In this document: positions 1 through 64,000 of the stretch, in pieces
Layout: each line of letters starts with the position of its first letter
Numbering within the stretch: position 1 is the first letter of the stretch
Origin: Vulcanimicrobiota bacterium
GTDB taxonomy: Bacteria; Vulcanimicrobiota; Vulcanimicrobiia; Vulcanimicrobiales; Vulcanimicrobiaceae
Assembly (NCBI GenBank): GCA_963714015.1
Contig: OY970223.1
Coordinates: 384,001-448,000 of the forward strand
Direction of reading: 5' to 3'
Length of the DNA stretch: 64,000 nucleotides
The notes under the pieces: generated by a model
Told to the model about the DNA's origin: nothing
The model's database searches: none
The model's input: the letters and a program-made list of their open reading frames with translations, nothing else
Made by a program: the position numbers and the translations under genes

Positions 1-15
1 CAAGCCTCGTCCGGT

Positions 16-963
16 ATGCAGATCGTTCGCGACACCAGCGTGGAGCCTGATGAGATCGCCGCCGCGGCTCAAGCGGTAGCGCGCCGCTATTCCGCCGCTA
101 TCAAAGATATCGACGGCGGCTGCGTGCTCGATTTTTCCGGCGGAGCGGAACTACGGGTACGCACGGTTCCGGAACATGGAACGCGCGCTCGTGTGGAAGT
201 CTGCGTTCGAACGGACCGGCCGGACGAAGCGCGAGATGCGGAATGCGCGCTCATACTCTGTGCAGCACTCTTGACCCCGGGTACGGGTGCGACGGCTTTC
301 GATGATTCCGGAGCCGCTTTTGAAACCGAGCGCCTGTACGCTCTGGCAGCAAGCAACGGCATGCGCGGCGACTGGTTCGGTTTTGTCGCGTCTGCCGCTC
401 AACGACGGTTCCCTTACGAAAGCGCTCCTCTTTTCGAGGAGTTCTGCGACGAGCTCACGGTCTTCAGCAGTGATTCGTGGACGGCGGCGCAGGTCCAGCA
501 AGCGCTCGGCCAATCGCTGGAATTGTTCGGGAGAGCCGCCGCCGAGAGCGTCGACCCCGGGATTCCGGACTCGATAAGCATCATGGAACCGAACGGGGAA
601 CCGCCCGGTCAGTGGCAATGCCTCTTCAAATTCTTCTATGAAGCCGCTTTGGTTTGGGTCGGCGTGCGAGAGGGCCCGGACGAGCGGCGCCCCGACGTTG
701 GCGCACTCCTCGGGAAACCCGTCAGCACCGCGGTTCTCTTCGGGACGGCCGCGCCGGGCGATCCGCAAGATGAACGAACTGCTCTGGAGCTGCGTCGAGC
801 CGACGCTTTCGTTACTGCGCTCGCCGCCGGCTTCATGAAAAGCGCGAACAACATCGCAAGCGACGGTTCAGGGCGCCTTTTTTCGGGCCGCGATCTGATG
901 GAGTTGGCGCTTTACCGGCAAGGCAGAGGGCTCTCTCGCGAGACTTCTTTGCAGCGGACGTAA
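16..963 (+). CDS. hypothetical protein
   Basis: Uninterrupted 315-aa ORF with plausible composition; no motif recognised. Confidence 0.55.
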   Translation: MQIVRDTSVEPDEIAAAAQAVARRYSAAIKDIDGGCVLDFSGGAELRVRTVPEHGTRARVEVCVRTDRPDEARDAECALILCAALLTPGTGATAFDDSGAAFETERLYALAASNGMRGDWFGFVASAAQRRFPYESAPLFEEFCDELTVFSSDSWTAAQVQQALGQSLELFGRAAAESVDPGIPDSISIMEPNGEPPGQWQCLFKFFYEAALVWVGVREGPDERRPDVGALLGKPVSTAVLFGTAAPGDPQDERTALELRRADAFVTALAAGFMKSANNIASDGSGRLFSGRDLMELALYRQGRGLSRETSLQRT

Positions 964-1003
964 ATCCGACGCTGGCCCGATGCCGCCTGCGTACGATCGC
1001 AGC

Positions 1004-1952
1004 ATGGTACAGCCACAGCGCAATGCCGGCGATACCGATGCGACCGCATCGAACCGCATCGACGGCAAGCTCCGCGACGCCGACGGCCGGCAGCAATCGC
1101 AAAACGTCAATGCGACGGATAAGCAGACCGATCTCTACGACGCGATCGTACCAAAATTCAAAATCGATCCGGAGCTCTGCGGGGATCGTCACGCGATCAA
1201 ACGCTCCGGGAGAAGGCACTAGGACCACAACCGTTCCACGAAAGGACACAAGTGTACGACAAAAACCAAGCCGACCAATCAAACTGGCAACAAGGAGCCG
1301 ACCCCTGCGCAGACCGGTCGGGACCAGCAGAATCTTCTCTCGCAGACGCGTCAAGCGTTAGACCAGCGTACCCGCGCTCAAACCGTCTTCGGAAACAATC
1401 CCGCCCACGGGCAAGTCGACCAGGACGGTCACGCAGTTGCTCAACCGCCGCAGGCGCCTGCCTTCACGGGACCGCACGCAAACCGTGTTCGGAAACAATC
1501 CCGCACACGGGCAAGTGGACCAAAATGGCCACGCGGTTGCGCAGCCGTCATCGGTCTCCTATGCAAATCCGAGTTCCAGCCACAGTCCCAGTCCCAGTCC
1601 CAGTCCCAAGCCGGACCTCTCCAAAGATGGCGGTACGAAAGTTGCCTGGACGGGCAAGTTCGTCTCGGCCTATGGCGGTTACGCCGACGACACGCAAGGG
1701 CTGATCTTCAAGCGCACCGACGGCGAAGGGGGACTGCATCACTTCACGCCCGCTCAAACGATGCAGCTGCGCGCCAGCAATAAGGATCTCATCGACGATT
1801 CCATGCGCAACGGTTCGCAAGGAAAGGACGTGAAGGTCACCTTCTCCGTGGACAACGGCCGCGGATCGTGGGGCGTCCAGCAGATGGACCAGAACCAGCA
1901 GCACCAGCAGCAAGGAGACCAGTCGCTGGGGGGCCGGTCCAACCGCAAATAG
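1004..1952 (+). CDS. Q/N/P-rich hypothetical protein with an internal repeat, frameshifted; C-terminus loosely KfrB-like
   Basis: Overlapping ORF pieces 980-1222, 1252-1704 and 1437-1952. The peptide QTVFGNNPAHGQVDQxGHAVAQP is encoded twice. It lies directly upstream of the coupling protein and is followed by a terminator. Start and gene count are uncertain. Confidence 0.4.
1381..1547 (+). repeat. imperfect direct repeat, about 66-nt unit, two copies 100 nt apart
   Basis: aaccgtcttcggaaacaatcccgcccacgggcaagtcgacca at 1381 versus aaccgtgttcggaaacaatcccgcacacgggcaagtggacca at 1481. Confidence 0.9.
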
Positions 1953-1977
1953 ACCAAAGCCTCTGCCTCCACACCCA

Positions 1978-2016
1978 ATTGCCGGCTCCGGATCTTCCAG
2001 GGCCGGCGATTTTTTT
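1978..2016 (+). terminator. intrinsic terminator
   Basis: ATTGCCGGC...GCCGGCGAT stem followed by a T-run, just after the 1952 stop. Confidence 0.7.
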
Positions 2017-2079
2017 GGAAGTTTCATTATCCGACGCACCTTCGACGCTGCGCAGACGCTCGATCCGTACGATACGTCC

Positions 2080-3916
2080 ATGACGAGTCAGTCGATAGCG
2101 AGCCGCGCATACGTTCAGCAAGATCCGCTGAACGGGTGGCTGAGAGCCCTGGGCGCGGGTGTAATCCTGACGCTCCTGGCGCTTTGGGTCTCTACGGAAT
2201 ACGTGGCGGTCCAATTCGGCTTCCAACACGCGCTCGGCACGCCGCTCTTGCCGCACGTCTACGCGCCTTGGGATGGCCTGGTTTGGGAACTCCGCTTCCA
2301 CGGCGTCGCCGACCCGCGGGTTCGCGAGGTCTTGTCCAGATTCTGGATCGGCGCGGGCTGCGGCTCGCTGCTCGGCCTGGCGGCCGCGATAATCAGCGGC
2401 GCGCGCTTTCAATCGAAAACAAAGCGCGGAACCGACGCTCACGGCTCTGCCCACTGGGCGACGAAGAACGAGATCCAAGCCACCGGACTGATCGGCAACT
2501 CGGACGGCGTGTACGTCGGCGCATGGAAAGACGCGCACAACGGCACCGTTCATTATCTTCGCGATGACGGACCGGCGCACGTGCTGGCATTTGCGCCGAC
2601 GCGTTCGGGCAAAGGCGTCGGCTTGGTGCTTCCCACGCTGCTTTCATGGCCGCACTCGGTCGTCGTTCACGACATCAAAGGCGAGAATTATGCGTTGACG
2701 GCGGGATGGCGCGGGCGCGATTTGCGCAGCCGCATCCTCAAATTCGAAGCGACGTCGATCGACGGCACGTCCTGCAAATTCAATCCGCTTTCTGGAAGTG
2801 CGTCTTCGCACGCCTTACGAAGTGCAGGACGTTCAGAACATCGTGAACATGCTCGTCGATCCGGATGGAAAAGGCGCCGAAGGCGACGACGCGCATTGGA
2901 TTGTCTCGGCTTCGGCGATGCTGACGGGGATCGTGCTGCACGTGCTGTACGCCGAGCCACAGCCGTCGCTTGGAACCGTTGCGGCGCTTCTCTCGAGCCC
3001 CATGTTCGAATCCACCGCGCAAATGTTCGAGTACATGCTGAACACGGCGCACGATCCGAACCTGGAGTGCAATTGGAAAGACGCTTCGGGGCAGCCCACG
3101 GCGACGCATCCCGTCGTCGCGATGGCGGCGCGCGACATGCTGAACAAGGGCCCGGAAGAAGGCGGCAGCATCCTCTCCACCGCGATTCGATTTTTGACGC
3201 TGTTTCGGGATCCGATCGTTGCAAATAACGTTGCTTCGAGCGATTTCACGGTACGCGACCTGATGCACGACGATCGTCCGCTCAGCCTGTACCTGGTCAT
3301 CCCGCCTTCGGACATGGATCGGCTCAAGCCGCTCACGCGCCTGATCTTCAATCAGATTCTTCGCGCGCTGACGTCGGAGATGAAGTTCGAGGGCGGCCGC
3401 AGCGTTGCCGGCTACAAACACCGGTTGCTGATGATGATCGACGAGTTCCCTCGCTCGGGCGGTTGGAGATCCTGCAAAACGCCCTGGCTTACATGGCCGG
3501 GTACGGCATCAAAGGCTACCTGATCACGCAAGACGTCGCGCAACTGCAAGCCGCGTACGGCGGCGCGAACTCCACGGAAACGATTCAAGCCAATTGTCAC
3601 GTGCAAGTGGCCTATGCTCCAAACAAGATCGAAACGATGGAGTCTGCTCTCCAAGATGGCCGGCCAGTCGACCGTGCGCACGGAACAGCGCAGTTATTCC
3701 GGCGGAAGATTCGGCTGGCGCAGCAACGTCCAGGTAAGCGTCGCCGAGACGGAGCGTCCGCTGCTTACGCCCGACGAAGCGCGGCGATTGCCGCCCGACG
3801 ACGCGCTCATCTTCGTCGCCGGACACGCGCCGATTTACGGCCGCAAGATCAAGTACTACGAAGACGGCGTCTTTTCGGAGCGCGCCAAGGTCGAACTCGA
3901 GGCGCTCCATGCTTAG
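2080..3916 (+). CDS. traG: type IV secretion coupling protein TraG/VirD4 (three frameshifts, near 2790, 3450, 3640)
   Basis: HGSAHWA, FAPTRSGKGVGLVLPTLLSW (Walker A), VHDIKGEN, LLMMIDEFP (Walker B), LAYMAGYGIK and RPLLTPDEARRLP, spread over successive frames. Confidence 0.92.
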
Positions 3917-4883
3917 CACAATGACAGCGAGCGAAGAGCGCGCCAAGCGGCTTCACGAAAAACTGGAGCGCGAACTCGGCCAGACGATCATGACGTCGCT
4001 TGCGGATCCGAAGATCGTCGAAATCATGCTGAACGCCGACGGCGCGCTGTGGATTGACGCACTCGGCGAAGGCATGCGCTGCACGGGCGATCGCATGAGC
4101 GAACTGCAGGCCGAGAATCTCTTGCGCACGATAGCGTCGGCGCTTGACGTCGTGGTAAACGGCGATCATCCGGTTTTGGAAGGCGAGCTGCCAATCGACG
4201 GAAGCCGTTTCGCCGGCGTCCTTCCTCCGGTCTCGAGCCGCCCGGTGTTCTCGATCCGCAAGCGCGCCGGCTTGATATTCACGTTGGCGGACTACGTCAA
4301 GAGCGGAATTTGTACCGAAGCGCAAGCTCAAATCTTGCGCGAGGCGGTGCGCGCGCGCGAAAACGTGCTCGTCGTCGGCTCGACCGGCTCCGGTAAAACG
4401 ACGCTCGCCAACGCATTATTGGATGAGATAAGCAAGACCCATGCAGACCAGCGCATCGTGATCATCGAGGATACTGCCGAGCTGCAGTGCAGCGCGCCGA
4501 ATTACGTGACGCTCAAAACGAGCGACGGCGTCGACATGACCCGGCTTCTGCGCACCACCTTGCGGCTCCGTCCCGATCGGATCGTGGTCGGCGAAGTCCG
4601 CGGCGCCGAAGCGCTCGCGCTGCTCAAGGCATGGAACACCGGACATCCCGGCGGCGTGGCTACGGTTCACGCCAACAATGCGGTCGCCGGGCTCGTGCGC
4701 ATGGAGCAACTGATCGCCGAAGCCAACGTGCCGGCGCAGCCGCAACTGATCGCTGAAGCCGTCGACGTGCTCGTCTCAATCGTGCGCACGCCGTCTGGGC
4801 GCCGCATCAATGAAATCGTCCGCGTAAACGGCTACTCGCCGGATCGCGGTTACGACATCATCCCATCGCTAACGCAACTCTAG
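3909..4883 (+). CDS. trbB: P-type conjugative transfer ATPase TrbB (VirB11 family)
   Basis: EIMLNADGALWID, GSTGSGKTT, IIEDTAELQC, LRLRPDRIVVGEVRG, KAWNTGHPGG. Confidence 0.95.
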   Translation: MLSTMTASEERAKRLHEKLERELGQTIMTSLADPKIVEIMLNADGALWIDALGEGMRCTGDRMSELQAENLLRTIASALDVVVNGDHPVLEGELPIDGSRFAGVLPPVSSRPVFSIRKRAGLIFTLADYVKSGICTEAQAQILREAVRARENVLVVGSTGSGKTTLANALLDEISKTHADQRIVIIEDTAELQCSAPNYVTLKTSDGVDMTRLLRTTLRLRPDRIVVGEVRGAEALALLKAWNTGHPGGVATVHANNAVAGLVRMEQLIAEANVPAQPQLIAEAVDVLVSIVRTPSGRRINEIVRVNGYSPDRGYDIIPSLTQL

Positions 4884-4897
4884 GAGGTTCAAAAACA

Positions 4898-5224
4898 ATG
4901 TCTCGCATCATCAAGTACTTCAAGGCGGTCACGCCGATCACGGCAATCGCCATGTTCATTAACACGCTTCCGGCCCAAGCCGCTTCCGGCGGCGGCGGAC
5001 TGCCTTGGGAAGGCCCGCTCTCGACGATTCAAGCCAGTCTGACGGGGCCCGTGGCAACTGCAATCGCAGTGATTTCACTCTTCGCCGCCGGCGCCGCGCT
5101 CGTGTTCGGCGACGAAATGAGCAACTTCGTTCGCCGCGTGCTGATCGGCGTGATGGCTCTCGCGCTGCTCATCGCCGGAAGCCACTTTCTCAGCGGCATC
5201 GGCCTGTCGGGTTACACGATCTGA
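4898..5224 (+). CDS. trbC: TrbC/VirB2 pilin
   Basis: Signal peptide, then GGGLPWEGPL..I..SLTGPVA and two hydrophobic helices; RBS AGGAGG upstream. Confidence 0.9.
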   Translation: MSRIIKYFKAVTPITAIAMFINTLPAQAASGGGGLPWEGPLSTIQASLTGPVATAIAVISLFAAGAALVFGDEMSNFVRRVLIGVMALALLIAGSHFLSGIGLSGYTI

Positions 5225-5227
5225 TCC

Positions 5228-5548
5228 ATGGCAACGCAACAGAACGCGCCGCGCAAGGTTGACGTCCATCTCGCGCTGATCCGGCCGCTGCTCATCATGG
5301 GCTGCGAACGCGAGCCGCTGCTCATCTCCGCCACGCTGGCGGCGACGCTGGTATTCGTGCTCGGGAAGATCGTGTTTGCAATCGTCGGGGTTGCGTTCTG
5401 GGTGCTCGCCGTCGCGGTCTTACAACGCATGGCCAAGGCCGATACCGAGATGAGCAAAGTGTACATCCGGCACACGCGTTACAAAACATTCTACGCCGCT
5501 CAATCGTCTTTTGCGGCGATCGAGCCAAACATCAAAAAGCAACAGTAA
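5228..5548 (+). CDS. trbD: TrbD/VirB3
   Basis: RPLLIMGCERE, hydrophobic segment, RMAKAD..MSKVY.RH..Y; lies between trbC and trbE. Confidence 0.9.
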   Translation: MATQQNAPRKVDVHLALIRPLLIMGCEREPLLISATLAATLVFVLGKIVFAIVGVAFWVLAVAVLQRMAKADTEMSKVYIRHTRYKTFYAAQSSFAAIEPNIKKQQ

Positions 5549-5560
5549 GCGAGGATTTCG

Positions 5561-8041
5561 ATGTTACGACTGCGGGAATTCCGCGACCGTGCGAAAGCGT
5601 TACCAGATCTGCTGAACTATGCCGCGCTGATCGACGACGGCGTCGTTTTGAATAAGGACGGCAGCCTCATGGCGGCTTGGGAATATCGCGGCGAAGATCT
5701 CGACTCGGCCGCGCCGATGGAATTGGCGGCGGTCTCGGCCCGCGTCAACAAGGCGTTCCTGCGTTTGGGCAGCGGGTGGATGATCCACGTCGACGCCGTG
5801 CGCATTCCGGCCAACAACTACCCGGCCGAGGGCAAATTCCCCGATCGGACGACCGCCCTCATCGACGCCGAACGGCGCTCTCAATACCAAGCCGAGGGCG
5901 CGCATTATGAAACGTCCTTCATCATGACCGTCACTTATCTGCCGCCGGCCGACGTCGAAGGCAAGGTGCAAAATTTCCTAATCGAAGGCGACGAAAAGCA
6001 TCCCAGCGGCGATGCGGCGCTGAACCGCACGCTGGAGAATTTCCGGATCGGCGCGCGCGAGATAGAAGATCAACTCTCGGCGTCCCTGCACTTGCGCCGC
6101 CTGAAGAGCATTCGTTACCGCGATCAATGGGGCAACGAGCACCTTCGAGACGAGCTCCTCGAGCATCTCAACTACTGTCTTACCGGCGTGCGTCATCCCA
6201 TGGAAGTGCCGGCGGTCCCGATGTACCTGGATGCGCACCTGGGGGGCAAGGATTTCTACGGCGGGCTCACGCCGCGCATCGGCGAGAAGCACATCCGCTG
6301 CATCGCGTTCACCGGTTTTCCGGGATCGAGCTTTCCCGGCATCCTGGACGGCTTGAACCGTATTCCCATGTGCTACCGGTGGTCGAATCGCTTCATCTTT
6401 CTGGACGACGGCATCGCCGAAAAGCAGCTCGACAAGTACCGCAAAAAATGGTTTCAAAAACGTAAATCGCTGGCGAACGTGCTGCGCGAACAATCGGGCG
6501 GCCAGGCGACGCACATCAACGCCGACGCCGATCGCATGGCGGGTGACGCAATCAACGCGCTCGCCGAACTCTCGAGCGGAGTCGTCAAGTTCGGGTACTA
6601 CACCGGCGTTCTGGTGTTGATGGAGGACGACGCCGAACGCGCGGATCTGGCAGCGCGCGACGTCGTTAAACTTATCAATCATTCCGGCTTTACCGCGCAA
6701 GTGGAAACCGTCAATGCAATTGAAGCGTATCTGGGCTCGCTTCCCGGACACGGGTACGCGAACGTTCGGCGCCCCCTGATGCACACGCTCAACCTTGCGG
6801 ATTTTCTTCCGCTCACGAGCGTTTGGTCCGGGTTTTCCGGCAACCCGTCGCCGTATTATCCAAAAGGGAGTCCCCCGCTCGCGTATGCGGCGACGGGCGG
6901 CGCGACGCCGTTCCGGCTGAATCTGCATGTCGGCGACGTCGGGCATACGCTGATCCTCGGGCCTACGGGCGCCGGCAAATCCACGCTGCTCGGCTTTCTG
7001 ATGGCCTCGCATTTCCGCTACGAAAAGGCGCAGATATTCGCTTTCGACATCGGTAACTCGGCGTTCGCGCTGGCGCATGCTTCGGGCGGCGACCACTACG
7101 AGATCGCCGGCGAGCACAGCGATCTGGCGTTTTATCCGCTCGCCGATATCGACAGCCCGAACGAACGTACCTGGGCGGCGGACTGGCTGGAAACGCTCTT
7201 CGCGCTGCAAGGCGTCGTGATGACTCCCGGTCTGCGCAAAGACGTCCATCGCGCGCTGGAGCTGCTCGCGCAAAGCCCCAAACGCACGCTGACTGATTTG
7301 GCGCACACGCTTTCCGAACCCGAACTGCGCGGCGCGATAGCGCACTATACGCTGTCCGGCAGCTTAGGAACGCTGCTCGACGCCGACCGCGACGGCCTGC
7401 GCGAGAACATCTTCCAAGTCTTCGAGATGCAAAACTTGATGGCGCTCGGAGAGAAGAACGCCGTTCCGGTGTTGCTTTATCTGTTCCACCGGATCGAAAA
7501 ACGGCTTCACGGTGAACCGACGCTGCTCGTGCTCGACGAGGCGTGGCTCATGCTGAACTCTCCGATCTTCCGCGACAAGATTCGCGAGTGGCTCAAGACG
7601 ATGCGCAAGAACAATGCGGCCGTCGTCTTCGCCACGCAAAGCATCAGCGACGTCATGCGCTCGGAGATTCGCGACGTCATCGTCGAGTCGTGCCCGACCA
7701 AGATCTTTTTGCCGAACCTGGAGGCACGCAATGAGTTTGCCACCACGGCATATGCCTCGATGGGCCTGACGGACCGGCAGATCGAGATTCTCTCGCAGTT
7801 GATTCCCAAACGCCAGTATTTCTACGTAAGTCCTCTCGGCCGGCGCGTGTTCGAACTCGGTCTCGGACCGGTTGCGCTGAGTTTCATCGGCGCGAGCGGA
7901 CGCGAGGACATCGCAGCGATTCGTTCCCTCATCGCGGAGTCGCCGAACTCGTGGCCGGCAAAATGGCTGGCGGCGCGCGGGCGCAACGATTGGGCCAATG
8001 CATGGCTGCGTCTCGGCGAACGCCTGGAGGCCGTTTCGTGA
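5561..8041 (+). CDS. trbE: TrbE/VirB4 ATPase
   Basis: 826 aa; GVVLNKDGSL, DVGHTLILGPTGAGKSTL, LVLDEAW, REWLKTMRKNNAAVVFATQS, ESCPTKIFLPN. Confidence 0.96.
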   Translation: MLRLREFRDRAKALPDLLNYAALIDDGVVLNKDGSLMAAWEYRGEDLDSAAPMELAAVSARVNKAFLRLGSGWMIHVDAVRIPANNYPAEGKFPDRTTALIDAERRSQYQAEGAHYETSFIMTVTYLPPADVEGKVQNFLIEGDEKHPSGDAALNRTLENFRIGAREIEDQLSASLHLRRLKSIRYRDQWGNEHLRDELLEHLNYCLTGVRHPMEVPAVPMYLDAHLGGKDFYGGLTPRIGEKHIRCIAFTGFPGSSFPGILDGLNRIPMCYRWSNRFIFLDDGIAEKQLDKYRKKWFQKRKSLANVLREQSGGQATHINADADRMAGDAINALAELSSGVVKFGYYTGVLVLMEDDAERADLAARDVVKLINHSGFTAQVETVNAIEAYLGSLPGHGYANVRRPLMHTLNLADFLPLTSVWSGFSGNPSPYYPKGSPPLAYAATGGATPFRLNLHVGDVGHTLILGPTGAGKSTLLGFLMASHFRYEKAQIFAFDIGNSAFALAHASGGDHYEIAGEHSDLAFYPLADIDSPNERTWAADWLETLFALQGVVMTPGLRKDVHRALELLAQSPKRTLTDLAHTLSEPELRGAIAHYTLSGSLGTLLDADRDGLRENIFQVFEMQNLMALGEKNAVPVLLYLFHRIEKRLHGEPTLLVLDEAWLMLNSPIFRDKIREWLKTMRKNNAAVVFATQSISDVMRSEIRDVIVESCPTKIFLPNLEARNEFATTAYASMGLTDRQIEILSQLIPKRQYFYVSPLGRRVFELGLGPVALSFIGASGREDIAAIRSLIAESPNSWPAKWLAARGRNDWANAWLRLGERLEAVS

Positions 8042-9606
8042 AGCGCTATTTCAAACATCTGCTGATCACCACGCCGCTGGCGCTCTTGGCGTACGCCGTC
8101 ATCGCAGTCGTCGAGCCGGGCGCCGTGCACGCGCAAAGCGTTCTAGGCGCCTGCCCCAACAACACGGGCCTGAACGTTCTGCCGCAGGTTTTCTGCAACG
8201 TAAGCCTCCAGTGGCTGACGAACGGCTTCGCCGCGGCCAGGTATTTCTTTACGGCGCTCGTCGTCATCGAGTTCGCGTGGAGCGCGATTCTCTGGGTCTT
8301 CCAAAAAGAAAGCATGGGCGAGTTGCTCTCGGCGCTCGTCCTCAAAGTGATGGGCGTCTCGTTTTTCTACGGGCTCATCGCGCTCGGCTTCGGACAAGCC
8401 TGGATTCCGGCGATCATCAACGGCTTCATTGGACAAGCGGGGCAGGTGACAGGCGACATGAACGTCCCGCTGGACCCGCAGTCGATCTTCTACATCGGCA
8501 TCAACATGTGCAATGCGGTCTTCAGCTATTTGCCGCAGGGCGACTTCTACTTCAACGTTCTAAATTGGAATCAGTCGATTTCGGACGACTTGACGATCGC
8601 GTTTTGCATGCTCGTCAGCGTAGTCTTCGCCTCGATCGTCTGCTTTGCGCTCTTTACCGCGTTTCTCATCGCGGCGGGTCAACTGATCATGACGCTGATC
8701 GAAGCGTACGTCATGGTCGGCGGCGGTGCGATCTTCTTGGGCTTTGCGGGAAGCCGCTGGACCATGAACTTCGCCGAGAAGTGGATCGGCTATGCCATTT
8801 CGATCGGCGTGAAGCTTTTCGTAACGTATCTGATTATCGACCTCGGACTCTCGCTCTTCCCGAGCGGCCAGCCGGGCACGGTCATCTGCCCGCAAAACGG
8901 CGGCGGAAACGACCCGAGCGGCATGTGCGGCTATCTCCACGGAATCGGCGGCACCGTTTTCCAGCACGCCTCGGATATTAATGGTCTCGGCGGCGTCATC
9001 GTGAACTATTTGATCGTCGCAGCGACCGCCATCATCTTCATGATGCTGATGACGCGCTTGCCGAGTCTTGCCGCATCGATGCTCAACGGATCGCCGAGTC
9101 TCTCGTTCGGCAGCATGGTCTCGGCGTTCCAAACCGTCGGTAACGCCGTCGTCGGTACTGTGGGCGCCGTCGTCAACACCGCTCAAACAGTTGCGCAAGA
9201 AGGCGCGTTGGCCGTCGCCGACGCTGCAATGCTCGCGGGCGGAGCCGCGGGCGGCGGTGCGGGCGGCGAAGGCGGAGCCGGTGGTGCCGGCGGCGCAGGC
9301 GGTGCCGGCGCTTCGGCTGCAGGCGGCGGGGGAGCGGAGAGCGCCGCAAGTGCCGGCAGCGCGGACGCTGCATCCAGTTCCGGGAGCGCTTCAAGTCCCG
9401 GTTCATCTTCGGCGAGCGGCGGTTCCGCATCGTCTTCGCCGGTCAACGGCGTTCCGGTTCTCGGTCATGCATTCAACGCGGCGACCGCGACGGTTTCCGG
9501 AACAGCACAAGCCGCAATGGCGGCGGCATCACCCATCACTAGCCTCGAGCAGCACGAAGGCGGCGGCGGAGGCACTGCCCAGATTGGATTGAGGATACAC
9601 GAATAA
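8038..9606 (+). CDS. trbL: TrbL/VirB6
   Basis: GTG overlaps the trbE stop; multi-TM with LIEAYVMVGGGAIFLGFAGSRWT..FAEK..Y.ISIGVKLF; Gly/Ala/Ser-rich tail. Confidence 0.88.
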   Translation: MKRYFKHLLITTPLALLAYAVIAVVEPGAVHAQSVLGACPNNTGLNVLPQVFCNVSLQWLTNGFAAARYFFTALVVIEFAWSAILWVFQKESMGELLSALVLKVMGVSFFYGLIALGFGQAWIPAIINGFIGQAGQVTGDMNVPLDPQSIFYIGINMCNAVFSYLPQGDFYFNVLNWNQSISDDLTIAFCMLVSVVFASIVCFALFTAFLIAAGQLIMTLIEAYVMVGGGAIFLGFAGSRWTMNFAEKWIGYAISIGVKLFVTYLIIDLGLSLFPSGQPGTVICPQNGGGNDPSGMCGYLHGIGGTVFQHASDINGLGGVIVNYLIVAATAIIFMMLMTRLPSLAASMLNGSPSLSFGSMVSAFQTVGNAVVGTVGAVVNTAQTVAQEGALAVADAAMLAGGAAGGGAGGEGGAGGAGGAGGAGASAAGGGGAESAASAGSADAASSSGSASSPGSSSASGGSASSSPVNGVPVLGHAFNAATATVSGTAQAAMAAASPITSLEQHEGGGGGTAQIGLRIHE

Positions 9607-10295
9607 TGAAACTCCGAATTAATCACCGGCAGCCCGCTGCTGCCGTCATGCAAGAGGTGGAGTCGCCGTTCATCGCCGCGCGCCGCGAATGGAACGAGCG
9701 GTACGGCGACTACATCGCCCAAGCAAAGAATTGGCGGCTCGCCGCGATTCTCTCGCTGGCAATCTCCGCGATACTCGCGCTGGGCGCGATGTGGCTCGCG
9801 GCACAGACAAAATTCGTGCCGTACGTCGTCGAAGTCGACAAGCTCGGAGGAGCCGTAGCCGTAGGGCCTGCCGATCGGGCTTTCACGCCCGATCAGCGAA
9901 TCATTCGCGCGCAGCTCGCGCAGTGGATCTCGGACGCTCGATCGGTCAGTTCCGATCCGGTTGCCGAGCGCGCCGCGCTCACGCGGGTGTACGGCATGGT
10001 TGCCGTGAGCGCGAAGCCGTATCTCGACGATTGGTACCGCGGGCACTCGCCGTTCGAAGAAGGCGGCAAGAACACGGTCAACGTGAACGTCGACGCGGTC
10101 TTGCCGCAAAGCGATAAGACGTACCAACTTCAATGGACTGAAGAACAGCGCTCGCTCGACAACACGCGCGTCACGACGACTCATTGGATCGCGAACGTTA
10201 CCGTCGGAGTCAATCCGCCGACCGATGAAGCGACGATCCTGCACAATCCCACCGGACTCTACGTTACCGATCTGAGCTGGACGCAGCGGATCTAA
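9606..10295 (+). CDS. trbF: TrbF/VirB8
   Basis: ARREWNERYG...KNWR, VPYVVEVDKLG, NPTGLYVTDLSW. Confidence 0.93.
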   Translation: MKLRINHRQPAAAVMQEVESPFIAARREWNERYGDYIAQAKNWRLAAILSLAISAILALGAMWLAAQTKFVPYVVEVDKLGGAVAVGPADRAFTPDQRIIRAQLAQWISDARSVSSDPVAERAALTRVYGMVAVSAKPYLDDWYRGHSPFEEGGKNTVNVNVDAVLPQSDKTYQLQWTEEQRSLDNTRVTTTHWIANVTVGVNPPTDEATILHNPTGLYVTDLSWTQRI

Positions 10296-10310
10296 TTGAG
10301 GACTACGATC

Positions 10311-11054
10311 ATGAAGCGATATCTTTCGATACTGGCGGCAGCGGCCGTAATCGCTGCCGCTCCGCTCGCGGCCTACGCGCACCCGATAATGGGCAGCGAC
10401 GGCGTCCTGCGCTTTCCGTTCGAGGACCGGGTGGCTCCCGCGCTCTTCTGCCGGCCGCTGTACGTTTGCGACATCGTGCTGGAACCCGGTGAGAGCGTGA
10501 TCAACGTGGCGATCGGCGACTCGACGCGCTGGCTGGTTTCGCCCGCGACAAGCGGAACGGTCAACTCTACCCCGCACATTTTGATCAAGCCGACCCAAGC
10601 GAACCTCTCGACCGACCTCATCGTCACGACGACGAAGCGCGCGTACTATCTGGATCTTCATTCGGCGAACGTCAAACCGATGATCCGCGTAGGCTTCACC
10701 TATCCGCAAGCGTTGGATGCAACCCACGAGAACGCGAGCGCTCCCGCTATGGCCAACATGGCGATGGGGGCCGGACCGGTCGCACCGCTGGACTTCAAAT
10801 ATCAGAGCACGGGCGCGCACGAGTTGTATCCCGTCACCGTTTATAACGACGGAAAGCACACGTACATTCGGCTGGACCCGAACATTCAGGCGCTGCCGGT
10901 GCTGTTCCAAGTCGGACCGGACGGCGACCAACTCGTAAACTATCGCGTGAAAGACGGCGACGAGTACATCGTCGACGCGGTTCCCAATCGCATCGCTTTG
11001 GTTCTCGGAAGCGGCAAGAACATGCTGCGCGCCGAGGTCTTCCGCAAGCAATAA
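10311..11054 (+). CDS. trbG: TrbG/VirB9
   Basis: Signal peptide; C.PL.VCDIVLEPGE, GDSTRW, T.LIVTTTKRAY, VYNDGKHTYI, LVNYRV. Confidence 0.92.
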   Translation: MKRYLSILAAAAVIAAAPLAAYAHPIMGSDGVLRFPFEDRVAPALFCRPLYVCDIVLEPGESVINVAIGDSTRWLVSPATSGTVNSTPHILIKPTQANLSTDLIVTTTKRAYYLDLHSANVKPMIRVGFTYPQALDATHENASAPAMANMAMGAGPVAPLDFKYQSTGAHELYPVTVYNDGKHTYIRLDPNIQALPVLFQVGPDGDQLVNYRVKDGDEYIVDAVPNRIALVLGSGKNMLRAEVFRKQ

Positions 11055-11065
11055 GGAGTACGATC

Positions 11066-12392
11066 ATGTCAGGAATTATCGACGGCAAACCCAAGGCGCC
11101 CGAATCACCGGCCGTTGCAACGCCGCTGGCTGCCGGCGGACTGAAAGGAAAAGTCACCGGCGTAACGCGCATGAGCTCGCGCGCCGGATTCATCGCGATC
11201 GCCGCGCTGGCCGTAATCGTCTTCGCGATCTTTTACGGCGTCACGTCCAATACCGCACACTCGAATTCGAACCGCGTTGCGGCGGCGGAGCCGACACCGC
11301 AAGCAATCTCGACGGACGTGCCGATTATCGACGACATCCCGGGCGCCAACGCCGGAGCAGCGCCGGCCGATCCTCGCGGGAACGGCTCGCGCGACAACGA
11401 ACCGCACCGGCCGGCAAGGGGACAATCGCCGCAACAGGAGCAGGCCGAACAAGCGCAGCAGGCCGCGCAGGCTCAGCAAACCGGGCAACAGCAACCGGCT
11501 GGGCAAAACCAGGCTCCGCCCCAATTGCAAAGTGCGCCGCAAGTGCAAGCGGCTGCACAGATTCAGAATGCGGCGGCCATGGCGCAAGCGATGCTTCCGC
11601 AGCAGCCTACAGCGGCCGAAATGCGCTCGCAGCAAGCCGCAGAGCTGGCAATGGTGAAACGGTCGCAGCAGGATCAAGTCGCAGAGGTCGAGCGCAACGC
11701 ACGGCAGTCGTCAATCCTGATCGGCGGCGCCGCATCGAATGCAGCGCCGGCGACTGCGTCCACTCCCGCAAGCTCCCAGACGCAAGATGCATCACCGTAC
11801 GTCGTGCAAGAGGGCTCCGTCATTCCGGCAACGCTGCTGACCGGGCTCAATTCCGATTTGCCGGGAACGGTGATTGCGATGGTCAATCACGACGTCTATG
11901 ACTCTCAGACCGGGAAATACCGGTTGATTCCAGCCGGCTCCAAGCTCGTCGGACGCTTCGAATCGCAAGTCGTCCAGGGACAGAGCCGCGTGATGGTCGG
12001 GTGGAACCGGATCCTTTATCCGAATGGAACGTCGGTCGACATCAGCGGCGCCGAAGGTGCCGATGCGGCCGGCTACTCCGGCTTCACCGGAAAAGTCGAC
12101 AAGCACACGAATATTTTCAATACCATCTTGAGCAGCATTATCGGCATCGGCACCGCGATCGTCTCGCAACCGCGCGTCGTCATCGCCGGGCCCGTCGGCG
12201 GAGCCGTGGTCATGCAGCCCTCAGTCGGACAGCAAGCGGCGACTCAAGCCGGGCAGCAGGCTTCAACAGCAGATCTCGCAATCGAACAACGCGAGCGGCC
12301 AGCAGCGTCCGACGATCGAGGTACGACCCGGGTACATCTTCAACATCTTGGTGAACCACGATCTCGTCCTGGCGGCACCGTACGAAAATTGA
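11066..12392 (+). CDS. trbI: TrbI/VirB10 (frameshift near 12295)
   Basis: GSVIPATLLTGLNSDLPG.V.A.V..DVYDS.TG..LIPAGSKLVG, GYSGFTGKVDKH. The canonical C-terminus PTIEVRPGYIFNILVNHDLVLAAPYEN* is in another frame and ends at TGA 12390-12392. Confidence 0.9.
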
Positions 12393-12958
12393 ATGCTCCA
12401 CAGATGCGCCGAATCGGCCGGAGCGGCGCGCTCGTTCTGGCGATTGCCGCGCTAGCCGACGGCATGATGGTTGGAGCGCATGCCCTGGGCCTGCGCCTCA
12501 ACACGACGCCGAGCATGCCGATGGGGATCTATCGCGTGCAGCCGGCTGGAGGCGCACAACTGCAACGGGGGACAATCGTTGCAATCTGTCCGTCCAGACG
12601 CGCACTGGCGGTCGCGATTCCGCGCCGCTACTTGATGCCGGGACACTGCGCCGGGAACGTCGAGCCTTTACTGAAACACGTCGCCGCCGTTGCCGGAGAT
12701 CGCGTAGAGGTGTCCGACGCCGGCGTCGTGGTTAACGGTACGCCGCTGCCGAACAGCGTTCGTCTGCAAAGCGACTGCGCGGGACGTTCGCTTCCGCGAA
12801 TTCCGTCCGGGCGCTACGTCATTCCCAACGGCGAGGTTTGGCTTTATGCGCCGGTGGCGCGCAGTTGGGATTCCCGCTATTTCGGTCCCACGCCGGCCGC
12901 GAACGTCGTCGGCATAGCGACGTCTATTCTAACGATAAGCCGGACAGCAACTTGCTAA
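12389..12958 (+). CDS. traF: conjugative transfer signal peptidase TraF (S26 family, pilin maturation)
   Basis: RLNTTPSMPMGIY (catalytic Ser), LLKHVAAVAGDRV (Lys), SWDSRYFGP. Start is TTG 12389 or ATG 12404. Confidence 0.88.
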   Translation: MNAPQMRRIGRSGALVLAIAALADGMMVGAHALGLRLNTTPSMPMGIYRVQPAGGAQLQRGTIVAICPSRRALAVAIPRRYLMPGHCAGNVEPLLKHVAAVAGDRVEVSDAGVVVNGTPLPNSVRLQSDCAGRSLPRIPSGRYVIPNGEVWLYAPVARSWDSRYFGPTPAANVVGIATSILTISRTATC

Positions 12959-13004
12959 CTACCCGACTGCGGCTGTAGGGCGCGGGTTATGTGGTAGGTG
13001 CGTT

Positions 13005-13384
13005 TACGGGGCTGTCTTTTCAATGACGAAGGCCGGTTCAATCAAGATCCTTTAGTCCTTCAAAAGCTCCGGCGATGCCCACTACCCGCTTGCAGGGCAA
13101 TCCGGCGGCGTCTACGGGCTGGGAGCGGTCTTCGCCGTTACATTGAACGGTGAGGAGCACGTCGTCATAGTTTTTCGGGAAAGAACGGCGACAGTGCGTC
13201 TTCATTCGATATCCCGATCATCGTGAAAGGCGTCTTATACGGCGTAACCTACGCCGGCGGTAAGTACGGAAAGGGTATGCTCTACAGCCTTACGACGAAC
13301 GGCGTAGAACATATCTTACATGCCTTCGGAAACGATTCCGATGGTGCGTATCCGGTCGGCTTGCGCAATGTTAATGGGCGCTAA
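13005..13384 (+). pseudogene. remnant of a Gloeo/Verruco (GloVer) tandem-repeat surface protein
   Basis: Manual translation: ...KGVLYGVTYAGGKYGKGMLYSLTTNGVEHILHAFGNDSDGAYP... preceded by broken copies (YGAVFSMTKAG, GLGAVFAVTLNGEEHVV) with stops and frameshifts. Confidence 0.6.
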
Positions 13385-15660
13385 GGCTCTCTTAGGCAGC
13401 CGCGGCATCCACGTCGGCCGCGCCGTTCAGCAATTCCGCGAGCTCGTTCAGAACTGCCTCGACGATCGGATGATCGGAGCCCAGTTCGTTTTCGTAAATC
13501 TCCAGGGCGCGGCGATGCAGGTTGGCGGCTTCGGCATGGCGGTTCGTATCCCGCAAGAGACTTCGCAAGCGCGTTGAGATTTGCTGCGACGTGCGGATCC
13601 CGTTCTTCTTTCGAGCGTTCCGCTATGGCCAAACCCAGCCGAAGAAGCTTTTCCGAGTCGAGGAATGCCGCGCGCTTAGCGAGGTAGTTGCCGCAAGCGT
13701 TTGCCAGTCGCGCGCCCGGCGCGAACCCGCTCCCGGCATCGAGTGAAGCGAGCGCCGCGCGTCCGTGCGGTAACAGCCGTTCACACAAACGCCAGGTCGC
13801 AAAGTCGACCGGCGGAAACGCAGATTCGACGGCGCCGACTGCGCTTTGAATCCACGGCTGCGGATCGCTGCCTGCAAACCTGCGAGCCGCCTGCTGAACG
13901 AGCGGATGCATCCGGTAGCTGCGCGTCTCCGGTGAAAAGACGAGCAGCGAAAAACGGTGGAGCGCGCCGAGCGCGTCATCGGTGTGGGCCGCGCTGGCGA
14001 TGCAGGATCGCAAATCCAGCGCCGGCGTTTGGGTTCCCAGGCCCGGCGCAAGACTGCCTGCATAAATTTCCGGCGGTTGCACGAAGAGTTCTTCGGCAAT
14101 CGCATCCGGCGCGAAAAACGACGAGAGTACCAGCAATGCCGCGGCGCCGGGAGCCTCTTCTTCGGCCCGCACGATCGCCTCGCAGAACGTGGCCAAAACG
14201 GCTTGCTGGTAGTCGGCTCCGCGCGGAGCGATTGCCAGATGATCGCCGATACGACCCAGGTACCGGCGGGCGGTCACGTTCGGCGTCGCGCGCAAGTATG
14301 CCGCGGCGTGCGCGACGGCAAGTGGAAAACATTCGAGCCGGCGAGCAATCTCTTCGGCTTCGGCCGCGCCGATGTCGGCGCGTCCAATCTCGCGACACAA
14401 ATAATTTACCGTCTCTTCGACACGCCACGTGTCCAACCAGATCGGACAGACGTCGCCGCTCCAGGCGGAGTATCGTGAGGTCACGATAACATGCGCGCCG
14501 GAAGCGGCCCATTCGCGCAGGAGCCTATCGTCGTGAACGTTATCGTAGATCAGCAGCGCCGGTTTGCCGAACGTATCTAATTCGTTTGCGATCACTTGTG
14601 CGGCAGCGGCTCGGCGATCGCCGGCTTTTTCCAGGTCCGGAACGATCTGCGAACCCAGGCGGACGAGTCCTTCGATGATGCCGGCTTCGTCCTCGGCATT
14701 AAGGGACCAAATAACGCTATAACGATCGCGATTGCGCCGCGCGTATTCACGAGCGATCGCGGATTTTCCGATTCCGCCTAGTCCGTGAACGACGGCAATC
14801 TTGCCTTGATTCCATAACGCATGTTCGATGGCGCTCAGTTCGTCCTCACGGCCGGTGAAACTCGGCGTGATGCGAACGGCGTCCGTTCCCACGATCGACT
14901 CCGGCCGCTGCCGGGGCGCGGCGCCCTGCAGTTCGTCCGCCGATGCGGCGCGGCGATATTCAGCGGTGGTTTCGGCCATGGGAGAAACGCCGAGCTCTTC
15001 TTCGAGGCGTTTTGCGAATTCCTGATACGTCGAGAGCGCGCCCGCCCGATCGCCGCTCGCGTGACGCAGCGCAATGAGCGCACGGATCCCGTCCTCGCGC
15101 CAGGGATCCACGGCGAGCAATTTTTTCGTGTACGCAATTGCTTCGCCGAAGTTACCGCGTTCGCGGTTTACGGAGACGAGGTTGAGCAGCAGCTCGATCT
15201 GACGCTCGCGGAAGCGATCGCGATGCTCCGAAAGCCACTCGTCCTCGAAGCCTTCAAGCAGTTCGCCCCGATACAAGGCAACCGCATCGGCAGCCGTCGA
15301 CGGTTCGGCGCTGCACTTGCGGAACGCCGTGAGGTCGCACCATGCCGGCGCGTTGGGGTTCCACCGAACGGTCCGTTTGTCCGAAAGTATCCAGGGCGCG
15401 TCCGCGGGCGCCGGGGGTAGCGCGTCGTTGACTAAGTAGTAGAGGTGGCGGCGCAAATCGGCGCGGGCGTCGCTCTCCGTGTGGTCGGGCCAGAGGGCGA
15501 AGGCGACCGCGTCGCGGGAGAGCGCCGTATCGGAATGGACGAGCAAGTAAGCCAGGAGGGACAAGGCGCGCTGCGGTGCCTTGAACTTCAAGGGCGCATT
15601 CCCGTCGCTCAGATGAGCCCGGCCAAAAAGATGGATCCGGACGTTTGGATAGTCGATCAA
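13381..15660 (-). CDS. AfsR/SARP-family regulator: wHTH-BTAD + NB-ARC ATPase + short TPR tail
   Basis: LLAYLL...LSRDAVAFALWPD, AVALYRGELLEGFEDEWL, LAVDPWRED, FTGREDEL, VHGLGGIGKS, LLIYDNV, FPLAVAHAAAYL; probable frameshift near the 3' end. Confidence 0.88.
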   Translation of the reverse strand: MIDYPNVRIHLFGRAHLSDGNAPLKFKAPQRALSLLAYLLVHSDTALSRDAVAFALWPDHTESDARADLRRHLYYLVNDALPPAPADAPWILSDKRTVRWNPNAPAWCDLTAFRKCSAEPSTAADAVALYRGELLEGFEDEWLSEHRDRFRERQIELLLNLVSVNRERGNFGEAIAYTKKLLAVDPWREDGIRALIALRHASGDRAGALSTYQEFAKRLEEELGVSPMAETTAEYRRAASADELQGAAPRQRPESIVGTDAVRITPSFTGREDELSAIEHALWNQGKIAVVHGLGGIGKSAIAREYARRNRDRYSVIWSLNAEDEAGIIEGLVRLGSQIVPDLEKAGDRRAAAAQVIANELDTFGKPALLIYDNVHDDRLLREWAASGAHVIVTSRYSAWSGDVCPIWLDTWRVEETVNYLCREIGRADIGAAEAEEIARRLECFPLAVAHAAAYLRATPNVTARRYLGRIGDHLAIAPRGADYQQAVLATFCEAIVRAEEEAPGAAALLVLSSFFAPDAIAEELFVQPPEIYAGSLAPGLGTQTPALDLRSCIASAAHTDDALGALHRFSLLVFSPETRSYRMHPLVQQAARRFAGSDPQPWIQSAVGAVESAFPPVDFATWRLCERLLPHGRAALASLDAGSGFAPGARLANACGNYLAKRAAFLDSEKLLRLGLAIAERSKEERDPHVAANLNALAKSLAGYEPPCRSRQPASPRPGDLRKRTGLRSSDRRGSSERARGIAERRGRRGCRGCLREP

Positions 15661-15766
15661 CGCTGCCCCCCGTGCGCACGGCCCAGGCCGTGCTTCTGCT
15701 CTAGGGAGATCCTAGCCGGGCGAGGGGCGGCCCGACATCGACACCCGCACAGTTAGCCGATACAGT

Positions 15767-18599
15767 TCATCCGGCGCGCGCCTCGCGCCGAAGTCCGTGA
15801 AAGGCTTGCCATACCGTGGCAATCAGCCCGTCCTCGGCCGCCATGGGAATGCCGATGCGGTTGAAATGCATATGGAGCAAGCTGGCGCAAAGCTCGTCCG
15901 AATCGACGGCGAGGCGCCCCTCTCTTCTTTTCGCCATTCCGGAGGATCGGTCAGCATCCCGCGAATTCGCCGGACGCGAGGCCATTGAACGTTACGGGCC
16001 GCGCGCGCGATTTCCCGATTGCGCTCCATCCAACGATCGCCGTCAAAATGTTCGAACCATTGCTGGAGGAAAGCGCCGGCGAAAAGGAGCGACGCGGTGA
16101 CGCGCGACTCCCAAGTCAACGCGGGAGCGGAAGCGATAAACTCCAGCGCACGTCCGCTGTCGACGTGAAAGAGTTGCTCTGCGAGCGGCATCGCAGCCGC
16201 GCCGCCGTAGCGTTCCAGCTCCGGGATGTACGTATCCAACGCGTAGCGCGGTATCAGACCGCGACCGACCAAGGCCGTCAAAGCGCCGGCGAGCCCTGCC
16301 AGCAACGCTTTGCCATCGCCCGGCGTGTGGAATCGAATGCGCAGATGTGGTTGGGGGTCGGCATAGCGCAGAAAGAACCAACGGTCGATGGAGGCTCCGT
16401 TCAAAGACGCAAACAGCAGCGGAATCGATCGGATCAGCCCATCGATCTCCGATGCCGGGCAGTAAAGTTTCGCAAACGCCCACTCACTTCCCGGAGCAAA
16501 GGATTCCGCCGGGCCCGTTTCGGTGAACGCGGCGCTGCGGGCGGGGCGCGGCGCGGCCTGCGGCGCAATACCGGCGACGAACTCGTGCAAATAGCGCTCG
16601 CCGTCCTTAGCGAGCCAGAGGTGATCGAAGTCGGGAAACATCTCTTCCAACCGCAGCTTGGACCCGATTGGATAGCCGTCGTTGCCTGAACCCATTTGAT
16701 CGCGAATCAATTCAACCGATACGGGCGAGTCGAGATCCAAAAGCAGGCTCGAGATCCCGTTCCACGAGATAGACCCATCGCGGCACGTTCCAGCTTTCGC
16801 GCCAGTGCTGCAGGAACCGGTTCAAATCGTCTTTATGCGCGAACAGTTCTTCTCTCGTGAGCGTCCATACGGCCGGAGCGAGCACGAGCCTTTCATAGCG
16901 GACGCGCGGAGTGAACGGCATTTGAGCGGCGAAACCCCATGACCACAAGCGCGGAAGAACGTGATCTTGTTTTCCGATCATCGAAAGCAGCCGCATGTGG
17001 GGCGGCCCGAAGTAGGTCACCTGCAGCATGTAACTTTCTTTAATGAGCAGCCTGCGTTTGAGCGTGCGCGAATATGCGACGAATCGCGTACCTTCCAGGC
17101 CAATCAGAATATCGCGCGGCTCGATGCGGACGACACCGGCGGGCAATCGCTCGCGCCGGCCGGCCACGGCATAGCCGCTCGCAGGCACTTGCAGCAAACC
17201 GGCATAGTGCTGATCGTGCGGCGTGAATACGAGTTCGACCGGAAGCGGCGCATTGGGATCGGCGTCCGAGGACTCTTGAAGTGCGCCCGCGTCGATGTCG
17301 AGCGCTTCGGCAAACCGGTGGACCGTTTTATACGTGCCGTCCGTGGCCAGTCCGTGAACGGGACGAATCAGATAATTTCCCTCATCGAGATCCGCCCGAT
17401 CCTTCGCCGCGATTTGAAAACCGATCTCGCAGCCGTTCGTGCACGATGAACTCTCGGGCTGCAATCCGAGAGGCTGCAGATCTTGCCGCTTCAGCACGGC
17501 CTCTCGGCATCCGTCACGCAGTGCGCGGGCGATCAGGCGGGCTCGCAGATCGTCCTTTACTGCATCCGGCGCATCGGGCAGGTCCATCGGATCGTCCGGT
17601 GCTCCGATTCCGGAATCGGGGTCGACGAGTTCGAGCAGCGGTATGCGCCTGGAGTCGCCTTCGTAGCGCTCCATGAATTTGGACCGATATTTGGCGAGTA
17701 CCCGGGGACGCGCATTTGCAGTCATCAATGAAGCAAGAACGCTTGCGTCGGAGATCACTCGTTCCCCGAGCGCTCCTTCAAATGACTGAATCATGTTGAC
17801 TTGCGTGCCGGCCGGAACGCGGGCAGCGAAAATTTCAGTTGCGGCTTGCGGCGCTCGTTCGGGCGGTTCGCAGCCGGAAGGCCGCGTAAAAATCAGACAC
17901 CCGATATCGAGCAGCTTGTTTGTAGAGCTGTTCGGCGGCAGCCGGCGGCATTTGCAGCCTGTCGCACAAGGCGGTGCGCAGATCGCGCAGCGGCCGGTCG
18001 ATCGACGCGATCCGCAATATCTCCTCGAGCTGAGCCGACCAGCGAACGTTGAGCGGTTCGTAGTGCAGAATAACCGGATCGGCCGTATCCAAGCCTCGAC
18101 GCAGCCGCTCGGGGTGCCGTATGTGCAGCCGGTCGCCCCGCAAGACCAGCAAATCATTGGCGACGACCGGCAGATCTTCGCGTAACGTCCGATCGCTTTC
18201 ACTTGCCGCCAGTGCTGCATGCGTTTGGGCCGGATCGGTCGCCACGAATAGTTCGGGCGCCCGCGACGAAAGCTGCAACGTGGACGCGGGTCCTTGCTGC
18301 ACAACACCCGTGCCGGCAAACAGGCCGAACGGCGTGCTGCGGGTCGCCATCCGAAGCGCATAGGCGAGGGCCTTCAGCGGCGCGCGTTTCTTCTTTGCGG
18401 CGCCGCCGCGGCTCCACCTTTTGAGGCTTTCATGCAAGCTCGGCGACGCCAGAGCGATCGCCGCATCGAACAGTCCGGACTCGCGCAGCAGATCGCGCGT
18501 TGCCTCAAGCGGATCCGCCGCAGCGAAAATGTCGCGCGCAACGCGTGCCGGGAACATCGGAACCCGTCCGGTCAGCAGCACGATCCGGTTCTTGCGCAT
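15767..18599 (-). CDS. lanB: full-length LanB-type lantibiotic dehydratase (glutamylation + elimination domains), frameshifted
   Basis: AAIALASPSL, YALRMATRSTPFGLFAG, FTPRVRYERLVLAPAVW, VPRWVYLVERD..LDLDSP, WAFAKLY, WFFLRYADPQPHLRIRF, YIPELERYGG, AEQLFHVDS and SLLHMHFNRIG across four ORF pieces. Confidence 0.9.
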
Positions 18600-18926
18600 C
18601 TAAGGACCGACCACCGTCACGCTTCCGCGCATGTACGGATGCGGTTCACAGTAATAGTCGTACCGGCCGGCCTTGTGAAAGGTCGTCGTCCAGGACTTGT
18701 GCCAGTCGATCGGTCCCGAATCGATCGATTCCGCCGCTTGCGCGGTCACGGTGTGCGCTTGTTCGTCCTCGTTGACGAACGTCACCGAATCACCGACGTG
18801 AACGCGCAGGTTTTCGGGATGGTAACTATAGTCCGCGATGTGTACGACGTAATGGTGGTGGTTCGACGCACCCGGAGCGGCCGCTAGGAGCAGCACCGCG
18901 GCGATGGACGAAAGAAGTATTTTCAC
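18600..18926 (-). CDS. secreted cupredoxin (plastocyanin/amicyanin-like)
   Basis: Signal peptide; VHVGDSVTFVNED..AHTVT and YDYYCEPHPYMRG (type 1 Cu ligands H, C, H, M). Confidence 0.92.
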   Translation of the reverse strand: MKILLSSIAAVLLLAAAPGASNHHHYVVHIADYSYHPENLRVHVGDSVTFVNEDEQAHTVTAQAAESIDSGPIDWHKSWTTTFHKAGRYDYYCEPHPYMRGSVTVVGP

Positions 18927-18947
18927 GAACGATCCCTGCCTTTTCTT

Positions 18948-20645
18948 TTAAAGAGAGAACACGTAGAGTTTGCCGCCTCGAGGCACGTGCGCGGTCAATT
19001 GCGCAGCAGGCCCGCCGAAAGCCGCGAGTCCGCCGCCATATCCGCAGTAAACGGCCACGTACTGTTTACCGTCGACCATATACGTTACGGGCGGCGCAAC
19101 GATTCCCGATTGGAGCTGCTGATGCCAGAGCACCTTACCGGTCTTTGCATCGAAGGCGTAGAAACGGCCGCCCGCATTTCCGCTAAATACCAGGCCGCTC
19201 GCTGTGTCGAGCACGCCGCCGGTCCAAGGATAATCGCTGGGGTGCGTCCACACTTTTCGCCCGGTCAGCGTGTCGATGGCGCTCAATTCGCCGAAACCGT
19301 GCGCACCGGGTTCTGCAACGGTCAGGGACACTTCGCCGAAATAGCCGAACCGTTCGCGTAAATTCCCCGTTCCGGTTACTTGCGCGCACAGGTGCAATAT
19401 CGGAACGTACGCAAGTTTCGTCACCGGACTGTAGGCCATCGGATACCAGTTCTTGCCGCCGCCCGAACTAGGGCAGTCCAGCACCGTCTTGCCGACTTGC
19501 GGGTATTTTTGCGGATCCAGTATTGCCTTGCCTTGCGAGTCGTATCCGAGAATCGTGTTGTTCTTTACAAAGGGCCGAGCGTAAATGAGTTTGCCGCTTC
19601 GGCGATCGATGGCGAAGAAGTATCCGTTGCGATCCGCGTGCACGATTGCCGGAATACGGCGTCCGCCGCGCTGCAGTGTAACGAGCACCAGTTCGTTGAC
19701 GCCGTCGTAATCCCAAGAATCGTGCGGCGTATATTGGTAATACCACTTCATCGCACCGTCCGACGGGTCGAGTGCGAGCAGCGAATCCGTAAAGAGGTTC
19801 GCGCCGGGACGCTTTCCGCCGAACCACGGACCCGGATTTCCGGTTCCCCAAAACAACGTGTTGGTCTGCGGATCGTATGAACCGGTAACCCACGTGTCGC
19901 CGCCGCCGCGTTTGTACGCACCAGCGGGCCAAGTATTTCCTCCGGGTTCGCCGGGCGACGGAACGGTCCATCGCTTCCATAACCGCCGGCCCGTCTGCGC
20001 GTCGAATGCCGCTATGAACCCACGCGCGCCGAATTCGCCTCCGGCCACTCCGGTGATAACGCGTCCGCCTACGACGAGCGGCGCGCCGGTGATGGCGTGA
20101 TCTTTTCCGACCGCGACGACTTGACGGCTCCAGACGAGGCGACCGCTTTGCGCGTCGAGCGCGATCAAACGATCGTCGATCGTTCCGAGGAAAACATCGT
20201 TTCCATAGAGTGCTACACCGCGGTTGACGACGTCGCAGCAAACCGCGCGCAGCGCTTGCATGGAGATGTTCGGCACGTATTTCCAGAGTACGCGTCCGCC
20301 GGCTGCGTCCAGCGCGATCACGGTATCCATCGGCGTGGTGATGAACATCGTGCTCCCGTTGACCACAGGCGGAGATTCGTGCCCCTGCGGCAAGCCGGTT
20401 ACGTACGTGAATGCGACGTGAAGCGATCGAACGTTGGAGGGAGTGATCCGAGTGAACGGCGCGTACGCGCGGCTGTCGTAAGAACGGCGATACATCAGCC
20501 ATCCGTCGTCGCCGCCGGCCTCGAGAAGGCGAGCGTTGGTAACACTTGGATAGTCTTGATTCGCGCGGCCGTGGAGAGCCAACGGTCCCCAGAACAGTAA
20601 GACCAGAAAACCGCAGCAGAGCAGGAAGCGCCCTATCACTTTCAA
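18948..20645 (-). CDS. PQQ-dependent dehydrogenase, methanol/ethanol family
   Basis: Vicinal CC (AVCCDVVNRGVA), GGEFGARGF, WVTGSYDP..N.LFWGTGNPGPW, YQYTPHDSWDYDGVNE, ADRNGYFF, GGKNWYP, P.TYMVDGKQYVAV; no C-terminal heme domain. Confidence 0.95.
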   Translation of the reverse strand: MKVIGRFLLCCGFLVLLFWGPLALHGRANQDYPSVTNARLLEAGGDDGWLMYRRSYDSRAYAPFTRITPSNVRSLHVAFTYVTGLPQGHESPPVVNGSTMFITTPMDTVIALDAAGGRVLWKYVPNISMQALRAVCCDVVNRGVALYGNDVFLGTIDDRLIALDAQSGRLVWSRQVVAVGKDHAITGAPLVVGGRVITGVAGGEFGARGFIAAFDAQTGRRLWKRWTVPSPGEPGGNTWPAGAYKRGGGDTWVTGSYDPQTNTLFWGTGNPGPWFGGKRPGANLFTDSLLALDPSDGAMKWYYQYTPHDSWDYDGVNELVLVTLQRGGRRIPAIVHADRNGYFFAIDRRSGKLIYARPFVKNNTILGYDSQGKAILDPQKYPQVGKTVLDCPSSGGGKNWYPMAYSPVTKLAYVPILHLCAQVTGTGNLRERFGYFGEVSLTVAEPGAHGFGELSAIDTLTGRKVWTHPSDYPWTGGVLDTASGLVFSGNAGGRFYAFDAKTGKVLWHQQLQSGIVAPPVTYMVDGKQYVAVYCGYGGGLAAFGGPAAQLTAHVPRGGKLYVFSL

Positions 20646-22894
20646 CGCACCGTCCCCCGGCCGCTGCGAATTTCGTAACGGATCGACCACGTGCGCGCAA
20701 TCGGGACTCCGAGGAATTGAACGGATCCGCTCGTCGTGGGGGAAGCGGCAGCGAACGCCGGAGACGTAAACCTTCCGGCATCCTCGTTGAACAAGTTTTG
20801 CACCGAAAACACGATCGCTCCGTTATTGACGTTGAAACGAATGCCGGCCGAAGTACTACTGTACGCCGGCAAGTGCGCTGCGTTATTTGCGTCGACGAAA
20901 GCCGTTCCTACTCCAACGGTTACCGCCGGAGTGTGGTATGAGAATATCGCGCTCGCGCGATGCAGCGGCACGTTCCAGATTTGCGAGCCTGGGATCAGCG
21001 TTGAATTCTCGCCCGCAGGGAGCGCCGGCACGCCGGCAGCCGTCGCCGCATACGTCTCATAAGCCACGGCAAGATTGAAATTAGCGCCTAACGGCGAGTT
21101 GACGGAGGCGTACCATTCCTTGTCGACGCGCAGCGGCACGGTTACGTAGTGCATGAGATACAAATCGCTTGCGGTCAGCGGGCCACCGCCGCACAAGTAA
21201 GCGTATTGCTCGTTGAGTGCTTGCAAATAGCCGGACGGCAATGCGGCGCCCCCGGCCTGGGCGGCGACAACTAGCGCATCCTTCGTCGCGTCGTAAAATC
21301 CGCCGAGCGTGACGTTCGCCCTTCGCAGGCGTCGCGTTATCGCAGCCGTGACTCCCGCGCTGTGCGGGGGGTCGGGCGTGACCTGGCTCGGGCCGGAGGC
21401 GTAAGCGGCGTGCGAGCTGCAGTCGAAATCGGCAGCTCCGGGCACGGCAAGGCGGAGCGCCTGCGCGTAATACGTTTCGATGGTCTGTGTTTGCGCGGTA
21501 TATGCGTCCCACTTTAAGCGCGTAGCGTTACTCCAAGCCGAACCTTCGATGGATGCATTGACGTGCGCAGCCGCGAATGCTCCGGTTCTCGCGCCGAACT
21601 GACCGTCCCGGTGACCGACGACGAACGGCCGGTGCGATTGTAACTCATTGAGGCCGTCGTTCCGGAGCTTTTCGAGACCGTTTCAAACGGCTGTGCGTAC
21701 GCATCGGCTATCGTTTCGGTGTTGCTGAGCGAGAGCGTTGCGCTGTTTTGCCCGAAGCGCCGCGTAAAATTCAACATGTCGTAGCGTCCAGAGTATCCGA
21801 ACCCGGTGTAGTCGGAATCGGCGTTCCTTCCGCCAGCGCATCGATGTCGTCATCGTCCGCCGAACCGGCATACGCGACGTGCAGCGCAGTCCAATCGTCA
21901 CGTCCGCGCGTTTGCGCCGCGCGAATATAGCCGTCAAGCATTCGCGTCCGCTCGGTGTTGCCCGGGCCCGAACCTTCCGCAATCCCGCCGGGATCGACCA
22001 GCGAGAGTTGTGCGTTACGCCGGTCACTGCCCAGTGCCACTGCACTCACGCGAGCGCCGCCCAACCGGAATTCCACGTCCGCAGAGGCGGCCAGCTCGTG
22101 TTCGTTCGCCGAATGATCGTAGGCCGCTCCGCTTTGATCGAAAAACGTTTGGCCCGCAAGGGCGCCTTCGCCCAAGCGATCGGAGAGCACGAAGGCATAG
22201 TTCGGCCCCGTCAGCGTTCCTTTCAGCGCTTCATCGCCTTGCGATCCGCTCAGGATCGAGAGCTGCTGCTGCGGCGTGCCCGTCGGGCTTTGAAGATGAA
22301 GGTTCGGCGTAATCGAGCCGTCATCGGCTTGATCCGGAGTGAACGATTCGACGAGATCGCTTGGAACCGTAAAACGCGATTCCTGGCCTGTAGGGAGCGT
22401 GAGCGGCGTGCCGTTCAGTTCCAACGGTCCGGATCCGCCTTCGGATGCAGAGCGGTAATTCGGCACGAAATTCAGCGAATCGGTCACGCTGCCGCTGATG
22501 ATTGCGGCGACGCTCGCGGTGTTCGTCTGCAGCGCCCGAGCGGGAGCTTGGCGACGACCGAATCAATCGTTCGCAGCCCGAACGTCAAATCGAGCGTCGG
22601 ACTGTCGGCGACTTGTACCGGCGATGCGCCGTCTTTGCGCCGTGCAAAGATCGGAGTGCCTGCGACGGTTTCGACAGTCGCCCGCCCGTCGGATCCCGTG
22701 ACGCCGATATATCGCTCGGCGTCGCGGTCCTTCGCGTAAATCGACGCCGCGGAAACGGGGTGGCCCGTCGCGTCGCGCACGAAGACTTGCACCGTCATCA
22801 GTTGCGGACTTTGAACCTGGCCTGCCGATGCGGTCCCGGCAAGAGAAGCTGCGAGAGCAACGGCGCTCAGCACGTAACAAAGAAGCCTAGCCAT
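20642..22894 (-). CDS. TonB-dependent receptor-like outer-membrane protein, several frameshifts
   Basis: Signal peptide + VRDATGHPVSAASI (carboxypeptidase-regulatory-like N-domain), plug-like segment, beta-rich body, NVPLHRAS, FVDANNAAHLPAY, SVQNLFN near the C-terminus. Confidence 0.65.
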
Positions 22895-23631
22895 AGCAAG
22901 CGTTTTCGTTACGGCGATATCCCCAAATAGCCAGTGCACCGAAGAGCGTTGCGTAAATCGCCAACGTCACGAATGCCGTCACGGTCGAGGGGTCTCCGCC
23001 AACGGCCGACCACACCAGCTCGCCGTATTGACGGGTCGGGCTGAACGGTGAAATCGCAGCGACTACCGGCGGCAGAAACTGCGGCGGAAGCCACAGCCCG
23101 CCGATGAACGCAAGCGGCAAGTAGGTGAGATCGGTAATGGGCACCGACGTCTTCGGGCTGGTCCAGTAGCCGATTGAAAGGCCCATGACGCCGAAAACGC
23201 CTCCGCCAATCAGTAGTGCAACGGCAAACCGGAGCCAAGCGACGGCGGATAACGTAACGTGTCCGAGCAGAATCGCGCAAGCAATGACCAGCGCCGCCGT
23301 CGCGGTCGCGAAGATCAATGCGCAGACGAGGCGCGATGCGACACGCACGCCGGCGCCCAGCGGCAGCGTCCGAAGATATGAATCCAGACGGACGCGCGAT
23401 CGTGCGCGATTCCGACGCCGAATTGAAAGAGCGCAACGCCGATTACCGCGAACACAGCGTACGATGCCAGCGCGTAACGAGCAGATCCGCGTTCTTCGAG
23501 TACGCCAATCCGAAGAATACGTAAAGCATCGTCGGAAGGGCAAGCGACGGAACGGAGTACGCCGGCACCCGCAGCAGTTCCAAAGTAGAAAATCGTGTAT
23601 CGAGCCAAAAGTTTCTGAGCGTCTCACTCAT
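22887..23631 (-). CDS. ABC-2 type exporter permease, frameshifted
   Basis: LLRVPAYSVPSLALPTMLYVFFG, FQFGVGIA, YLRTLP, YLPLAFIGGLWLP..FLP.VVAAISPFSPT. Confidence 0.85.
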
Positions 23632-24478
23632 GATGCCCTCCAACCATTCTCAAGAAGACGTCCTCGAGCGAAGGCGCGGCGATTTCGAGATCGCGATAAG
23701 GGATATTTCTCTAGAACAATTCGCGCACGACCGCGTCGGGGTCGGAAGTAACGATGCTGTACCGGTTTCCGGCGATCGTCGCATTGGCGATTGGCGCCGG
23801 AACGGTATCGCTGGTGAAGGAAACTTTGCGAGCGCCGGACTGCGCGGATCGCGGCGATCGGCGCGTCGTCAAGACGCGTCCACAGGACATGACTATCGCG
23901 CGCGAAGCCAACGCTTCGGCTTCCTGCAGGTAATGCGTCGTGAGCAGAACGGTTGTTCGGCTTGCGACGATTCGGAAATCGCATGCCACACGCGCGCGTC
24001 TTCTACGTCGAACTGGTTGTGGGCCGTCCAAGACGACGAGCTGCGTTTCCGGTAATGCGAGCGCCGAACTGAGCGCCGCTGCTCGCGCCGCTTAGGCCGC
24101 AACTTGGCGGCGCGCGAGTTTCGAAAGACGAAACGCTCGAGCAGCGCGCCGAGCGGCACAGGATTCCGCGCAGCGTCCAAACGTAGCCGGCGACTCGCAG
24201 ACGTCATGGCGGCCGGCAGTCGTTGTTTTGCTGCGTAACCGATCAGACGCCGCGTGCGCATGGAAAGAGGCCGCTCTCCAAAGACGCGCACGTACCGCCG
24301 TCGAACGCCAGCTCCAGCACGCTGATCGTCGTTGTCTTACCGGCGCCGTTAGGTCCAGAAGCGCTACGCGTCTCCTGCTTTAATGTCGAACGAGACGTCC
24401 TTTACGGCGGCGGCTCCGCCGTAGGATTTGTGCAAATTGCGCACGGCGATGACTGTTTCAGTTTTGAGCGATATACAC
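23628..24478 (-). CDS. ABC exporter ATP-binding subunit, heavily frameshifted
   Basis: GPNGAGKTT readable near 24325-24357; TVLLTTHYLQEAEALASR; SLEDVFLR at the end. Confidence 0.8.
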
Positions 24479-24531
24479 GGGATAGGTCCCCTTTCAGATT
24501 TAGGCGCGCGCTTTGCGCAAGCACGATCTCG

Positions 24532-24998
24532 TTATAGGTGACGTGCGCGACGATCGCCGCGCCCACCGAACGGTGAGCAGCGCAGCAGACGAAGACTAAG
24601 CCGTCGCCGGATGGTGCGACGCGCGCGGATTGACGACGCGTGCATCACGCAAATCCGGCGGTCGTCAGCAGCAGGGCAGCTGCGGACATGGCCGCGCAGT
24701 TCACGCCAGCCTCTCCAGATGATCTCTTCGGACGCCGCAACGACCGCAAGCGCCGTTCCGGTCAAGGCAAACTTTCGAAGCGTTGCGGCGTCCGCAAAGT
24801 ATGGAGGCTTCGGAAGCCGCCGAACAACACGGCGTAGAGCGCCGCGCCCATCAGAGCGCCGAGCAACAGCAGCGGCAGATCCGAAGACATCCGTGCGGTT
24901 ACGCTTGCGTCGATCGCCAAAATTGCGGCGGCGACGATCGCCTGCAGCACGAATCCGGCAAGTACGACGTTGCTCGTTGCGGCAGCATTACCGAACAC
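24532..24998 (-). CDS. CPBP/CAAX (Abi) intramembrane protease, frameshifted
   Basis: Hydrophobic ORF pieces with AASEEIIWRG (EExxxR motif). Confidence 0.6.
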
Positions 24999-25803
24999 AT
25001 GCTACGCTGTAGATGATGCCTTCGTTGACGCGTCGTTGTTGAGCATCGCGTCGATGTCTTTTTCGTAAAAACGCCGAGCGGAAGCGCGCCAAGCCCAGCG
25101 ATATCGCAGTCAGCAGAGCGTTTTGCGCAACATGGCCGGCCTCGAGGATCGTAAACGGTACGCGCGCAGGCGGTATTTGAGCGGCAGCGCCAAAACGCCG
25201 CACTTATCAGCAGAGTGATGGACGAGGTGTCAACGGCCTCCGGATAGATGCACGCTTCGGCCAGCTTGCGTAGGCGATCTCGGAGATTCGCACGAGACGG
25301 TGATCGGGCGAATCGTAGAAGTAATGCCGCACGGCAGGCCGTCGACGCGATGCACCGCGACGTAGTTGTCCAGCGGGAACAGCCGCCGCCGGAAGGCGCC
25401 GTGCGGAGAAGCTGCTGGCCGCACCGTTCTTGAGTTTGACGCGCTTGGTCACGCCGTAGGCCGAGACAAGATCGTCGCAACTTGCACGAGCGTTATCGGC
25501 TTGGAGAGAATGATTGACTTGACCTGCGCCGCTGCAAGAGGTCGCCGAGCGTCGTGTCCCCGATTCGGGCGCCGGCAGATCCACGGAGGAAGATGCCGGA
25601 TTCGCTTCGAGGACCGCAGGGTGCTAATCAGCGCGTTCGGATTGGTCTGGATCAAGTATGCATTGGTTTGACGCAACGCGCGCGAACGGTAGAGGCTGGA
25701 GGCCTCGTGATAGCACTCGGCCGGATCGTCAAACAGTCTTCTGCGCGACGTCTTCACTGCCGTAAACCAGTTCGAGTGCGTTGATCGTTCTGTATTTCGT
25801 CAT
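24990..25803 (-). CDS. SagB/ThcOx-type azoline dehydrogenase (nitroreductase fold), heavily frameshifted
   Basis: DDPAECYHEASS, LRTAPSGG..FPLDNY, LEAGHVAQNALLTAISLGL; directly downstream of YcaO. Confidence 0.8.
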
Positions 25804-25815
25804 TTTCTCTGCCTA

Positions 25816-27155
25816 TTAAGGAAAGGGATGCGGAAAATGGTTGATCTCGTGGGGGTCGAGCCGCCGTCCCAGTAAACCTTCGGACACGCCGCCGGTGTAG
25901 ATGCGATCGATTCCAAGGAAACGGTGGGCGTGCTCGGAGTCTATCTGGCACAGCTCAGGACAGAACGCTCGCACAACGCGCAGACCGAGTTGCCGCAAGT
26001 CGGGGGCGGTGACGTCTACGGCGTAGACTTCCATTCCGCGCTGTCCCAAGCGGTTTACGATCGCGTCAATCTGCTCGCACACGGAGGGCCCGCTTACCGG
26101 CGGGACTTCCCTCACGTGCCGGCTCTGCGTCGCCGAGTCCATAAACGCCGACTCTTCGCCATGCGAGCCAAAAGCGTGCAGCGCCACATGGTCTTCGAAA
26201 TCGCGGACTTGCGAAAAATCGCCGTCGGGCTCGGTCCAATCAGGATTGAGAAAGCGCATTTGCCGCGCCCAGGCATATGTCTGGAATGCTTCGCGCACCG
26301 CTTTGCCGGCAGCGTCGATCATGGTTCGCGCGCTCGCGGCGCCGGTCGCGAGTTGCACATAGCCGGTTTCGTCGCGCACGAGCGCCATCGCACTGGGCAC
26401 GTCGCAGAAAGGCGACAAGTCTACGACGGTGTAGCGCAACCCCTTGACGTTATAGTACGTATCGTGATTGAGTTCCATCTCGGCAACTCCGGTACAATCG
26501 ACGATCGGCATCGAGAGCCGCGTGTACCACATCAGCAAAAACGCGTCGCGTTCGACCAGTTCGTATAAGCCCGACAGCAGCGCCTCTTCAAACGTGGGCG
26601 CGCAGGCAACGCCGGAACTCGTGCTGTAGACTACGCGCGGCTCTTCCGGCCGGCGATGTTCGGGCAGATAGCAAAACGCCGAAGGGATCCAAACGGCCTC
26701 ACCCGATCGCAGGTTGGTTCCACGCACCCAGTGCGCCGGCGTGTCGTCGTCGAAGGCGACGAACTTGTCGGTCGTTTCGTATTGCGCTTTCGAAAAGAAG
26801 TTCAAATGCGCGGTAGGCACATGCGGGCCTTCCAGCTCGCGCGCCGTCGAAAAGTGGAGTCTTCGAGCGGAACGTACGAGAGCGAGTACCGCTCTGCCGC
26901 CTCTCCAAGCGCAGCGGCCAACGCCCGGTCGCGGTGCGGATGAATTCCGCCGCTATACAGCGGAACCGAGGCGCCGATGGTCAACTGCGAATCCGCCGCC
27001 AAGCACGTGACGTGCCACATGCGCGGATCGCTGGGCTGGGCCATCATGTGAAAGCGCAGATGCGCGATGCCGGTATACGGCGAGAGCAATTTCTTGAGGA
27101 CCGGCAGCGATTGCTCGAGCGGGGTCACGCCGCTGGGCCGCTTCAACGTATCCAT
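25816..27155 (-). CDS. YcaO cyclodehydratase (azoline-forming type), one frameshift near 26830
   Basis: ALAAALGEAAERYS, STSSGVAC, LLSGLYELVERDAF, KAVREA, VDVTAPDL..LGL.VVR, C-terminal PHPFP (PxPxP motif). Confidence 0.95.
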
Positions 27156-27157
27156 GA

Positions 27158-28104
27158 TTAGCTCTCGTACCAGGGCGACGGGGCGGCAACGTTCACGCGG
27201 CCGGAACATTCTGGACAGCGCGGTACGCGTAAGACGTCGTGCGATGAGATCCCGCGATCGCCGAGCGGCGCAAGCGAAATCAGCGTTCCGACCAGCGCTG
27301 GATCGGATGCACCGATCCAGCGCAACGCGTACGTGACGGCGAGGCCGGCAGCCATCATATCAATGGGCATGCATTGCTCGAACGCCGCCTCGGCTTCGTC
27401 GAGCTCAGATACTCCGCGGGGTACTTCACATTGGAAGCGCGCCGCAGTTGAAAGCAGGCGTAACACGCGGTTTCGCCCGGAACGAACAGCGGCCCGATTG
27501 CGGAGAACCGTCCATCGTATGGAAGAATCTGCAGCCACGGCTGCTTTTTGAGGATCGCGGCCTTGTTGATTTCCCGCAGGCGGCTCAACTCGCCCGTCGC
27601 CGGAGCGACGATTGCGAGATCGACTTCCTCGTCGTCAAAACTGGAGAAACTCGAGGTTTGCGCGCCCTCTATTCCGGAGCACAAGAGTCCCCGGAGAACC
27701 TCGCTCGCAGCATTGCTGGACCCTATGACGGAGATGCGCGCGCTTGCGAGGCGATCGCGGACGATTTCGGTCGAGCTTGCACCCCCGATCGATGAGAAGA
27801 AGACGGAAGTGCGCGTCAGCTTATCCTTTTCTGCGGGAAGCGTTCCGTCCATGAGCAGATCGTAGCGTTCCAGCAAACCGATCGCGGCATTGACGACCTG
27901 CGCATCGCTTCCGGAAATCGAAGCGATGTCTTCGACGCTGTGCCGCCCGTCCAGCACGGGCAGCAACTTTGGAAGGATCGCGCCGGCAGCGCGGCCCTTG
28001 AGGCAGATGACCGAGTCGCCGTAGTGGAAGATTACTTGGTCGTCATGCTTGTAGACGCGATACCAGGGTTTGAAGGCTTTGGTTGGCGCAATAGGATCCG
28101 TCAC
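27158..28104 (-). CDS. TOMM leader-binding / E1(ThiF)-like cyclodehydratase partner with N-terminal RRE, frameshift near 27410
   Basis: LLPVLDGRHSVEDI (RRE wHTH), PWLQI, IGPLFVPGETACYACFQLRR, VLRVPRCPECS; GAGGAG RBS before GTG 28104. Confidence 0.88.
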
Positions 28105-28152
28105 GTTATAACTCCTCGGTGAAACGGGGTATAAGAGAGCTGACACCCGGGC

Positions 28153-28201
28153 CCCGGGGGACGCGAGTTTGCCGCGATAATCGACAAACTTGTGCCCCCG
28201 G
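28153..28201 (-). terminator. stem-loop between precursor and modification genes
   Basis: Imperfect inverted repeat CCGGGGGCACAAGTTTGTCG / CGGCAAACTCGCGTCCCCCGG; no U-tract. Confidence 0.6.
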
Positions 28202-28218
28202 TTGAAGTGTGCTGCTTC

Positions 28219-28356
28219 CTAGAGAAGCGACACTTTGCAGGTTGTGGACGACGTGCACGTGCTGCTGGCAGCCAGACCCGTTGCATCTTCGTCACCGCCG
28301 ATTTCGGTTACGCTTACGTCGAGCAGTTGGTCGATGTTCTCGGTGATTTGTTCCAT
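28219..28356 (-). CDS. RiPP precursor peptide MEQITENIDQLLDVSVTEIGGDEDATGLAA-SSTCTSSTTCKVSLL (45 aa)
   Basis: AAGGAG RBS; acidic leader; Ser/Thr/Cys-rich C-terminus; sits directly upstream of the RRE/YcaO genes. Confidence 0.9.
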   Translation of the reverse strand: MEQITENIDQLLDVSVTEIGGDEDATGLAASSTCTSSTTCKVSLL

Positions 28357-28426
28357 GGTTTTCTCCTTCAGTTGTGTTGTGGGGTTTTTTACAGGCCGGA
28401 CGCTCGGAGCGCGTTGATCCTGCATC

Positions 28427-29075
28427 TTATTGCGACAATTCCCACTGGTAGTTGATGGGAATGTCGGTGTACGTGTGCACGATTTCATGCACGTCGAAAT
28501 GCGTAGCGCTAAAAGCGCCGTTGAGAAAAGCGAGTCGTCCGTTGACCTTGACGTCTTCGCCCACGGTGAATCCATGCGCGATCACGATGTTAGAGTACGT
28601 TCCCGATACCGTCAGGCTGGCGCGATCGCCGGCATTCTGCGAGACGACTTTGACCGGCACGTTTTTCCACTCGGTTTGCGAAACTTTGACCGGCACGACT
28701 GCGCTCCAGACGGCATGCGCAGGCTCTAAGGTTGGCGATATTCGTTCGCAGCACGAGCGGGATCGTGTTGTAAATCGTTACGATGTCGGACGGCGTTCCG
28801 GGCGATACGATCTCGCCGTCGGCGCTTACGGAAGCGTCGAGCGTATTGGTGGTTCCGTCCGTTCGGCGATAGGAAACCACTGCGCGATTCGAACCGGACT
28901 CGGCGACATGCAGAGGACTGGAGAGTGTCGTCGCTCCTCCGTCGGGCGAAACGTGCCCGACATAGTGGAAGTTCAGTGCGACCGAGTCGCCGGCGGCGTC
29001 TACGGGCGGACGCAGCGCTTGCGGCGCGGCGGTTCCGAGAAGAGCCGCGGCCAAAAGTACGGGAGAGATTCTCAT
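28427..29075 (-). CDS. secreted hypothetical protein (paralog 3 of triad), frameshift near 28720
   Basis: MRISPVLLAAALLG signal peptide; joins the end of ORF 28590-30053 with ORF 28427-28696. Confidence 0.6.
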
Positions 29076-29082
29076 GATGACG

Positions 29083-29771
29083 CTACTCCTGTTCCGGCGC
29101 GGTGCGCGCCATATGCCACTCCAGCGCATCGTTTGCGTCTGAGGTCCGGCGTTAACGAGTTCACTGGCGGCAAAATCGCAGCGATCGAATCCGGCCGGCG
29201 CGACGCGCAGCGCGAATTGGGCGGTGACGTCGATTGGAACGGTATATCCGGCGTAGGACGCAGTAAGCGTCTGCGAACCGGTCCCCTGAATGACCGCTCC
29301 GCCCGACCCGGCCGAGACGATCTTCAGTTGCACGGGCAGATAGCCAATCTGCCCGGAGTCACCGGTCTCGATCGGAACCTGTCCGTTCCACGTCGCACCC
29401 GGCTGCAGCAAAGGAGGCGCGCTCGCAAGCAGACCCGCAACCGTGTTGAATGAATCGATGCGGTTGCCGGCATCGCCCGAATCGATCGTCCCGTCGGCGG
29501 CGAGTTTGCCTGCCGCACTGGCGTTGTCGGTCGACGATTTTCCGGCCGTGACGATCCGAACCGAGCGCGCGTTTCCCACAGTAATCGTCGCGGTGCGATC
29601 GAAGACTACGCGCTGACCGTTCCAAAACGATCCGTCAAACTGCAGGTCGTACGAAATCGAGACTCCCGGCGAAGACGGTAAAAGTATGTGTGGGGCGCCG
29701 GCGACCGAACCTGCCGCGGTTGCGAGCAACCCGGCGAGCGTTGCGCTCGCGCCTCGCGTGAGGGCGTTCAT
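29083..29771 (-). CDS. secreted hypothetical protein (paralog 2 of triad)
   Basis: MNALTRGASATLAGLLATAAG signal peptide; ATG overlaps the upstream stop; 3' end approximate. Confidence 0.6.
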
Positions 29772-30511
29772 GAGTTCTTTCCTTTCAGATTGACTGTCCA
29801 GTGATACACGCCGCCGCCCGCCGGTACGTTGCGGCGCCCGTAGGTCTCGCGAGCGTACAAAGCCGCGTTCGTCAGCGTGCCGGCACGAAAAACCGCATTG
29901 ACGGAGACGGCGATGTCCGCAGTCAACGGGCTTCCGGCCGCCCCCGCTTGCAATCGGCGTTCGCCTTGTGCCGTAAGCGTTTGAACGTTGCCGTCCTCGC
30001 GCACGGAAACTCTGACCGGAACTGGCGCCGTCAGCGTATTGGATATCCAGCACATGGTCGTTGCGCGCCAGGTCGAACCGGCGACCGTCGAATCCGAATG
30101 CCCGAGCAGCGAGAGCAGCTCGTTGTAATCGAAGACTTGATCCGCAACACCTGAGGCGGTGTCGGGAACGACGATTCCAGCCGAGCCGAAATGCGCTTTT
30201 ATTGCGTTCGAGGTGCGGCTTTCGCGCTTCACGCCCAGATGCAGAATCTCGTCCTGCGTTACGCGGTCGTTCCGCCCGCTGACGATTACGGCGCCCTGCG
30301 CAATCTGCTTGAGATCGAGCAGGCCGAGATAGCGCTCGGAGTAACCGCCATAATCGGCTGAAAAGTCGAACACGTACGAAGCCGACGTCCCAGTGCCGCT
30401 CGGTAGAATATGCAGGCCGCTCGTTGGGAGCGCGACGGAGCCGCCGAACGTCCAGGTGAGGACGGCGATGCCGGCGATCCGGCCGAGGCGGTGGGCGCGC
30501 GAGTTTTTCAC
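29768..30511 (-). CDS. secreted hypothetical protein (paralog 1 of triad)
   Basis: GTG 30511; hydrophobic N-terminus; beta-rich body. Confidence 0.6.
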   Translation of the reverse strand: MKNSRAHRLGRIAGIAVLTWTFGGSVALPTSGLHILPSGTGTSASYVFDFSADYGGYSERYLGLLDLKQIAQGAVIVSGRNDRVTQDEILHLGVKRESRTSNAIKAHFGSAGIVVPDTASGVADQVFDYNELLSLLGHSDSTVAGSTWRATTMCWISNTLTAPVPVRVSVREDGNVQTLTAQGERRLQAGAAGSPLTADIAVSVNAVFRAGTLTNAALYARETYGRRNVPAGGGVYHWTVNLKGKNS

Positions 30512-30518
30512 AGCAAGC

Positions 30519-30653
30519 CTACGGGTTCGGCTCGACCGTGTCGAACGGCCGCAGCACATGACCGGCGTGTCCGGTGTACGGATGGACCGTGAACTGCGCT
30601 TGGGCGGCGTGCGGGTGGACCAGCAGTAAGAATAAGAACAGAAACGCTTGCAT
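30519..30653 (-). CDS. small secreted His-rich peptide MQAFLFLFLLLVHPHAAQAQFTVHPYTGHAGHVLRPFDTVEPNP (44 aa; absent from ORF track)
   Basis: AAGGAG RBS 8 nt before ATG 30653; hydrophobic stretch + AQA signal-peptidase motif; stop lies 7 nt before the next gene. Confidence 0.65.
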   Translation of the reverse strand: MQAFLFLFLLLVHPHAAQAQFTVHPYTGHAGHVLRPFDTVEPNP

Positions 30654-30778
30654 CGTCATCACTCCTTTTGTGATGCGATGATAGGAGCGGCAGACTTACT
30701 GCGTATCTAGCGAATTCTTAGGCAGAGCGCTAACTATGAAGTTAACTAGGGGCCTGACTATATGCGATTCACCACTGG

Positions 30779-33400
30779 CTAAATGCCGTGGGCGCGGGCG
30801 CACTCGGCGGCATCTTGCCGCGTGCGGCAGTGCAGTTTGCGCAGAATGGATGCAACGTGGGCGTTCACCGTATAGGTGCTGCGGCCGAGATCGCGGGCGA
30901 TTTTCGCGTTCGTCGAGCCGCGCGCAATCTCGCGCAAGATGGTAACTTCCGTTTTGGTCAGCGCGGAAAGCGCCGAGACGGCAGATTCTAATCCGGGCAT
31001 CGGCAGCGCCGTCAAGAGGTTTGCGATGCCGCCCAGACGGGACTCACGTAAGAGCGAAACCGCGGGTTCCATGCTCTCTCCGGCCTCCACGTGAAGGTAT
31101 GCCGCGCGGCTCGCCTTCATTACCGCTCGTTCCACCGAGCCCAAATCGCGGCCAACCTGCTCGACGGGACTAAGGATCGCGTTGGCGCGCGGAAGTTGAT
31201 GCATGATGATGCAGGCCAAGGTACAGTAGGCGTGCGCGAATGCAAATCGCCGGCGCTCGTCGGACCTTCCTCGCAGCCCGCGTTGCGTCAAAGCGAGCGC
31301 ATGCGAAATGGCTTCGTCGGCATCTTCACGCTGTCCGCAGGCCGACGCATAGAGCGCAATCTCCGCCCAGCGAAGCCCGCGCCGTCCATCGCTGATCTGC
31401 GACTGCGCGGTGCCCCACACGCAATCCAATGCGCCGCGGAAACGGCCCAACCACGCGGCGCGCATCGCATCCGCCGACGCCATCGCAGAAGAACTGAGCT
31501 CGCCGTGTCCCGGATGCTCGAGTATTCTGCTGCGCAGTTCGTCCAGATCGTCGCCCTCTCCGAACTCCGTTCGCAGCGCATAAGTACCGGCGAGGGCCGA
31601 TGCGGCAAGAAACACGTCTCCCGCCTTCTCCGCGCACTCGATCATCCTCTCAAGTTCCGCGAGCGCTTTCGCGGTGTCGTATCCGAAGCCGAGCCAGATC
31701 GAATACCGTACGCTGTGGCAGCGCGCCGCCAGCGCGTACAAGTCGTGCAGTTTCGCCAAATCGATGGCCTTTGACGAAAGCGCCATGGCTTGCTGTGATT
31801 CGCCGGCCGCGTAGGCGACGAAACTGGCCTGATGGTACAAGGTCGCTCGAACGGGAGTCGAATCGGAGCGGTTTGCGAGCTGGAGGGCCTGCTCAGCGTA
31901 GTCTTTCGCTTCGGCAAGACGCCCCGTTATGGCGCAGCCCGTGGCGATCGTTCCCATCATGAGCGCATCGCCGTCCGCCACGAGCGCTTTGGCGCTGGTC
32001 GCTCGAATCAGCGCATCGATAACTTTTTCCAGCCGCACCCGGTCGACGGATCGATTTCTGCGAATCAATTCGAGCGCGTACCGGTAGTGAGCGGCGAGCC
32101 GCTCCGAATCGTCCGCGGCCGCTTCGACTGCCCGTTCGAACAACGCATCGCAACGGGCGAAGTCCGCCGATTTGGAAGCCAGCACGGCGCGAAGCAGCAA
32201 CAGGGCGGTAGGTTGCTGTTCGGCGCGATCGCTTTCGGCGTCGAGCGCCGCTTGAACGATGTCGGAGCGTCCGGAATCGAGAAGCGCCATTCCGTTGCGC
32301 ACGAGCAGCTCGCGAATCTCTTGGCGCGCACCCGCGCGAATGTAGAGAACCAGCGCTTCCGAGATCCGGGCTCCGCGCTCCAGCCGTTTTGCCCCCTTCA
32401 CGGAGGAAGCACGAACCGCCGCTTTTCCGCGCAACGATAATCTGCTCTGCAAGAAGTCGGCGAAGAGACCGTCGCAGTGCAGGACCGCGTGGGATTCGAC
32501 GTGCAGAAACGGCACGTAGCGCCGCAAATCGTCGACTAATGCCTGCGCATCTTCCCATTCCTCCAAAAGCAGGTCGAACTCAATTGCCTTGTAGTGGCAG
32601 ATATCGAACAAGAACTGCTGTTGCCGCTCAGTCAGATTTTGGAAGACTTGCTGCGCGAGGTACTCGTAGATCATCTCGCGAGATCCGGCGTTCGATTCAA
32701 CGGCCGAAACACTCGGCGTCATGCGATTCGCGCGAACCGCCAGCACGAAGCCGGCCGGCCATCCACCGGTTAACCGATAAGCTTCCCGCGCGGCCTGTTC
32801 CCCTTCGGCGCCGATCAGGCGGCGCGCGCATTCCTGCGCCTCTTCCTCCGTGAAGCGGAGCATACGCTCGTCGATGACCGAGCGCAGCCGATTGTACGCG
32901 GTCCACGAAGCGATAGGAAAGCGGCTTGCACGCCGCGCGGCAAGTATCCAACGGATATTCGACGGCGCCGCGTCCAGAAGCATCATCAGGAACTTCTCGA
33001 CGTCCGAATCCGCTCCGGTGAAGTGCAGATCGTCGATATGGATATATCCGGAGTAGCCTTGCAGATGCTCTCGAATGCTGGCAACGAGCCATTCCACCGG
33101 CGGTGCGTTGACATTCGCGTGCGCGCTGTCGTACACCATCTGCAGCCCGGGCGCGACCGGGAGCAGAGAATCGATGAATCCCCGCACAAAACCGGCGAGG
33201 CTGACTCCCTCGAACGTGACGCCGTATCGAATCCACGATGCTTGGCTGGCATCGAGGTACTGACGAATCGCGGTTGATTTGCCGAAACCGGCGGGCGCCG
33301 CTACAACGGCGATCGGATAGGCGGTTGCATCCGCGAGGGCATTGAGAATTCGGCGTCGCTCTATGATGTCGCCACCAGTGATTTCTATGCTTCCAATGCC
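30779..33400 (-). CDS. MalT-like STAND ATPase-TPR-LuxR HTH transcriptional regulator (start uncertain)
   Basis: IERRRIL, VVAAPAGFGKST, IDDLH, LRFTEEE, TGGWPAG, IYEYLAQQVF, LTKTE..IL..IARG.TNAKIA..LGRSTYTVNAHVASILRKL. Confidence 0.9.
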   Translation of the reverse strand, partial: GIGSIEITGGDIIERRRILNALADATAYPIAVVAAPAGFGKSTAIRQYLDASQASWIRYGVTFEGVSLAGFVRGFIDSLLPVAPGLQMVYDSAHANVNAPPVEWLVASIREHLQGYSGYIHIDDLHFTGADSDVEKFLMMLLDAAPSNIRWILAARRASRFPIASWTAYNRLRSVIDERMLRFTEEEAQECARRLIGAEGEQAAREAYRLTGGWPAGFVLAVRANRMTPSVSAVESNAGSREMIYEYLAQQVFQNLTERQQQFLFDICHYKAIEFDLLLEEWEDAQALVDDLRRYVPFLHVESHAVLHCDGLFADFLQSRLSLRGKAAVRASSVKGAKRLERGARISEALVLYIRAGARQEIRELLVRNGMALLDSGRSDIVQAALDAESDRAEQQPTALLLLRAVLASKSADFARCDALFERAVEAAADDSERLAAHYRYALELIRRNRSVDRVRLEKVIDALIRATSAKALVADGDALMMGTIATGCAITGRLAEAKDYAEQALQLANRSDSTPVRATLYHQASFVAYAAGESQQAMALSSKAIDLAKLHDLYALAARCHSVRYSIWLGFGYDTAKALAELERMIECAEKAGDVFLAASALAGTYALRTEFGEGDDLDELRSRILEHPGHGELSSSAMASADAMRAAWLGRFRGALDCVWGTAQSQISDGRRGLRWAEIALYASACGQREDADEAISHALALTQRGLRGRSDERRRFAFAHAYCTLACIIMHQLPRANAILSPVEQVGRDLGSVERAVMKASRAAYLHVEAGESMEPAVSLLRESRLGGIANLLTALPMPGLESAVSALSALTKTEVTILREIARGSTNAKIARDLGRSTYTVNAHVASILRKLHCRTRQDAAECARAHGI

Positions 33401-33528
33401 GTTAGGCGGCCCTGATAAGGCCTGCTGCACCACGGTCCTCCAAGCGCGGCGCCGGCTCCCGCCGGCGTCGAAACGCTGTAAATGGCACTTTGCCGTCAAG
33501 CGCATGCGACCCTTCGCCGGCACTGCAT

Positions 33529-33999
33529 CTAATCCAAAGCGAGTTCCATGAAGGTTGGGCAGCGATAATCGACTTCGCCGTACGGCTCGCATTCTCGAAA
33601 TCCCAGCGCTCGATACAGTTGGTATGCCGCCGTCAGCCTCGTCTTGTCGGTGTCCAGGACCAACCGACGAATCTTCGCGTTCCGCGAGAATTCGACTGCA
33701 CGGGACATGAGCTTGCGGGCCAATCCGGCGCCTCGGAACTCGGGACGAACGTAGAGTTTACGGATCACCGCGGTCGATGGATCGAGCCGCACCAGCGCGA
33801 CGCAGCCTGCGGCTTCGTCGTCGACTGTAGCGACCAGCGCCAGATTCTGGGGACCGTAGAACGCCGGCAGATCTTGCAACTCGTTTTCAAAGGTTCGATG
33901 GCGCAAGTCCGGGTCCAAGCTGTCCTCGTACTCCAACGCAAGGTTCCGAAAGTGCTCGAAACTGCGCTCGTCTTGGGCAGCGCACAAAAAATCGTTCAC
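33529..33999 (-). CDS. GNAT family N-acetyltransferase
   Basis: AGCVAL, IRKLYVRPEFRGAGLARKL, LVLDT, AYQLYRALGF. Confidence 0.9.
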   Translation of the reverse strand: MNDFLCAAQDERSFEHFRNLALEYEDSLDPDLRHRTFENELQDLPAFYGPQNLALVATVDDEAAGCVALVRLDPSTAVIRKLYVRPEFRGAGLARKLMSRAVEFSRNAKIRRLVLDTDKTRLTAAYQLYRALGFRECEPYGEVDYRCPTFMELALD

Positions 34000-34058
34000 G
34001 GCAAACAGCCGAGCACACGCCCGCGCGCAACGGCAGGCTCGAGGGGAATCAGAAGGTC

Positions 34059-35027
34059 GTGAAGCTCTATGGCGTGACCCTCGTGGGCACCGGCCAATTG
34101 ACCGGGAAGCACGTTCTGCTCACGCTCGCGCTCATCGCGATCGTCGCGATCGTGCGGTACTCGCTGCATTACCTGGTCCGCGCGGCGCGGCCTATCCAAA
34201 GGCTCGACCGGTTCCGATTTTGGGCGCACCAGGGTATCAATCTCGGCACCACAGCGTTTTTCATCGCAGCGCTTCTCTCCATTTGGATTGGACCGAACTC
34301 CCACCTGGCAACGGTCGGCGGCCTCATTGGAGCCGGCATAGCTTTCGCGCTACAGCAATTTCTGATCGCCATCGCCGGCTATTTCGTCATTTTGCGCGGA
34401 AAACATTACAGCATCGGCGATCGCATCATCATCGGCGGCGTTCGCGGCGAAGTTATCGCCCTGGATTTCATTCAAACGACTGTGCTCGAAATGGGTCAGC
34501 CTCCTTCCGTGGAGTCGCAGACGGATCCGGCGATGTGGGTGATGGCCAGGCAGTACACGGGGCGGATCGTCGTCGTCAGTAACGGTCAAATCTTCACGCA
34601 GCCCGTCTACAACTACTCCCGCGATTTCCCGTTCATTTGGGAAGAGATTCAGGTCGGCGTGGGCTACTCGGACAAATACGAACGCGCGGAGCAGATCCTT
34701 CTGGACGTTGCCCACAAGCATGTGCGGAAGATCGAAGACATGACCGAGGCCAGCCGGCAGCACCTGCACCGCATCTACGATCTGGACGAACCATCGGTGC
34801 GTCCGCGCGTTTACTACCGCATGACCGACAATTGGGTCGAGTTAGCGCTGCGATTCATTGTGCCGGATCGCGGCATTCGAGAGATCAAGGACGCAATGTA
34901 TCGTGACATCCTGCGCGCGTTCAAGGAAGAAGGCATCAGCGTGGCATCCGGAACGTACGACATCGTCGGATTTCCGCCCGTGCGGATCGAAGGCTCCATT
35001 CCTACGGAATGTCCTCCTCCGGCTTAA
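34059..35027 (+). CDS. mechanosensitive ion channel (MscS family)
   Basis: Three TM segments, GAGIAFALQ, YSIGDRIIIGGVRGEVI, TGRIVVVSN..IF..PVYNYS, WVELALRF. Confidence 0.9.
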   Translation: MKLYGVTLVGTGQLTGKHVLLTLALIAIVAIVRYSLHYLVRAARPIQRLDRFRFWAHQGINLGTTAFFIAALLSIWIGPNSHLATVGGLIGAGIAFALQQFLIAIAGYFVILRGKHYSIGDRIIIGGVRGEVIALDFIQTTVLEMGQPPSVESQTDPAMWVMARQYTGRIVVVSNGQIFTQPVYNYSRDFPFIWEEIQVGVGYSDKYERAEQILLDVAHKHVRKIEDMTEASRQHLHRIYDLDEPSVRPRVYYRMTDNWVELALRFIVPDRGIREIKDAMYRDILRAFKEEGISVASGTYDIVGFPPVRIEGSIPTECPPPA

Positions 35028-35041
35028 TTGAGCGCCGGCCG

Positions 35042-35067
35042 GAGCGCGCCCGCGAGCGGGCGCGCTC
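35042..35067. terminator. GC-rich hairpin between convergent genes
   Basis: Perfect inverted repeat GAGCGCGCCCGC-GA-GCGGGCGCGCTC. Confidence 0.6.
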
Positions 35068-35088
35068 TGCGCGTGCTAAGCGTTGTGC

Positions 35089-36045
35089 TTACTTTACGAT
35101 CACGGTGCCCAGCATGTGTTCGCCGCCGTCGTGGAAGAGGCACCCATACGCGTACGTTCCGGGTTTGGTGAACGTCAGGCTGAAACTCTGCCGTCCGAAG
35201 AGCGGTCCGGAGTTTACCACAGCGGAGCCGTCATACGTGTTCCCTCCGGAGGGCGGCGAGAACGGATTCAAGTTGGGCACCGCCTGGCCCGCGACGGGAA
35301 ATGTTATGGTATGCGGAAGATTCGTATCGAGATTTGTCCAGGTTACCGTAGTGCCCGTCGCAACGGTGACCGTGGAGTCGCTCAGCGAGTCGCCGTCCAG
35401 AAACCGCACGATGCTCGCGTTGGTGAGCGGCGGCTGGCCTAGCCCGGCTGAAATACCCGCAGATAAGTGTGGTCCGCCGTTCGCGTACGGAAATTGCGCA
35501 ACCGAATCACTTGCCGTTTTCAAGTCCGCCGCCATGGCACCGGGAAGCTGTTGGAGGATTGCGTCATTCGTCATCGGGTATGGTGTGCCCGCGGGTTGAA
35601 CGACGACTTTGCCAATCATCTCGCCATGGATCAAGCAGTAGTATGTGTACGTCCCCGCTTTCGGAAACTTTAACGTATAATTTTTGCCCCCTAAGAGAAA
35701 GCCGGAATTCGTGTACGTGCTGCCGTCGTAGCTGGAACCACCCGCAGGAATCTGGACGCTTGGATCGTTCGGGGGCGGTGGCGCAGTCTTAGGTCCCAGA
35801 AACGTGACGGTGTGCGGTTCGGCCGCTGGATAACTCCACGTAATCGAATCACCCGCATCGATCGTGATGGACGACGGATAGAAGCTCAGCGCCTGGATCG
35901 CTCCGGTTTGATCTGAACCGCCCGCCTGAACGTTCCAGGTCTGCGGTTCGCTATTTGCGCCGGCCGGTGCTACGGTGCCGCTCGATCCGCAGCCGGCCAG
36001 CGCCAGCGAGAGAGCCGCCGCCAAAAGAAGAGCGCGTTTCGTCAT
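35089..36045 (-). CDS. lipoprotein with two cupredoxin domains
   Basis: Lipobox LAGC; EPHTVTF...YYCLIHGEM and LPHTITF...YGCLFHDGGEHM. Confidence 0.88.
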   Translation of the reverse strand: MTKRALLLAAALSLALAGCGSSGTVAPAGANSEPQTWNVQAGGSDQTGAIQALSFYPSSITIDAGDSITWSYPAAEPHTVTFLGPKTAPPPPNDPSVQIPAGGSSYDGSTYTNSGFLLGGKNYTLKFPKAGTYTYYCLIHGEMIGKVVVQPAGTPYPMTNDAILQQLPGAMAADLKTASDSVAQFPYANGGPHLSAGISAGLGQPPLTNASIVRFLDGDSLSDSTVTVATGTTVTWTNLDTNLPHTITFPVAGQAVPNLNPFSPPSGGNTYDGSAVVNSGPLFGRQSFSLTFTKPGTYAYGCLFHDGGEHMLGTVIVK

Positions 36046-36479
36046 GATGCCACCTCCGGGTCGGGAATGCCGTGCGGGCAATATGCTTCATGCACGGCGT
36101 GAGGTACGTAATAGGCGTGCACGTCGTAATGCGGGACGGGGTATCCCTGATGACCGTGCGGGTTGAATCCGATGTCGACGTGATCGATACGATAACCGGG
36201 AAGCGGGCGCAGGATATCGTGCCATCCCTTCCCTTGTACGAGCGATTTCTGATCGATCATGACTTCGGTGAAGACGATCCGACCGTTGTACACGCCGTAG
36301 ATCGGCCCGAACGGAAGATCGCGCGGATTTGCCCAGTGCTCGCCCATTCGGGCGACGCACGGACTGATCTGTACTGCGCCGGCGGGCATGCCGGCGGGAG
36401 GAGCCGGCGCTGCCGAACTGGAGCCTTGGACGAGCGGGCCGAAGACGGCCAGCAATGAGAGGATGCGAAGCAGTTTCAT
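36042..36479 (-). CDS. secreted His-rich putative metal-binding protein (DUF5602/TTHB210-like)
   Basis: Signal peptide; MGEHW, IDHVDIGFNPHGHQGYPVPHYDVHAY. Confidence 0.65.
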   Translation of the reverse strand: MKLLRILSLLAVFGPLVQGSSSAAPAPPAGMPAGAVQISPCVARMGEHWANPRDLPFGPIYGVYNGRIVFTEVMIDQKSLVQGKGWHDILRPLPGYRIDHVDIGFNPHGHQGYPVPHYDVHAYYVPHAVHEAYCPHGIPDPEVAS

Positions 36480-36514
36480 GACTGTAAATTTAAAGGAATG
36501 CCGCGAGCGGGAGG

Positions 36515-36531
36515 ATGGGGCGAATCCCTAC
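36515..36531 (-). promoter_or_regulatory. operator box 1, GTAGGGATTCGCCCCAT
   Basis: 16/17 identical to the box at 37004; ends 36 nt from ATG 36479. Confidence 0.7.
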
Positions 36532-36968
36532 CCTTTGCCGATCGCCGGGTAGAGTTCGCAGTCGTCCGCTTCGAGCAGGTCCAGCGCAATGGGGTAGCGG
36601 CTGCGCAAATAGTCGGGATAGAGCGACTGGAAGTTCGCGCGATAATCGTCCGTGAGAGTATCATGCCGGAATCCGGACAACAGCGCGTTGGCGCGTTCGT
36701 ATTGCGTCGCGTCGGCATGCGCACGAAGCCAGGCCGCGATCTCTTCCTCGCCTCCTGCCTCGAACACGGCAACGCGCAACTTCGGAAGATCGACGCGTAT
36801 TACGTCCAGGAGCATCTGGCTCATTCCCGGCACGATGTGGTACGGGCCTAAGTGGCCTCCCGGGAGCGTGGCGCAGATTTTGTCGATCGTGCGAGGCATG
36901 AAGAGCAGGTTGTCCAGCCGCTCTCGCGGGCTTCGCGGCGAACGTATACGCAAGTCCAAAGCTATCAT
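36528..36968 (-). CDS. DUF5069-like protein
   Basis: LDL....PRSPRERL..L..MPRTIDK..A.LPGG.LG.Y, LDLLEADD. Confidence 0.75.
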   Translation of the reverse strand: MIALDLRIRSPRSPRERLDNLLFMPRTIDKICATLPGGHLGPYHIVPGMSQMLLDVIRVDLPKLRVAVFEAGGEEEIAAWLRAHADATQYERANALLSGFRHDTLTDDYRANFQSLYPDYLRSRYPIALDLLEADDCELYPAIGKG

Positions 36969-37003
36969 GCCGCTAAGCGTACGGCGTGCCATGCGCCGCG
37001 CGT

Positions 37004-37020
37004 ATGGGGTGAATCCCTAC
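37004..37020 (-). promoter_or_regulatory. operator box 2, GTAGGGATTCACCCCAT
   Basis: Ends 36 nt from ATG 36968; same geometry as box 1. Confidence 0.7.
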
Positions 37021-39586
37021 TTCGGTGCGGTTTGCTGCGCCAGCGCCCGGACCGCCGAAGCGCGGTTGTTGACCTGAAGTTTTTCGTACAGACGCGCGAG
37101 GTGTTTTTCTACCGTCTTTTCGCTTATGAAGAGCTCGGCCGCCATCGCGCGATTGCTGCGCCCTTCTTGCAGGAGATGGGCTATTTGCATTTCACGCTCG
37201 GAGAAGCGTTCCACTTGCGGCACGCAGCCGAGTTCCGATGCGCGGCGCTCGTGATGCACCCAGCCGATCGCGCTATAAAGCTCGCGGGCCCGAGCGGCAG
37301 AGCGATCGCGGGTGTTTGTATCGCGAACCCGGTGGGCGGACAACGCCTTCACCATTGCGGCAGTTGCCGCGAATGCCGGCGCGGGGGAATCTTCGTAAGG
37401 CGCAAGCAGTCCGAGCGCTTTGTCCCGCGCCGCGCTGCTGCCGAATTCCGCCATTGCGCTCAACGTTTCCCATGCGGCGTAGGGACGCTCGAGCCGCTCT
37501 GCCGCGGCATCGAGAATGCGTACCGCCCCGCGCAGATCGCCTTTACCGGCAAGCCGCCGGGCAAACACGCCCGCCAGCGGTCCAAAAAATTCGTTATGTC
37601 CGCCCGAGACGACCGCCTCGACCTCGCGCAGCGACGGGAGACGCGCGGTTTCGGCAAGCATTGCATTCAGAAGCACGTATGCGTGCAGCGCGGGAATCGG
37701 CGCATCGTGCGCCGCGGCAAACTCGGCGTAGCGCGCAAACGCGCCGAGGTCGCCGTGCAGCCATCGATCGTACGCCGCGTGCGAACTGAAGGCGGCTTCG
37801 TAAACGTCCATCTTCAGTGGCCGAAGAAGAGCAAAACATTGCTCGTACAGCGTTATGGCGGACAAGCCCAGGAACATTGCGTGCGCGGCAAGATTACCGA
37901 AATGCGCGATGTACTGCGGGTCGGCGCCGACGATCGCTGCGTTCCTTTGGAGTGCCGCCTGCGCGCCCTTCCAACCGTCGGCGTTTCCCATAGGGGCGTA
38001 AACGGAAGCGGCGATCGCGTAGTAGCTTCCGCCGGCGCGCGTGTGGCTGATGGACTGTTCGTCGATGCGGCTGAGCCACTCCAATCCCAGCTCGGGCGTA
38101 ATATCGGAGGCGTAGAAGGCAGCCTGTAGGCTCAGTTCCGTATGCAGCCCCCGCGGCAGAGCGTCGAGCTCCGCTACGGCATGCTGGATAGTTGCCAGCG
38201 CATCGCGGATGCGATTTTGATTGAAGAGACAGCGCGCGAGGCTTTGATAGAGGCTTGCCGGTTCTTCTACCGCACCGGAGGCGCGGTAGATCGCAATTGC
38301 TTCGGTATAGGCGCGTTCAGCGTCGGCGACCGTCGCGGTTCTAATGAGCGCGTCGCCCTGACGTGCAAGGGCTCGGGCCCGCTCGAGCGAGCCGTTATCT
38401 GCACACGCGGCAGCATCGGCGTAGAACGTGGCGGCATCAGCGTACGCGTGCACCGTGTACGCCATTCCTCCGGCGCGCATGAGGTATGCGTAGGCCTTCT
38501 CGCGATCGTGCGCACCGGCGTAATGATGCGCCAGCTGAGCGAATCCCAGTGCATCGAAGCGGCGGCGGCGCTCGAGTGCGCGAGCAGCGCGTTTGTGAAG
38601 ATCGAGCCGCTGTGCCGAGGTGAGTTGCGCAGAAAGGACCGCGCGGGTCAAGGCATGAGCAAATCGAAAACGCGCGCTTGTGTCTTCTACGACGATTTCC
38701 GCTTTCTGCGCATTCTCCATCAATTTGGCTGCCTTAGCGGAAGAGCACCCGAGTGCGTCGCCGAGCAATTGCAGTTCGAACTCTTCGCCCAGAACGGCCG
38801 CAGCTTGCAAAGCTCCGGCTTCCGCGATGCTTAGCCGCGCGATACGCACTTCGATTGCGCTGCTGAGTGTAAGCGGTATGTCCCCCGTCTGCGCGTTCTT
38901 CGAGAGTTCCGTCGCGAAAAATGGGTTTCCACCCGACAAGGCCGCGATTCGCTCGATACTCGCCGAAGCGCTCGCCGGCGCAGCCACCAACGTTCGCACG
39001 AGCGTCGTGCAGTCCGGCGCCGACAGCGCACGAAGTTGCAGCACCGTCGCGTGCGGGCTGCTGAAGATGTTTCGAAGTGCGTCCGTCACCTCCGACGAGC
39101 GCACCGTCGCGATTACGAGCAGGCGCCGAAGCGCGCCCACTTGCGGGAGCAGCACTTGCAGCAGATCGAGAGAGCCGGCATCGGCCCACTGCAGATCTTC
39201 GAGGACTAAGATCGTCGAACGGCGCTGCGCGCACGCGCGCAATGTGCCGTAACCACCGTTTCGTACATTGCCGCCTTATCCGAAAAAGCCGAATCGCTCG
39301 GCCGTATGGCCTTAGCGGCTTCCGGAGCTACGCTTTGAAGCGCGGAGATCCACGGCGCAAAGGGCGAACGGACATGTTCGAAACCGTGACCGACGCCGAT
39401 TGCGGAGCGCCCGCGCGGAACGTCGCGCAGAAACTCTTTCACCAGGCGCGACTTCCCGATGCCCGGCTCGCCGGTAAGCAGGATTACACGGCCATAGCGA
39501 TGGGAATCCCGCCGCATCTGCGCAAGACTCGCGAGCTCATCTGCGCGTCCGACGAACGGACCCCGCACGTCCCGATCAATCGCCAC
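37017..39586 (-). CDS. AAA ATPase-TPR-LuxR HTH regulator, frameshift near 39240
   Basis: FVGRADEL, LTGEPGIGKSRL, LVLEDLQWAD, SGGNPFFATEL, FRFAHAL, SEREMQIA.LL.EG.SNRAMAAELFISEKTVEKHL. Confidence 0.9.
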
Positions 39587-40223
39587 GCAGTTTTATGTTC
39601 GCGGCCTTGCTAATGCGCTCCGCTCGCTTGCGAAACGACCCGATCGATCATCGCGTCGATAACCGGCTTGGCAGGCAGTGAAGGCTGCGCGCTTATGCTA
39701 GTGCGTATAGCGAGCAGCGTGTAGGTGCACGGTTTTTCCGAAAGTGCTGAGCGAGTTAAGGAGAGTTCCTCGGCCAGCGCGACGATGATGTCGCAGGACT
39801 CCCACGTAGCAGCGTTTGTACCGACCGCGTATTGGCTATGTCGCTGACGAGTTGGGCGCCGTGGCGCGCACCCGAACGACAGTGTAGTCGACGCTTTAGA
39901 TCAATTATCGTTTTGGCGACTCCGCTTGAGCACTTTTCCACTAGGAACCCGCATCGAACCGTACGAGCACGTCCTGATCAGCGATGGGTGCGCGACGACA
40001 GCGCCGCAACAAAAACAAGGTACCCAACCCGTCCGCACTGCGGCTAATGCACGCTCATACTTTCTGCCTATGTTTTCGACGAATTTGGCGTATGACTGCG
40101 ATTTTATTCGTTCTATTGCGGCTAGTCGGTAAATGGATGACGCTCGGACTCGGTAAGCTGATCACTGCGCGAGATCGGACGAGCGGCCGCTCAAGCCTCT
40201 ATACTGCACATTGTCATCGAGGC

Positions 40224-40481
40224 CTATCCGACGATACGGTGATCTGTCAAGAGGGCAAAGAGATACGACGGCGCCTGACGATTCTGGAGCGGCACGGTAC
40301 TCTTCAACGGCAGCAACGGAACGGCTTTAGCGACGTCGCTCTTCGGTATTTGCCGGTTCGTGGTATGGAGTACGATCGAGTTCCCACGAATGCTGTACGT
40401 GAACGGCTTGCCGCGGACCTGAAGGAATACTTGACCCTCGCAGGCGACGATCTTGTTCCAAACATTGTCGATGTTATGCAT
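40224..40481 (-). CDS. small hypothetical protein
   Basis: 85-aa ORF (VWNKIVACEGQVF.QVRGKPFTY...PSYLFALLTDHRI), co-oriented with the NucS-like gene. Confidence 0.55.
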   Translation of the reverse strand: MHNIDNVWNKIVACEGQVFLQVRGKPFTYSIRGNSIVLHTTNRQIPKSDVAKAVPLLPLKSTVPLQNRQAPSYLFALLTDHRIVG

Positions 40482-40537
40482 TGATGCGTTCAACCTTTAC
40501 CGATAAGTTGTACTCAAACAGTTCAATGTCGGGAAAC

Positions 40538-41254
40538 TTACGACACGCCAGTATCAGATACCGCGGATATCGTGCGCGCAATAATTATCCCGCGAATGCG
40601 TTTGCCTTCGTCAACATATCCGTTCTCCTCCAGCCACGCCATATATCGAGCGATCTGACCAACCACGCGATCGTAGCCGCGCGACACCTTGAGTTCGATA
40701 ACGACCATATTATCGTGCGCATCGGTAGCGAGGATATCGACATATCGCCCACCAACGGGAAATTCCACACCAGAGGCGCCGTCACGCTCATACAGCGTCA
40801 AACCGTCCTCAATTTGGAAGAGATTAGCGGCCAGGTAGTTTTTGAGATCCGCCTCGTAAGCAAATTCGCCCGCGTCATATAAACCCGCTTGCCCGTCTTC
40901 CGCTACGTTGTCCGCTTCGTCATGGACGTCAAGGGACTCGGCGGCGGTTGCGCCGTCGGTTCCAATATAGATCGGCGGGGGATCGTTGTCAGGATCATAT
41001 AGCCTTAGCGTATTCCGACCCACTTGAAAGAAAATATCGTTGCGCTTTGTCGCGTTGTAATAAACGCGCGTCCGATTGTTCGTCGAAGCGGCTATGGTTT
41101 GCGCCTGAACCGTGCTCGGTTTTACCTTCGGATACTTCTGTCGAAACCACGCGGCCAGGTCGTTTTTAGAGAAGACTTGTCCGTACCCAATAGAGCGATC
41201 GCCGATGAACTCGCGAAAGAGGCTCTCTAACCGGACGGTCGTATATGGGCACAT
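40538..41254 (-). CDS. endonuclease NucS (DUF91)-domain protein, both ends probably frameshifted
   Basis: YEADLKNYLAANL..IEDGL, EFPVGGRYVDILATD, VVIELKVSRGYDRVVGQIARYM.W (PD-(D/E)XK). Confidence 0.8.
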   Translation of the reverse strand: MCPYTTVRLESLFREFIGDRSIGYGQVFSKNDLAAWFRQKYPKVKPSTVQAQTIAASTNNRTRVYYNATKRNDIFFQVGRNTLRLYDPDNDPPPIYIGTDGATAAESLDVHDEADNVAEDGQAGLYDAGEFAYEADLKNYLAANLFQIEDGLTLYERDGASGVEFPVGGRYVDILATDAHDNMVVIELKVSRGYDRVVGQIARYMAWLEENGYVDEGKRIRGIIIARTISAVSDTGVS

Positions 41255-42450
41255 TAAACATTACCCTGCTGGGCATCGCTTTCACCAAGGGTAAGGTATC
41301 AACCGAGGGTTAGCTCGCGCTTTGCCCTTTTCCAAGCGTTTCCTTCGTCGACACGGTACGCTTTTGTCGACGCGTAGGATCCTGTTGCAACACAATGTGC
41401 GGAAAGCCCTCACGTCGCATACGCGACGCAATGTCGTATGCTTTGATTCATGATGGTGGCATCCAAGATGCAAAAGCGCGGCCGGAAATTTGGCGTGCGA
41501 TGACACGCTAAGGAATCTTATGCGGTACGCGGATGATCCAGGCGCTGGCCCGCTTGAATTGAATAAAAAAGCGAACGCCGTGCACTCAGTACTTCACATC
41601 TTATACAACCAGCAACTTTTCAATAGTCGAAGGGAAGTGGGGCGTTCCAGAGCGGCGCGATTCCGGTAACGAACCGCCGGAAAGAGGTTTGAAACTACGG
41701 CGGAGATTCAGGGATCGTCCAGGTCCGGTCTTTCAATGTGTCAGGCCCGCCTCGGTGCATTAGCGATAGCTTGTTTGGCGCCGCCGCTTGCTTACGCTAG
41801 TTGGGATGTGCGAGGAGTAGATGTGCTCGCGGCGCAAGAGCGCAGACTCGATCGACGAACCTTGCTCGTACTCGTCCAGAATACGCGCCTTGCTGCGGCA
41901 GAAAAGTGCCCGTGTAGCTTTTGCCGCGACCTCAGGGTCGATTAGAATTGGATTGCATGCATGAGACCTTTTATGCCCTGACTAATTTATTCCGGTCGAA
42001 TGGTCTCACGCGAAACTGAAACGGACGGATACGAACTTCTGGTCAGTGCAGAGGACCCAACGGCATTCTATGCATCACGCACGACAACCGACAAAGACGG
42101 ACGATTTTCGGATATCGTTGGCTCCGATACGCCGAACGTTAACGAACACTACGTGATTACGCAAACATCCATCGGAAGCAATTCCGCCCCATGTTTAAGC
42201 ACGACATTCCCTCACCACATCTTGGTAACCAACGGTTTCGTGATAATCAACTTTGCGGCGGTTCAGCCATGAACATTATGAAGGTCTTATGCCTATGCTT
42301 CCTTACCCTGATCGGATCGTCGCTGGAGCTCGTTTCGAGTTGCGGGCGAATTTCCCGGGCAGCCTAGCGCCGGAAGATGAAAAGACGGCGGTGTAATCGT
42401 GGATTGCTGGAAGCGTGCCATAAAAACGCTCGATAAGATCGGTGGAACTA

Positions 42451-42476
42451 TGGTAGCGCCAACGGGAATCGAACCC
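42451..42476 (-). repeat. att-like duplicate of the tRNA-Glu 3' end (26 bp)
   Basis: tggtagcgccaacgggaatcgaaccc is identical at 42451-42476 and 56799-56824. Confidence 0.95.
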
Positions 42477-42658
42477 CTTCTCCGCACTGCCGGCTAATGC
42501 GGCCTGTACGGGTTTTGGCCTATTTTCGCCGATTTTCGCAATCGGGTACTGCGGTCTGATGCGGTCTGCTGCGACTATTAAGTAGAACTTCAAGTAGAAG
42601 CACCTCGGGAGCATTCCGCCGTAAGGCCCGGCCATCGTTGCCCGGGCAACGCCGGGGT

Positions 42659-43417
42659 TCAGGCGCTCTGTCCCGTCGCCGCCAGCCACGCAGCATAACT
42701 CTCGTCATAATAGTCTTGCTGCGCTTGGTCTACTATCACATGTGCGAGAATGCGGCCCGAGTCGAACCCCGCACTGCGTGTATCATTGACCACGCCGTGC
42801 GCAATATATTCGTTCGGGCATTGATACACTTCAAAAAGCGACCGTGCTCCATTGGCTCGCAGAATGTCCGTCGATATAGTGTAGAACGCCGCACCATCGT
42901 ATTCTATGCTCCGAACCATGGCAGGGTTAGTCCGAAGTCGATCGACGATCCGGATAGGCTCTGGTGCTGCGATACACGCTACGTACACCGGCGGGCTTTC
43001 CCGAGAGTTCAAAAATATCGCCTGCACGCAAAAGTAAGGCCGGATATTTCGTTCGCCATCCAACTCAACATAGTACCGTCGCAATCGTTCGAACTCGACA
43101 TTGCTGTTATTCCCCCTTCGGTACCGCAGCGAAAAGCCTGTATAGACATGCCACTCGTTACCCGTGCCGAAGGGTTGAGGCCTCGCCACTAACGTGCGAC
43201 TTGCAATGCCAATCAGGCCGCCGTGCTTCTCAACTTGAATCGCATCGATTCCGCATTTGTCTAGGTACTCTGCGAGCTCGTCTTGTCGGCCTTCAACCAT
43301 GAGCACTTCACGCCCAAGGTGGCTGCGCAAAATAGGCCACACGTGCTGGCGGAATGCGACAGCGGACTCGGCCTTGTCTCGCTCTAATCTATTTGAGGAA
43401 TCGTCCTGGGCTGGCAT
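42659..43417 (-). CDS. hypothetical protein
   Basis: Open ORF from MPAQDDSS; LDKCGIDAIQV...GIASR could be a PD-(D/E)XK-like core, but this is unverified. Confidence 0.5.
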   Translation of the reverse strand: MPAQDDSSNRLERDKAESAVAFRQHVWPILRSHLGREVLMVEGRQDELAEYLDKCGIDAIQVEKHGGLIGIASRTLVARPQPFGTGNEWHVYTGFSLRYRRGNNSNVEFERLRRYYVELDGERNIRPYFCVQAIFLNSRESPPVYVACIAAPEPIRIVDRLRTNPAMVRSIEYDGAAFYTISTDILRANGARSLFEVYQCPNEYIAHGVVNDTRSAGFDSGRILAHVIVDQAQQDYYDESYAAWLAATGQSA

Positions 43418-43509
43418 CTGGTACTCCGATCTACGTTGGTTTTTGTTTACGACGCAATCTACTTCACGCACATCCACGATGCCCATGCTATTGAGGTACA
43501 GCCTAGATG

Positions 43510-44571
43510 TCACACCGGAATGCGATCGGCACCAATGTAAGTCTGTGGCCACGACATGGTCGCCGCTTCCGAGTTGTATTGGAACTGATGCGAGGGTGTG
43601 ATTGAACCTTCCCATTCATCAATTTCTTCCCACCGCGCGACACTAAGTAGGTGCGATTCAAAAACCTGCACCGGAGTAGCCGGACCATTTCGTCGCCATC
43701 GGAGCACGGGATAGCCATCTGGTTGCTCGACTTGGCCGAAAAGTCAGGCCTTCAAATACGGGGGCGCCGAGGTCCGCGACGCGATCGTGATGCGCACCAT
43801 CAGTGCGCAGCGATCCGTAGACCGCAAGGCGGGTAGTTGGCATATTGAGGAGCGAATTGAAAAAGATCACGCAATACAGGTGCCGCGAGCTGGCACAACT
43901 TCAAGATCGCGGCGAGGCTTCGTACCATCATATCCGAACTCGGATTTACCCGGATGGCTCAGGTTGTTCCGAACAAGATATAACAAAGCCGCGAGGCGAC
44001 GCATGGCCATTCGAAGATTGTTTTCGGCGCCGGTTTTCAAAGCCGTGTTGCGCGCGGCGACGAATCCACGGTGCAGTGAGCGAGCCTGCTCAAATACATC
44101 GGCGGCAAGCTGCTCTTTTGGAACACCAAGATTGTGCATCATTCGCGCCACATACGCTTCGTTGTAGATCGGCGGTTGCAATGCAGCGAGAGCGTCGACG
44201 TTCTTGCTCGCTAATATGTGCTGCAGCATCGGTTTTGAGAGACCGTCCCCGCTATAATAACGGATGGTCTGGCCTTCCCTTACATTCCCTCCGACGTCAA
44301 CGAAGTCGCCAGATAAACCACCAAAACGGGCATACACGTATCCCTTCGCGAATGCGGCAAACGCCGTTGCGAGATCGCGATATTCGTGGCGCGTGTCGCG
44401 ATCGTTCCAGGCGAGGCTAAATGCTTCAAGCCCAAGTACTAAATCCGAAAGCGCGACCGCATTCGTGTCCCACCAGGTCACGTACTCCTCCTCCCAGAGC
44501 CAAGTTCGCTATCGTATCACGCTTGTCAAGTCCGGTCTGGGACGTGAACCGCCCCACGTTCTGAACGGCAT
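43510..44571 (-). CDS. HEPN-like domain fused to gamma-glutamylcyclotransferase (AIG2-like) domain, frameshifted
   Basis: LYLVRNNLSHPGK (RxxxxH), then RLAVYGSLR.DG.HH and W..IDEWEG in downstream frames; boundaries approximate. Confidence 0.55.
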
Positions 44572-44857
44572 GGTCGTTACCTACGCGACCGCTGTTCGAT
44601 TGCGCGCCTCGATTCTTCAGCCAGGCTCGCCAAAAGCGCGTCCGAATACGGCTTGCTGTGAGCGAGCAGCACATAGGTGGCAATACGCGTTCCCGTTCTG
44701 ATCGCCGTGAAGTGGGAAGCCGCCGACTCGGTCTGAAGGAGCCAGCCTTCCGCACTCGGCGCATGATGTGACGTCATACCGATCATTGCTGCCATCATGC
44801 GCGCACGGAAGCATGCTGCGCCGCACTTCATGATGATCGTTCTGTTCGTTAGTGTAA

Positions 44858-45368
44858 TCACCCATGGATTGTAATCTCGATTGCGCTGGGGTCGACTCCA
44901 TACGTCATGGACAATCCTTGTTTTGCGGTGGCGATTGTCAAGGGTACAAACTCGCGGGGTCACCGAGGAGTGGTCGACGACCTGGACTTCGACCGGTTCA
45001 AACTTCAGCGCCGTTACCTCAATACCGAGGTCGGATAGGGAAGTGTACCATACTGGATTTCGCTGCGCGTTCCACGCCTGCGGTACCGAGATACGCGCGA
45101 CAGAAGTGAAGCGAATTATCGAGCGTCCTACCGGCTCGGGCGCCGCCGCCGGCTCTATCGACGCAATCGGCGCCACGAGGAAAGCCTCCCCGTGATCGTA
45201 TGGCTCGTTCGCGGAGGCGAATTCCCCCTGGGCATTCCAGATGCACACAAGGTAGCGACAGCGACGCGCCGATGATCCAATCTTCCACGCCTGAGAACCA
45301 CCATCGCGCAGCATACGTTCAATGTTGCGGCTCGTCAGGACCGCAATGCATGAGTCCGCGTCCTTCAC
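44858..45368 (-). CDS. conserved-looking hypothetical protein, frameshift near 44950
   Basis: GGSQAW...YLVC...HGEAFLV...W.AQRNPVWY..L..LGI; the alternative frame gives LTIATAKQGLSMTYGVDPSAIEITIHG*. Confidence 0.55.
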
Positions 45369-45590
45369 ATAAATATTATATCGATTTTATATGACTATTT
45401 CAACCCTCCGAGGCAAATATCGATTCACGTCCTTAATAGCGCGAGAATCCGGATGTATTCTGCGGAGCGAACCCGACCGATCTCCACAATGCCATACTGT
45501 TAGCATCACACCAAATTATGCTTAGCCGCGAACGCACCGCGAAGATCGCCTAGAAGGATCTTTTTGTGACAGGCATATTTAACACGTGCA

Positions 45591-46543
45591 ATGCTGGCAA
45601 GAAAGTCTAGCCCTAAAATCCCCGTAACCGATACGCTGCCTCGAAGAGTCCCAGGAGGATCTTCTATGGCACGGCGATGTCGAGGCTTTGCTCGACGACC
45701 TTCCCGAAGCACCGCTCTTCGATCTCATCGTGAGTTCGCCGCCCTATAACATCGGAAAGGCTTACGAATGGAGGGCGGATATGGCGAAATACCAAGAATG
45801 GCAGGAGCGGGTGCTGCGCAAGATGGTCCAGCGCCTATCACCGAGTGGCAGTTTGTGCTGGCAAGTCGGGAATTACGTTGCCGATAACGAGATATTGCCG
45901 CTTGATATTCTCTTTCACCCGATTATGAAAAGCCTCGGCTTAAGACTGCGAAATCGAATCATCTGGACTTTCGGACACGGATTGCACACAAGGCGAAGGT
46001 TCAGCGGCCGTTACGAAGTCATTTTGTGGTACACGAGGAGCGACGAATACGAATTTGACCTCGACGCGGTCCGCGTGCCAGCGAAATACCCGGGTAAGAG
46101 ATCTTTTCGCGGCCCGCGCCAGGGCATGCCCTCGGGAAACCCCCTCGGCAAAAATCCGGAGGATGTATGGGAGTTTCCGTTCACAGAAATTGACGATGTC
46201 TGGCGGAACATTCCTAACGTCAAATCAAATCACATCGAAAAAACCGACCACCCATGTCAGTTTCCGGTTGGCCTAATTGAGGAGGCTGATTTTTGCGCTC
46301 ACTAAACCAGGAGCGCTCGTCTTCGATCCGTTCGCCGGCGTTGGATCGGCGGGCGTTGCTGCGTTGCTGCACAACCGGCACTTCTGGGGTTGCGAGATCG
46401 ATGCGAAATACATTGCGATCGCGCGCGAGCGGCTTGAAGGCGCCGCAGCAGGTCTCGCTTCCTATCGGCCGCACACAAAGCCACTATACGATCACACCAA
46501 GTCGCGACTGGCGCTAGTCCCACCGGAATGGGATTCGGAGTGA
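45591..46543 (+). CDS. site-specific DNA methyltransferase, beta class (N4-C/N6-A; M.BglII/M.BstYI-like), frameshifted
   Basis: DLIVSSPPYNIGK (motif IV), CWQVGNYV, LRNRIIW.FGHGLH, HPCQFP, VFDPFAGVGS (motif I). Confidence 0.92.
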
Positions 46544-47009
46544 ACTTTCTGCTGTACGACCATCGCGGCGGAGCAGCGGTATTGAATCGATCTTGCGTTG
46601 AATCGGTGAAAAGCGTTATAAACGGCGTGGCGCTCACGAAAAGAGAGCGGACAACTCAGAGAGTGCGGGCCCGAATCCTTGAAGGGCTGCATCACGCGGG
46701 TTGGTCGGATGAAACGAAACTAGACCCTGGGCTCGGCTATTACAGTGACGAGTGTTCGAAACTCCGTCGGACTTGTGTTTTCAGACGGGCAACACAAGCA
46801 GAATGTACGCAGACCTGTTGAAATTGCAGTTGCTCTTCAGCCGCAAGAAAATTGCTGGCGCAATTCTGTTGCTGTACTCGAAAGTTTCTGCACGCGAATT
46901 AGGCGAAAACCTTGCACACTTCGACAGATTGACGAGAGAGCTCGAACTTTTCAAGGAGATAATAACCGTGCCGGCACTTGTTTTTGGCCTGGAAGTAATT
47001 GAATCATGA
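46540..47009 (+). CDS. BglII/BstYI-family type II restriction endonuclease-like protein, frameshifted
   Basis: GTGA overlap with the MTase; L...GW, FQTGNTSRMYADLLKLQ, NLAHFDRLTREL, ITVP.LVFG. Confidence 0.7.
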
Positions 47010-48261
47010 AGCTCGGCTGGGAAAAACCACGACGCTTGACGACGCTTCAGGAGTGGAGCACGCAACCAGCGGCTACCACGTATCCGGTGCCATTCCAAGG
47101 TACACTACAGCATCTACCTATCAGAACCGCATCGATCGAGATGCCCAAGTACCGGTTAGACAACGGCAGAACTGAGGCGGCGCATCTCAATACCTCGCAA
47201 TGCATCCCGAATTTGATCCCGATATCTTCACAAAGGATCTCGAATCTGAAGCCCGCACAGAACGCACAACACGAAATACTCTCCACACTCATCAACGAAA
47301 AGGACCTACTTCCCTGACTTTCGGGATCACGAGCAAGAAGAACCCCTCATCCTGACGCATGACGGTTTCGTACTGAACGGCAACCGGCGGCTCTGTGTTT
47401 TTAGGACCTTATTTTACGACTCGCCGAAGACGTACCCCAACTTCGCAAATGTTTCTGTTGTGGTTTTGCCATACGGTGACGAAAAGGACCACGACCGCCT
47501 CGAGTCCCGGCTGCAACGCGAGCGCGATCTCCGCGCCGACTATCCGTGGTACTCCGATGCAGTCAAGTATCGAAAACGGTTAAGGAAATTCGGCGATGCC
47601 GAAGTCGCCGCAATGGAAGATGTTAGCAAGGAACACATCATCAAGTACATTTCGATGCTTGACCTTGCGGAAAAATACCTAGAATATCGGGGCGCTCGGC
47701 TTCGATACGCGCTATTGAGTGAAGCCAAGGCTGGAGGAGGCGATGGCTTCTTTGCGTTTGAAGTGATTTTCAAGAACCGCACCAAATTTAAAGATGCGGC
47801 GGAGAAAGAGGCCTTCATCTACGCCTGCTTTGCGGAGCTCCAAACGAAAAGGTAGAGCGTATGAAACAATTCCTAAAATCGCTGAGTACTTCGCGTACGT
47901 CACAAAAGAGATACCAGCCCCTACACATGCGACCGAAGGTGGTGCCAATGCCGTTGACGAGTTCTTCGGAAAAGACAAGAACAATGAATTCGCACCCGTG
48001 GCCGAATATGCGACGAAATTCGAGCACGCGGAAGCGCTTCGCGCAATTGCGCAAGAGGTCGTCGAAGAACGGGAGCGGATAAAGAGCGATACCAAAAAGC
48101 AAAACTTTGTGTATCAGCAGGTCAAAAAGGCCACCACCATCCTGAAGGAGGCATTTAACGGCATTCGCGACGGGTCGAGCCAGGCTGGAGTGAACGAGCA
48201 ACTCGCTGAAGCACAAGAATATATCGAGAGACTGCGGGAGTGGGCGACACCAAAAGCCTAG
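47006..48261 (+). CDS. ParB/Srx-like domain protein, frameshifted
   Basis: ATGA overlap; YRLDNGRT; QEEPLILTHDGFVLNGNRRL readable at about 47333-47395. Confidence 0.7.
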
Positions 48262-50047
48262 TTCGCGCCGCGTATCTGTCGAGAAGCGCGCGCGTGAAGT
48301 TGAGTCGCGACGCACCATCCACAGCGTGGATGGCTATTTGGGATAAACGCCACGAGCTTTCGGACGACGTGCACGATGAGAGCCTCACCGAGATTTCGAT
48401 CCCGGTTTGGCTGCTGTTCGGTCTCGGCTCGACCTTTCGGCATTACGCGCGCGTCGGTCGCTTGGCATTTGAACCTGACAGTGGGACCGCAACCATACTC
48501 AGAAACGGCTTAGCAAGCCGTCAAGAGCGCTGGAGCGGGCTGCTCCAATTGAGTTGACCGCCACCGAGGTGCAAGAACAACTGCGCGCCGCCGGTTTCAT
48601 CAGAACTCTGACACCTGAGCAGGCACGCAACGTCGCGCGGCTACAACGTTATTCGGCCGGCGCGGATTTTTCGGTTCCCGGCGCCGGCAAGACAACCGAT
48701 GCCTTGGCGTTCTTCGCGCTAAAACGCAGGGCCAGGGAAGGTCTCGTCGTCATTTCGCCTCTGAACGCGTTTGCTCCATGGGAAGAACAAATCCAATTTT
48801 GCTTTGGTGTCGGCAAATTGCGCACCGTACGCCTCGTTGGAAGCGTCCAGCATATCCAAGAACTGCTTAATTACGAACCAGACGTCGCGCTGATCGATTA
48901 CCATAAGTTTTCGCAAGCCGCGGTTCACAGTGTCCTTGCAGATTACATTGCTGCGAAGCGAACGTTCGTCTTCCTCGACGAGAGTCATAAAATAAAGCGG
49001 GGTGAGGATGGTGCCTGGGGAAACGTGGTGCTCAGCATTGCGCACCTGCCCACGTACAAGCTTGTCTTATCTGGCACGCCGCTACCGAATTCGGAAGCCG
49101 ATCTTGTGGCGCAGATGCGCTTCCTCCACTATGAAGAAGATATCGACGAGCAAAACGTAACGCAGCTGATTCAGCCAATTTTCGTCCGTACGACCAAAGA
49201 CGAACTTGGGCTTCCGGAGGTTATCCGGCGGGCTGTTCCGGTCGCGCTCAGACCCGGCCAACGGAATCTGTACGAGATTCTCTCAACATCGCTTTCCCAA
49301 GAAATACAGATGGCATTGAGCCGGCGTGAGCGCGTCTCTGTTCGTCAGAGTCGGCAAAAGCGTCCTCAGGCTACTCAAGTTTGTTTCCAATCCGGCATTG
49401 CTGATTGCGGAACTTCAAGCGCAGCAAGCTGCGGCGCTACGTGACGTTCTCCTCAGTGAGGATTCGCGAAAAATCGAGTACGCCGTAACCCGTGCGAGAG
49501 AGCTCGCCGCCAACGGCCGCAAATGCATAATTTGGTCTTCATTCATAGACAATGTCGAAGTCATAGCCGGAAGGCTGTCCGATTTGGGTGCCGAGTACAT
49601 ACACGGTGACGTTAGCGTAGGTTCAGAAGAGGACGACACTCGCGAACGACGGATCAAACAATTTCATGAAGACGATGACCGCTTTGTTCTGGTAGCAAAC
49701 CCAGTGCGGCTGGGGAAGCGATCAGTTTGATACGGTCTGCCACAACGCGATTTACGTTGATCGCACGTACAACGCTGCACAGTTCTTGCAGTCCGAAGAA
49801 CGAATCCATCGTGTCGGTTTGTCAAAGGATACCGTTACCGAGGTCGAGATACTTGTTGCGCCGAGAACGATTGACGAGTCTGTGAACCGGCGGTTGATCC
49901 AAAAGGTAGCGACCATGAGCCGTGTGCTAAATGATCCGGCTCTGCACATTGACCCTGAATATGAGGATTCCGGATGATGACGAGGACGTTGCCGTCGACG
50001 ATCTACGAGATTTTCTACAGGACGTGAGCACGGAAGCGGCATCATGA
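48240..50047 (+). CDS. SNF2-family (DEAD/H) helicase/ATPase, frameshifted
   Basis: FSVPGAGKTT, FLDESHKIK, LSGTPLPN, KCIIWSSF, VLVANP, CHNAIYVDRTYNAAQFLQSEERIHRVG. Confidence 0.85.
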
Positions 50048-50955
50048 ACCTTTCCGTGGGTGTGTTGTACGATTGCCAGAAATTCATCGAACTGTGCGAA
50101 TCACGGGCATTTGCACTCAATGACGTTAGGCAGGCCTTCCAGCACCGTTATGAGGCAGCCCGATAGGTGCAGTGCTCGATATGATCCGGGCCACAAATTG
50201 GATACCACTTTGAGGATGACGGTCTACTACGCCTCACCGAACGAGGACGGCGCATATTGCACTGCCGGATGCGGTCGCGGCTCTGCGGCTGCAGCTTATG
50301 GATTTCATTGAGCAGATTGTTAAGCCGACGTGGGCGAGCTTGATCCCACGCGGCCGAAGGGAGACATTGGCGTATCTTCCCGTAGATGTGCGTCAGTGCT
50401 TCAACGAGGCGTACCTGAGTTCCGGATACGACGAACAGGTTGTTGCCTTTTGGGATCGCGCGGCAAATTTATCACGCGGACGCACTGACGACATTCTGTT
50501 GCAGATCGGACGTGAGGGCGAGCGGCTCAGTATCGCGTACGAAACTGAACGTACTGGCCGTGTCCCGGGGTGAAGGCGATCGATTCAAACGTCGCTGGCT
50601 ATGACCTACTCTCGACGGTCGCCCGTGAGGACTCGACCCGCTGAAAATTGAGGTAAAGGCCGTAAAGCGTGTCGATGAACAAGCCTTTTACCTGACCCGC
50701 AACGAGTGGTCGTGCGCCACTGGCCACGGCAAATATGTGCTTCACCTTTGGCTTCTGGGAAAAGTGCCAACGCTCGTCATCAAGTTACCTGACGAGATCG
50801 CGGAACATGTGCCCATAGACAGCGGCTGCGGGCTGTGGCGATCAGTTAAGATTTTGACGTTCGAGGGCGGCGCGACACAGATTAGGCTGACAAAATCGGA
50901 TCGAATTATTGATACGCGCGACGCAAAAAGTGCCGGCTACTTTACTGACTCCTAG
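50044..50955 (+). CDS. DUF3883 (NOV_C) PD-(D/E)XK nuclease-domain protein, frameshifted
   Basis: ATGA overlap; IGREGERLSIAYE, DSNVAGYDLLS, LKIEVKA, FYLTRNEW. Confidence 0.75.
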
Positions 50956-51919
50956 GAAGAATCCACGCCACCTATTTTTTCCAGGCTGGATTTAACTGTT
51001 GGAAAGATCTGCCGAGCGTTTTGGGACTCGCGCAAGTCACTGGCGCATTCCGACCCATGGCCATAAGACTCCAGGAATGCGTCGATCTCGTCGGCGGGCC
51101 CAAACGTCACCGTATTTATGATGTTGCCAGCGTTTACGCAGTCAGGAACTTCGCAGATGACGGTAAGCGTGATGTCGCCGACGGACTTAAGCGCCATGAT
51201 GTTTTTAGCCGCCCTCTTTCAGTCGTTCTTTGCTCGTGTCCCCATCCTGCCCGACGAGTCCGCCAATGGGTTGCGCTAGTTCCAGCCCGAGGTTCACAAA
51301 CTTAGCGCGGGTAACTCCAGTCATCGGGAGGCGCGTCTAAGCCGCGCGGCACTTTATGATGTCGCCGATAGACCGCCTCCGGGTTGAAAAACATCTGGAA
51401 GAAGTCCCGAAGGCCTGCGAGTGCTGGAATACCATAGTGCTATGTTACCGCCAAGTGACGCGATTGTTCCTCGTGATCTGCGCCGTCCGAGCCGCCTAGT
51501 CGGTCGGCCTCGCGTTCATGGCTGCCTTCGCGCCCCGCATTACGATTACGATTGCACCGACGTTCGATGCTTGAAGACGCGAGTATGCGAACGTATACGG
51601 CAATCTACGTATACCTTCGTAGATTTTCGTAGGCTCCGCAAATTTTTAGAGTCTTTCCCCGGTTCGCCGCCGGCTGGCAGGGTCGGACACCCGCAGACGT
51701 TGGCGCGCCCAGCTGCCGCAGCCAGGCGGCCGCACCCCGGCGGGCTGGTAGGCCTTTGGGCACTGGCCCCTGGGACGGCGCATATGCCGCGGCATATTCA
51801 CCGTGGTCATAATGCCGCGGCATAACGGACAATCTCCTCCGGTGGGAACCCCGAACCAAATCCGCGCTGGCTGCCCATGGCCATCCAGGAGCGACGCCAG
51901 TCCCTGGGCGCACGTGCCA

Positions 51920-52310
51920 CCCGAGAAGAGATCGCGCATAAGGCGCACCTGAACTTACGGCATTTGCGTGCAGCGGTATCATGCGGCAGTTGCAGAAGTG
52001 ATGAGGACTAAGCGAATCGTTGTGCGCGGCTATAGCGGTTCTGATCCGCATATCAACGCATGGCTATATGAAAGCGCCAGACTTCACGGCGAATCGTTTT
52101 GCATGGCGTATGTCACAAAGCAGGAGAATTTCAGTCCTGTAATCGCCACACGCGAAATGGAATTCATTCAAGGTGTAACCCGGTTACGGAGCACCATCAC
52201 GAATTGCTGGGCATGTGCGCTACATCGGCAGCAACGTCGCTGGAACTGGCGTAGGCCTACCGCTAGACGATGAGGCGCAGGCAAAACTCCTGCATTTCGT
52301 ACTTAGTTAA
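51920..52310 (+). pseudogene. fragment resembling the C-terminal part of a SIR2-like domain
   Basis: RIVVRGYSGSDPHINAWL resembles the GYSxxDxHIN motif; in-frame stop just upstream; no N-terminal half found. Confidence 0.4.
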
Positions 52311-52406
52311 CGTCACAAGAACAGAGTTGGCTCTGCCACAAGCGGCTAACCGCGGTCCTTATCCGTCGGGCATATCCGTGGCCCTATCGGTGGAGTCACG
52401 CACGCA

Positions 52407-55400
52407 CTAGTTGGAAACAGCGCGCCGCCACCTTTCGTACGAATCAAGTACCGATGGCCAATCACGCAAACGTTCAAAGTGTTTGTGCACGTCACCAATG
52501 TAAGATTCATCCCGTATCTGGCTTAGTAATAAACCGGCGAAATTCGCCAGCTGCCACATCTGATTGTTATAGCCGTTCGCTATCATTGAATCTGCGAATT
52601 GCATCGCGCGCTTTGGTGGTACGTATGCTGCGTACGAATCAATCGCTTGTAAATCGACATAAACATAAACGCAGTTGCGAAGAGCCCGCTCACACAGATC
52701 GACAATGGCTCCCATTGCGTATTCTGGGTCCTCAGCGATATGCTCGCTTAGCAGACGGCTTATTGTAGAATCTGCGTTAGCGCTCCCACAAGCAATAAAA
52801 AACGCAATCAGCCTTCTAACCGGAGGCTGAAGCGAAATATTTTCGTTGCTGGTCGGGTTCCAGTACTCGCCAGAGCGCCCAGGCCAGCCAGTCTGCAGAT
52901 TTTTCAGGAAGCGATGGCACCACACTCAGCAAAGCCTCAAGTGATGGCTCATCGCCCTTGAACACTACGTCCGCAAGGCGCATACCTAATGCACACTTCG
53001 TCGTGCCAAAGCGGAACCAAAACATGACACGTTCGTCGTCCGTCAGTTTAGGCCAGTATAGCCTGAAAAAATACGCGGTTTGTTCCGCGACAGTTTCATT
53101 TTCTACACGCATCGACAACTGGGCTGCGAAACGAACCATGTTGCCAGCCAGTTCAAATTCATTAGCGCGAACTGCTGCACTATAGATGGCGGTGACTGCC
53201 ATCAGCCCGAAATGAATGGTATATGCCGTGGTTTCTTGGCCAACGGCTTGCATCAGGTCGTCAAGTAAAGGCCTGATGAACCTAAGCCCGTCTTTAGATA
53301 CTAAGCGTGCCGTGGTCCAGTAAGACCAAACACGAACCCCACTAATTGACGAGAAGGAAAACGTCCCATCGTCGTATTTTCTCACTGTCTCCACAGTGGG
53401 GTCTGTATCGCCATATCCGAGTCGGAGAATCGTAAGTACTGTCGATCGATCTGCCTCCTCACTCTTGCGAACAATTTCCGCCTTTCCTCCGGGAGATAAT
53501 CTCGAAAACTCCTTTAACGCATAGCTGGAAAACGTGGCGTCCGAAGGCTGAATTACGTCAGGGACGAGCTGCTTTAGCCGTGAATCATCCAAAACTCGAT
53601 CGCGCAAATGTTTATACTGCAGTGCCGTCGCGACGATCGAAGTTAAGTAACGTTCTCCTGCGAGGCGTGGTTCGTATCCGCTTCTAATTGCCGTTTGCAA
53701 TAAATCCAACGCCCATTCCGGCCTTCCATCCGCCCAATCCAGTTGAGCGAAGAAGCCGAGAGTCGAGCTCTTCATGCTGCACAAAAAAGGGGCGCTTGAC
53801 TATATTAATGGCGTATTGGTATGCGTCGTACGCGACATCACTCGACTTAATAAGCAGGTGGAGCAAAGCCGATTCATCAGGGCTATAGATATCTGAATTG
53901 TCGCCGGATTGTAGCCACTCAAGATAGCACTTCGCAAGAGCAATACTTTCCTTAGCCCTTCGAGCGATCGCATCCCGTATGGAGGGGATACCGTCTCGAA
54001 TGTTTATTAACGCAATAATATTTTGCGCGTGTTCATCGAGATCGTTATCGGAAAATGCAAGCATGAGCTGCGCGTATGCGAAACGCTGGATGAAGCGGGC
54101 CAACTGGCGTAGTAAGTAATCTGCTTAGGAGCTTGCGGCAGTCGACCCTGGTTTCCCGGAGCTAGCGTTGCATGGCCGGGATAACGACTCGTACAAGCCA
54201 ACCGTTATCTTCGTAGTCAAATGCACCACTAATTTGAGAGTGCCCAGGGCCGCTTAATTCAGCCCCGCTATAATCGCCGTAGCGCTCCCACTCCGCTACG
54301 TTTGCGTATTGAAGGACTGCTAATGACCATGCGAGCGCGGCTTGGGGGCTGAGCCGCTGCGAAATAAGGTTTCCACAATCATAAAGCGTCTGACCGGCCC
54401 CATGAATAAAGTCCGGCATACGCCGCTCATTTCCGTATGCTGCCGAGCACTACTTGATATAGCAAATGGGCTCACCGAACGGCAAAAATAGCGCTTTGAG
54501 TTGCGGATATCCAGCCGCTTGAGCAACACGGGAAGCAGCGCAAAAAATCTTCGAATTTCGCTTCTAAAAGGTCATCACGAGAGATATTCGCCGCAGCCGA
54601 GGCCATGGGCTCAGTTACTTCAGCTGCCTCTTCAGGCGAAACCACCTGGTGCTCCAGTAGGCGTTTAAGTAAGGTCGCAAGCAGGTCGGATGGCAGATCA
54701 CGCACGCGAGTTCGTAGCACATCCCACACTAATGGAAGGTTGTCGTCGTACGCCCCCATACTCGCTCGAAACGCCACATCTTCCGGTATAGCGCCAGCAA
54801 TCGCCTTGAAGATGTGACTGTAAGTTGACGCGCGGCGATCTAGGAGACGCATCGCCAAGTGAGCCGCTTCAGGACGAAGCTCCTCTGTTATTACGGCGTC
54901 GAGATCGCGCCACCAGTCGTGTGACTGCGCCAGGTCTATCGCTACGATGTCGTCGGCCTTGAGCAGCGCCCGGAAAAGTCAAAGCGCGTCGACTCATCGT
55001 ACGTTGCGGCGTACTCTGCCGCGCTACGCCCGACGAGGGACAGTTTGTTGCGCGCGGACTCGTTCGCGCCCATTATTCCTCTTTCGCAGGGCCGAAGAGC
55101 AGATCTTCGATACCCATCCGTTGACTGCGGGCGACATCCCACACGAGATGGTCTCGCAAGTTTCCGTACGGAAATTGTAGCATTCCATTCAAGTGTGAGC
55201 CGGCGACCGGCTCTAATAGACCTGAGTCCACGAGCACCTCGATCTCAGCGTCGCTCAACAGACTTTTTCAATTGCAGATAACTAGCGGCGAGTACGTCGT
55301 GCTCCCGCATATAGTTCGCAATTTCCTGAATTTTCCAAATATAGCGTTCTGGCTGACCGCCGCACCGAAGCGCTAATTTTGTGGCTTTGTGCTTAATGAA

Positions 55401-56571
55401 ATTCTCATATACCTCACTTGCCTGCAAGTCCGCGTCGAATCTCGGAACTACCGGCGAATGTCTCGCTGACGATCGACAGCATCGCTGGGTTGCGGCAGAT
55501 TTTCCGTGCATTACCGCTCAGCGTTCCACCGATTTGGAATACAGTGAAGTATTTCTGGATGAATTCGTCGAGTTGCTCGTCTTCGAGCTCGCCAAGGGTT
55601 ATAACTTCGGATTCATTGGTGAAGCGGGCAAGCAAGGTGCTATTCAACAGGCGATGCTTTTCACTCGGTCGGCTTAGTATGATAATCTTGCAGTTGAATG
55701 CACTTAGGCGATCTATCATCGCGGGCAGATCGTGCAGCTCAGACGATACCGCCATCCAGTCGTCGAATCCGTCGAGCACTACGCCTAGCGGCACCCCACG
55801 TTCGGCCAATGAAACCTCGGCGACGCGTTGCAGAAACGCCATGACGTCATCACACCGCTCGTAGACCGCTACAATATCACGTCGGATAACTGCCTCTACG
55901 CCGTCCGTAAGCGCGGCGCCGTCAAGCCTTATAGCATTCCAATGTGGTGATTCAGCCAGGGTCCATGAAAGAGCCGATTTACCGATATCGGAAACGCCAA
56001 GGATTATGTGAACCGGATTTTGCGATCGAAAAAGGGCGACGAAACTGAAGCCGCTCGGAAAGCGGCGCGGTACATACAGATTCGCTGGGATTGACAGCGG
56101 GTGCTTTTGCCGTTGCCGTTCCGGAAACAGCAAGAACTCTTCCGATACCCATCCCGGCCGATCCAGTGTAGGGCTGAAACCGATCCGTAAAGCGCTCTTC
56201 GCGAATGACAGGAGCTCACGTTCTTGAGTTTTGCCCGTGTTCACATTGATCGCGATGTACGTTGTGCCGTCGGTAATACCGACTTCGACGCACCCCTCCG
56301 CTTTCGCATAAGCGACGACCTGCTTGTTTGCCTTCTCGCGTTGTGTCGGCGTCTTGAATTTATCAGGACGCTTGACTTCTATTATGAAAACGACTTTGCC
56401 AAAATGGCGGACCACAATGTCTTTGCGGCGCCGCGATCCAATTTCACGCTCCTCAAGAATGACGTCGTCCATGGGCCAAAGCCGGCGCAGCTCCGCCGCA
56501 ACATGCGCGACGTAGTCGTTTTCTGAGGGCGCCGGTTGTGCGGAGTTGCCGCTCGCCTTTTTGCGAGCCAT
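52407..56571 (-). CDS. large HsdR_N-type nuclease + NACHT/STAND ATPase + helical-repeat protein (Avs/NLR-like), multiply frameshifted
   Basis: RKDIVV...FIIEVKRP...QVVAYA...GITDG (HsdR_N-like); ILGVSDIGKS; VVLDGFDD; IIILSRP; RNPAML; a chain of overlapping minus-strand ORF pieces continues to 52407. Confidence 0.65.
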
Positions 56572-56768
56572 TGCACGTCGCGTTCGGTTTTCCGGAGCAC
56601 TCTGCCTGTACCGTACGCTTGACCCACATGTTAATGGCTGCCCTCGGCTACGCTGATCTGCCTGCAACTGTCACCTGGGCTTTTGCCTGCCCGGTGCAAC
56701 CGCCATACGGAGACTCGTGCATCTCCGCGACGCTGAGTAGAACTTCAAGTAGAACTGGCAATCCTAGA

Positions 56769-56796
56769 TAAAAAAGCCGCGTAAATACGCAGCTCT
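56769..56796 (-). terminator. intrinsic terminator after tRNA-Glu
   Basis: Minus strand GAGCTGCGTA-TT-TACGCGGCTT followed by a T-run. Confidence 0.65.
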
Positions 56797-56798
56797 AT

Positions 56799-56873
56799 TG
56801 GTAGCGCCAACGGGAATCGAACCCGTCTTTCCGCCTTGAAAGGGCGATGTCCTAACCGATAGACGATGGCGCC
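56799..56873 (-). tRNA. tRNA-Glu (TTC)
   Basis: GGCGCCATCGTCTATCGGTTAGGACATCGCCCTTTCAAGGCGGAAAGACGGGTTCGATTCCCGTTGGCGCTACCA; cloverleaf, CCA encoded. Confidence 0.97.
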
Positions 56874-56947
56874 GTGGCCCTGCCTAATTCACCATAACCT
56901 CGAGCAGGCTGTCAACCACTTCGCCCGCCCGAAGCGGCCGGCCTGGA

Positions 56948-57433
56948 TTACTGGCGGCCTACCGGAGCCTGTGCCGCGATGAAGGTTTTCGAGGTTTGGC
57001 CTTTAGCGGGCGAATGCGGTGTGACGGTAACCGTCATGACGGCCTTTTTCAGCGTACCGACGGTCACGGTACCGGATCCGTTCTTGGCCGTTCGCTCCCA
57101 CTGCACCGCGATCGTGTTCGCGTGACCGCGCATATCCGGCGTGATCTCAACGGTCGCTTTCGACGTCACGATGGACGTGATGGGCCGGCCGTTCGCCCAG
57201 ATGCTAAACGTCACGCCATGGGTCTTGGCGCTGGTCTTTGCATAATAGCGATCGCCGGGGGTTTTCGAAAGCGCCTGTTCCGGCGGTGCGTTCGTCGAAT
57301 TTGCCTGGGCCATCGTCGTTTGACCGGGCAGCGGCGTCTGTCCGGACGACGATGGATTGTTCGCATTGCACGCGGTAAGGCCGAACGCGATCAAAAGCGC
57401 GCCCAGCGAACGGAGGAGGACGAAGCCTTGCAT
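56948..57433 (-). CDS. hypothetical lipoprotein
   Basis: MQGFVLLRSLGALLIAFGLTAC lipobox; the ORF-track extension runs over the tRNA and is spurious. Confidence 0.7.
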   Translation of the reverse strand: MQGFVLLRSLGALLIAFGLTACNANNPSSSGQTPLPGQTTMAQANSTNAPPEQALSKTPGDRYYAKTSAKTHGVTFSIWANGRPITSIVTSKATVEITPDMRGHANTIAVQWERTAKNGSGTVTVGTLKKAVMTVTVTPHSPAKGQTSKTFIAAQAPVGRQ

Positions 57434-57471
57434 GCCTGCGTCATTCCCCGCCCGACCGGCGCTAAACCGCA

Positions 57472-57543
57472 TGGGCCCGGTAGGATTCGAACCTACGCGC
57501 AACCAGTTATGAGCCGGCCGCTCTACCGCTGAGCTACGGGCCC
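57472..57543 (-). tRNA. tRNA with CAT anticodon, most likely tRNA-Ile2 (lysidine) rather than Met
   Basis: GGGCCCGTAGCTCAGCGGTAGAGCGGCCGGCTCATAACTGGTTGCGCGTAGGTTCGAATCCTACCGGGCCCA; G1-C72 is paired, so not the initiator; CCA not encoded. Confidence 0.9.
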
Positions 57544-57629
57544 GGTGGGCCTCTCCGTATTCCAAGACCGGGTCGCCGTTCCCTTACGGCGTGCACCGTC
57601 CGGCCGAGCAAATCTTTACCGCCCGCCTT

Positions 57630-57669
57630 TAGTTGACTTCGTCAAATACTTAGTTGATAATGTCAACTA
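57630..57669 (+). promoter_or_regulatory. sigma70-like promoter overlapped by two palindromic MarR-type operators
   Basis: TAGTTGA-CTTCG-TCAAATA (57630) and TAGTTGA-TAATG-TCAACTA (57651); TTGACT-17 nt-GATAAT. Confidence 0.75.
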
Positions 57670-57672
57670 TCT

Positions 57673-58587
57673 ATGCAACAAGACGTCGAACGTTTGCGCC
57701 GCTTCAATCGCTTCTACACCCGGCGGCTCGGCATTCTGGATAAGGGATTTTTGGGCAGCGATTTCGCGCTCATCGAGGTTCGCGTTCTGTACGAACTTGC
57801 CCACCGCGATAACGTCTTCGCATCGGAACTGGTCGACGAATTAACCGTCGATCCGGGATATTTGAGCCGGATTCTGCGCGGATTCGAGCAACAAGGCCTG
57901 ATCCGCAAGCAGCGCAGCCGTACCGACTCGCGGCGCAGCATGCTCGCGCTCACTGCAAAAGGGCGTCGCGTCTTCGAACGTCTGGATAAACGTCAGCACG
58001 ATGAAGTCGCGGCGATGTTGCAGGATCTCCATGAAACCGATCGTCGCCGTTTACTGGCAGCCGCCGGAGCAGTCGAAGATCTTTTGGAGCGCCGACAGTT
58101 CAACGGCACGCCGTTCGTGCTTCGCGACCCGCGTCCGGGCGACATCGGCTGGGTCGTCGAGCGGCATGGCGCGATCTATTCGATGGAGTACGGCTGGAAC
58201 GAGCAGTTTGAAGCGCTCGTTGCAGAAATCGCCGGCGGCTTTTTGAAGCAGCACGATGCCGAACGGGAACATTGCTGGATCGCAGAACTCGACGGACGCA
58301 ATGCCGGCTGCATCTTCCTCGTGGCGAAAGATGCCTCTGTCGCCCAACTTCGGCTGCTGCTCGTAGAGCCGGATGCGCGCGGCTTGGGCATCGGACGTGC
58401 CCTTATTCGCCGATGCATCGAATTCGCGCGAACGGCGGGCTACCGTAAGATAACGCTCTGGACCAATCACGTCCTCGAGGCCGCTCGTCATCTCTATGAA
58501 GAAGCGGGATTCACGTTGTTAAAAGAAGAGCCGCACGAGCGGTTCGGGACCCCGCTCGTGGGCCAAACTTGGGAACTTCGACTGTAA
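57673..58587 (+). CDS. bifunctional MarR HTH / GNAT acetyltransferase
   Basis: RRFNRFYTRRLG.L, EVRVLYEL, DPGYLSRIL, DSRR..L.LT; PGDIGWVVERHG..Y..EYGW, LRLLLVEPDARGLGIG. Confidence 0.93.
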   Translation: MQQDVERLRRFNRFYTRRLGILDKGFLGSDFALIEVRVLYELAHRDNVFASELVDELTVDPGYLSRILRGFEQQGLIRKQRSRTDSRRSMLALTAKGRRVFERLDKRQHDEVAAMLQDLHETDRRRLLAAAGAVEDLLERRQFNGTPFVLRDPRPGDIGWVVERHGAIYSMEYGWNEQFEALVAEIAGGFLKQHDAEREHCWIAELDGRNAGCIFLVAKDASVAQLRLLLVEPDARGLGIGRALIRRCIEFARTAGYRKITLWTNHVLEAARHLYEEAGFTLLKEEPHERFGTPLVGQTWELRL

Positions 58588-58590
58588 ACG

Positions 58591-59013
58591 CTAGCCTTCG
58601 GAAATATCGGCGACGACCGACCCCGTCTCTTCCGACGGCAGCTGGCGCGCGATGTCGGCTTGGCTCACCATTCCGACGAGCGTCTTCCCACGCGTTACCG
58701 GCAATCGCCGAACCTGACGCGACCGCATCAGTTGCGTAGCGCGGTCTATCGGATCGTCCGGCGAAACCGCTTCGATATCCGACGAATCTATTTCTCCGAC
58801 TTTTGTGGTCGAGGGATCTTTGCGCTCGGCTATTGCGCGCACGACGATATCGCGATCGGTAATGATTCCGCGCAGTTCGCCGGTGTCCGAGATTACGGGA
58901 ATTGCTCCGACGTTGGCTTGCGCCATTCGCTGCGCGGCATTTGCGACGGTGTCGTTCTCGCGGACCGTTTCGACCGATTCAGTCATGACGTCCGCAACTC
59001 GTACACTGGTCAT
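58591..59013 (-). CDS. CBS domain protein
   Basis: VADVMT, VGAIPV, GIITDRDIVVR, QVRRLPV, GMVSQADIA. Confidence 0.92.
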   Translation of the reverse strand: MTSVRVADVMTESVETVRENDTVANAAQRMAQANVGAIPVISDTGELRGIITDRDIVVRAIAERKDPSTTKVGEIDSSDIEAVSPDDPIDRATQLMRSRQVRRLPVTRGKTLVGMVSQADIARQLPSEETGSVVADISEG

Positions 59014-59109
59014 ATCGGCCTCCTTATTTCTTTCAGATAGAACCGATTCCCAAAGAGCGCCCAATCCAACGTACCGGGCGGCAGGCTCCCCCCACGTCGG
59101 GCCGGCGGC

Positions 59110-60117
59110 TCATATCGTGGAGAGCGAGTGACCAACATAGGTCTGTAACTGTTTTGAGCCGGTGTCGTACGCAGTGTACCCGACGAAAAGTACGAGCGTC
59201 AGCAGTTCTGCCGCGATCAAGGCAAAAACAATGCTGCGAATCAAGCCCCAGTACACCGCGTGGCGAGCATGCGCGTCGGTCACTCCAATGATGCCCGCTA
59301 TATCTTTTGCACAATGATGGAATGCCTTCGGACCGGCAAAGACTGCGTAGACAAATGGCGCGCCCCCGACTAAGGCGACGGCCCAAAGCAGCCCCGACAG
59401 TATGCCGAACGAAACCGGAAACGTCTGCGGGATTTCATCGTAGGTCGAGAGCAGGCTGTACCTGAGCAGAAAGAAGTAGATAGAACCGCCCGTCACCAGA
59501 AAGAACATCGGCCAAAACGTTCGCGCGGTGAAGTAGTAGTAGACGATCTGCCGCGCTTTGCCGGCGTGCTCGGCCGCTTTCGTCCGTCGTCTGATGAACC
59601 ATGGAAAAAACACGCCGAGGAAATAGACGACGAGAGGCGCTCCGACCGTCAATAACAGCCCTTCGTGTGGTAACGTCAGTTCGCTGTCGTGATCGGTGAG
59701 GTCGTTTTCCAATTGGCTGCGTTTATAGAGCAGCGATTGGCGCTGTTCGGGGCCGGGTTGAGCGGCAAGCTGACTATTGACGCTGCGAATCTGGGTCTGA
59801 AGTGCGTGCGAAATCCAGTCGCTCTTTACGTTGGGATCGGGAAACAGAAAGTGAAATCCGAATCCGATGATTGCGACGATGGAAAACGTGAGCGTCGCGG
59901 CGCTCAGGGCGAATTCAAACGGATTTTTCCAACCTTCGTACGGGGCTTGCGTGCAGTACGAACTCTCGGGATGCCTGACGATGGTGTCGCGCTGGCGCAG
60001 GAACGCCTTGAAGTCTAGGAGCGGACGCAAATGGTCATTCCACCACGTTCCTAATTCGCCGCGCGGCGTGGGAAGGTCGTCTCGCACCTGCGCATGGGCG
60101 TCGACTACATCCTGCAT
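59110..60117 (-). CDS. hypothetical membrane protein
   Basis: 335-aa ORF with several hydrophobic segments. Confidence 0.65.
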   Translation of the reverse strand: MQDVVDAHAQVRDDLPTPRGELGTWWNDHLRPLLDFKAFLRQRDTIVRHPESSYCTQAPYEGWKNPFEFALSAATLTFSIVAIIGFGFHFLFPDPNVKSDWISHALQTQIRSVNSQLAAQPGPEQRQSLLYKRSQLENDLTDHDSELTLPHEGLLLTVGAPLVVYFLGVFFPWFIRRRTKAAEHAGKARQIVYYYFTARTFWPMFFLVTGGSIYFFLLRYSLLSTYDEIPQTFPVSFGILSGLLWAVALVGGAPFVYAVFAGPKAFHHCAKDIAGIIGVTDAHARHAVYWGLIRSIVFALIAAELLTLVLFVGYTAYDTGSKQLQTYVGHSLSTI

Positions 60118-60188
60118 GGCCTACCGCCTTTACTGCCGGTGGTACTTCTCGCAAGCGGGTTTGCACGCCCTCCACGGTTCGTGAGCCT

Positions 60189-61954
<1,766 letters not shown>

Positions 61955-62012
61955 AACGCGCCCTCAATACGGGCCGCGGGCGAAGCAGGCCTGCACCCCG
62001 AAGCGGCCTGCG

Positions 62013-62750
62013 GTGAGCCGTTTCAGCCGGATTTTGCGCGTTCCCGTAACGGGAAGCACCAACGAAGACATGGCGGCGATGTTGGGCGAGGAGCGCGCGA
62101 GGGGTCTGACGCTCGTGGCCGATTATCAGCAGCACGGAAGCGGACGCAAGGGCCGCTCATGGATTGCAGCACCCGGCACGGCGCTGCTCTGCACGGTCGC
62201 GCTTCCTGACCCGCTCCCGAGCAGCAACCTGTGGATCGTGCCGTTCTGGTCGGCACTCGTGGTGCGCGCGGCGCTCGGTGAATTCGGACTGAAAACACAA
62301 CTGCAATGGCCCAACGACGTCTTGACCGGCGGCCGCAAGATCGCCGGAATTCTGTGCATCTCGCGCATAACCGGCGTATCTGCGTGGGCTGCAAGCGGAA
62401 TCGGCGTGAACGTGCATCGCCCCAAGGACGATCCGGAGCAGCCACGGATCGCGCCGCCGCCGGCATATCTCTCCGATTATGCGGATGCGGATCGCGATGC
62501 GGTCTTGGATGCAGTACTGAGTCAAGCGGAGGCAACCTATGACGATCTGTCCTCACCGCAACGGATCGCCCGCGCTTGGGAAACCGCAGCCGGCATTCCC
62601 GGCATGGTTTATCGCATCGCTCTCGACGGCGAAAAACAGCCATTTGAAGCAGAGGCGCTTCGCCTAATGACCGGCGGCGCGCTGATGGTAAAGCACGAAG
62701 GCGTCGAACGCACGATCGCGCTCGCCGACGCGCGTATTTTGAGAGAGTAG
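62013..62750 (+). CDS. birA: biotin-[acetyl-CoA-carboxylase] ligase (no N-terminal HTH)
   Basis: TGSTNED, VADYQQHGSGRKGRSW, WPNDV, RKIAGIL, GIGVNV. Confidence 0.92.
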   Translation: MSRFSRILRVPVTGSTNEDMAAMLGEERARGLTLVADYQQHGSGRKGRSWIAAPGTALLCTVALPDPLPSSNLWIVPFWSALVVRAALGEFGLKTQLQWPNDVLTGGRKIAGILCISRITGVSAWAASGIGVNVHRPKDDPEQPRIAPPPAYLSDYADADRDAVLDAVLSQAEATYDDLSSPQRIARAWETAAGIPGMVYRIALDGEKQPFEAEALRLMTGGALMVKHEGVERTIALADARILRE

Positions 62751-62762
62751 GCCGCGCCTATT

Positions 62763-62978
62763 CTATTTTACGACGCCGCCGATGGAGATGTTCGCGCCAT
62801 GAAGAGCGCTGACCGCCGCAGTTTCGGCGCCGCCGTCGATGCTCAGGCATAGATTCGACGCCGTGTTGACGGTCGAGGGTTTCGGAATCATTTTCGCGCT
62901 AACGCCGGCATCCTTGAGCGCCTTGGTGGCGATCATCGTGTCGGCATTGCTCGAGAAAAAGAGGATGACGTCTGCCAC
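62763..62978 (-). CDS. small conserved protein (DUF3343-like)
   Basis: F.S....M.A.KALK.AGV...MIPKP......C-type pattern. Confidence 0.55.
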   Translation of the reverse strand: MADVILFFSSNADTMIATKALKDAGVSAKMIPKPSTVNTASNLCLSIDGGAETAAVSALHGANISIGGVVK

Positions 62979-62985
62979 GCTGCGC

Positions 62986-64000
62986 CTACTTCGCTGAAGC
63001 TCCGTGCACCAATTTGTCCAATGCCGCAGCCACGTCGTTCAGTTCCGAGACTCGCGTGACGGCTTGCTGCAAGCGATTGCTCATCTCTTGCGAGAGCGTG
63101 TCAATCACGATCATATCGCCGACGAGCTCTTCGTTGACGGCCTTGAGTTCGCGGACCTTTCCGCCGGAATCCGTGGCGCCGAGCTGTTCGATCAGCTCGC
63201 CGGCGCGCTCCACCGCGGCCTTCGTCGCGGCGACGTGATCGCCCGAGACTTCCCCGCCGACGATTGCGACGCCGAGTTCCTTGGCCGCCGCGCTGACCTG
63301 TTCGCTGCGCGTCGCCAGATGGTTCGAGATCCGCTGCACGATGGGAATGGCTACGAGCAGCGCCGCCATCATCGAGATGAAGCCCCAAAGCGCGAAGGTC
63401 TCAGTCATGTGGTTAATGATGCCGCTGATCTGCGACATCGGGACGCCGTACCAGCGCGCACCGATAACGGCGCCTTGATCGTCGGTAATCGGATCCAAAC
63501 GCGTCAAGTACTCCGTGCCGCCTTCTCGATCCGCCCCGACCCACGGCTGACCTGTGCGCAGGTTGTTTGCGTCAAAGGCGTCGACCCGCGAGTCGATGAG
63601 ACGCGTGCCGTCCGGCTGAGCAATCGTGCTGGACACGACGGCGTCGCCTTCGAGAATCGCTGTCTGCGCTCCAAGCGAATGCGTGCTGTCGTCGACGAGA
63701 TCGTAATAATGGTTCAGCAGAACGCCGCCGTAGATTGCGCCGAGCGTCCGTTCGTTGGCGTCGCTCATCGGCGCCGCTGCTACCAGCGCTAGGCCGTTCG
63801 TAATGTGCTCGACGGTTTTGGAACCGTCGATGATGTCGGCTCCGGCCTGCGCAACAAGCCCTTCGCCCTGCAGATCCTGCACCGGTATCAGCGCGGCCGT
63901 GCTCACCGATTCACCCGTGAGCGCGCGCTGCACGTACTTGTTGCCCGCAAACGACCCGCCGTCTCCGCCATTCGCGCGAGCCACCACTTTGCCGTCGGTG
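62986..64000 (-). CDS. Cache-domain membrane sensor / chemoreceptor-like protein (5' end outside window)
   Basis: Periplasmic cache-like region (YLTRLDPITDDQGAVIGARWYG), TM helix, coiled-coil tail. Confidence 0.65.
   Translation of the reverse strand, partial: TDGKVVARANGGDGGSFAGNKYVQRALTGESVSTAALIPVQDLQGEGLVAQAGADIIDGSKTVEHITNGLALVAAAPMSDANERTLGAIYGGVLLNHYYDLVDDSTHSLGAQTAILEGDAVVSSTIAQPDGTRLIDSRVDAFDANNLRTGQPWVGADREGGTEYLTRLDPITDDQGAVIGARWYGVPMSQISGIINHMTETFALWGFISMMAALLVAIPIVQRISNHLATRSEQVSAAAKELGVAIVGGEVSGDHVAATKAAVERAGELIEQLGATDSGGKVRELKAVNEELVGDMIVIDTLSQEMSNRLQQAVTRVSELNDVAAALDKLVHGASAK

Follow-up and report, generated by a model that had tools for sequence, protein, structure and literature searches.

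A conserved RiPP gene-cluster family that combines azole enzymes, a one-piece LanB and a PQQ alcohol dehydrogenase, and its putative linear polyazole/dehydroamino-acid product

The two known classes of peptides that combine azoles with dehydroamino acids, thiopeptides and goadsporin, both use a split LanB, according to a 2023 paper (PMC10676384). The same paper describes goadsporin (god cluster, Streptomyces) and the spongiicolazolicins as depending, like the locus reported here, on YcaO cyclodehydration, an FMN dehydrogenase and glutamyl-tRNA-dependent, LanB-type dehydration of Ser; they are linear and made with neither LanC nor a pyridine synthase (PMC10676384), and we predict the same for our locus. 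There are differences, however. Whereas the LanB of goadsporin is divided between two proteins, here it is fused, as in NisB and MibB. Unlike the goadsporin cluster, ours resides in a diderm host, encodes a core with runs of Cys and Ser, and includes a TonB-like barrel, secreted beta-barrels and a PQQ dehydrogenase. Clusters of the goadsporin type carry an N-acetyltransferase and an Ffh-like immunity gene; near our cluster we find a GNAT gene (33529-33999) that recurs weakly among the cluster loci, in L017, and is not conserved. The dehydrazoles (carnazolamide), also linear peptides with azoles and Dha, differ in their dehydratase: it is leader-independent and of LanM type (DUF4135), fused to a cyclase-like domain (PMC10676384), where our locus has a class I LanB.

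Thiopeptides (thiomuracin Tbt, thiocillin Tcl, thiostrepton Tsr) share with our locus a Cys/Ser-rich core, azole formation by an E1-like protein, a YcaO and a dehydrogenase, and LanB-type dehydration, but they pair a split dehydratase with a second PF14028-type [4+2] enzyme. The class I synthetases NisB/NisC, MibB and MadB provide the best solved relatives of our LanB, which matches them in full length (about 1000 aa) and keeps the conserved motifs. Class I lanthipeptides have a LanC, however, whereas the genome examined here has none and the operon holds azole machinery instead, so that Cys residues of the core are likely to be consumed as thiazoles. As regards general layout, a further comparison is with methanobactin operons, in which a RiPP precursor is accompanied by a TonB-dependent transporter and periplasmic helpers and serves a metalloenzyme (methane monooxygenase). 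The precursor, the putative receptor and the periplasmic proteins are laid out in a similar way here, but methanobactin relies on MbnBC oxazolone/thioamide chemistry and on no YcaO, SagB or LanB.

The window that we analysed is a stretch of 64,000 nucleotides from a genome (G000) that consists of a single closed 3.56-Mb contig. The host is an uncultured soil bacterium, and a diderm. The minus strand between 15767 and 28356 is one RiPP cluster, in which the genes follow each other in the sequence precursor, E1-like partner, YcaO, SagB, CPBP/CAAX protease, ABC-2 ATPase and permease, TonB-receptor-like barrel, PQQ alcohol dehydrogenase, cupredoxin and LanB. Every gene named in a preliminary description of this DNA is present, in the order and at the coordinates given there. 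The cluster extends further, to 33592, and thereby includes a MalT/LuxR regulator as well as three paralogues of a secreted beta-barrel protein, all of which the preliminary description had overlooked.

At least eight further loci, most of them in Vulcanimicrobiota (Eremiobacterota), contain intact but rearranged versions of the cluster. The gene set recurs in rearranged form in L014, G376 (L011/L023) and G330 (L056), and in part in L016, L010/L015, L012, L017 and G290 (L065/L066). Despite the rearrangement, and wherever that side of the cluster is visible, the azole genes keep company with the dehydrogenase, the TonB-like barrel and the secreted beta-barrel, the last being LolA/lipovitellin-like and the first belonging to a distinct subclade, predicted to be of the lanthanide type. 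The window cluster belongs to a conserved family of RiPP gene clusters.

The precursor peptide (28219..28356, minus strand, as are all features below; 45 aa, MEQITENIDQLLDVSVTEIGGDEDATGLAASSTCTSSTTCKVSLL) aligns with the precursors of L014, L017 and L023, and D13, V16, A30, S31, S32, C34, S37 and C40 are invariant across the four. L056 and L066 contribute further members of the precursor family, and all six have a common leader followed by a Cys/Ser/Thr-rich core that begins with ASS. The E1-like, leader-binding partner of the cyclodehydratase (27164..28146, one frame shift) is identical to the 331-aa protein of L014 at 146 of 319 positions, or 46% after frame correction, and this orthologue scores 45.5 bits against TIGR03882 (cut-off 36.9). 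The azoline-forming YcaO (25816..27155, one frame shift) matches PF02624 at 6.2e-54, shares 240 of 443 residues (54%) with the YcaO of L014, which reaches 269 bits against TIGR03604 (cut-off 219), and terminates in HFPHPFP, in keeping with the PHPFP end noted previously. In the SagB-type FMN dehydrogenase (25000..25803) there are as many as 14 frame shifts, yet the frame-corrected protein is identical to SagB of L014 at 163 of 258 positions (63%), the latter scoring 154 bits against TIGR03605 (cut-off 78). YcaO, the E1-like partner and SagB are predicted from these matches to be the machinery of a linear azol(in)e peptide (TOMM).

At the far end of the cluster, LanB (15767..18599; PF04738 and PF14028 on its pieces) is read through three single-base frame shifts at about 17924, 16747 and 15915. 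Three homologues (P0002, P0003 and P0009) align to it colinearly by tblastn, in frames -3, -1, -2 and -1, with residues 12-1002 of the intact, 1012-aa P0002 placed in four pieces, and a frameshift-aware alignment to LanB of L014 gives 502 identities over 941 positions. The motifs RMATRSTPFG, VVANDL, ELERYGG and HMHFNR are retained. Among the closest database homologues, 13 of 14 are 934-1037 aa long with both domains, and glutamylation and elimination domains (PF04738 and PF14028) reside in one protein in 38 of 39 LanB homologues. It had been proposed that this is a single, NisB-sized gene, with the caveat that a genuine split might lie near 16740. The relatives are continuous over that junction and we find no split: the frame change at about 16748 amounts to one base, inside an ERDL...LLDLD motif that is invariant and uninterrupted in intact homologues, and invariant columns (R659, D660 and L664-L667 of alignment A1) enclose the break.

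Is this LanB accompanied by a cyclase or a second elimination enzyme? A Pfam search of the whole G000 contig (3.56 Mb) returned no match to LanC (PF05147), using a model that does work, since it finds its targets in G376 and in the LanC of G004. The same whole-genome search places PF14028 at a single locus, LanB itself, and finds no second elimination-like or TclM-like domain, so that both absences, first proposed from the local sequence, extend to the genome. In G376, where the cluster is intact, the one PF14028 domain likewise sits in LanB, and what resembles LanC is a single match in a frame of 1093 aa on a different contig; a tblastn search with one LanC fragment found no LanC beside the other cluster loci. 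LanB itself is the more loosely attached part of the family. Over the 12 kb or so upstream of the azole genes in G290 no LanB is found; LanB could therefore be accessory to the family, or even constitute a system by itself.

Between the azole genes and the dehydrogenase lie genes for proteolysis and transport. The small CPBP/CAAX-type intramembrane protease (about 24516..24986; at least two frame shifts and one in-frame stop) aligns with orthologues in L014 and L023 that carry EExxWRG, FAAAH and HxxYN motifs; it is recognised by that alignment and the EExxWRG and HxxxN motifs alone, the window's fragments giving no Pfam match. A DrrA-like ABC transporter ATPase (23639..24495; seven frame shifts, two in-frame stops) was aligned to its L014 orthologue, which scores 186 bits against TIGR01188, under the cut-off, and the ABC-2 type permease (22893..23634; two frame shifts) is identical to that of L014, a PF01061 match, at 142 of 246 positions. 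The TonB-dependent-receptor-like outer-membrane barrel (about 20657..22939; three to four frame shifts) is identical to a 765-aa protein of L014 at 358 of 737 positions (49%). It has no Pfam or NCBIfam match over cut-off, and so none to the models of a receptor plug and 22-strand barrel (PF07715/PF00593), and a weak one to CarboxypepD_reg. However, the L014 orthologue falls among CarboxypepD_reg/Plug/TonB_dep_Rec clusters of the ESM Atlas (feature score 0.98), and its predicted structure superposes on TonB-receptor clusters with a TM of 0.69-0.79 over 570-694 residues, so that language-model features and predicted structure suggest a TonB receptor.

Upstream of the precursor, the three members of the secreted beta-barrel family, joined in alignment A3, are a short paralogue with the C-terminal half only (28427..28729; 43% identical to a 110-aa protein of L014), a second (29145..29771; 66 of 202 positions identical to a 265-aa protein of L011) and a third of 263 aa (29768..30559). 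An AlphaFold model of the family member P0042 (pLDDT 83) finds its best fold matches in the N-terminal barrel of lipovitellin/ApoB (Z 11) and in LolA (Z 8). The MalT/LuxR-type STAND regulator (30779..33592; 937 aa; PF00196 and AAA domains; 160 bits against the MalT model NF003420, under the cut-off) is kept with the cluster, its orthologues adjoining LanB in L011/L023, L017 and L056.

How might these proteins work together? On balance, and with some reserve, we favour a linear polyazole/dehydroamino-acid RiPP, made with a fused LanB and with the PQQ dehydrogenase as part of the unit, the window copy being frame-shifted by assembly indels. Starting from a precursor of about 45-60 aa with its conserved leader and core, the E1-like partner, YcaO and SagB would convert Cys, and some Ser/Thr, to thiazoles and (methyl)oxazoles, and the one-piece, class-I-type LanB would turn remaining Ser/Thr into Dha/Dhb via glutamyl-tRNA. 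Given that there is neither a LanC nor a pyridine synthase, the product would most likely stay linear. The CPBP protease may remove the leader or confer immunity, while the ABC-2 pump, the secreted LolA-like barrels and the TonB-receptor-like barrel could move a hydrophobic product across both membranes, in or out, and the dedicated, predicted lanthanide-type dehydrogenase may act on the product or depend on it. Chemistry, direction of transport and the role of the dehydrogenase are all read from gene content. A linear hybrid of this kind had been proposed before, and from the genes it does seem likely, but the accompanying suggestion of a new class of product does not hold to the same degree: a linear azole/Dha peptide is chemically of the goadsporin kind, so that what is new here is the enzyme architecture rather than, clearly, the product class.

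It is possible, though doubtful, that the window copy is instead a truly decayed, non-functional remnant. The cluster contains about 35 frame shifts and three in-frame stops in 12.4 kb, compared with seven frame shifts in 51.1 kb over 44 other genes, a density of about 2.8 versus 0.14 per kb, or some 20-fold. Only the precursor, the cupredoxin and the PQQ dehydrogenase are open as written within 15767-28356, the remaining genes being readable only through frame shifts or stops. Damage is also concentrated, with 21 shifts in SagB and the ABC ATPase, whereas the dehydrogenase and the cupredoxin, which are useful by themselves, stay open, and in G001 and G002, two genomes of the same genus, no match to LanB is found. 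All this is what decay might look like. However, rpoB, rpoC and one class I aminoacyl-tRNA synthetase of G000 are likewise split between frames. Because even rpoB and rpoC, which are essential, are affected, the assembly must carry indel errors, and gene calls from it are unreliable. Under neutral decay one would see substitutions, stops and larger deletions as well; here, the events are nearly all of a single base, 27 of 35 are of one type (skip2, one base missing) and stops are few, which fits long-read consensus error better. If the cluster had been decaying, we would not have expected frame-corrected identities that match those of intact genes (SagB 63%, YcaO 54%). The frame shifts are most likely assembly indels.

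We now turn to the dehydrogenase, for which a more specific role is conceivable. The PQQ-dependent alcohol dehydrogenase of the methanol/ethanol family (18948..20690; open frame; PF01011) scores 577.7 bits against TIGR03075 (cut-off 480), the only one over the cut-off among 18 matches in G000, and its L014 orthologue scores 555 bits. Among PDB entries it matches 6zcw/6zcv and 4mae best, which we take to be PedH/XoxF, and its WDYDG motif corresponds in the alignment to WDFDG in 6zcw. In the WD[YF]D motif, found in 16 of 16 PQQ dehydrogenases examined, the extra Asp two residues past the catalytic Asp is presumably a lanthanide ligand. TIGR03075 membership and the motif predict an enzyme of the lanthanide type; both are common to PedH/XoxF-type dehydrogenases, but the enzyme described here, encoded within a RiPP operon, falls in a subclade of its own. 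In an unrooted tree, the eight cluster-linked dehydrogenases are separated by one branch with 96/96 support from eight unlinked paralogues. These paralogues were taken from the head of a single hit list, and the same queries reveal neither a TonB-like barrel nor ABC-2 or secreted-barrel genes next to them. The dehydrogenase is present in eight of nine distinct loci, the ninth (L017) stopping at a contig edge. Dehydrogenase and TonB-like barrel are conserved family members rather than bystanders, a point missed in the preliminary description. Next to the dehydrogenase, the amicyanin/plastocyanin-like cupredoxin (18600..18926; open frame; PF00127 1.2e-11; 56 bits against TIGR02657, under the cut-off) is present only in this window, being absent from the other cluster loci by tblastn, and we see no cytochrome partner of the dehydrogenase.

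These observations could tentatively be taken to mean that the peptide itself is tied to the periplasmic enzyme, either as a carrier of metal or cofactor (lanthanide, copper or PQQ) that enters through the TonB-like receptor, or as a substrate, but we regard this as rather unlikely. As a carrier, the peptide would leave through the ABC-2 pump, pass to LolA-like proteins, be re-imported through the TonB-type receptor and act as a shuttle for the enzyme; as a substrate, it would be oxidised in the periplasm after export. The persistent linkage, the private branch of the linked enzymes, the fact that G000 has a single TIGR03075 enzyme above the cut-off, and the motif and PDB matches all agree with such a role, and metallophore loci typically include a receptor gene among those for biosynthesis. 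There is also no pqqC match in G000, though the control query matched nowhere either. On the other hand, a peptide with fully cyclised azoles would offer few of the classical ligands, the other loci do not share the cupredoxin, ABC-2 pumps and CPBP proteases usually serve to export antibiotics and to protect the producer, and a literature search found no RiPP lanthanophore or comparable cluster.

The linear product that we favour may also be contrasted with a macrocyclic one, closed either by a pyridine that the LanB C-domain or an unrecognised enzyme forms, or by LanC-free thioether rings between Dha and uncyclised Cys. This we consider improbable. The cores are Cys/Ser-rich and start with Ser-Ser after the leader, resembling thiopeptide cores, and the LanB C-domain scores 142 bits against TIGR03891, a model that NCBIfam names thiopeptide-type bacteriocin biosynthesis. 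However, there is one PF14028 domain each in G000 and G376, and the LanB clade profile matches class I dehydratases rather than pyridine synthases: its five PDB matches include MibB (1.9e-103), MadB (4.2e-95) and NisB (5.7e-53), the sole thiopeptide protein among them is TsrE, weakly (3.9e-07), and TbtD, PbtD and TbtB are absent. The family does include proteins of unknown function that might have hidden such an enzyme, but these are secreted beta-barrels and hence not cytoplasmic enzymes. Least probable of all is that ABC pump, TonB-like barrel, PQQ dehydrogenase and cupredoxin are an unrelated alcohol-oxidation/uptake operon between RiPP genes: PQQ dehydrogenases of this family are common phylum-wide (160 of 401 genomes have a match at 1e-60 or better, in a tally that takes in six genomes flagged unpublished) and the ABC ATPase has a sub-threshold match (142 bits, cut-off 302) to TIGR03864, the PQQ-dependent alcohol dehydrogenase system, but the linkage persists through inversion and reshuffling in eight loci, and the linked dehydrogenases have their own branch while unlinked paralogues have no such neighbours.

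We know of no characterised natural products from the host phylum, which to our knowledge has almost no cultured members, nor of any full-length LanB demonstrated to act on a peptide that bears azoles. If our reading is true, this would be the first full-length LanB used outside lanthipeptides together with a YcaO, raising the question of how an enzyme with its own leader-binding domain shares a substrate with the cyclodehydratase, and LanB with YcaO would offer engineering a new combination of enzymes. That a TonB-type receptor, LolA-like carriers and PQQ dehydrogenases of a private clade stay so closely linked to the cluster through rearrangement points beyond antibiosis, to what could be metal/cofactor traffic or periplasmic tailoring. 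Should the peptide indeed be tied to the dehydrogenase, the family would be functionally a new class among azole RiPPs and, if the enzyme oxidises the peptide, the first PQQ-dependent RiPP tailoring step.

Between 15767 and 33592 every real gene lies on the minus strand, with the azole-RiPP operon running from the start of the precursor gene at 28356 to the stop of LanB at 15767. Table-11 ORF lists render the cluster genes as overlapping-frame fragments, on which Pfam recognizes Lant_dehydr_N in two LanB pieces, Lant_dehydr_C in a third, YcaO in two pieces, a cupredoxin and a PQQ beta-propeller dehydrogenase, along with weak matches to ABC-2 and CarboxypepD_reg. The gene set and order proposed in the preliminary description are confirmed as a whole; its 45-aa precursor, the YcaO C-terminus HFPHPFP and both end coordinates all agree with the sequence. 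Four genes are treated as neighbours rather than core components because none recurs in the other cluster loci: those for the SARP/BTAD regulator (13381-15660), a GNAT (33529-33999), the cupredoxin and the di-cupredoxin protein. Just past the cluster, a 330-aa protein bearing a pair of plastocyanin/azurin-type copper domains (35089-36081) and a second large LuxR-type regulator (37017-39242), both on the minus strand, were not found in other cluster loci. The plus strand at 11066-12958 encodes a 630-aa protein in which a TrbI-like conjugation domain is joined to an S26 signal-peptidase domain; a conjugative element may include the cluster's left flank. At 40000-57000, GC content falls from about 61% to 51-55% and the ORFs are all short and weakly codon-biased; the region could be an island of foreign origin or another poorly assembled part of the contig.

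Is LanB one gene or two? With its middle piece as query we recovered 39 homologues, 38 of which combine PF04738 with PF14028 in a single polypeptide. Of the closest 14 (39-62% identity), 13 are 934-1037 aa long with both domains, the remaining one (883 aa) having the N-domain only. Three homologues mapped onto the window each run colinearly from ~18590 to ~15776 through frames -3, -1, -2 and -1. Where a split had been suspected, one frame runs out in ...VYLVERDLEPAFGS and the next opens with MDLDSPVSV; an alignment of 13 LanB sequences is unbroken across this stretch, with R659, D660, L664, L665, D666 and L667 invariant. Since the junction is continuous and invariant in the homologues, the break is a one-base change in a T-run rather than the end of one gene and the start of another: LanB is full-length, as had been proposed. 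Once its frame is corrected, the protein is identical at 502 of 941 positions to that of L014, an intact relative locus, and retains the stretches RMATRSTPFG, VVANDL, ELERYGG and HMHFNR, which we take to be the catalytic motifs of NisB. A profile of the LanB clade searched against the PDB gave five matches, strong for MibB, MadB (9g04) and NisB and weak for TsrE, with TbtB and pyridine synthases absent among the five.

Whole-genome searches of the source genome returned no match to PF05147 and a single PF14028 locus, so that LanC and a second elimination-like gene are missing from the genome. The intact-cluster relative G376 (a MAG under the name Candidatus Velthaea, phylum Vulcanimicrobiota) likewise has PF14028 only once, within LanB, and its sole LanC-like match sits in a 1093-aa frame on a contig other than the cluster's. 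The architectural part of the earlier interpretation thus stands, whereas the product structure is a conditional matter: judging by enzyme family, the E1-like protein, YcaO and SagB would make azoles and LanB would make Dha/Dhb and, with no cyclase in the pathway, a linear polyazole/dehydro peptide would result. Goadsporin is nearest in kind to such a product, although the dehydratase of the present cluster is fused instead; PMC10676384 describes the LanB enzymes of thiopeptides and of goadsporin alike as split. In the openly accessible literature (subscription papers and MIBiG being beyond reach) we found no account of a full-length LanB clustered with YcaO and without LanC, or of a lantibiotic dehydratase or YcaO in a TonB/PQQ layout, and nothing related to a RiPP lanthanophore. 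YcaO is noted in some lanthipeptide clusters, the present layout not being described in the available portion of that source (Walker 2020, PMC7268733). A Synechococcus 'LanB-like' cluster was rejected as a precedent, being LanM-like (PMC10783134).

How widespread is the arrangement? The LanB middle piece alone gave 85 pattern matches against genome contigs, none of them confirmed; when the same scan was repeated with a LanB alignment (A1), it found two loci there, and the full yield of A1 was two contigs from genomes and ten from metagenomes. Phylum-wide, 38 of 401 genomes have a LanB match, and the cluster context is shared only by LanBs at least 40% identical to that of L014. In L014 itself, a minus-strand CPBP2 and a plus-strand LanB are followed, all on the minus strand, by PQQ dehydrogenase, TonB-receptor-like barrel, permease, ATPase, CPBP, SagB, YcaO, E1-like gene, precursor and a secreted protein. 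G376 and a further relative, G330, have LanB on the minus strand and then, all on the plus strand, LuxR, secreted protein, [precursor], E1-like gene, YcaO, SagB, CPBP, ATPase, permease, barrel, secreted protein and PQQ dehydrogenase. Locus L016 reads LanB (plus), PQQ dehydrogenase (minus), barrel (minus); L010/L015 (a MAG under the name Limnocylindrales) and L012 have PQQ dehydrogenase then LanB on one strand; and L017 has E1-like gene, precursor, secreted protein and LuxR on the minus strand, then LanB and CPBP on the plus strand, before ending at a contig end. LanB seems to be a detachable part of the family: in relative G290 (L065/L066, contig G290:C140) the operon is complete from the precursor through the azole genes to PQQ dehydrogenase, with no LanB within ~12 kb upstream. 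The leaders of six precursors have the motif D-L/S-V-V in common, and their cores start with ASS and continue in Cys/Ser/Thr runs; in the G290 core, Ser and Cys alternate.

Several other observations concern these relatives. In L056 (G330:C1:1315354-1318318) LanB lies in two overlapping frames, broken at about profile position 420-428, off the domain boundary, in an otherwise intact cluster; a further assembly indel is the probable cause. L014 (5781-6398) and L017 (8079-8696) encode, adjoining LanB, a second CPBP/Rce1-like protease (PF02517), additional to the small CPBP located between SagB and the ABC ATPase; no copy of this second protease is detectable in the window. Ten Vulcanimicrobiota genomes (L024-L041) have other full-length LanBs, 31-35% identical to the L014 protein, without YcaO or tblastn-detectable LanC within ~17 kb, several of them adjoined by an ABC ATPase or LuxR-type regulator. 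The same-family relative G004 (L007, G004:C63:1-5380) has a class I set of LanB (1038 aa), LanC and PCMT-type O-methyltransferase; as part of an ordinary class I cluster, this LanB was rejected as a relative of the window's system.

The window's own copy might be genuinely decayed. Frameshift-aware alignment to the intact L014 proteins counts one frame shift each in the E1-like gene and YcaO, 14 in SagB, two in CPBP, seven in the ABC ATPase, two in the permease, three in the barrel, two (doubtful, at the N-terminus) in the PQQ dehydrogenase and three in LanB, with in-frame stops confined to CPBP (one) and the ATPase (two). These ~35 shifts in 12.4 kb compare with seven in 51.1 kb across 44 background ORFs, kept from 159 of at least 200 aa at the loci of 22 relatives for having a match in the source genome outside the cluster at >=45% identity and >=60% coverage. 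It is this density, ~20 times that of the background sample, that speaks for decay. However, the shifts are single-base and deletion-biased (27 are of the one-base-missing type), stops are few and amino-acid identity is normal, and we therefore favour locally poor consensus as fairly probable, keeping real decay as a rather unlikely rival. Decay also has to contend with indel errors elsewhere in the assembly: rpoB and rpoC (outside the window, at G000:C1:2035484-2038733 and 2063474-2066972) are frame-split, as is the gene for a class I aminoacyl-tRNA synthetase. Frame-breaking indels occur genome-wide, in keeping with a completeness estimate of 89.6% for a single, closed contig of 3.56 Mb. The rpoB tail match contains two TGA codons. 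Homology-based counts were used in place of a crude ORF-length statistic, which puts the cluster at the uninformative 23rd percentile of genome windows. A DNA search with the cluster flanks against G001 and G002, two genomes from the same genus, gave only matches of 57-955 bases at 66-96% identity and no synteny, which made them useless as an error-rate yardstick. Until polished, the window's copy is untrustworthy as sequence.

The PQQ dehydrogenase occurs in eight of nine distinct cluster loci, the ninth being truncated. In the phylum at large its homologues are common, 160 of 401 genomes having a match at 1e-60 or better (counting six genomes flagged as unpublished), and eight high-scoring paralogues outside RiPP loci showed no barrel, ABC-2 or secreted-protein neighbour with the same queries. 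A maximum-likelihood tree of 16 sequences, unrooted and with its free copies chosen among the highest-ranking matches, separates eight linked from eight free copies by one branch with 96/96 support. The cluster enzyme is the sole TIGR03075 match over cut-off in the source genome. WD(Y/F)D is present in each of the 16, and the best matches among solved structures are 6zcw/6zcv and 4mae, which we assume to signify lanthanide dependence. A pqqC search gave no match, but as its control also matched in no genome, this is no sign that pqqC is absent. By Atlas features and predicted structure, the L014 barrel orthologue groups with TonB-dependent receptors. The secreted family has only four database homologues and no Pfam or NCBIfam match; one member is modelled with confidence as a beta-barrel around a helix (pLDDT 83), for which Foldseek found nothing in the PDB at E 0.001 or better. 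With VIA-align its nearest folds were the N-terminal barrel of lipovitellin/ApoB (Z 10.5-11.3) and that of LolA (Z about 8), a likeness at the level of fold only, suggestive of a carrier for a hydrophobic ligand. The putative envelope module of ABC-2 transporter, LolA-like carrier and TonB-type barrel, combined with a private PQQ-dehydrogenase clade, suggests a role tied to the periplasm, which could be export across two membranes, re-uptake of the peptide as a metal or cofactor shuttle, or peptide oxidation. The cluster is of interest both for RiPP enzymology and for its unexpected linkage to a dehydrogenase and a receptor.

Follow-up and report, generated by a model that had tools for sequence, protein, structure and literature searches.

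The window, a 64-kb stretch of a Vulcanimicrobiota bacterium genome (64,000 nucleotides), carries a RiPP locus in which a transporter gene, a dehydrogenase gene and a small copper-protein gene stand between export and biosynthetic genes. Its features are:

30779..33592, minus strand: MalT/LuxR-type STAND regulator, intact
28436..30415, minus strand: secreted beta-barrel family of 200-270 aa, three tandem copies or fragments
27152..28146, minus strand: SagC/E1-like YcaO partner (TOMM leader-binding type), one frame change near 27403
25816..27140, minus strand: YcaO cyclodehydratase, one frame change near 26865 (Pfam, frame reading)
24500..25800, minus strand: remnant of a membrane protein of about 590 aa with a CAAX/Rce1-like domain (34-aa match)
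23651..24486, minus strand: ATPase of an ABC transporter, spread over three frames by two or more frame changes (frame reading)
22887..23799, minus strand: ABC-2 type permease, two frame changes (Pfam, frame reading)
20642..22894, minus strand: divergent TonB-dependent-transporter-like (TBDT) outer-membrane protein (frames, fold of an intact homologue)
18948..20690, minus strand: PQQ-dependent alcohol dehydrogenase, type I (TIGR03075, PF01011, PedH match)
18600..18926, minus strand: type 1 copper protein resembling amicyanin, 108 aa including the signal peptide (PF00127)
15767..18599, minus strand: LanB-type dehydratase, full-length, with Lant_dehydr_N and Lant_dehydr_C (Pfam, frame reading)
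13381..15660, minus strand: SARP-like (BTAD/AAA) regulator whose tail is out of frame

The junctions between the central genes are close. The ABC-2 permease stops at 22887-22889 and the transporter opens with an ATG at 22894, both on the minus strand. The TGA of the transporter (20644-20642) overlaps a TTG (20645-20643) that is a candidate start for the dehydrogenase and leads into a good signal peptide (MKVIGRF...). In its longest form the dehydrogenase reading frame begins at a GTG at 20690, 49 nt within the transporter, and the true start is likely the TTG at 20645, overlapping the transporter stop. The dehydrogenase ends with TAA at 18950-18948, 21 nt ahead of the cupredoxin GTG at 18926, and the cupredoxin TAG (18602-18600) abuts the LanB ATG at 18599. 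The initial annotation had claimed both the overlap of receptor stop and dehydrogenase start and the abutting of 18600 on 18599, and both are confirmed.

The dehydrogenase scores 577.4 bits against TIGR03075 (PQQ-dependent dehydrogenase, methanol/ethanol family; cutoff 480.05) over profile positions 5-530 of 530, which places it in that family by score, and it matches PF01011 in a Pfam scan. The closest enzyme of known structure is PedH (6zcw, E 3.3e-117, residues 73-580), the ExaF-type enzyme of Pseudomonas putida (PDB 6zcw/6zcv), with which it has the metal and PQQ motifs in common: the vicinal cysteines (CCD), GGEFG, GNP and WD-x-D are all conserved in the alignment. The WDYDGVNE motif that had been reported is confirmed and lines up with WDFDGVNE in PedH. 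PedH is part of a regulon for alcohol catabolism that also includes pqq genes and a cytochrome c acceptor, whereas the window enzyme is encoded between the TBDT and LanB, with the cupredoxin following, in a genome without pqqB/C/E. The vicinal CC is found in 32/37 dehydrogenase rows compared; in an outgroup row from Variovorax, Thr takes the place of the extra Asp. The enzyme has no haem domain (type I), carries a periplasmic signal peptide and has an intact reading frame, giving one unbroken alignment, at 69% identity, to the dehydrogenase of a related genome (G433). By every sequence marker tested it would be a lanthanide-type PQQ alcohol dehydrogenase, and the proposed XoxF/ExaF/PedH assignment, based on the extra Asp two residues past the catalytic Asp, holds at that level. 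This lanthanide-coordinating Asp has been shown to be essential (bioRxiv 10.1101/2020.02.25.964783). The nearest dehydrogenases outside such clusters are 53-54% identical and lie within ordinary ethanol-oxidation operons (aldehyde dehydrogenase, DUF779, cytochrome c and a two-component regulator), so the window enzyme may be nothing more than a dehydrogenase of alcohols.

The copper protein scores 45.4 bits against PF00127 (gathering cutoff 21.2). Its score against the amicyanin model TIGR02657, 56.3 bits, lies under the equivalog cutoff of 110.2; we therefore rejected it as a true amicyanin and call it amicyanin-like only. Among solved structures it matches amicyanin best (4p5r, E 4.9e-15), and the four copper ligands (His, Cys, His, Met) all align, in AHTV and CEPHPYM. 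The electron donor of amicyanin is a periplasmic quinoprotein from a neighbouring gene, the methylamine dehydrogenase of Paracoccus; the partner here differs in being a PQQ rather than a TTQ enzyme, and related loci use cytochrome c. The suggestion that the cupredoxin serves as one-electron acceptor of the dehydrogenase is plausible. The genome holds two paralogues elsewhere (43% and 47% identical).

The initial annotation named the transporter a TonB receptor and overlooked that its gene, like nearly all the biosynthetic genes, is frameshifted in this assembly. It consists of four frame pieces (about 22894-22560, 22583-21864, 21807-21697 and 21682-20645) separated by three frame changes, and would be about 750 aa long if read through the breaks. 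The architecture is a signal peptide, a CarboxypepD_reg/SusC-NTE-like N-terminal domain, a plug and a barrel. At the sequence level the matches are slight: CarboxypepD_reg at the N-terminus reaches 21.2 bits (cutoff 32.3), TIGR01783 at the C-terminus only 16.6 bits, neither the pieces from the window nor the proteins of three relatives (G376, G330 and G290) gave a Pfam hit to Plug (PF07715) or TonB_dep_Rec, and a profile search of PDB sequences returned the SusC N-terminal domain as the sole match. A C-terminal motif, W-x-[LIV]-R-Y, is common to the window transporter and 8 homologues. We tested the TBDT fold on the intact G330 homologue (754 aa, 33-39% identical) and not on the window copy. 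The resulting model (pLDDT 84.2) is predicted to form the 22-strand barrel with N-terminal plug that defines a TBDT. Foldseek returned 307 PDB matches at E <= 0.001, including PqqU (9c4o, E 1.6e-23), BtuB, YncD and PfeA; the top 50 are all TBDTs with similar scores (E 1e-23 to 1e-19, TM 0.5-0.6), so the ranking is uninformative on substrate. Judged by this fold model of an intact homologue, the transporter appears to be a very divergent TBDT; the receptor assignment thus stands for the modelled fold, while Pfam TBDT domains and an unbroken frame are lacking.

The initial annotation had also called for a check of the genome for pqq genes, and this turned out negative: pqqB/C/E were not found (TIGR02111 and TIGR02108, 0 matches; completeness 89.6%), and TIGR02109 gave generic radical-SAM matches only (best 69.6 bits, cutoff 381). 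As a positive control, pqqC scored above cutoff in 5/5 genomes. PQQ would therefore have to come from outside. The same genes were not found in G330 or G290; G376 has pqqC. Since 19/44 dehydrogenase-positive genomes of the family are without pqqC, this situation is common and not special to the cluster. One could suppose that the transporter itself supplies exogenous PQQ to the dehydrogenase, as PqqU does. The missing pqq genes in three genomes would fit, as would PqqU and YncD being the first and third Foldseek matches; the transporter model has the same overall fold as PqqU (YncD) (TM 0.52 for the first match). We regard this as very improbable. Identity to PqqU is about 11%, the match is indistinguishable from those to BtuB, PfeA and FoxA, and the window family has an extra SusC-like N-terminal domain. 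G376 keeps the same transporter despite its pqqC. Moreover, the family goes with YcaO loci and not with quinoproteins: it also occurs with YcaO loci in G094, G144 and G237, all without a close dehydrogenase homologue (E <= 1e-120, a threshold at which 45 genomes qualify), and its primary role is therefore not that of serving the dehydrogenase.

We compared the window with related loci. The TBDT is present in 8/8 where visible, and the dehydrogenase (55-69% identical) in 4/9, from 2 other genera; it was not found in the remaining five within the 20 kb fetched, and the cupredoxin was found in none (0/9). In G376, G330 and G290, ABC ATPase, ABC-2 permease, TBDT and a secreted protein of about 220 aa are followed by the dehydrogenase (55-57% identical to that of the window); in G433 an intact LanB comes directly after it. 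The order ABC-2 permease-TBDT-dehydrogenase thus recurs in three other genomes and dehydrogenase-then-LanB in a fourth, and this recurrence exceeds chance. The electron carrier varies: G330 encodes a cytochrome c and G290 a fused cytochrome c domain where the window has the cupredoxin. That the carrier swaps while the dehydrogenase stays argues for selection of a working dehydrogenase. The cluster-linked dehydrogenases form one clade of 5 rows, four cluster-linked and one long-branch outsider (SH-aLRT 95). The refuting condition named in the initial annotation, that homologous clusters lack the trio, fails for the receptor and in part for the dehydrogenase, and conservation thus backs both as parts of the RiPP locus; the cupredoxin is not conserved, being specific to the window's lineage. 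Narrower homologue searches had pointed to chance insertion, which the wider ones reversed.

The trio belongs to a mobile, lineage-restricted locus in a family of soil bacteria that probably falls within Eremiobacterota (= Vulcanimicrobiota). This locus encodes a YcaO/SagC peptide-modification set, with or without LanB, together with an ABC-2 exporter, a CAAX-type membrane protein, the divergent TBDT and a small secreted barrel protein; one sub-lineage adds the periplasmic lanthanide-type PQQ dehydrogenase and then a one-electron carrier. Such an addition could be fortuitous: dehydrogenase and carrier may be an ordinary periplasmic alcohol-oxidation module, for energy or detoxification, that a mobile RiPP island picked up a single time at its edge and has carried along since, biochemically unlinked to peptide or transporter. 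In G376, G330 and G290 the dehydrogenase does stand at the cluster end, with DUF2071, MaoC and DUF1697 beyond. Its nearest relatives outside the clusters are canonical ethanol-oxidation enzymes, five of nine related loci do without it, in the window it and the cupredoxin are intact among broken neighbours, and a single capture followed by co-inheritance would equally yield monophyly. We nonetheless consider this explanation somewhat unlikely, as the linkage holds across proteins 35-69% identical, three genera and differing flanks, the dehydrogenases of the window and G433 lie inside the cluster between the transporter side and LanB, and start and stop codons overlap or abut.

Much of the window locus is out of frame. 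LanB is split into four pieces by frame changes at about 17.9, 16.75 and 15.9 kb, and at least 12 frame changes are spread over LanB, the transporter, both ABC genes, SagC and YcaO, compared with none in the dehydrogenase, the cupredoxin or the LuxR regulator. No consistent coding frame was seen across 23368-25837, and the CAAX/Rce1-like protein survives as a match of 34 aa only; its homologue (L131:17465-19240) carries the Rce1-like domain. With the transporter and biosynthetic genes frameshifted, the system may be inactive here, dehydrogenase and cupredoxin excepted. It is a real possibility, if short of probable, that the genes of the RiPP, the transporter and the ABC exporter sit as genuine pseudogenes on an old conjugative island, that only the dehydrogenase and cupredoxin still function and that the arrangement here is no longer a system. 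The distribution of the breaks, the loss of coding signal and the intact state of the homologous genes in G433, G376 and G330 all agree with decay, as does their density: 9 frameshifts are predicted in the 15 kb of the cluster, about 3.6 times the genome mean of 2.48, and only 13/713 windows hold at least 9. However, the assembly, a single contig at 89.6% completeness, is error-rich throughout, with 592 frameshift junctions predicted genome-wide and 19/95 conserved genes frameshifted relative to a same-genus genome, and its denser hot spots (up to 18 per window) fit low-coverage patches or strain mixture. Given pervasive assembly indels and a dense cluster, the breaks are attributable to error or real decay alike.

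We tentatively favour, at a likelihood below even, an optional periplasmic redox module that is co-expressed with a peptide export and re-import system and whose dehydrogenase is a client of the imported metal. The peptide would be made and exported, and would then re-enter through the TBDT, alone or laden with metal. The dehydrogenase, presumably co-transcribed, would receive its lanthanide by this peptide/TBDT route, would take its PQQ from outside the cell and would pass electrons from alcohol oxidation through the cupredoxin to the respiratory chain. The arrangement is kept in related soil bacteria and may link peptide production to metal supply. The identity of the dehydrogenase and its lanthanide marker count in favour, as do the tight packing (overlapping or abutting codons and the 21-nt gap), the presence of the dehydrogenase in 4/9 related loci, its monophyly, the predicted fold of the transporter family and the absence of pqqB/C/E. 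Against it count the five of nine loci without the dehydrogenase, the transporters in genomes that have no close dehydrogenase, the ethanol-operon setting of the nearest non-cluster enzymes, the frequency of dehydrogenases without pqqC in the family and the 12 or more frame changes in the transporter and biosynthetic genes, none of which falls in the dehydrogenase or the cupredoxin. No precursor peptide was found, and the STAND/LuxR and SARP-type regulators (the former type also occurs in the G376 and G330 clusters) are not metal-responsive. The ABC-2 exporter and CAAX protein, which we take to resemble bacteriocin immunity genes, also speak against it. Being soft or non-chelating, azole and dehydro-amino-acid groups are ill-suited to hard Ln3+ ions, which argues against a lanthanide cargo.

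Methanobactin operons combine a RiPP chalkophore, the transporter MbnT and a periplasmic redox pair, MbnP/MbnH, which is proposed to free the cargo by breaking methanobactin down. The window resembles them in that genes for a ribosomal peptide stand together with a dedicated TonB-dependent importer and adjoining periplasmic redox proteins, and differs in its YcaO/SagC/LanB chemistry and PQQ dehydrogenase; MbnB/MbnC-type genes were not found in Pfam scans of the cluster ORFs of the window and its relatives. The dehydrogenase could act in the periplasm on the exported or re-imported peptide, either oxidising a Ser/Thr-derived or C-terminal alcohol as the last tailoring step or breaking the peptide down to release cargo, as supposed for MbnP/MbnH. 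Its constant position in three loci, right after the transporter and the secreted protein of about 220 aa, its separate clade and its own electron outlet would suit such a role. Yet its catalytic and cofactor motifs are all those of small-alcohol dehydrogenases, the enzymes of ethanol operons are about as close to it (53-54%) as those of the three complete cluster-linked loci (55-57%), it is optional in the locus family, and the literature searched held no description of a PQQ enzyme in RiPP maturation. We consider this role improbable.

A precedent that counts for the metal-client reading comes from Acidobacteria, where XoxF3 genes lie within TBDT-bearing NRPS/PKS clusters interpreted as lanthanide metallophore systems (PMC10875860). 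Both settings join a lanthanide-type quinoprotein and a TBDT in a biosynthetic cluster, whereas the window cluster is ribosomal (YcaO/SagC/LanB), belongs to another phylum and has a transporter from a family invisible to Pfam, along with an ABC-2 exporter. A further study (bioRxiv 10.64898/2026.07.10.737718) describes a lanthanide TBDT beside a small secreted domain-less protein, near quinoprotein-related genes. The sequence of TBDT, secreted protein of about 220 aa and dehydrogenase in three of our relatives is similar to this; the partner described there has about 120 aa, and its TBDTs cluster with known lanthanide importers.

No Pfam domain was found in the secreted beta-barrel proteins (28436..30415), whose model (pLDDT 88) gave ambiguous fold matches to lipid-binding or autotransporter-like barrels (Z 10-11) and LolA (Z 8.4). 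Relatives carry one copy before SagC and a second after the transporter; in the window the copies lie upstream of SagC and do not adjoin the transporter.

The receptor, the PQQ dehydrogenase and the cupredoxin lie within the RiPP cluster on the minus strand, where the ABC-2 permease (stop at 22887) is followed by the receptor (ATG at 22894), the dehydrogenase, the cupredoxin and LanB.

20642-22894, minus strand: receptor, a divergent TonB-dependent transporter (TBDT)-like protein in four frame pieces
18948-20690, minus strand: lanthanide-type PQQ alcohol dehydrogenase
18600-18926, minus strand: cupredoxin
15767-18599, minus strand: LanB

The TGA stop of the receptor (20644-20642) overlaps a TTG at 20645-20643 from which the dehydrogenase has a convincing signal peptide; its longest ORF starts at a GTG at 20690. 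The dehydrogenase stops at 18950-18948, the cupredoxin begins at a GTG at 18926, and its TAG (18602-18600) is immediately followed by the LanB ATG at 18599. These codon positions agree with the receptor/dehydrogenase overlap and the cupredoxin/LanB abutment of the initial annotation. The trio it described is real, read through frame breaks that it did not see. The promoter and terminator scan returned no signal exceeding shuffled expectation. The overlapping and abutting codons, together with a terminator signal not above chance, suggest that the cluster genes may be co-transcribed.

The 580-aa dehydrogenase carries a PQQ propeller domain and scores 577.4 bits against TIGR03075 (cutoff 480.05). 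Its closest solved structure is PedH (6zcw, a lanthanide-dependent ethanol dehydrogenase; E = 3.3e-117), followed by XoxF of Methylacidiphilum and then by quinohaemoprotein alcohol dehydrogenases. Alignment with PedH covers the vicinal Cys-Cys, GGEFG and GNP, and pairs WDYDGVNE with WDFDGVNE. The motif from which the enzyme had been called lanthanide-type is present, with its second Asp opposite that of PedH, and WDYD recurs in all dehydrogenases of this group that were compared. The second Asp is required for lanthanide coordination in XoxF1 and ExaF (bioRxiv 10.1101/2020.02.25.964783).

The cupredoxin (108 aa) exceeds the PF00127 cutoff, has amicyanins as its best matches (E = 4.9e-15; its four copper ligands all align), and scores under the amicyanin equivalog cutoff. 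A codon-usage scan labeled its gene non-coding; we discounted this label because Pfam, PDB matches and a GC3 of 0.72 back the gene. A second copper protein sits just upstream of the LuxR-type regulator of the cluster, and two closer paralogues of the cupredoxin (43% and 47%) are located at other sites, 992.6 kb and 3148.5 kb along the genome.

35089-36081, minus strand: second copper protein, 330 aa, two plastocyanin/azurin-type domains, 28% identical to the small cupredoxin

The four frames of the receptor imply three frame changes. Mapping with intact homologues placed three more in LanB, two in the ABC-2 permease, at least two in the ABC ATPase and one each in SagC and YcaO, with none in the dehydrogenase, the cupredoxin or the 2.8-kb LuxR-type regulator; 23368-25837 has no consistent coding frame. 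Homopolymers do not account for the frame changes. For a background rate by homology, we used a same-genus genome (G001), 20 pieces of which supplied 117 ORFs with a length of 350 aa or more. A match was found for 111, and filtering at coverage of at least 0.7 and identity of at least 45% kept 95 and dropped 16. Of these 95 genes, which span 47,906 aa, 19 contained frame changes, 21 altogether. Independently of homology, a codon-usage Viterbi scan predicted 592 frame junctions genome-wide (0.196 per kb of coding sequence), with nine in the 15 kb of the cluster, where the average 15-kb window has 2.48; at least nine occurred in 13 of 713 such windows, with a maximum of 18. These background rates, and a marker-gene completeness of just 89.6% despite a single contig, indicate that the assembly is error-rich everywhere and that the RiPP cluster is a hot spot, not the hottest.

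In this genome the system may be a defunct relic, a tentative reading that we regard as somewhat doubtful; the alternative is bad assembly only. As a practical warning, frame breaks in this assembly are not readable as biology short of resequencing. Other stretches of the same contig (G000:C1), at about 1,555,000-1,585,000, 750,000-770,000 and 945,000-975,000, are denser in predicted frameshift junctions than the cluster and hold as many as 18 per 15 kb; either decay of islands or poor assembly could account for them.

Searches for the genomic context of the trio began from the dehydrogenase. The closest dehydrogenases among 40 relatives were 48-54% identical and lacked RiPP neighbors.

G024 (a relative's genome): dehydrogenase beside an aldehyde dehydrogenase, DUF779, a cytochrome c and a two-component regulator
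G019: beside a cytochrome c and a molybdenum aldehyde oxidase
G040: among glycosyltransferases

The best 80 dehydrogenase loci listed (genome contigs, one genome per species) reached at most 53% identity and did not include the cluster-linked homologues described below; across these and five loci from relatives, none of 85 had a cupredoxin, LanB or the receptor nearby. Two same-genus genomes had neither this LanB nor a close dehydrogenase, and a YcaO metagenome search gave just four distant loci (23-28% identical). A LanB search of 401 genomes of the phylum matched in 38. Ten of the 12 loci fetched were unrelated and lanthipeptide-type, without YcaO, the dehydrogenase or this transporter, and the other two (G376 and G330) were genuinely homologous clusters, each with a LuxR-type regulator, SagC and YcaO besides LanB; no dehydrogenase lay in the first 20 kb fetched around these two. 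Chance insertion of the trio, the reading suggested by these first context searches, was overturned by receptor-based and wider searches. The C-terminal piece of the receptor, searched against the same 401 genomes, had its best matches on the G376 and G330 cluster contigs, a few kb past YcaO.

Gene content of the nine related loci

G376, G330, G290: SagC, YcaO, CAAX-type membrane protein of about 590 aa, ABC ATPase, ABC-2 permease, transporter (754-771 aa), secreted protein (about 220 aa), dehydrogenase (55-57% identical to that of the window); then a separate cytochrome c in G330, a fused cytochrome c domain in G290 and nothing recognizable in G376
G433 (from a later family-wide search): 69% identical dehydrogenase at the contig start, intact LanB directly after, no cupredoxin
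G227, G354: YcaO set and transporter; no dehydrogenase within the 20 kb fetched
G144, G237: transporter and distant YcaO
G094: transporter and ABC genes only
Totals: transporter in 8 of the 8 loci where visible (the G433 contig begins inside the dehydrogenase); dehydrogenase in 4 of 9; cytochrome c in 2 of 9; cupredoxin in 0 of 9

The initial annotation had made its case depend on homologous clusters keeping the trio. The receptor is kept in every locus whose contig covers its position, the dehydrogenase is kept in part, and the cupredoxin is not kept. Conservation in sequence comparisons thus supports the linkage of receptor and dehydrogenase to the RiPP locus, and the cupredoxin is a local stand-in for cytochrome c. 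This mobile type of locus combines peptide modification by YcaO/SagC, in some cases also LanB, with an ABC-2 exporter, a membrane protein of CAAX type, a divergent transporter of its own and a small barrel protein that is secreted. In one sub-lineage a lanthanide-type PQQ alcohol dehydrogenase was acquired and retained together with a one-electron carrier, which has been exchanged at least twice. In a dehydrogenase tree of 37 rows, with eight of the 80 public loci as outgroups and G433 not included, the four cluster-linked enzymes and one long-branch outsider (G040) form one group (SH-aLRT 95). The transporter tree does not resolve whether the dehydrogenase-bearing loci form one group. The cluster-linked dehydrogenase of G290 (locus L158, G290:C140, 7065-9458, minus strand) bears its cytochrome c domain at the C-terminus, a quinohaemoprotein-like fusion within a clade of otherwise haem-less enzymes.

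Pfam recognized in the receptor only a weak carboxypeptidase-regulatory-like N-domain. We modeled it through the intact G330 homologue (754 aa; identity to the pieces in the window 33-39%; 18-sequence alignment). The model (pLDDT 84.2) matched TBDTs throughout, including PqqU, BtuB, YncD, PfeA and FoxA (E = 1e-23 to 1e-21, TM 0.5-0.6); these matches do not discriminate between substrates, and we rejected the Foldseek ranking as a guide to the substrate. The family is rare, with 13 proteins among 5.8 billion in the collection, none with a Pfam domain. At locus L164 (G237:C26, 8280-14969), a member accompanies two B12-binding radical SAM enzymes, a CAAX protease and a distant YcaO, which indicates that within this bacterial family the transporter/secreted-protein pair occurs with RiPP loci of several types. 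Locus L136 (G336:C2, 7101-17190) is a class I lanthipeptide locus (LanC, LanB, LanT-type ABC, glycosyltransferase) followed by an 841-aa transporter with recognizable CarboxypepD_reg and Plug domains, distantly (23-24%) related to the receptor of the window.

The secreted proteins form a beta-barrel family of 200-270 aa without a Pfam domain, one copy of which always precedes SagC/YcaO, where precursor genes are usually found. In the window, three copies or fragments stand in tandem before SagC; relatives have another copy after the transporter.

Window 28436-30415, minus strand: barrel family copies
L130 14371-15168: barrel family copy
L157 5198-5860: barrel family copy
L158 9206-9874 and 17837-18655: barrel family copies

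The fold of the protein of about 220 aa is ambiguous between soluble lipid/ligand-carrier barrels and small outer-membrane barrels, and an Atlas search with it returned unnamed clusters only. We found no classical short precursor; the small ORFs conserved across eight loci were all antisense shadows of large genes. Two families beyond Pfam coverage, the transporter of about 760 aa and this barrel, are defined as recurring with RiPP loci in the phylum. This phylum is probably Eremiobacterota (synonym Vulcanimicrobiota): a public record so named has a dehydrogenase almost identical to one from a same-family genome, and the Atlas hits agree.

No pqqB, pqqC or pqqE was found in the window's genome (a control search recovered pqqC in 5 of 5 genomes), so the dehydrogenase would need outside PQQ, a need common in this family and not particular to the cluster. 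We consider import of PQQ by the transporter very improbable. Over the 401 sampled genomes, some flagged unpublished, 134 have pqqC and 45 have close dehydrogenase homologues (E ≤ 1e-120); pqqC is absent from 19 of the 44 other dehydrogenase-positive genomes, including G330 and G290, and present in G376.

Lanthanide-type quinoproteins are widespread and, to our knowledge, the metal acquisition route of most bacteria that have them is not known. The lanthanide carriers named in papers we drew on are siderophore-type, namely an aerobactin-like compound from a Methylorubrum NRPS cluster and a pyoverdine-type compound of Pseudomonas putida. XoxF3 genes within TBDT-bearing NRPS/PKS clusters of Acidobacteria have been read as lanthanide metallophore systems (PMC10875860) and are the nearest precedent for the locus in the window; biosynthetic clusters that include a dedicated transporter and an enzyme of lanthanide type are known already, and our locus is a variant. 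A 2026 preprint describes lanthanide-type transporters as almost always adjoining a small secreted protein (10.64898/2026.07.10.737718). A full-text literature search of one library found no description of a PQQ dehydrogenase encoded in a YcaO or LanB cluster. The locus is a testable candidate for a different lanthanide route, in which a ribosomal peptide, an exporter, a private importer and a lanthanide-type enzyme are joined.

Tentatively, and with the balance of our judgment somewhat against it, we read the cluster as co-transcribed, with a peptide that would be exported and return via the transporter and a dehydrogenase that would be a periplasmic client of the imported cargo, most simply its lanthanide. 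Against the dehydrogenase as client, it is optional in the locus family; the transporter family also occurs in three genomes outside the 45 with a close dehydrogenase homologue; the chemistry of azoles and dehydro-amino acids favors soft metals over Ln3+; and no precursor was found. The ABC-2 and CAAX pair resembles bacteriocin immunity, which also counts against it. A hitchhiking alcohol-oxidation module is a possible but rather unlikely explanation.

The initial annotation had proposed either a re-imported metallophore or oxidation of the exported peptide. In the fullest form of the former, which we think improbable, a YcaO/LanB-modified peptide would leave via the ABC-2 pump, capture a lanthanide or other scarce metal, be taken up through the dedicated divergent transporter and its small barrel partner, and metallate the periplasmic dehydrogenase, with electrons exiting via the cupredoxin or cytochrome c. 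Such a ribosomal lanthanophore system, borne by a conjugative island of an uncultured soil phylum, would be the first pathway to acquire rare earths by means of a RiPP. That the dehydrogenase oxidizes the peptide, as tailoring or as cargo release of the kind proposed for MbnP/MbnH, is likewise improbable in our estimate; should the acquisition route fail, the enzyme would still be the first candidate PQQ enzyme acting on a RiPP. The intact homologous loci merit a targeted experiment.

A complete gene set for conjugative type IV secretion directly adjoins the RiPP locus, which suggests that the locus was probably acquired as an island and probably resides on an integrative conjugative element.

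2080-12958, plus strand: coupling protein, VirB11-like ATPase, VirB4/TrbE, TrbL/VirB6, VirB8, VirB9/CagX and TrbI/VirB10
11066-12958, plus strand: last ORF of the set, TrbI and a TraF signal peptidase joined within a single frame

At 40000-58000, G+C falls from about 0.61 to 0.51-0.58, and this stretch may be a second foreign segment.

What the first reader, a model, noticed from the sequence alone, without database searches (positions are those of the whole stretch)
28219..28356. Precursor peptide with predicted core SSTCTSSTTCKVSLL
Seen: hidden at the end of a longer spurious ORF, with its own AAGGAG RBS. The acidic leader (LLDVSVTEIGGDED) ends in GLAA-S, followed by ten consecutive Ser/Thr/Cys residues in a near-tandem pattern (SSTCT / SSTTC) and a KVSLL tail. 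Knowledge: the junction resembles the GA-S cleavage site of thiopeptide and lactazole precursors. Inference: up to 11 modifiable residues, and KVSLL could be a follower removed by the CAAX protease.
Basis: partly seen in the sequence, partly recalled or inferred. Interest (0 to 1): 0.8.

Follow-up and report, generated by a model that had tools for sequence, protein, structure and literature searches.

The report
Conserved azole-peptide precursor gene, broken cluster
This short gene really does encode the precursor of a ribosomally made, enzyme-modified peptide of the linear thiazole/oxazole type; it belongs to a small unnamed family found next to the same enzyme set in related bacteria, but here many of those enzyme genes read as frameshifted.

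Summary
A 45-codon ORF (28356->28219, minus strand) follows AAGGAG plus a 6-nt spacer. It is nested in a spurious 118-aa ORF and ends in ten consecutive Ser/Thr/Cys plus KVSLL.

It is not a chance ORF. Nine database peptides (42-49 aa) share the leader motif (E/D)LLDVxV and an invariant A-SS...SS core start, with a variable aliphatic tail.

In six other genomes of the same bacterial family, such peptides lie in one syntenic cluster. Its order is LuxR regulator, secreted ~260-aa protein, precursor, E1-like/RRE protein (C), YcaO (D), nitroreductase-type dehydrogenase (B), Rce1-like CPBP protease (E), ABC ATPase and permease, and a ~800-aa outer-membrane-type protein. A PQQ dehydrogenase follows in 4 of 6 clusters with visible ends. 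A full-length LanB dehydratase is present in 3 of 7.

This is the streptolysin-S/plantazolicin-type linear azol(in)e peptide (LAP) gene layout, here with optional goadsporin-like dehydration. It is not a thiopeptide: no pyridine synthase, and precursor models score below cut-off.

The CAAX protease is real but broken here. Its known role in such clusters fits leader removal better than follower removal.

In this assembly C, D, B, E, the ABC ATPase, the outer-membrane-type gene and LanB are all frameshifted, B/E/ABC densely. Whether this is assembly error or decay is open.

The parts
28219..28356 (-). Precursor peptide gene (45 aa): leader residues 1-30, predicted core SSTCTSSTTCKVSLL
   Evidence: sequence; conserved family; unique in window and genome
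28363..28368 (-). Shine-Dalgarno AAGGAG, 6 nt before the ATG
28154..28201 (-). Stem-loop in the 114-nt spacer between the precursor gene and the C gene. No T-run, so not a canonical terminator
   Evidence: 126-nt stretch, MFE -43.2 kcal/mol, z -2.1; 6 of 200 shuffles fold as well; one search found no terminator-like site
27158..28104 (-). C protein: N-terminal leader-binding (RRE-like) plus E1-like domain. Likely start GTG 28104 after GAGGAG. One deletion-type frameshift near 27403
   Evidence: TIGR03882 positions 2-49 and 67-122 on two frames; TruD/LynD/MusD residues 34-231; G376 homologue spans both frames
25816..27155 (-). D protein: azoline-forming YcaO ending in ...HFPHPFP. One 1-nt deletion-type frameshift near 26860
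   Evidence: TIGR03604 237.2 bits, cut-off 219.25; tblastn of P0012: residues 1-98 and 100-446 in two frames
24990..25803 (-). B protein: SagB/nitroreductase-type dehydrogenase, readable only by hopping frames about a dozen times
   Evidence: 12 frame changes between 24811 and 25816; weak HMM hits; collinear HSPs to intact B proteins of G034, G016, G376 in three frames
24440..24990 (-). E protein: Rce1-like CPBP ('CAAX') protease remnant, in at least 3 frame segments
   Evidence: HSPs to the intact E of G376/G294 at 24777-24706, 24710-24648, 24977-24531; those intact proteins hit PF02517. Not detected directly by PF02517 here
23636..24486 (-). ABC transporter ATPase, fragmented over three frames
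22887..23627 (-). ABC-2 type permease
   Evidence: PF01061 E 4.2e-4; 40-46% identical to the permeases of G376, G294, G235
20657..22939 (-). About 800-aa outer-membrane-type protein (CarboxypepD_reg/Big_1-like N-terminus, TonB-receptor-like C-terminus), in three frames
   Evidence: 33-38% identical to the syntenic 798- and 841-aa proteins of G376 and G294
18948..20690 (-). Periplasmic PQQ-dependent dehydrogenase, intact; recurs at the end of this cluster type
   Evidence: 54-57% identical to the cluster-linked copies in G376, G294, G332; best match in 30 relatives 42%
18600..18926 (-). Cupredoxin with signal peptide; its stop abuts the LanB start codon
15800..18599 (-). Full-length LanB-type dehydratase (Lant_dehydr_N + Lant_dehydr_C) broken by 3-4 frameshifts (17924, 16747, about 16402-16414, and one more in the C-terminal domain near 15955-15982)
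   Evidence: P0056/P0057 align collinearly across four frame segments
13381..15660 (-). SARP-type (BTAD + AAA) regulator
   Evidence: a 32%-identical homologue follows the cluster in G354
28427..30559 (-). Two or three paralogous secreted ~260-aa proteins of unknown family; conserved cluster members
   Evidence: no family; homologues between LuxR and the precursor/C genes in G376, G294, G431, G332, G354
30779..33592 (-). LuxR-family regulator with AAA and TPR regions (937 aa, intact)
   Evidence: homologues head the clusters of G376, G431, G332, G284

Best explanation
The ORF encodes the precursor (A) of a linear azol(in)e-containing peptide (LAP/TOMM).

Inferred pathway:
1. The conserved leader motif (E/D)LLDVxV is bound by the N-terminal RRE-like domain of the E1-like C protein.
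2. The YcaO D protein uses ATP to cyclodehydrate Cys, and probably some Ser/Thr, in the ten-residue block SSTCTSSTTC to azolines.
3. The FMN-type B dehydrogenase oxidises these to azoles.
4. In the clusters that carry it, this one included, a full-length LanB with no LanC and no pyridine synthase probably converts remaining Ser/Thr to Dha/Dhb. The invariant Ser-Ser pairs are candidates.
5. The leader is removed after the invariant Ala30, most plausibly by the membrane CPBP protease.
6. The product leaves through the ABC transporter and the cluster's outer-membrane-type protein.

Shown: the gene, its conservation, its synteny, and the identity of the C, D, B, E, ABC and LanB families. Inferred: every chemical step, the cleavage site, and which residues are modified.

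In this assembly most of the enzyme genes are frameshifted. The cluster is either locally mis-assembled or inactive in this strain.
For: Peptide family:
- One search found 4 homologues (E 1.5e-17 to 3.6e-5). One search found 6 representatives.
- Alignment A2 has L11, L12, V16, G27, A30, S31, S32, S36 and S37 invariant in 10 peptides.
- Alignment A3 adds 4 peptides from genomes G376, G294 and G235.

Co-location with YcaO on metagenome contigs, inferred from equal contig lengths: 947304, 159371, 47147 and 3535 nt.

Direct synteny by tblastn:
- C-D-B-E-ABC-permease-OM protein was found in G376, G294, G431, G332 and G354 (rearranged order). G235 has the same set, but E was not queried there.
- A Cys/Ser/Thr-rich precursor was found in 6 of 6.

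Enzyme identities:
- YcaO: TIGR03604 237.2 bits on the window fragment and 274.5 on the 80%-identical P0012.
- C: hits the TruD/LynD/MusD N-terminal halves.
- B: PF00881 in the syntenic genes and collinear remnants here.
- E: PF02517 in G376/G294 and a remnant here.

LanB:
- Full-length here and intact in G376 (PF04738 + PF14028). Also present in G332.
- A 62%-identical LanB lies on a 48097-nt contig, the same length as that of a 72%-identical YcaO.
- No LanC was found in the genome. There is only one Lant_dehydr_C locus.

[quoted passage not shown] It also states that goadsporin and coryneazolisin clusters add lanthipeptide-like dehydratases without a [4+2] enzyme.
Against: - No product or modification has been observed.
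- In this assembly C and D each carry one frameshift. B, E and the ABC ATPase carry many. LanB carries 3-4. The pathway as written could not run.
- LanB was not found in the stretches examined around the clusters of G294, G235 and G354. No LanB from the 947304-, 159371- or 47147-nt contigs appeared. Dehydration is therefore not a family-wide step.
- The only precursor-model similarity is to thiopeptide-type models, and it is below cut-off. ESM Atlas leads point the same way at scores of 0.81, too low to count.
- PF02517 and TIGR03605 do not reach significance on the window itself.
- The metagenome contigs could not be read. Co-location there rests on equal contig lengths.
Confidence: 0.75

Rival explanations
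1. The cluster is a decaying relic in this strain. The frameshifts are real mutations, the precursor gene merely survives, and no product is made here. This concerns functional state, not identity, so it can hold alongside the main reading.
For: - Frameshifts occur in C, D, B, E, the ABC ATPase, the OM protein and LanB.
- LanB shows insertion-type shifts at 17924 and 16747 as well as a deletion-type one, so the changes are not of one technical kind.
- The locus lies beside fragmented conjugation genes. VirD4/TraG and VirB4-type ORFs are split at 1.8-9.6 kb. Such an island is where decay is common.
- Genome completeness is 89.6% for a single contig.
Against: - Frameshift density is very uneven. 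There are 2 in 2.3 kb of C+D, but about a dozen in 0.8 kb of B and more in E/ABC. Neutral decay of one operon should be more even.
- The dense stretch 23584-25816 has 26.0 homopolymer runs of 3 or more per kb, against a genome mean of 37.7 (sd 4.8). That is the 0.7th percentile of 2.2-kb windows, as expected if bases were dropped from runs by long-read assembly.
- The genome has about 19 such frame-hopping patches.
- Read through the shifts, D is 79-92% identical to P0012 with no in-frame stops.
- Flanking genes of 1.7-2.8 kb are intact.
Confidence: 0.35
2. It is a true thiopeptide precursor. LanB makes Dha residues and a [4+2] enzyme joins two of them into a pyridine macrocycle, which removes the leader, as the first reader's GA-S comparison implies.
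For: - 8 of 10 family members give sub-threshold hits to TIGR03892 (best E 3.8e-4), and 1 hits NF033400.
- ESM Atlas ranks 2-3 are thiazolylpeptide-type clusters (0.81, a lead only).
- LanB, YcaO and a dehydrogenase are all present.
- Ser is invariant at core positions 1-2 and 6-7.
Against: - Only one PF14028 locus exists in the whole genome, and it is the C-terminal domain of LanB.
- No second such gene lies next to the intact LanB of G376.
- TIGR03892 scores below cut-off (18.6 vs 25), and 0 of 10 hit a Pfam thiopeptide-precursor model.
- The core has only about 10 modifiable residues. Ser1-Ser6/7 would give a far smaller ring than known thiopeptides (from general knowledge, not tested).
- A CPBP protease and cytolysin-type layout are present instead.
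Confidence: 0.05
3. The peptide is the substrate of LanB alone, giving a dehydrated, lanthipeptide-like product. On this reading the YcaO machinery either acts on another peptide or is irrelevant.
For: The leader motif LLDVxV recalls LanB-recognised leaders (recalled, not tested). ESM Atlas rank 11 is a gallidermin/nisin cluster (0.79).
Against: - The peptide gene directly precedes C-D in G000, G294, G431, G332, G354 and G235.
- LanB is missing from the examined stretches of three of these clusters.
- No LanC was found in the genome.
- No other candidate precursor was found in the window.
Confidence: 0.03

Closest known systems
Streptolysin-S-type ('cytolysin') LAP clusters and plantazolicin-type LAPs
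   Same: A short precursor with a contiguous block of about 10 heterocyclisable residues. Discrete C (E1-like) and D (YcaO) proteins, a B dehydrogenase, a CaaX-like/CPBP protease and an ABC transporter in one operon (Cox 2015, PMC4603692, passages read).
   Different: - No precursor-family model for these classes matched. The only NCBIfam hits at E<=1 were thiopeptide-type.
- The core is much shorter than I recall for streptolysin S.
- The host is apparently diderm, and the cluster adds an ~800-aa outer-membrane-type protein, secreted ~260-aa proteins, often a PQQ dehydrogenase and sometimes LanB.
- Membership of the D protein in the cytolysin similarity group was not tested.
- Nothing here bears on cytolytic activity.
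Goadsporin and coryneazolisin-type LAPs (azoles plus dehydroalanines, no macrocycle)
   Same: YcaO cyclodehydratase and dehydrogenase together with a lanthipeptide-type dehydratase. No LanC and no [4+2] enzyme (Cox 2015 passages).
   Different: - LanB here is a single full-length protein. Cox 2015 describes the goadsporin dehydratase as split into two proteins and its cyclodehydratase as fused.
- LanB is present in only 3 of 7 clusters of this type examined.
- No sequence comparison with goadsporin genes was made.
Thiopeptide (thiazolylpeptide) precursors, NCBIfam TIGR03892
   Same: An acidic leader with a hydrophobic/acidic motif, a small residue before a Ser-initiated Cys/Ser/Thr-rich core, and LanB + YcaO + dehydrogenase in the neighbourhood. 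8 of 10 members give weak hits.
   Different: All hits are below the cut-off (best E 3.8e-4). No pyridine synthase was found. A CPBP protease is present for leader removal. The core is too short for known macrocycle sizes (recalled).
Dehydrazoles (carnazolamide; Pei, Zhu and Nair 2023, PMC10676384)
   Same: A peptide carrying both azoles and dehydrated Ser. Dehydration there depends on neighbouring azoles (abstract and section 6 read).
   Different: Dehydrazoles use a LanM-type DUF4135 dehydratase and a long NHLP leader. Here the dehydratase is LanB-type and the leader is 30 aa.

Membership tests
TOMM / linear azol(in)e-containing peptide (LAP) precursor | Short ORF adjacent to, and co-oriented with, a cyclodehydratase (E1-like C + YcaO D) | tested here: met
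   The peptide stop at 28219 is 114 nt before the C start at 28104. D follows. The arrangement is the same in G294, G431, G332, G354 and G235.
TOMM / linear azol(in)e-containing peptide (LAP) precursor | C-terminal core rich in Cys/Ser/Thr, with a conserved leader | tested here: met
   The core has 10 of 10 consecutive C/S/T. The leader motif and core start are conserved in 10 and in 14 peptides.
TOMM / linear azol(in)e-containing peptide (LAP) precursor | YcaO of the azoline-forming (SagD) type above the curated cut-off, with a Pro-rich C-terminus | tested here: met
   TIGR03604 scores 237.2 against a cut-off of 219.25 on the window fragment, and 274.5 on P0012. The C-terminus is ...HFPHPFP. 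That PxPxP marks TOMM YcaOs is recalled.
TOMM / linear azol(in)e-containing peptide (LAP) precursor | FMN-dependent SagB-type dehydrogenase in the cluster | tested here: inconclusive
   On the window only weak hits were found: TIGR03605 E 0.03 with 2 stops and PF00881 E 0.031. Collinear HSPs to intact B proteins fall in three frames. The syntenic genes in G376, G294, G034 and G016 hit PF00881 at 2e-15 to 7e-24.
TOMM / linear azol(in)e-containing peptide (LAP) precursor | Azol(in)e rings in the mature product | not testable with these tools
   Needs mass spectrometry of the product.
Thiopeptides | Precursor matches a thiopeptide precursor model above its cut-off | tested here: not met
   TIGR03892 scores 18.6 bits against a cut-off of 25. 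8 of 10 members hit at E<=1, best 3.8e-4. 0 of 10 hit a Pfam thiopeptide-precursor model at E<=10.
Thiopeptides | Dedicated [4+2] pyridine synthase (SpaB_C-like) in addition to the dehydratase | tested here: not met
   PF14028 matches one locus in the whole genome, the C-terminal domain of LanB. There is none beside the intact LanB of G376.
Goadsporin-like dehydrated LAPs | LanB-type dehydratase with the YcaO system, no LanC, no [4+2] enzyme | tested here: met
   LanB was seen in 3 of 7 clusters of this type (G000, G376, G332). It was not found in the examined stretches of G294, G235 and G354. G431's contig is too short.
Goadsporin-like dehydrated LAPs | Dehydratase split into glutamylation and elimination proteins; fused cyclodehydratase (as described in Cox 2015) | tested here: not met
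   LanB is one full-length gene. C and D are separate genes.
CaaX-box substrate of an Rce1-like protease (follower removal) | Rce1-like/CPBP protease encoded in the cluster | tested here: met
   PF02517 E 1.3e-15 and 3e-14 for the syntenic genes of G376 and G294. The window holds a frameshifted remnant that the model does not detect directly.
CaaX-box substrate of an Rce1-like protease (follower removal) | Cys at position -4 followed by aliphatic-aliphatic-X at the C-terminus | tested here: not met
   The last Cys is 6 from the end in the window peptide. In the 14 aligned members it lies between 5 and 14 residues from the end, never 4; one has no Cys at all. The tails differ in sequence. The CaaX definition is recalled.

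The most novel reading that the evidence does not exclude
The cluster type is more than a routine LAP. A full-length LanB working without a cyclase dehydrates the invariant Ser-Ser pairs between azole triplets. A dedicated periplasmic PQQ-dependent dehydrogenase, with a cupredoxin or cytochrome c partner, then oxidises the exported peptide or a co-substrate.

This dehydrogenase is co-inherited with the cluster in 4 of 6 cases. It is 54-57% identical between genera, but at most 42% identical to anything in 30 close relatives.

That would be a PQQ-enzyme tailoring or maturation step outside the cytoplasm. I found no mention of one: no paper in the library holds 'PQQ-dependent', 'YcaO', 'cyclodehydratase' and 'biosynthetic gene cluster' together.
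Probability: 0.12. Interest if true: 0.7.

Novelty: new member of a known kind. Interest (0 to 1): 0.45.

Why it matters
It defines a small, unnamed precursor family. No curated model reaches its cut-off, and no paper in the searched library holds its core strings.

It also defines a conserved LAP gene-cluster type in a little-studied, mostly metagenome-known bacterial family. For genome mining it offers:
- a leader motif,
- a probable cleavage site,
- intact sister clusters suitable for expression,
- a set of natural core variants: SSTCTSSTTC, SSCCSSSSCCCC, SSCSCSCSCS, poly-Ser and poly-Cys.

The recurrent full-length LanB without a cyclase and the co-inherited PQQ dehydrogenase are the unusual parts.

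For this genome the practical message is a caution. The cluster reads as broken, and a 2.2-kb stretch looks like uncorrected long-read sequence.

Tried and rejected
- Pattern scans of genome contigs with alignments A1 and A2 found no relative.
- The metagenome scan gave one locus, L006. It is a chance match inside the antisense frame of other genes.
- The look-up of sequencing runs: none was listed for 22900-28400. Read laying could therefore not be used to test the frameshifts.
- Complex prediction, C protein residues 15-250 with the peptide alignment: no verdict (scores 0.23 and 0.11, mark 0.32). This is not evidence either way.
- A home-made CPBP profile built from four paralogues of this genome gave only E about 10-20 on the window fragments. 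It was superseded by the syntenic intact proteins.
- Direction-of-shift statistics:
  - ORF-overlap junctions show a modest excess of deletion-type junctions (200 vs 121 at overlaps of 100 nt or more).
  - The Viterbi path shows none (1411 vs 1460) and is too noisy on short segments.
  - My by-eye reading of about 10 consecutive same-direction shifts in B is only partly backed by HSP frames. I do not rest on it.
- The 'split LanB' reading from Pfam pieces was rejected after tblastn showed one full-length gene.
- A TonB-dependent receptor label for 20642-22939 rests on weak hits only. I call it an outer-membrane-type protein.
- Of the 8 non-self hits, only G376 and G294 hold up. G025 is ambiguous (family-like core, no clear start). 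G063, G389, G103, G309 and G117 look like chance matches inside longer frames.
- G033 and G159 have the ~800-aa protein without this cluster.
Full report
OBSERVATION

On the minus strand an ATG at 28356 opens a 45-codon frame that stops at TAG 28221-28219: MEQITENIDQLLDVSVTEIGGDEDATGLAASSTCTSSTTCKVSLL. AAGGAG (28368-28363) lies 6 nt upstream.

The frame is the tail of a 118-aa ORF starting at 28575. That extension overlaps the 3' end of the preceding gene in another frame, and every homologue starts at the short position.

Residues 31-40 are ten consecutive Ser/Thr/Cys. It is the only SD-preceded ORF of 25-100 aa in the window with such a tail. It is the only match to its core pattern in the 3.56-Mb single-contig genome. 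An identical 45-aa protein from this genome is already in the protein collection under NCBI (P0059).

THE PEPTIDE FAMILY

A word-indexed search of 5.8 billion proteins found four homologues of 44-48 aa, with E 1.5e-17 to 3.6e-5. A profile search of 1.84 billion representatives found six at E<=0.001.

In the ten-member alignment A2:
- L11, L12, V16, G27, A30, S31, S32, S36 and S37 are invariant.
- The leader carries (E/D)LLDVxV(T/S).
- The core reads A-SS-xxx-SS-xx-(C/S), where x is Thr, Cys or Ser.
- The last 4-7 residues are aliphatic but unconserved: KVSLL, KIEL, KVVVV, SIVEAD, SVVAM and others.

Model matches are weak:
- 8 of 10 members give sub-threshold hits to NCBIfam TIGR03892 (thiazolylpeptide-type bacteriocin), best E 3.8e-4. 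The window peptide scores 18.6 bits against a cut-off of 25.
- 0 of 10 hit a Pfam thiopeptide-precursor model.
- ESM Atlas gave only leads below 0.9.
- No paper in the searched library holds four 8-letter strings from the core.

THE LOCAL CLUSTER

Everything from 33.6 kb down to 13.4 kb is on the minus strand. In reading order:

- A 937-aa LuxR/AAA/TPR regulator.
- Two or three secreted ~260-aa paralogues without any family.
- The precursor.
- A 114-nt spacer with a stem-loop (the 126-nt stretch folds at -43.2 kcal/mol, z -2.1).
- The C protein. It probably starts at GTG 28104 after GAGGAG. TIGR03882/TIGR03603 hits fall on two frames. There is similarity to residues 34-231 of TruD/LynD/MusD.
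- The YcaO D protein. TIGR03604 scores 237.2, above its cut-off. It ends in HFPHPFP.
- A region that codes only if the frame is changed repeatedly (25.8-23.6 kb).
- An ABC-2 permease.
- An ~800-aa outer-membrane-type protein in three frames.
- An intact PQQ-dependent dehydrogenase and a cupredoxin.
- LanB.
- A SARP-type regulator.

tblastn with the 883-aa homologue P0056 shows that LanB is one full-length gene (N- and C-terminal domains). It is broken at 17924, 16747 and about 16402-16414; a further frame change near 15955-15982 splits its C-terminal domain. It is not a split LanB.

The genome has no LanC. It has only this one Lant_dehydr_C locus.

RELATED CLUSTERS

YcaO homologues of 57-80% identity exist only in metagenome data. 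Four of them sit on contigs whose lengths equal those of contigs carrying family peptides: 947304, 159371, 47147 and 3535 nt. This is an inference, because the contigs could not be read.

Searches of whole genomes:
- Among 400 other genomes of the phylum, the peptide profile gave 8 hits (9 of 401 counting G000). Two are convincing, G376 and G294.
- Among 321 genomes of the family (G000 included), the YcaO query found 14 at E<=1e-40. Counted without G000, eight are above 33% identity.

I fetched DNA around eleven of these hits and mapped cluster proteins by tblastn.

The order C-D-B-E-ABC ATPase-permease-~800-aa protein is present in G376, G294, G431 and G332, and in rearranged order in G354. 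G235 has the same set, but E was not queried there. All genes there are in single frames.

A precursor was found in 6 of 6:
- G431: two tandem copies, ...IASSTCTSSTCCSVVVV and ...IASSTCTSSTCCKIIVV.
- G376: ...AASSCCSSSSCCCCHSVF. Here the gene is at the far end, on the other strand.
- G332: ...AASSCCCSSSCCCCSSGGSNQSLSA.
- G294: ...IASSCSCSCSCSVVIEVNVS.
- G354: a run of eight Cys.
- G235: two poly-Ser peptides with the leader EDLLDL.

Accessory and flanking genes:
- The gene between B and the ABC ATPase is an Rce1-like CPBP protease in G376 and G294 (PF02517 E 1.3e-15 and 3e-14).
- A LuxR homologue heads the clusters of G376, G431, G332 and G284.
- A secreted ~260-aa homologue lies beside the precursor or C gene in G376, G294, G431, G332 and G354.
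- The PQQ dehydrogenase follows in G000, G376, G294 and G332. It does not in G235 or G354. G431's contig ends first.
- LanB flanks the cluster in G000, G376 (intact, divergent from LuxR) and G332. It was not found in the stretches examined for G294, G235 and G354.

Two more distant LAP clusters in the same family, G034 and G016, have only A, C, D and B, with poly-Cys cores.

WHAT IT IS

The layout A, C, D, B, CaaX-like protease and ABC transporter, with a core of ten or more contiguous heterocyclisable residues, matches what Cox et al. 2015 describe for cytolysin (streptolysin-S-type) LAP clusters. The same paper describes goadsporin and coryneazolisin clusters as LAPs that add lanthipeptide-type dehydratases and lack a [4+2] enzyme (PMC4603692, passages read).

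The best reading is therefore a LAP precursor:
1. The leader is bound by the C protein.
2. Azolines are made by YcaO and oxidised by B.
3. Where LanB is present, as here, Ser/Thr are optionally dehydrated.
4. The leader is removed after the invariant Ala30, plausibly by the CPBP protease.
5. The product is exported by the ABC transporter and the outer-membrane-type protein.

Only gene identities, conservation and synteny are shown. The chemistry is inferred.

A thiopeptide is unlikely because no pyridine synthase exists and the precursor models stay below threshold.

The tail is the least conserved part, and no member has a CaaX-like spacing.

THE FRAMESHIFTS

- D has one 1-nt deletion-type shift near 26860.
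- C has one near 27403.
- LanB has 3-4, two of them insertion-type.
- The ~800-aa gene has at least two.
- B, E and the ABC ATPase are far worse. A codon-usage Viterbi path changes frame 12 times between 24811 and 25816, and calls 23584-24810 non-coding.
- Intact B, E and ABC proteins from relatives align to this stretch in collinear pieces in all three frames.

Several points bear on whether this is technical:
- The 2.2-kb stretch has 26.0 homopolymer runs of 3 or more per kb, against 37.7 (sd 4.8) genome-wide, which is the 0.7th percentile. This fits bases dropped from runs.
- The genome has about 19 such patches, and this one is the second densest.
- Completeness is 89.6% for a closed contig.
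- Yet 46 ORFs of 1000 aa or more are intact.

I think local assembly error is the more likely cause for the dense stretch. Real decay cannot be excluded, above all for LanB. No sequencing run could be listed to test it.

THE PQQ DEHYDROGENASE

The window's copy is 54-57% identical to the copies at the ends of the G376, G294 and G332 clusters, which belong to other genera. It has no match above 42% in 30 close relatives, including both genomes of its own genus. That tally includes the unpublished G010.

It thus travels with the cluster. It carries a signal peptide and is followed by a cupredoxin here. In G294 it is fused to a cytochrome c domain.

Whether it acts on the peptide is unknown. No paper in the library combines the four terms searched.

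CONTEXT

The window begins with fragmented type IV secretion/conjugation genes (1.8-13 kb). It also holds a DNA methylase, an SNF2 fragment, and tRNA-Glu and tRNA-Met at 56.8-57.5 kb. The cluster may therefore lie on an integrative element in this genome.

VERDICT

This is a real, conserved precursor of a known RiPP class (LAP) and a new family within it. Its cluster type has two unusual accessory genes. In this assembly the cluster is broken.

The count of ~800-aa-protein relatives (119 of 151 genomes) includes eight genomes flagged unpublished. No other claim rests on them.

Noticed in passing
window 18948-20690 and 18600-18926; L018 10560-12158; L019 518-2077; L054 13972-15570: A periplasmic PQQ-dependent dehydrogenase sits at the end of this LAP cluster type in 4 of 6 clusters with visible ends. 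Here it has a cupredoxin partner; in G294 it has a fused cytochrome c. It is 54-57% identical across genera but at most 42% identical to anything in 30 close relatives. Its function in the cluster is unknown.
   Followed up: partly
window 28427-30559; L018 1371-2168; L019 10837-11676; L054 4339-5133; L055 4265-5104: Secreted ~260-aa proteins with no Pfam or NCBIfam family are conserved next to the precursor or C gene in every cluster examined. This window holds two or three paralogues, one apparently frameshifted near 28727. They could be immunity or accessory proteins.
   Followed up: partly
window 23584-25816 (genome 407.5-411 kb): A 2.2-kb stretch with very dense frame changes and a marked deficit of homopolymer runs. 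About 19 such patches exist genome-wide; the densest is at genome 775.5-786.5 kb, and I did not check what lies there.
   Followed up: partly
window 1834-12958: A type IV secretion/conjugation gene set: VirD4/TraG, VirB11-type ATPase, TrbC/VirB2 pilin, VirB4/TrbE, TrbL/VirB6, TrbI/VirB10, and an S26 signal-peptidase domain. Several are split between overlapping ORFs. This suggests an integrative conjugative element next to the cluster.
   Followed up: no
window 56799-56873 and 57472-57543: tRNA-Glu(TTC) and tRNA-Met(CAT) lie beyond a block of unassigned ORFs, a DNA methylase (45628-46305) and an SNF2 fragment (48479-49444). This could be an island boundary.
   Followed up: no
L007 8395-8598 (G034) and L008 10316-10474 (G016): Two other, minimal LAP clusters (A, C, D, B only) occur in genomes of the same family. 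Their poly-Cys cores are ...GCCCCCCCKEVNFKS and ...LCCCTTCCWHSKPKVS, and their YcaOs are about 30% identical to this one. The G034 cluster lies directly downstream of an RNA polymerase beta-prime-like gene.
   Followed up: partly
window 37017-39586: A second LuxR-family AAA regulator, split by a frameshift into 126-aa and 741-aa ORFs. Next to it are a two-domain cupredoxin (35089-36081), a TTHB210-like protein and a DUF5069 protein.
   Followed up: no
L018 12249-12407 (G376): In G376 the precursor gene is not upstream of C. It lies at the far end of the cluster, after the PQQ dehydrogenase and on the opposite strand.
   Followed up: no
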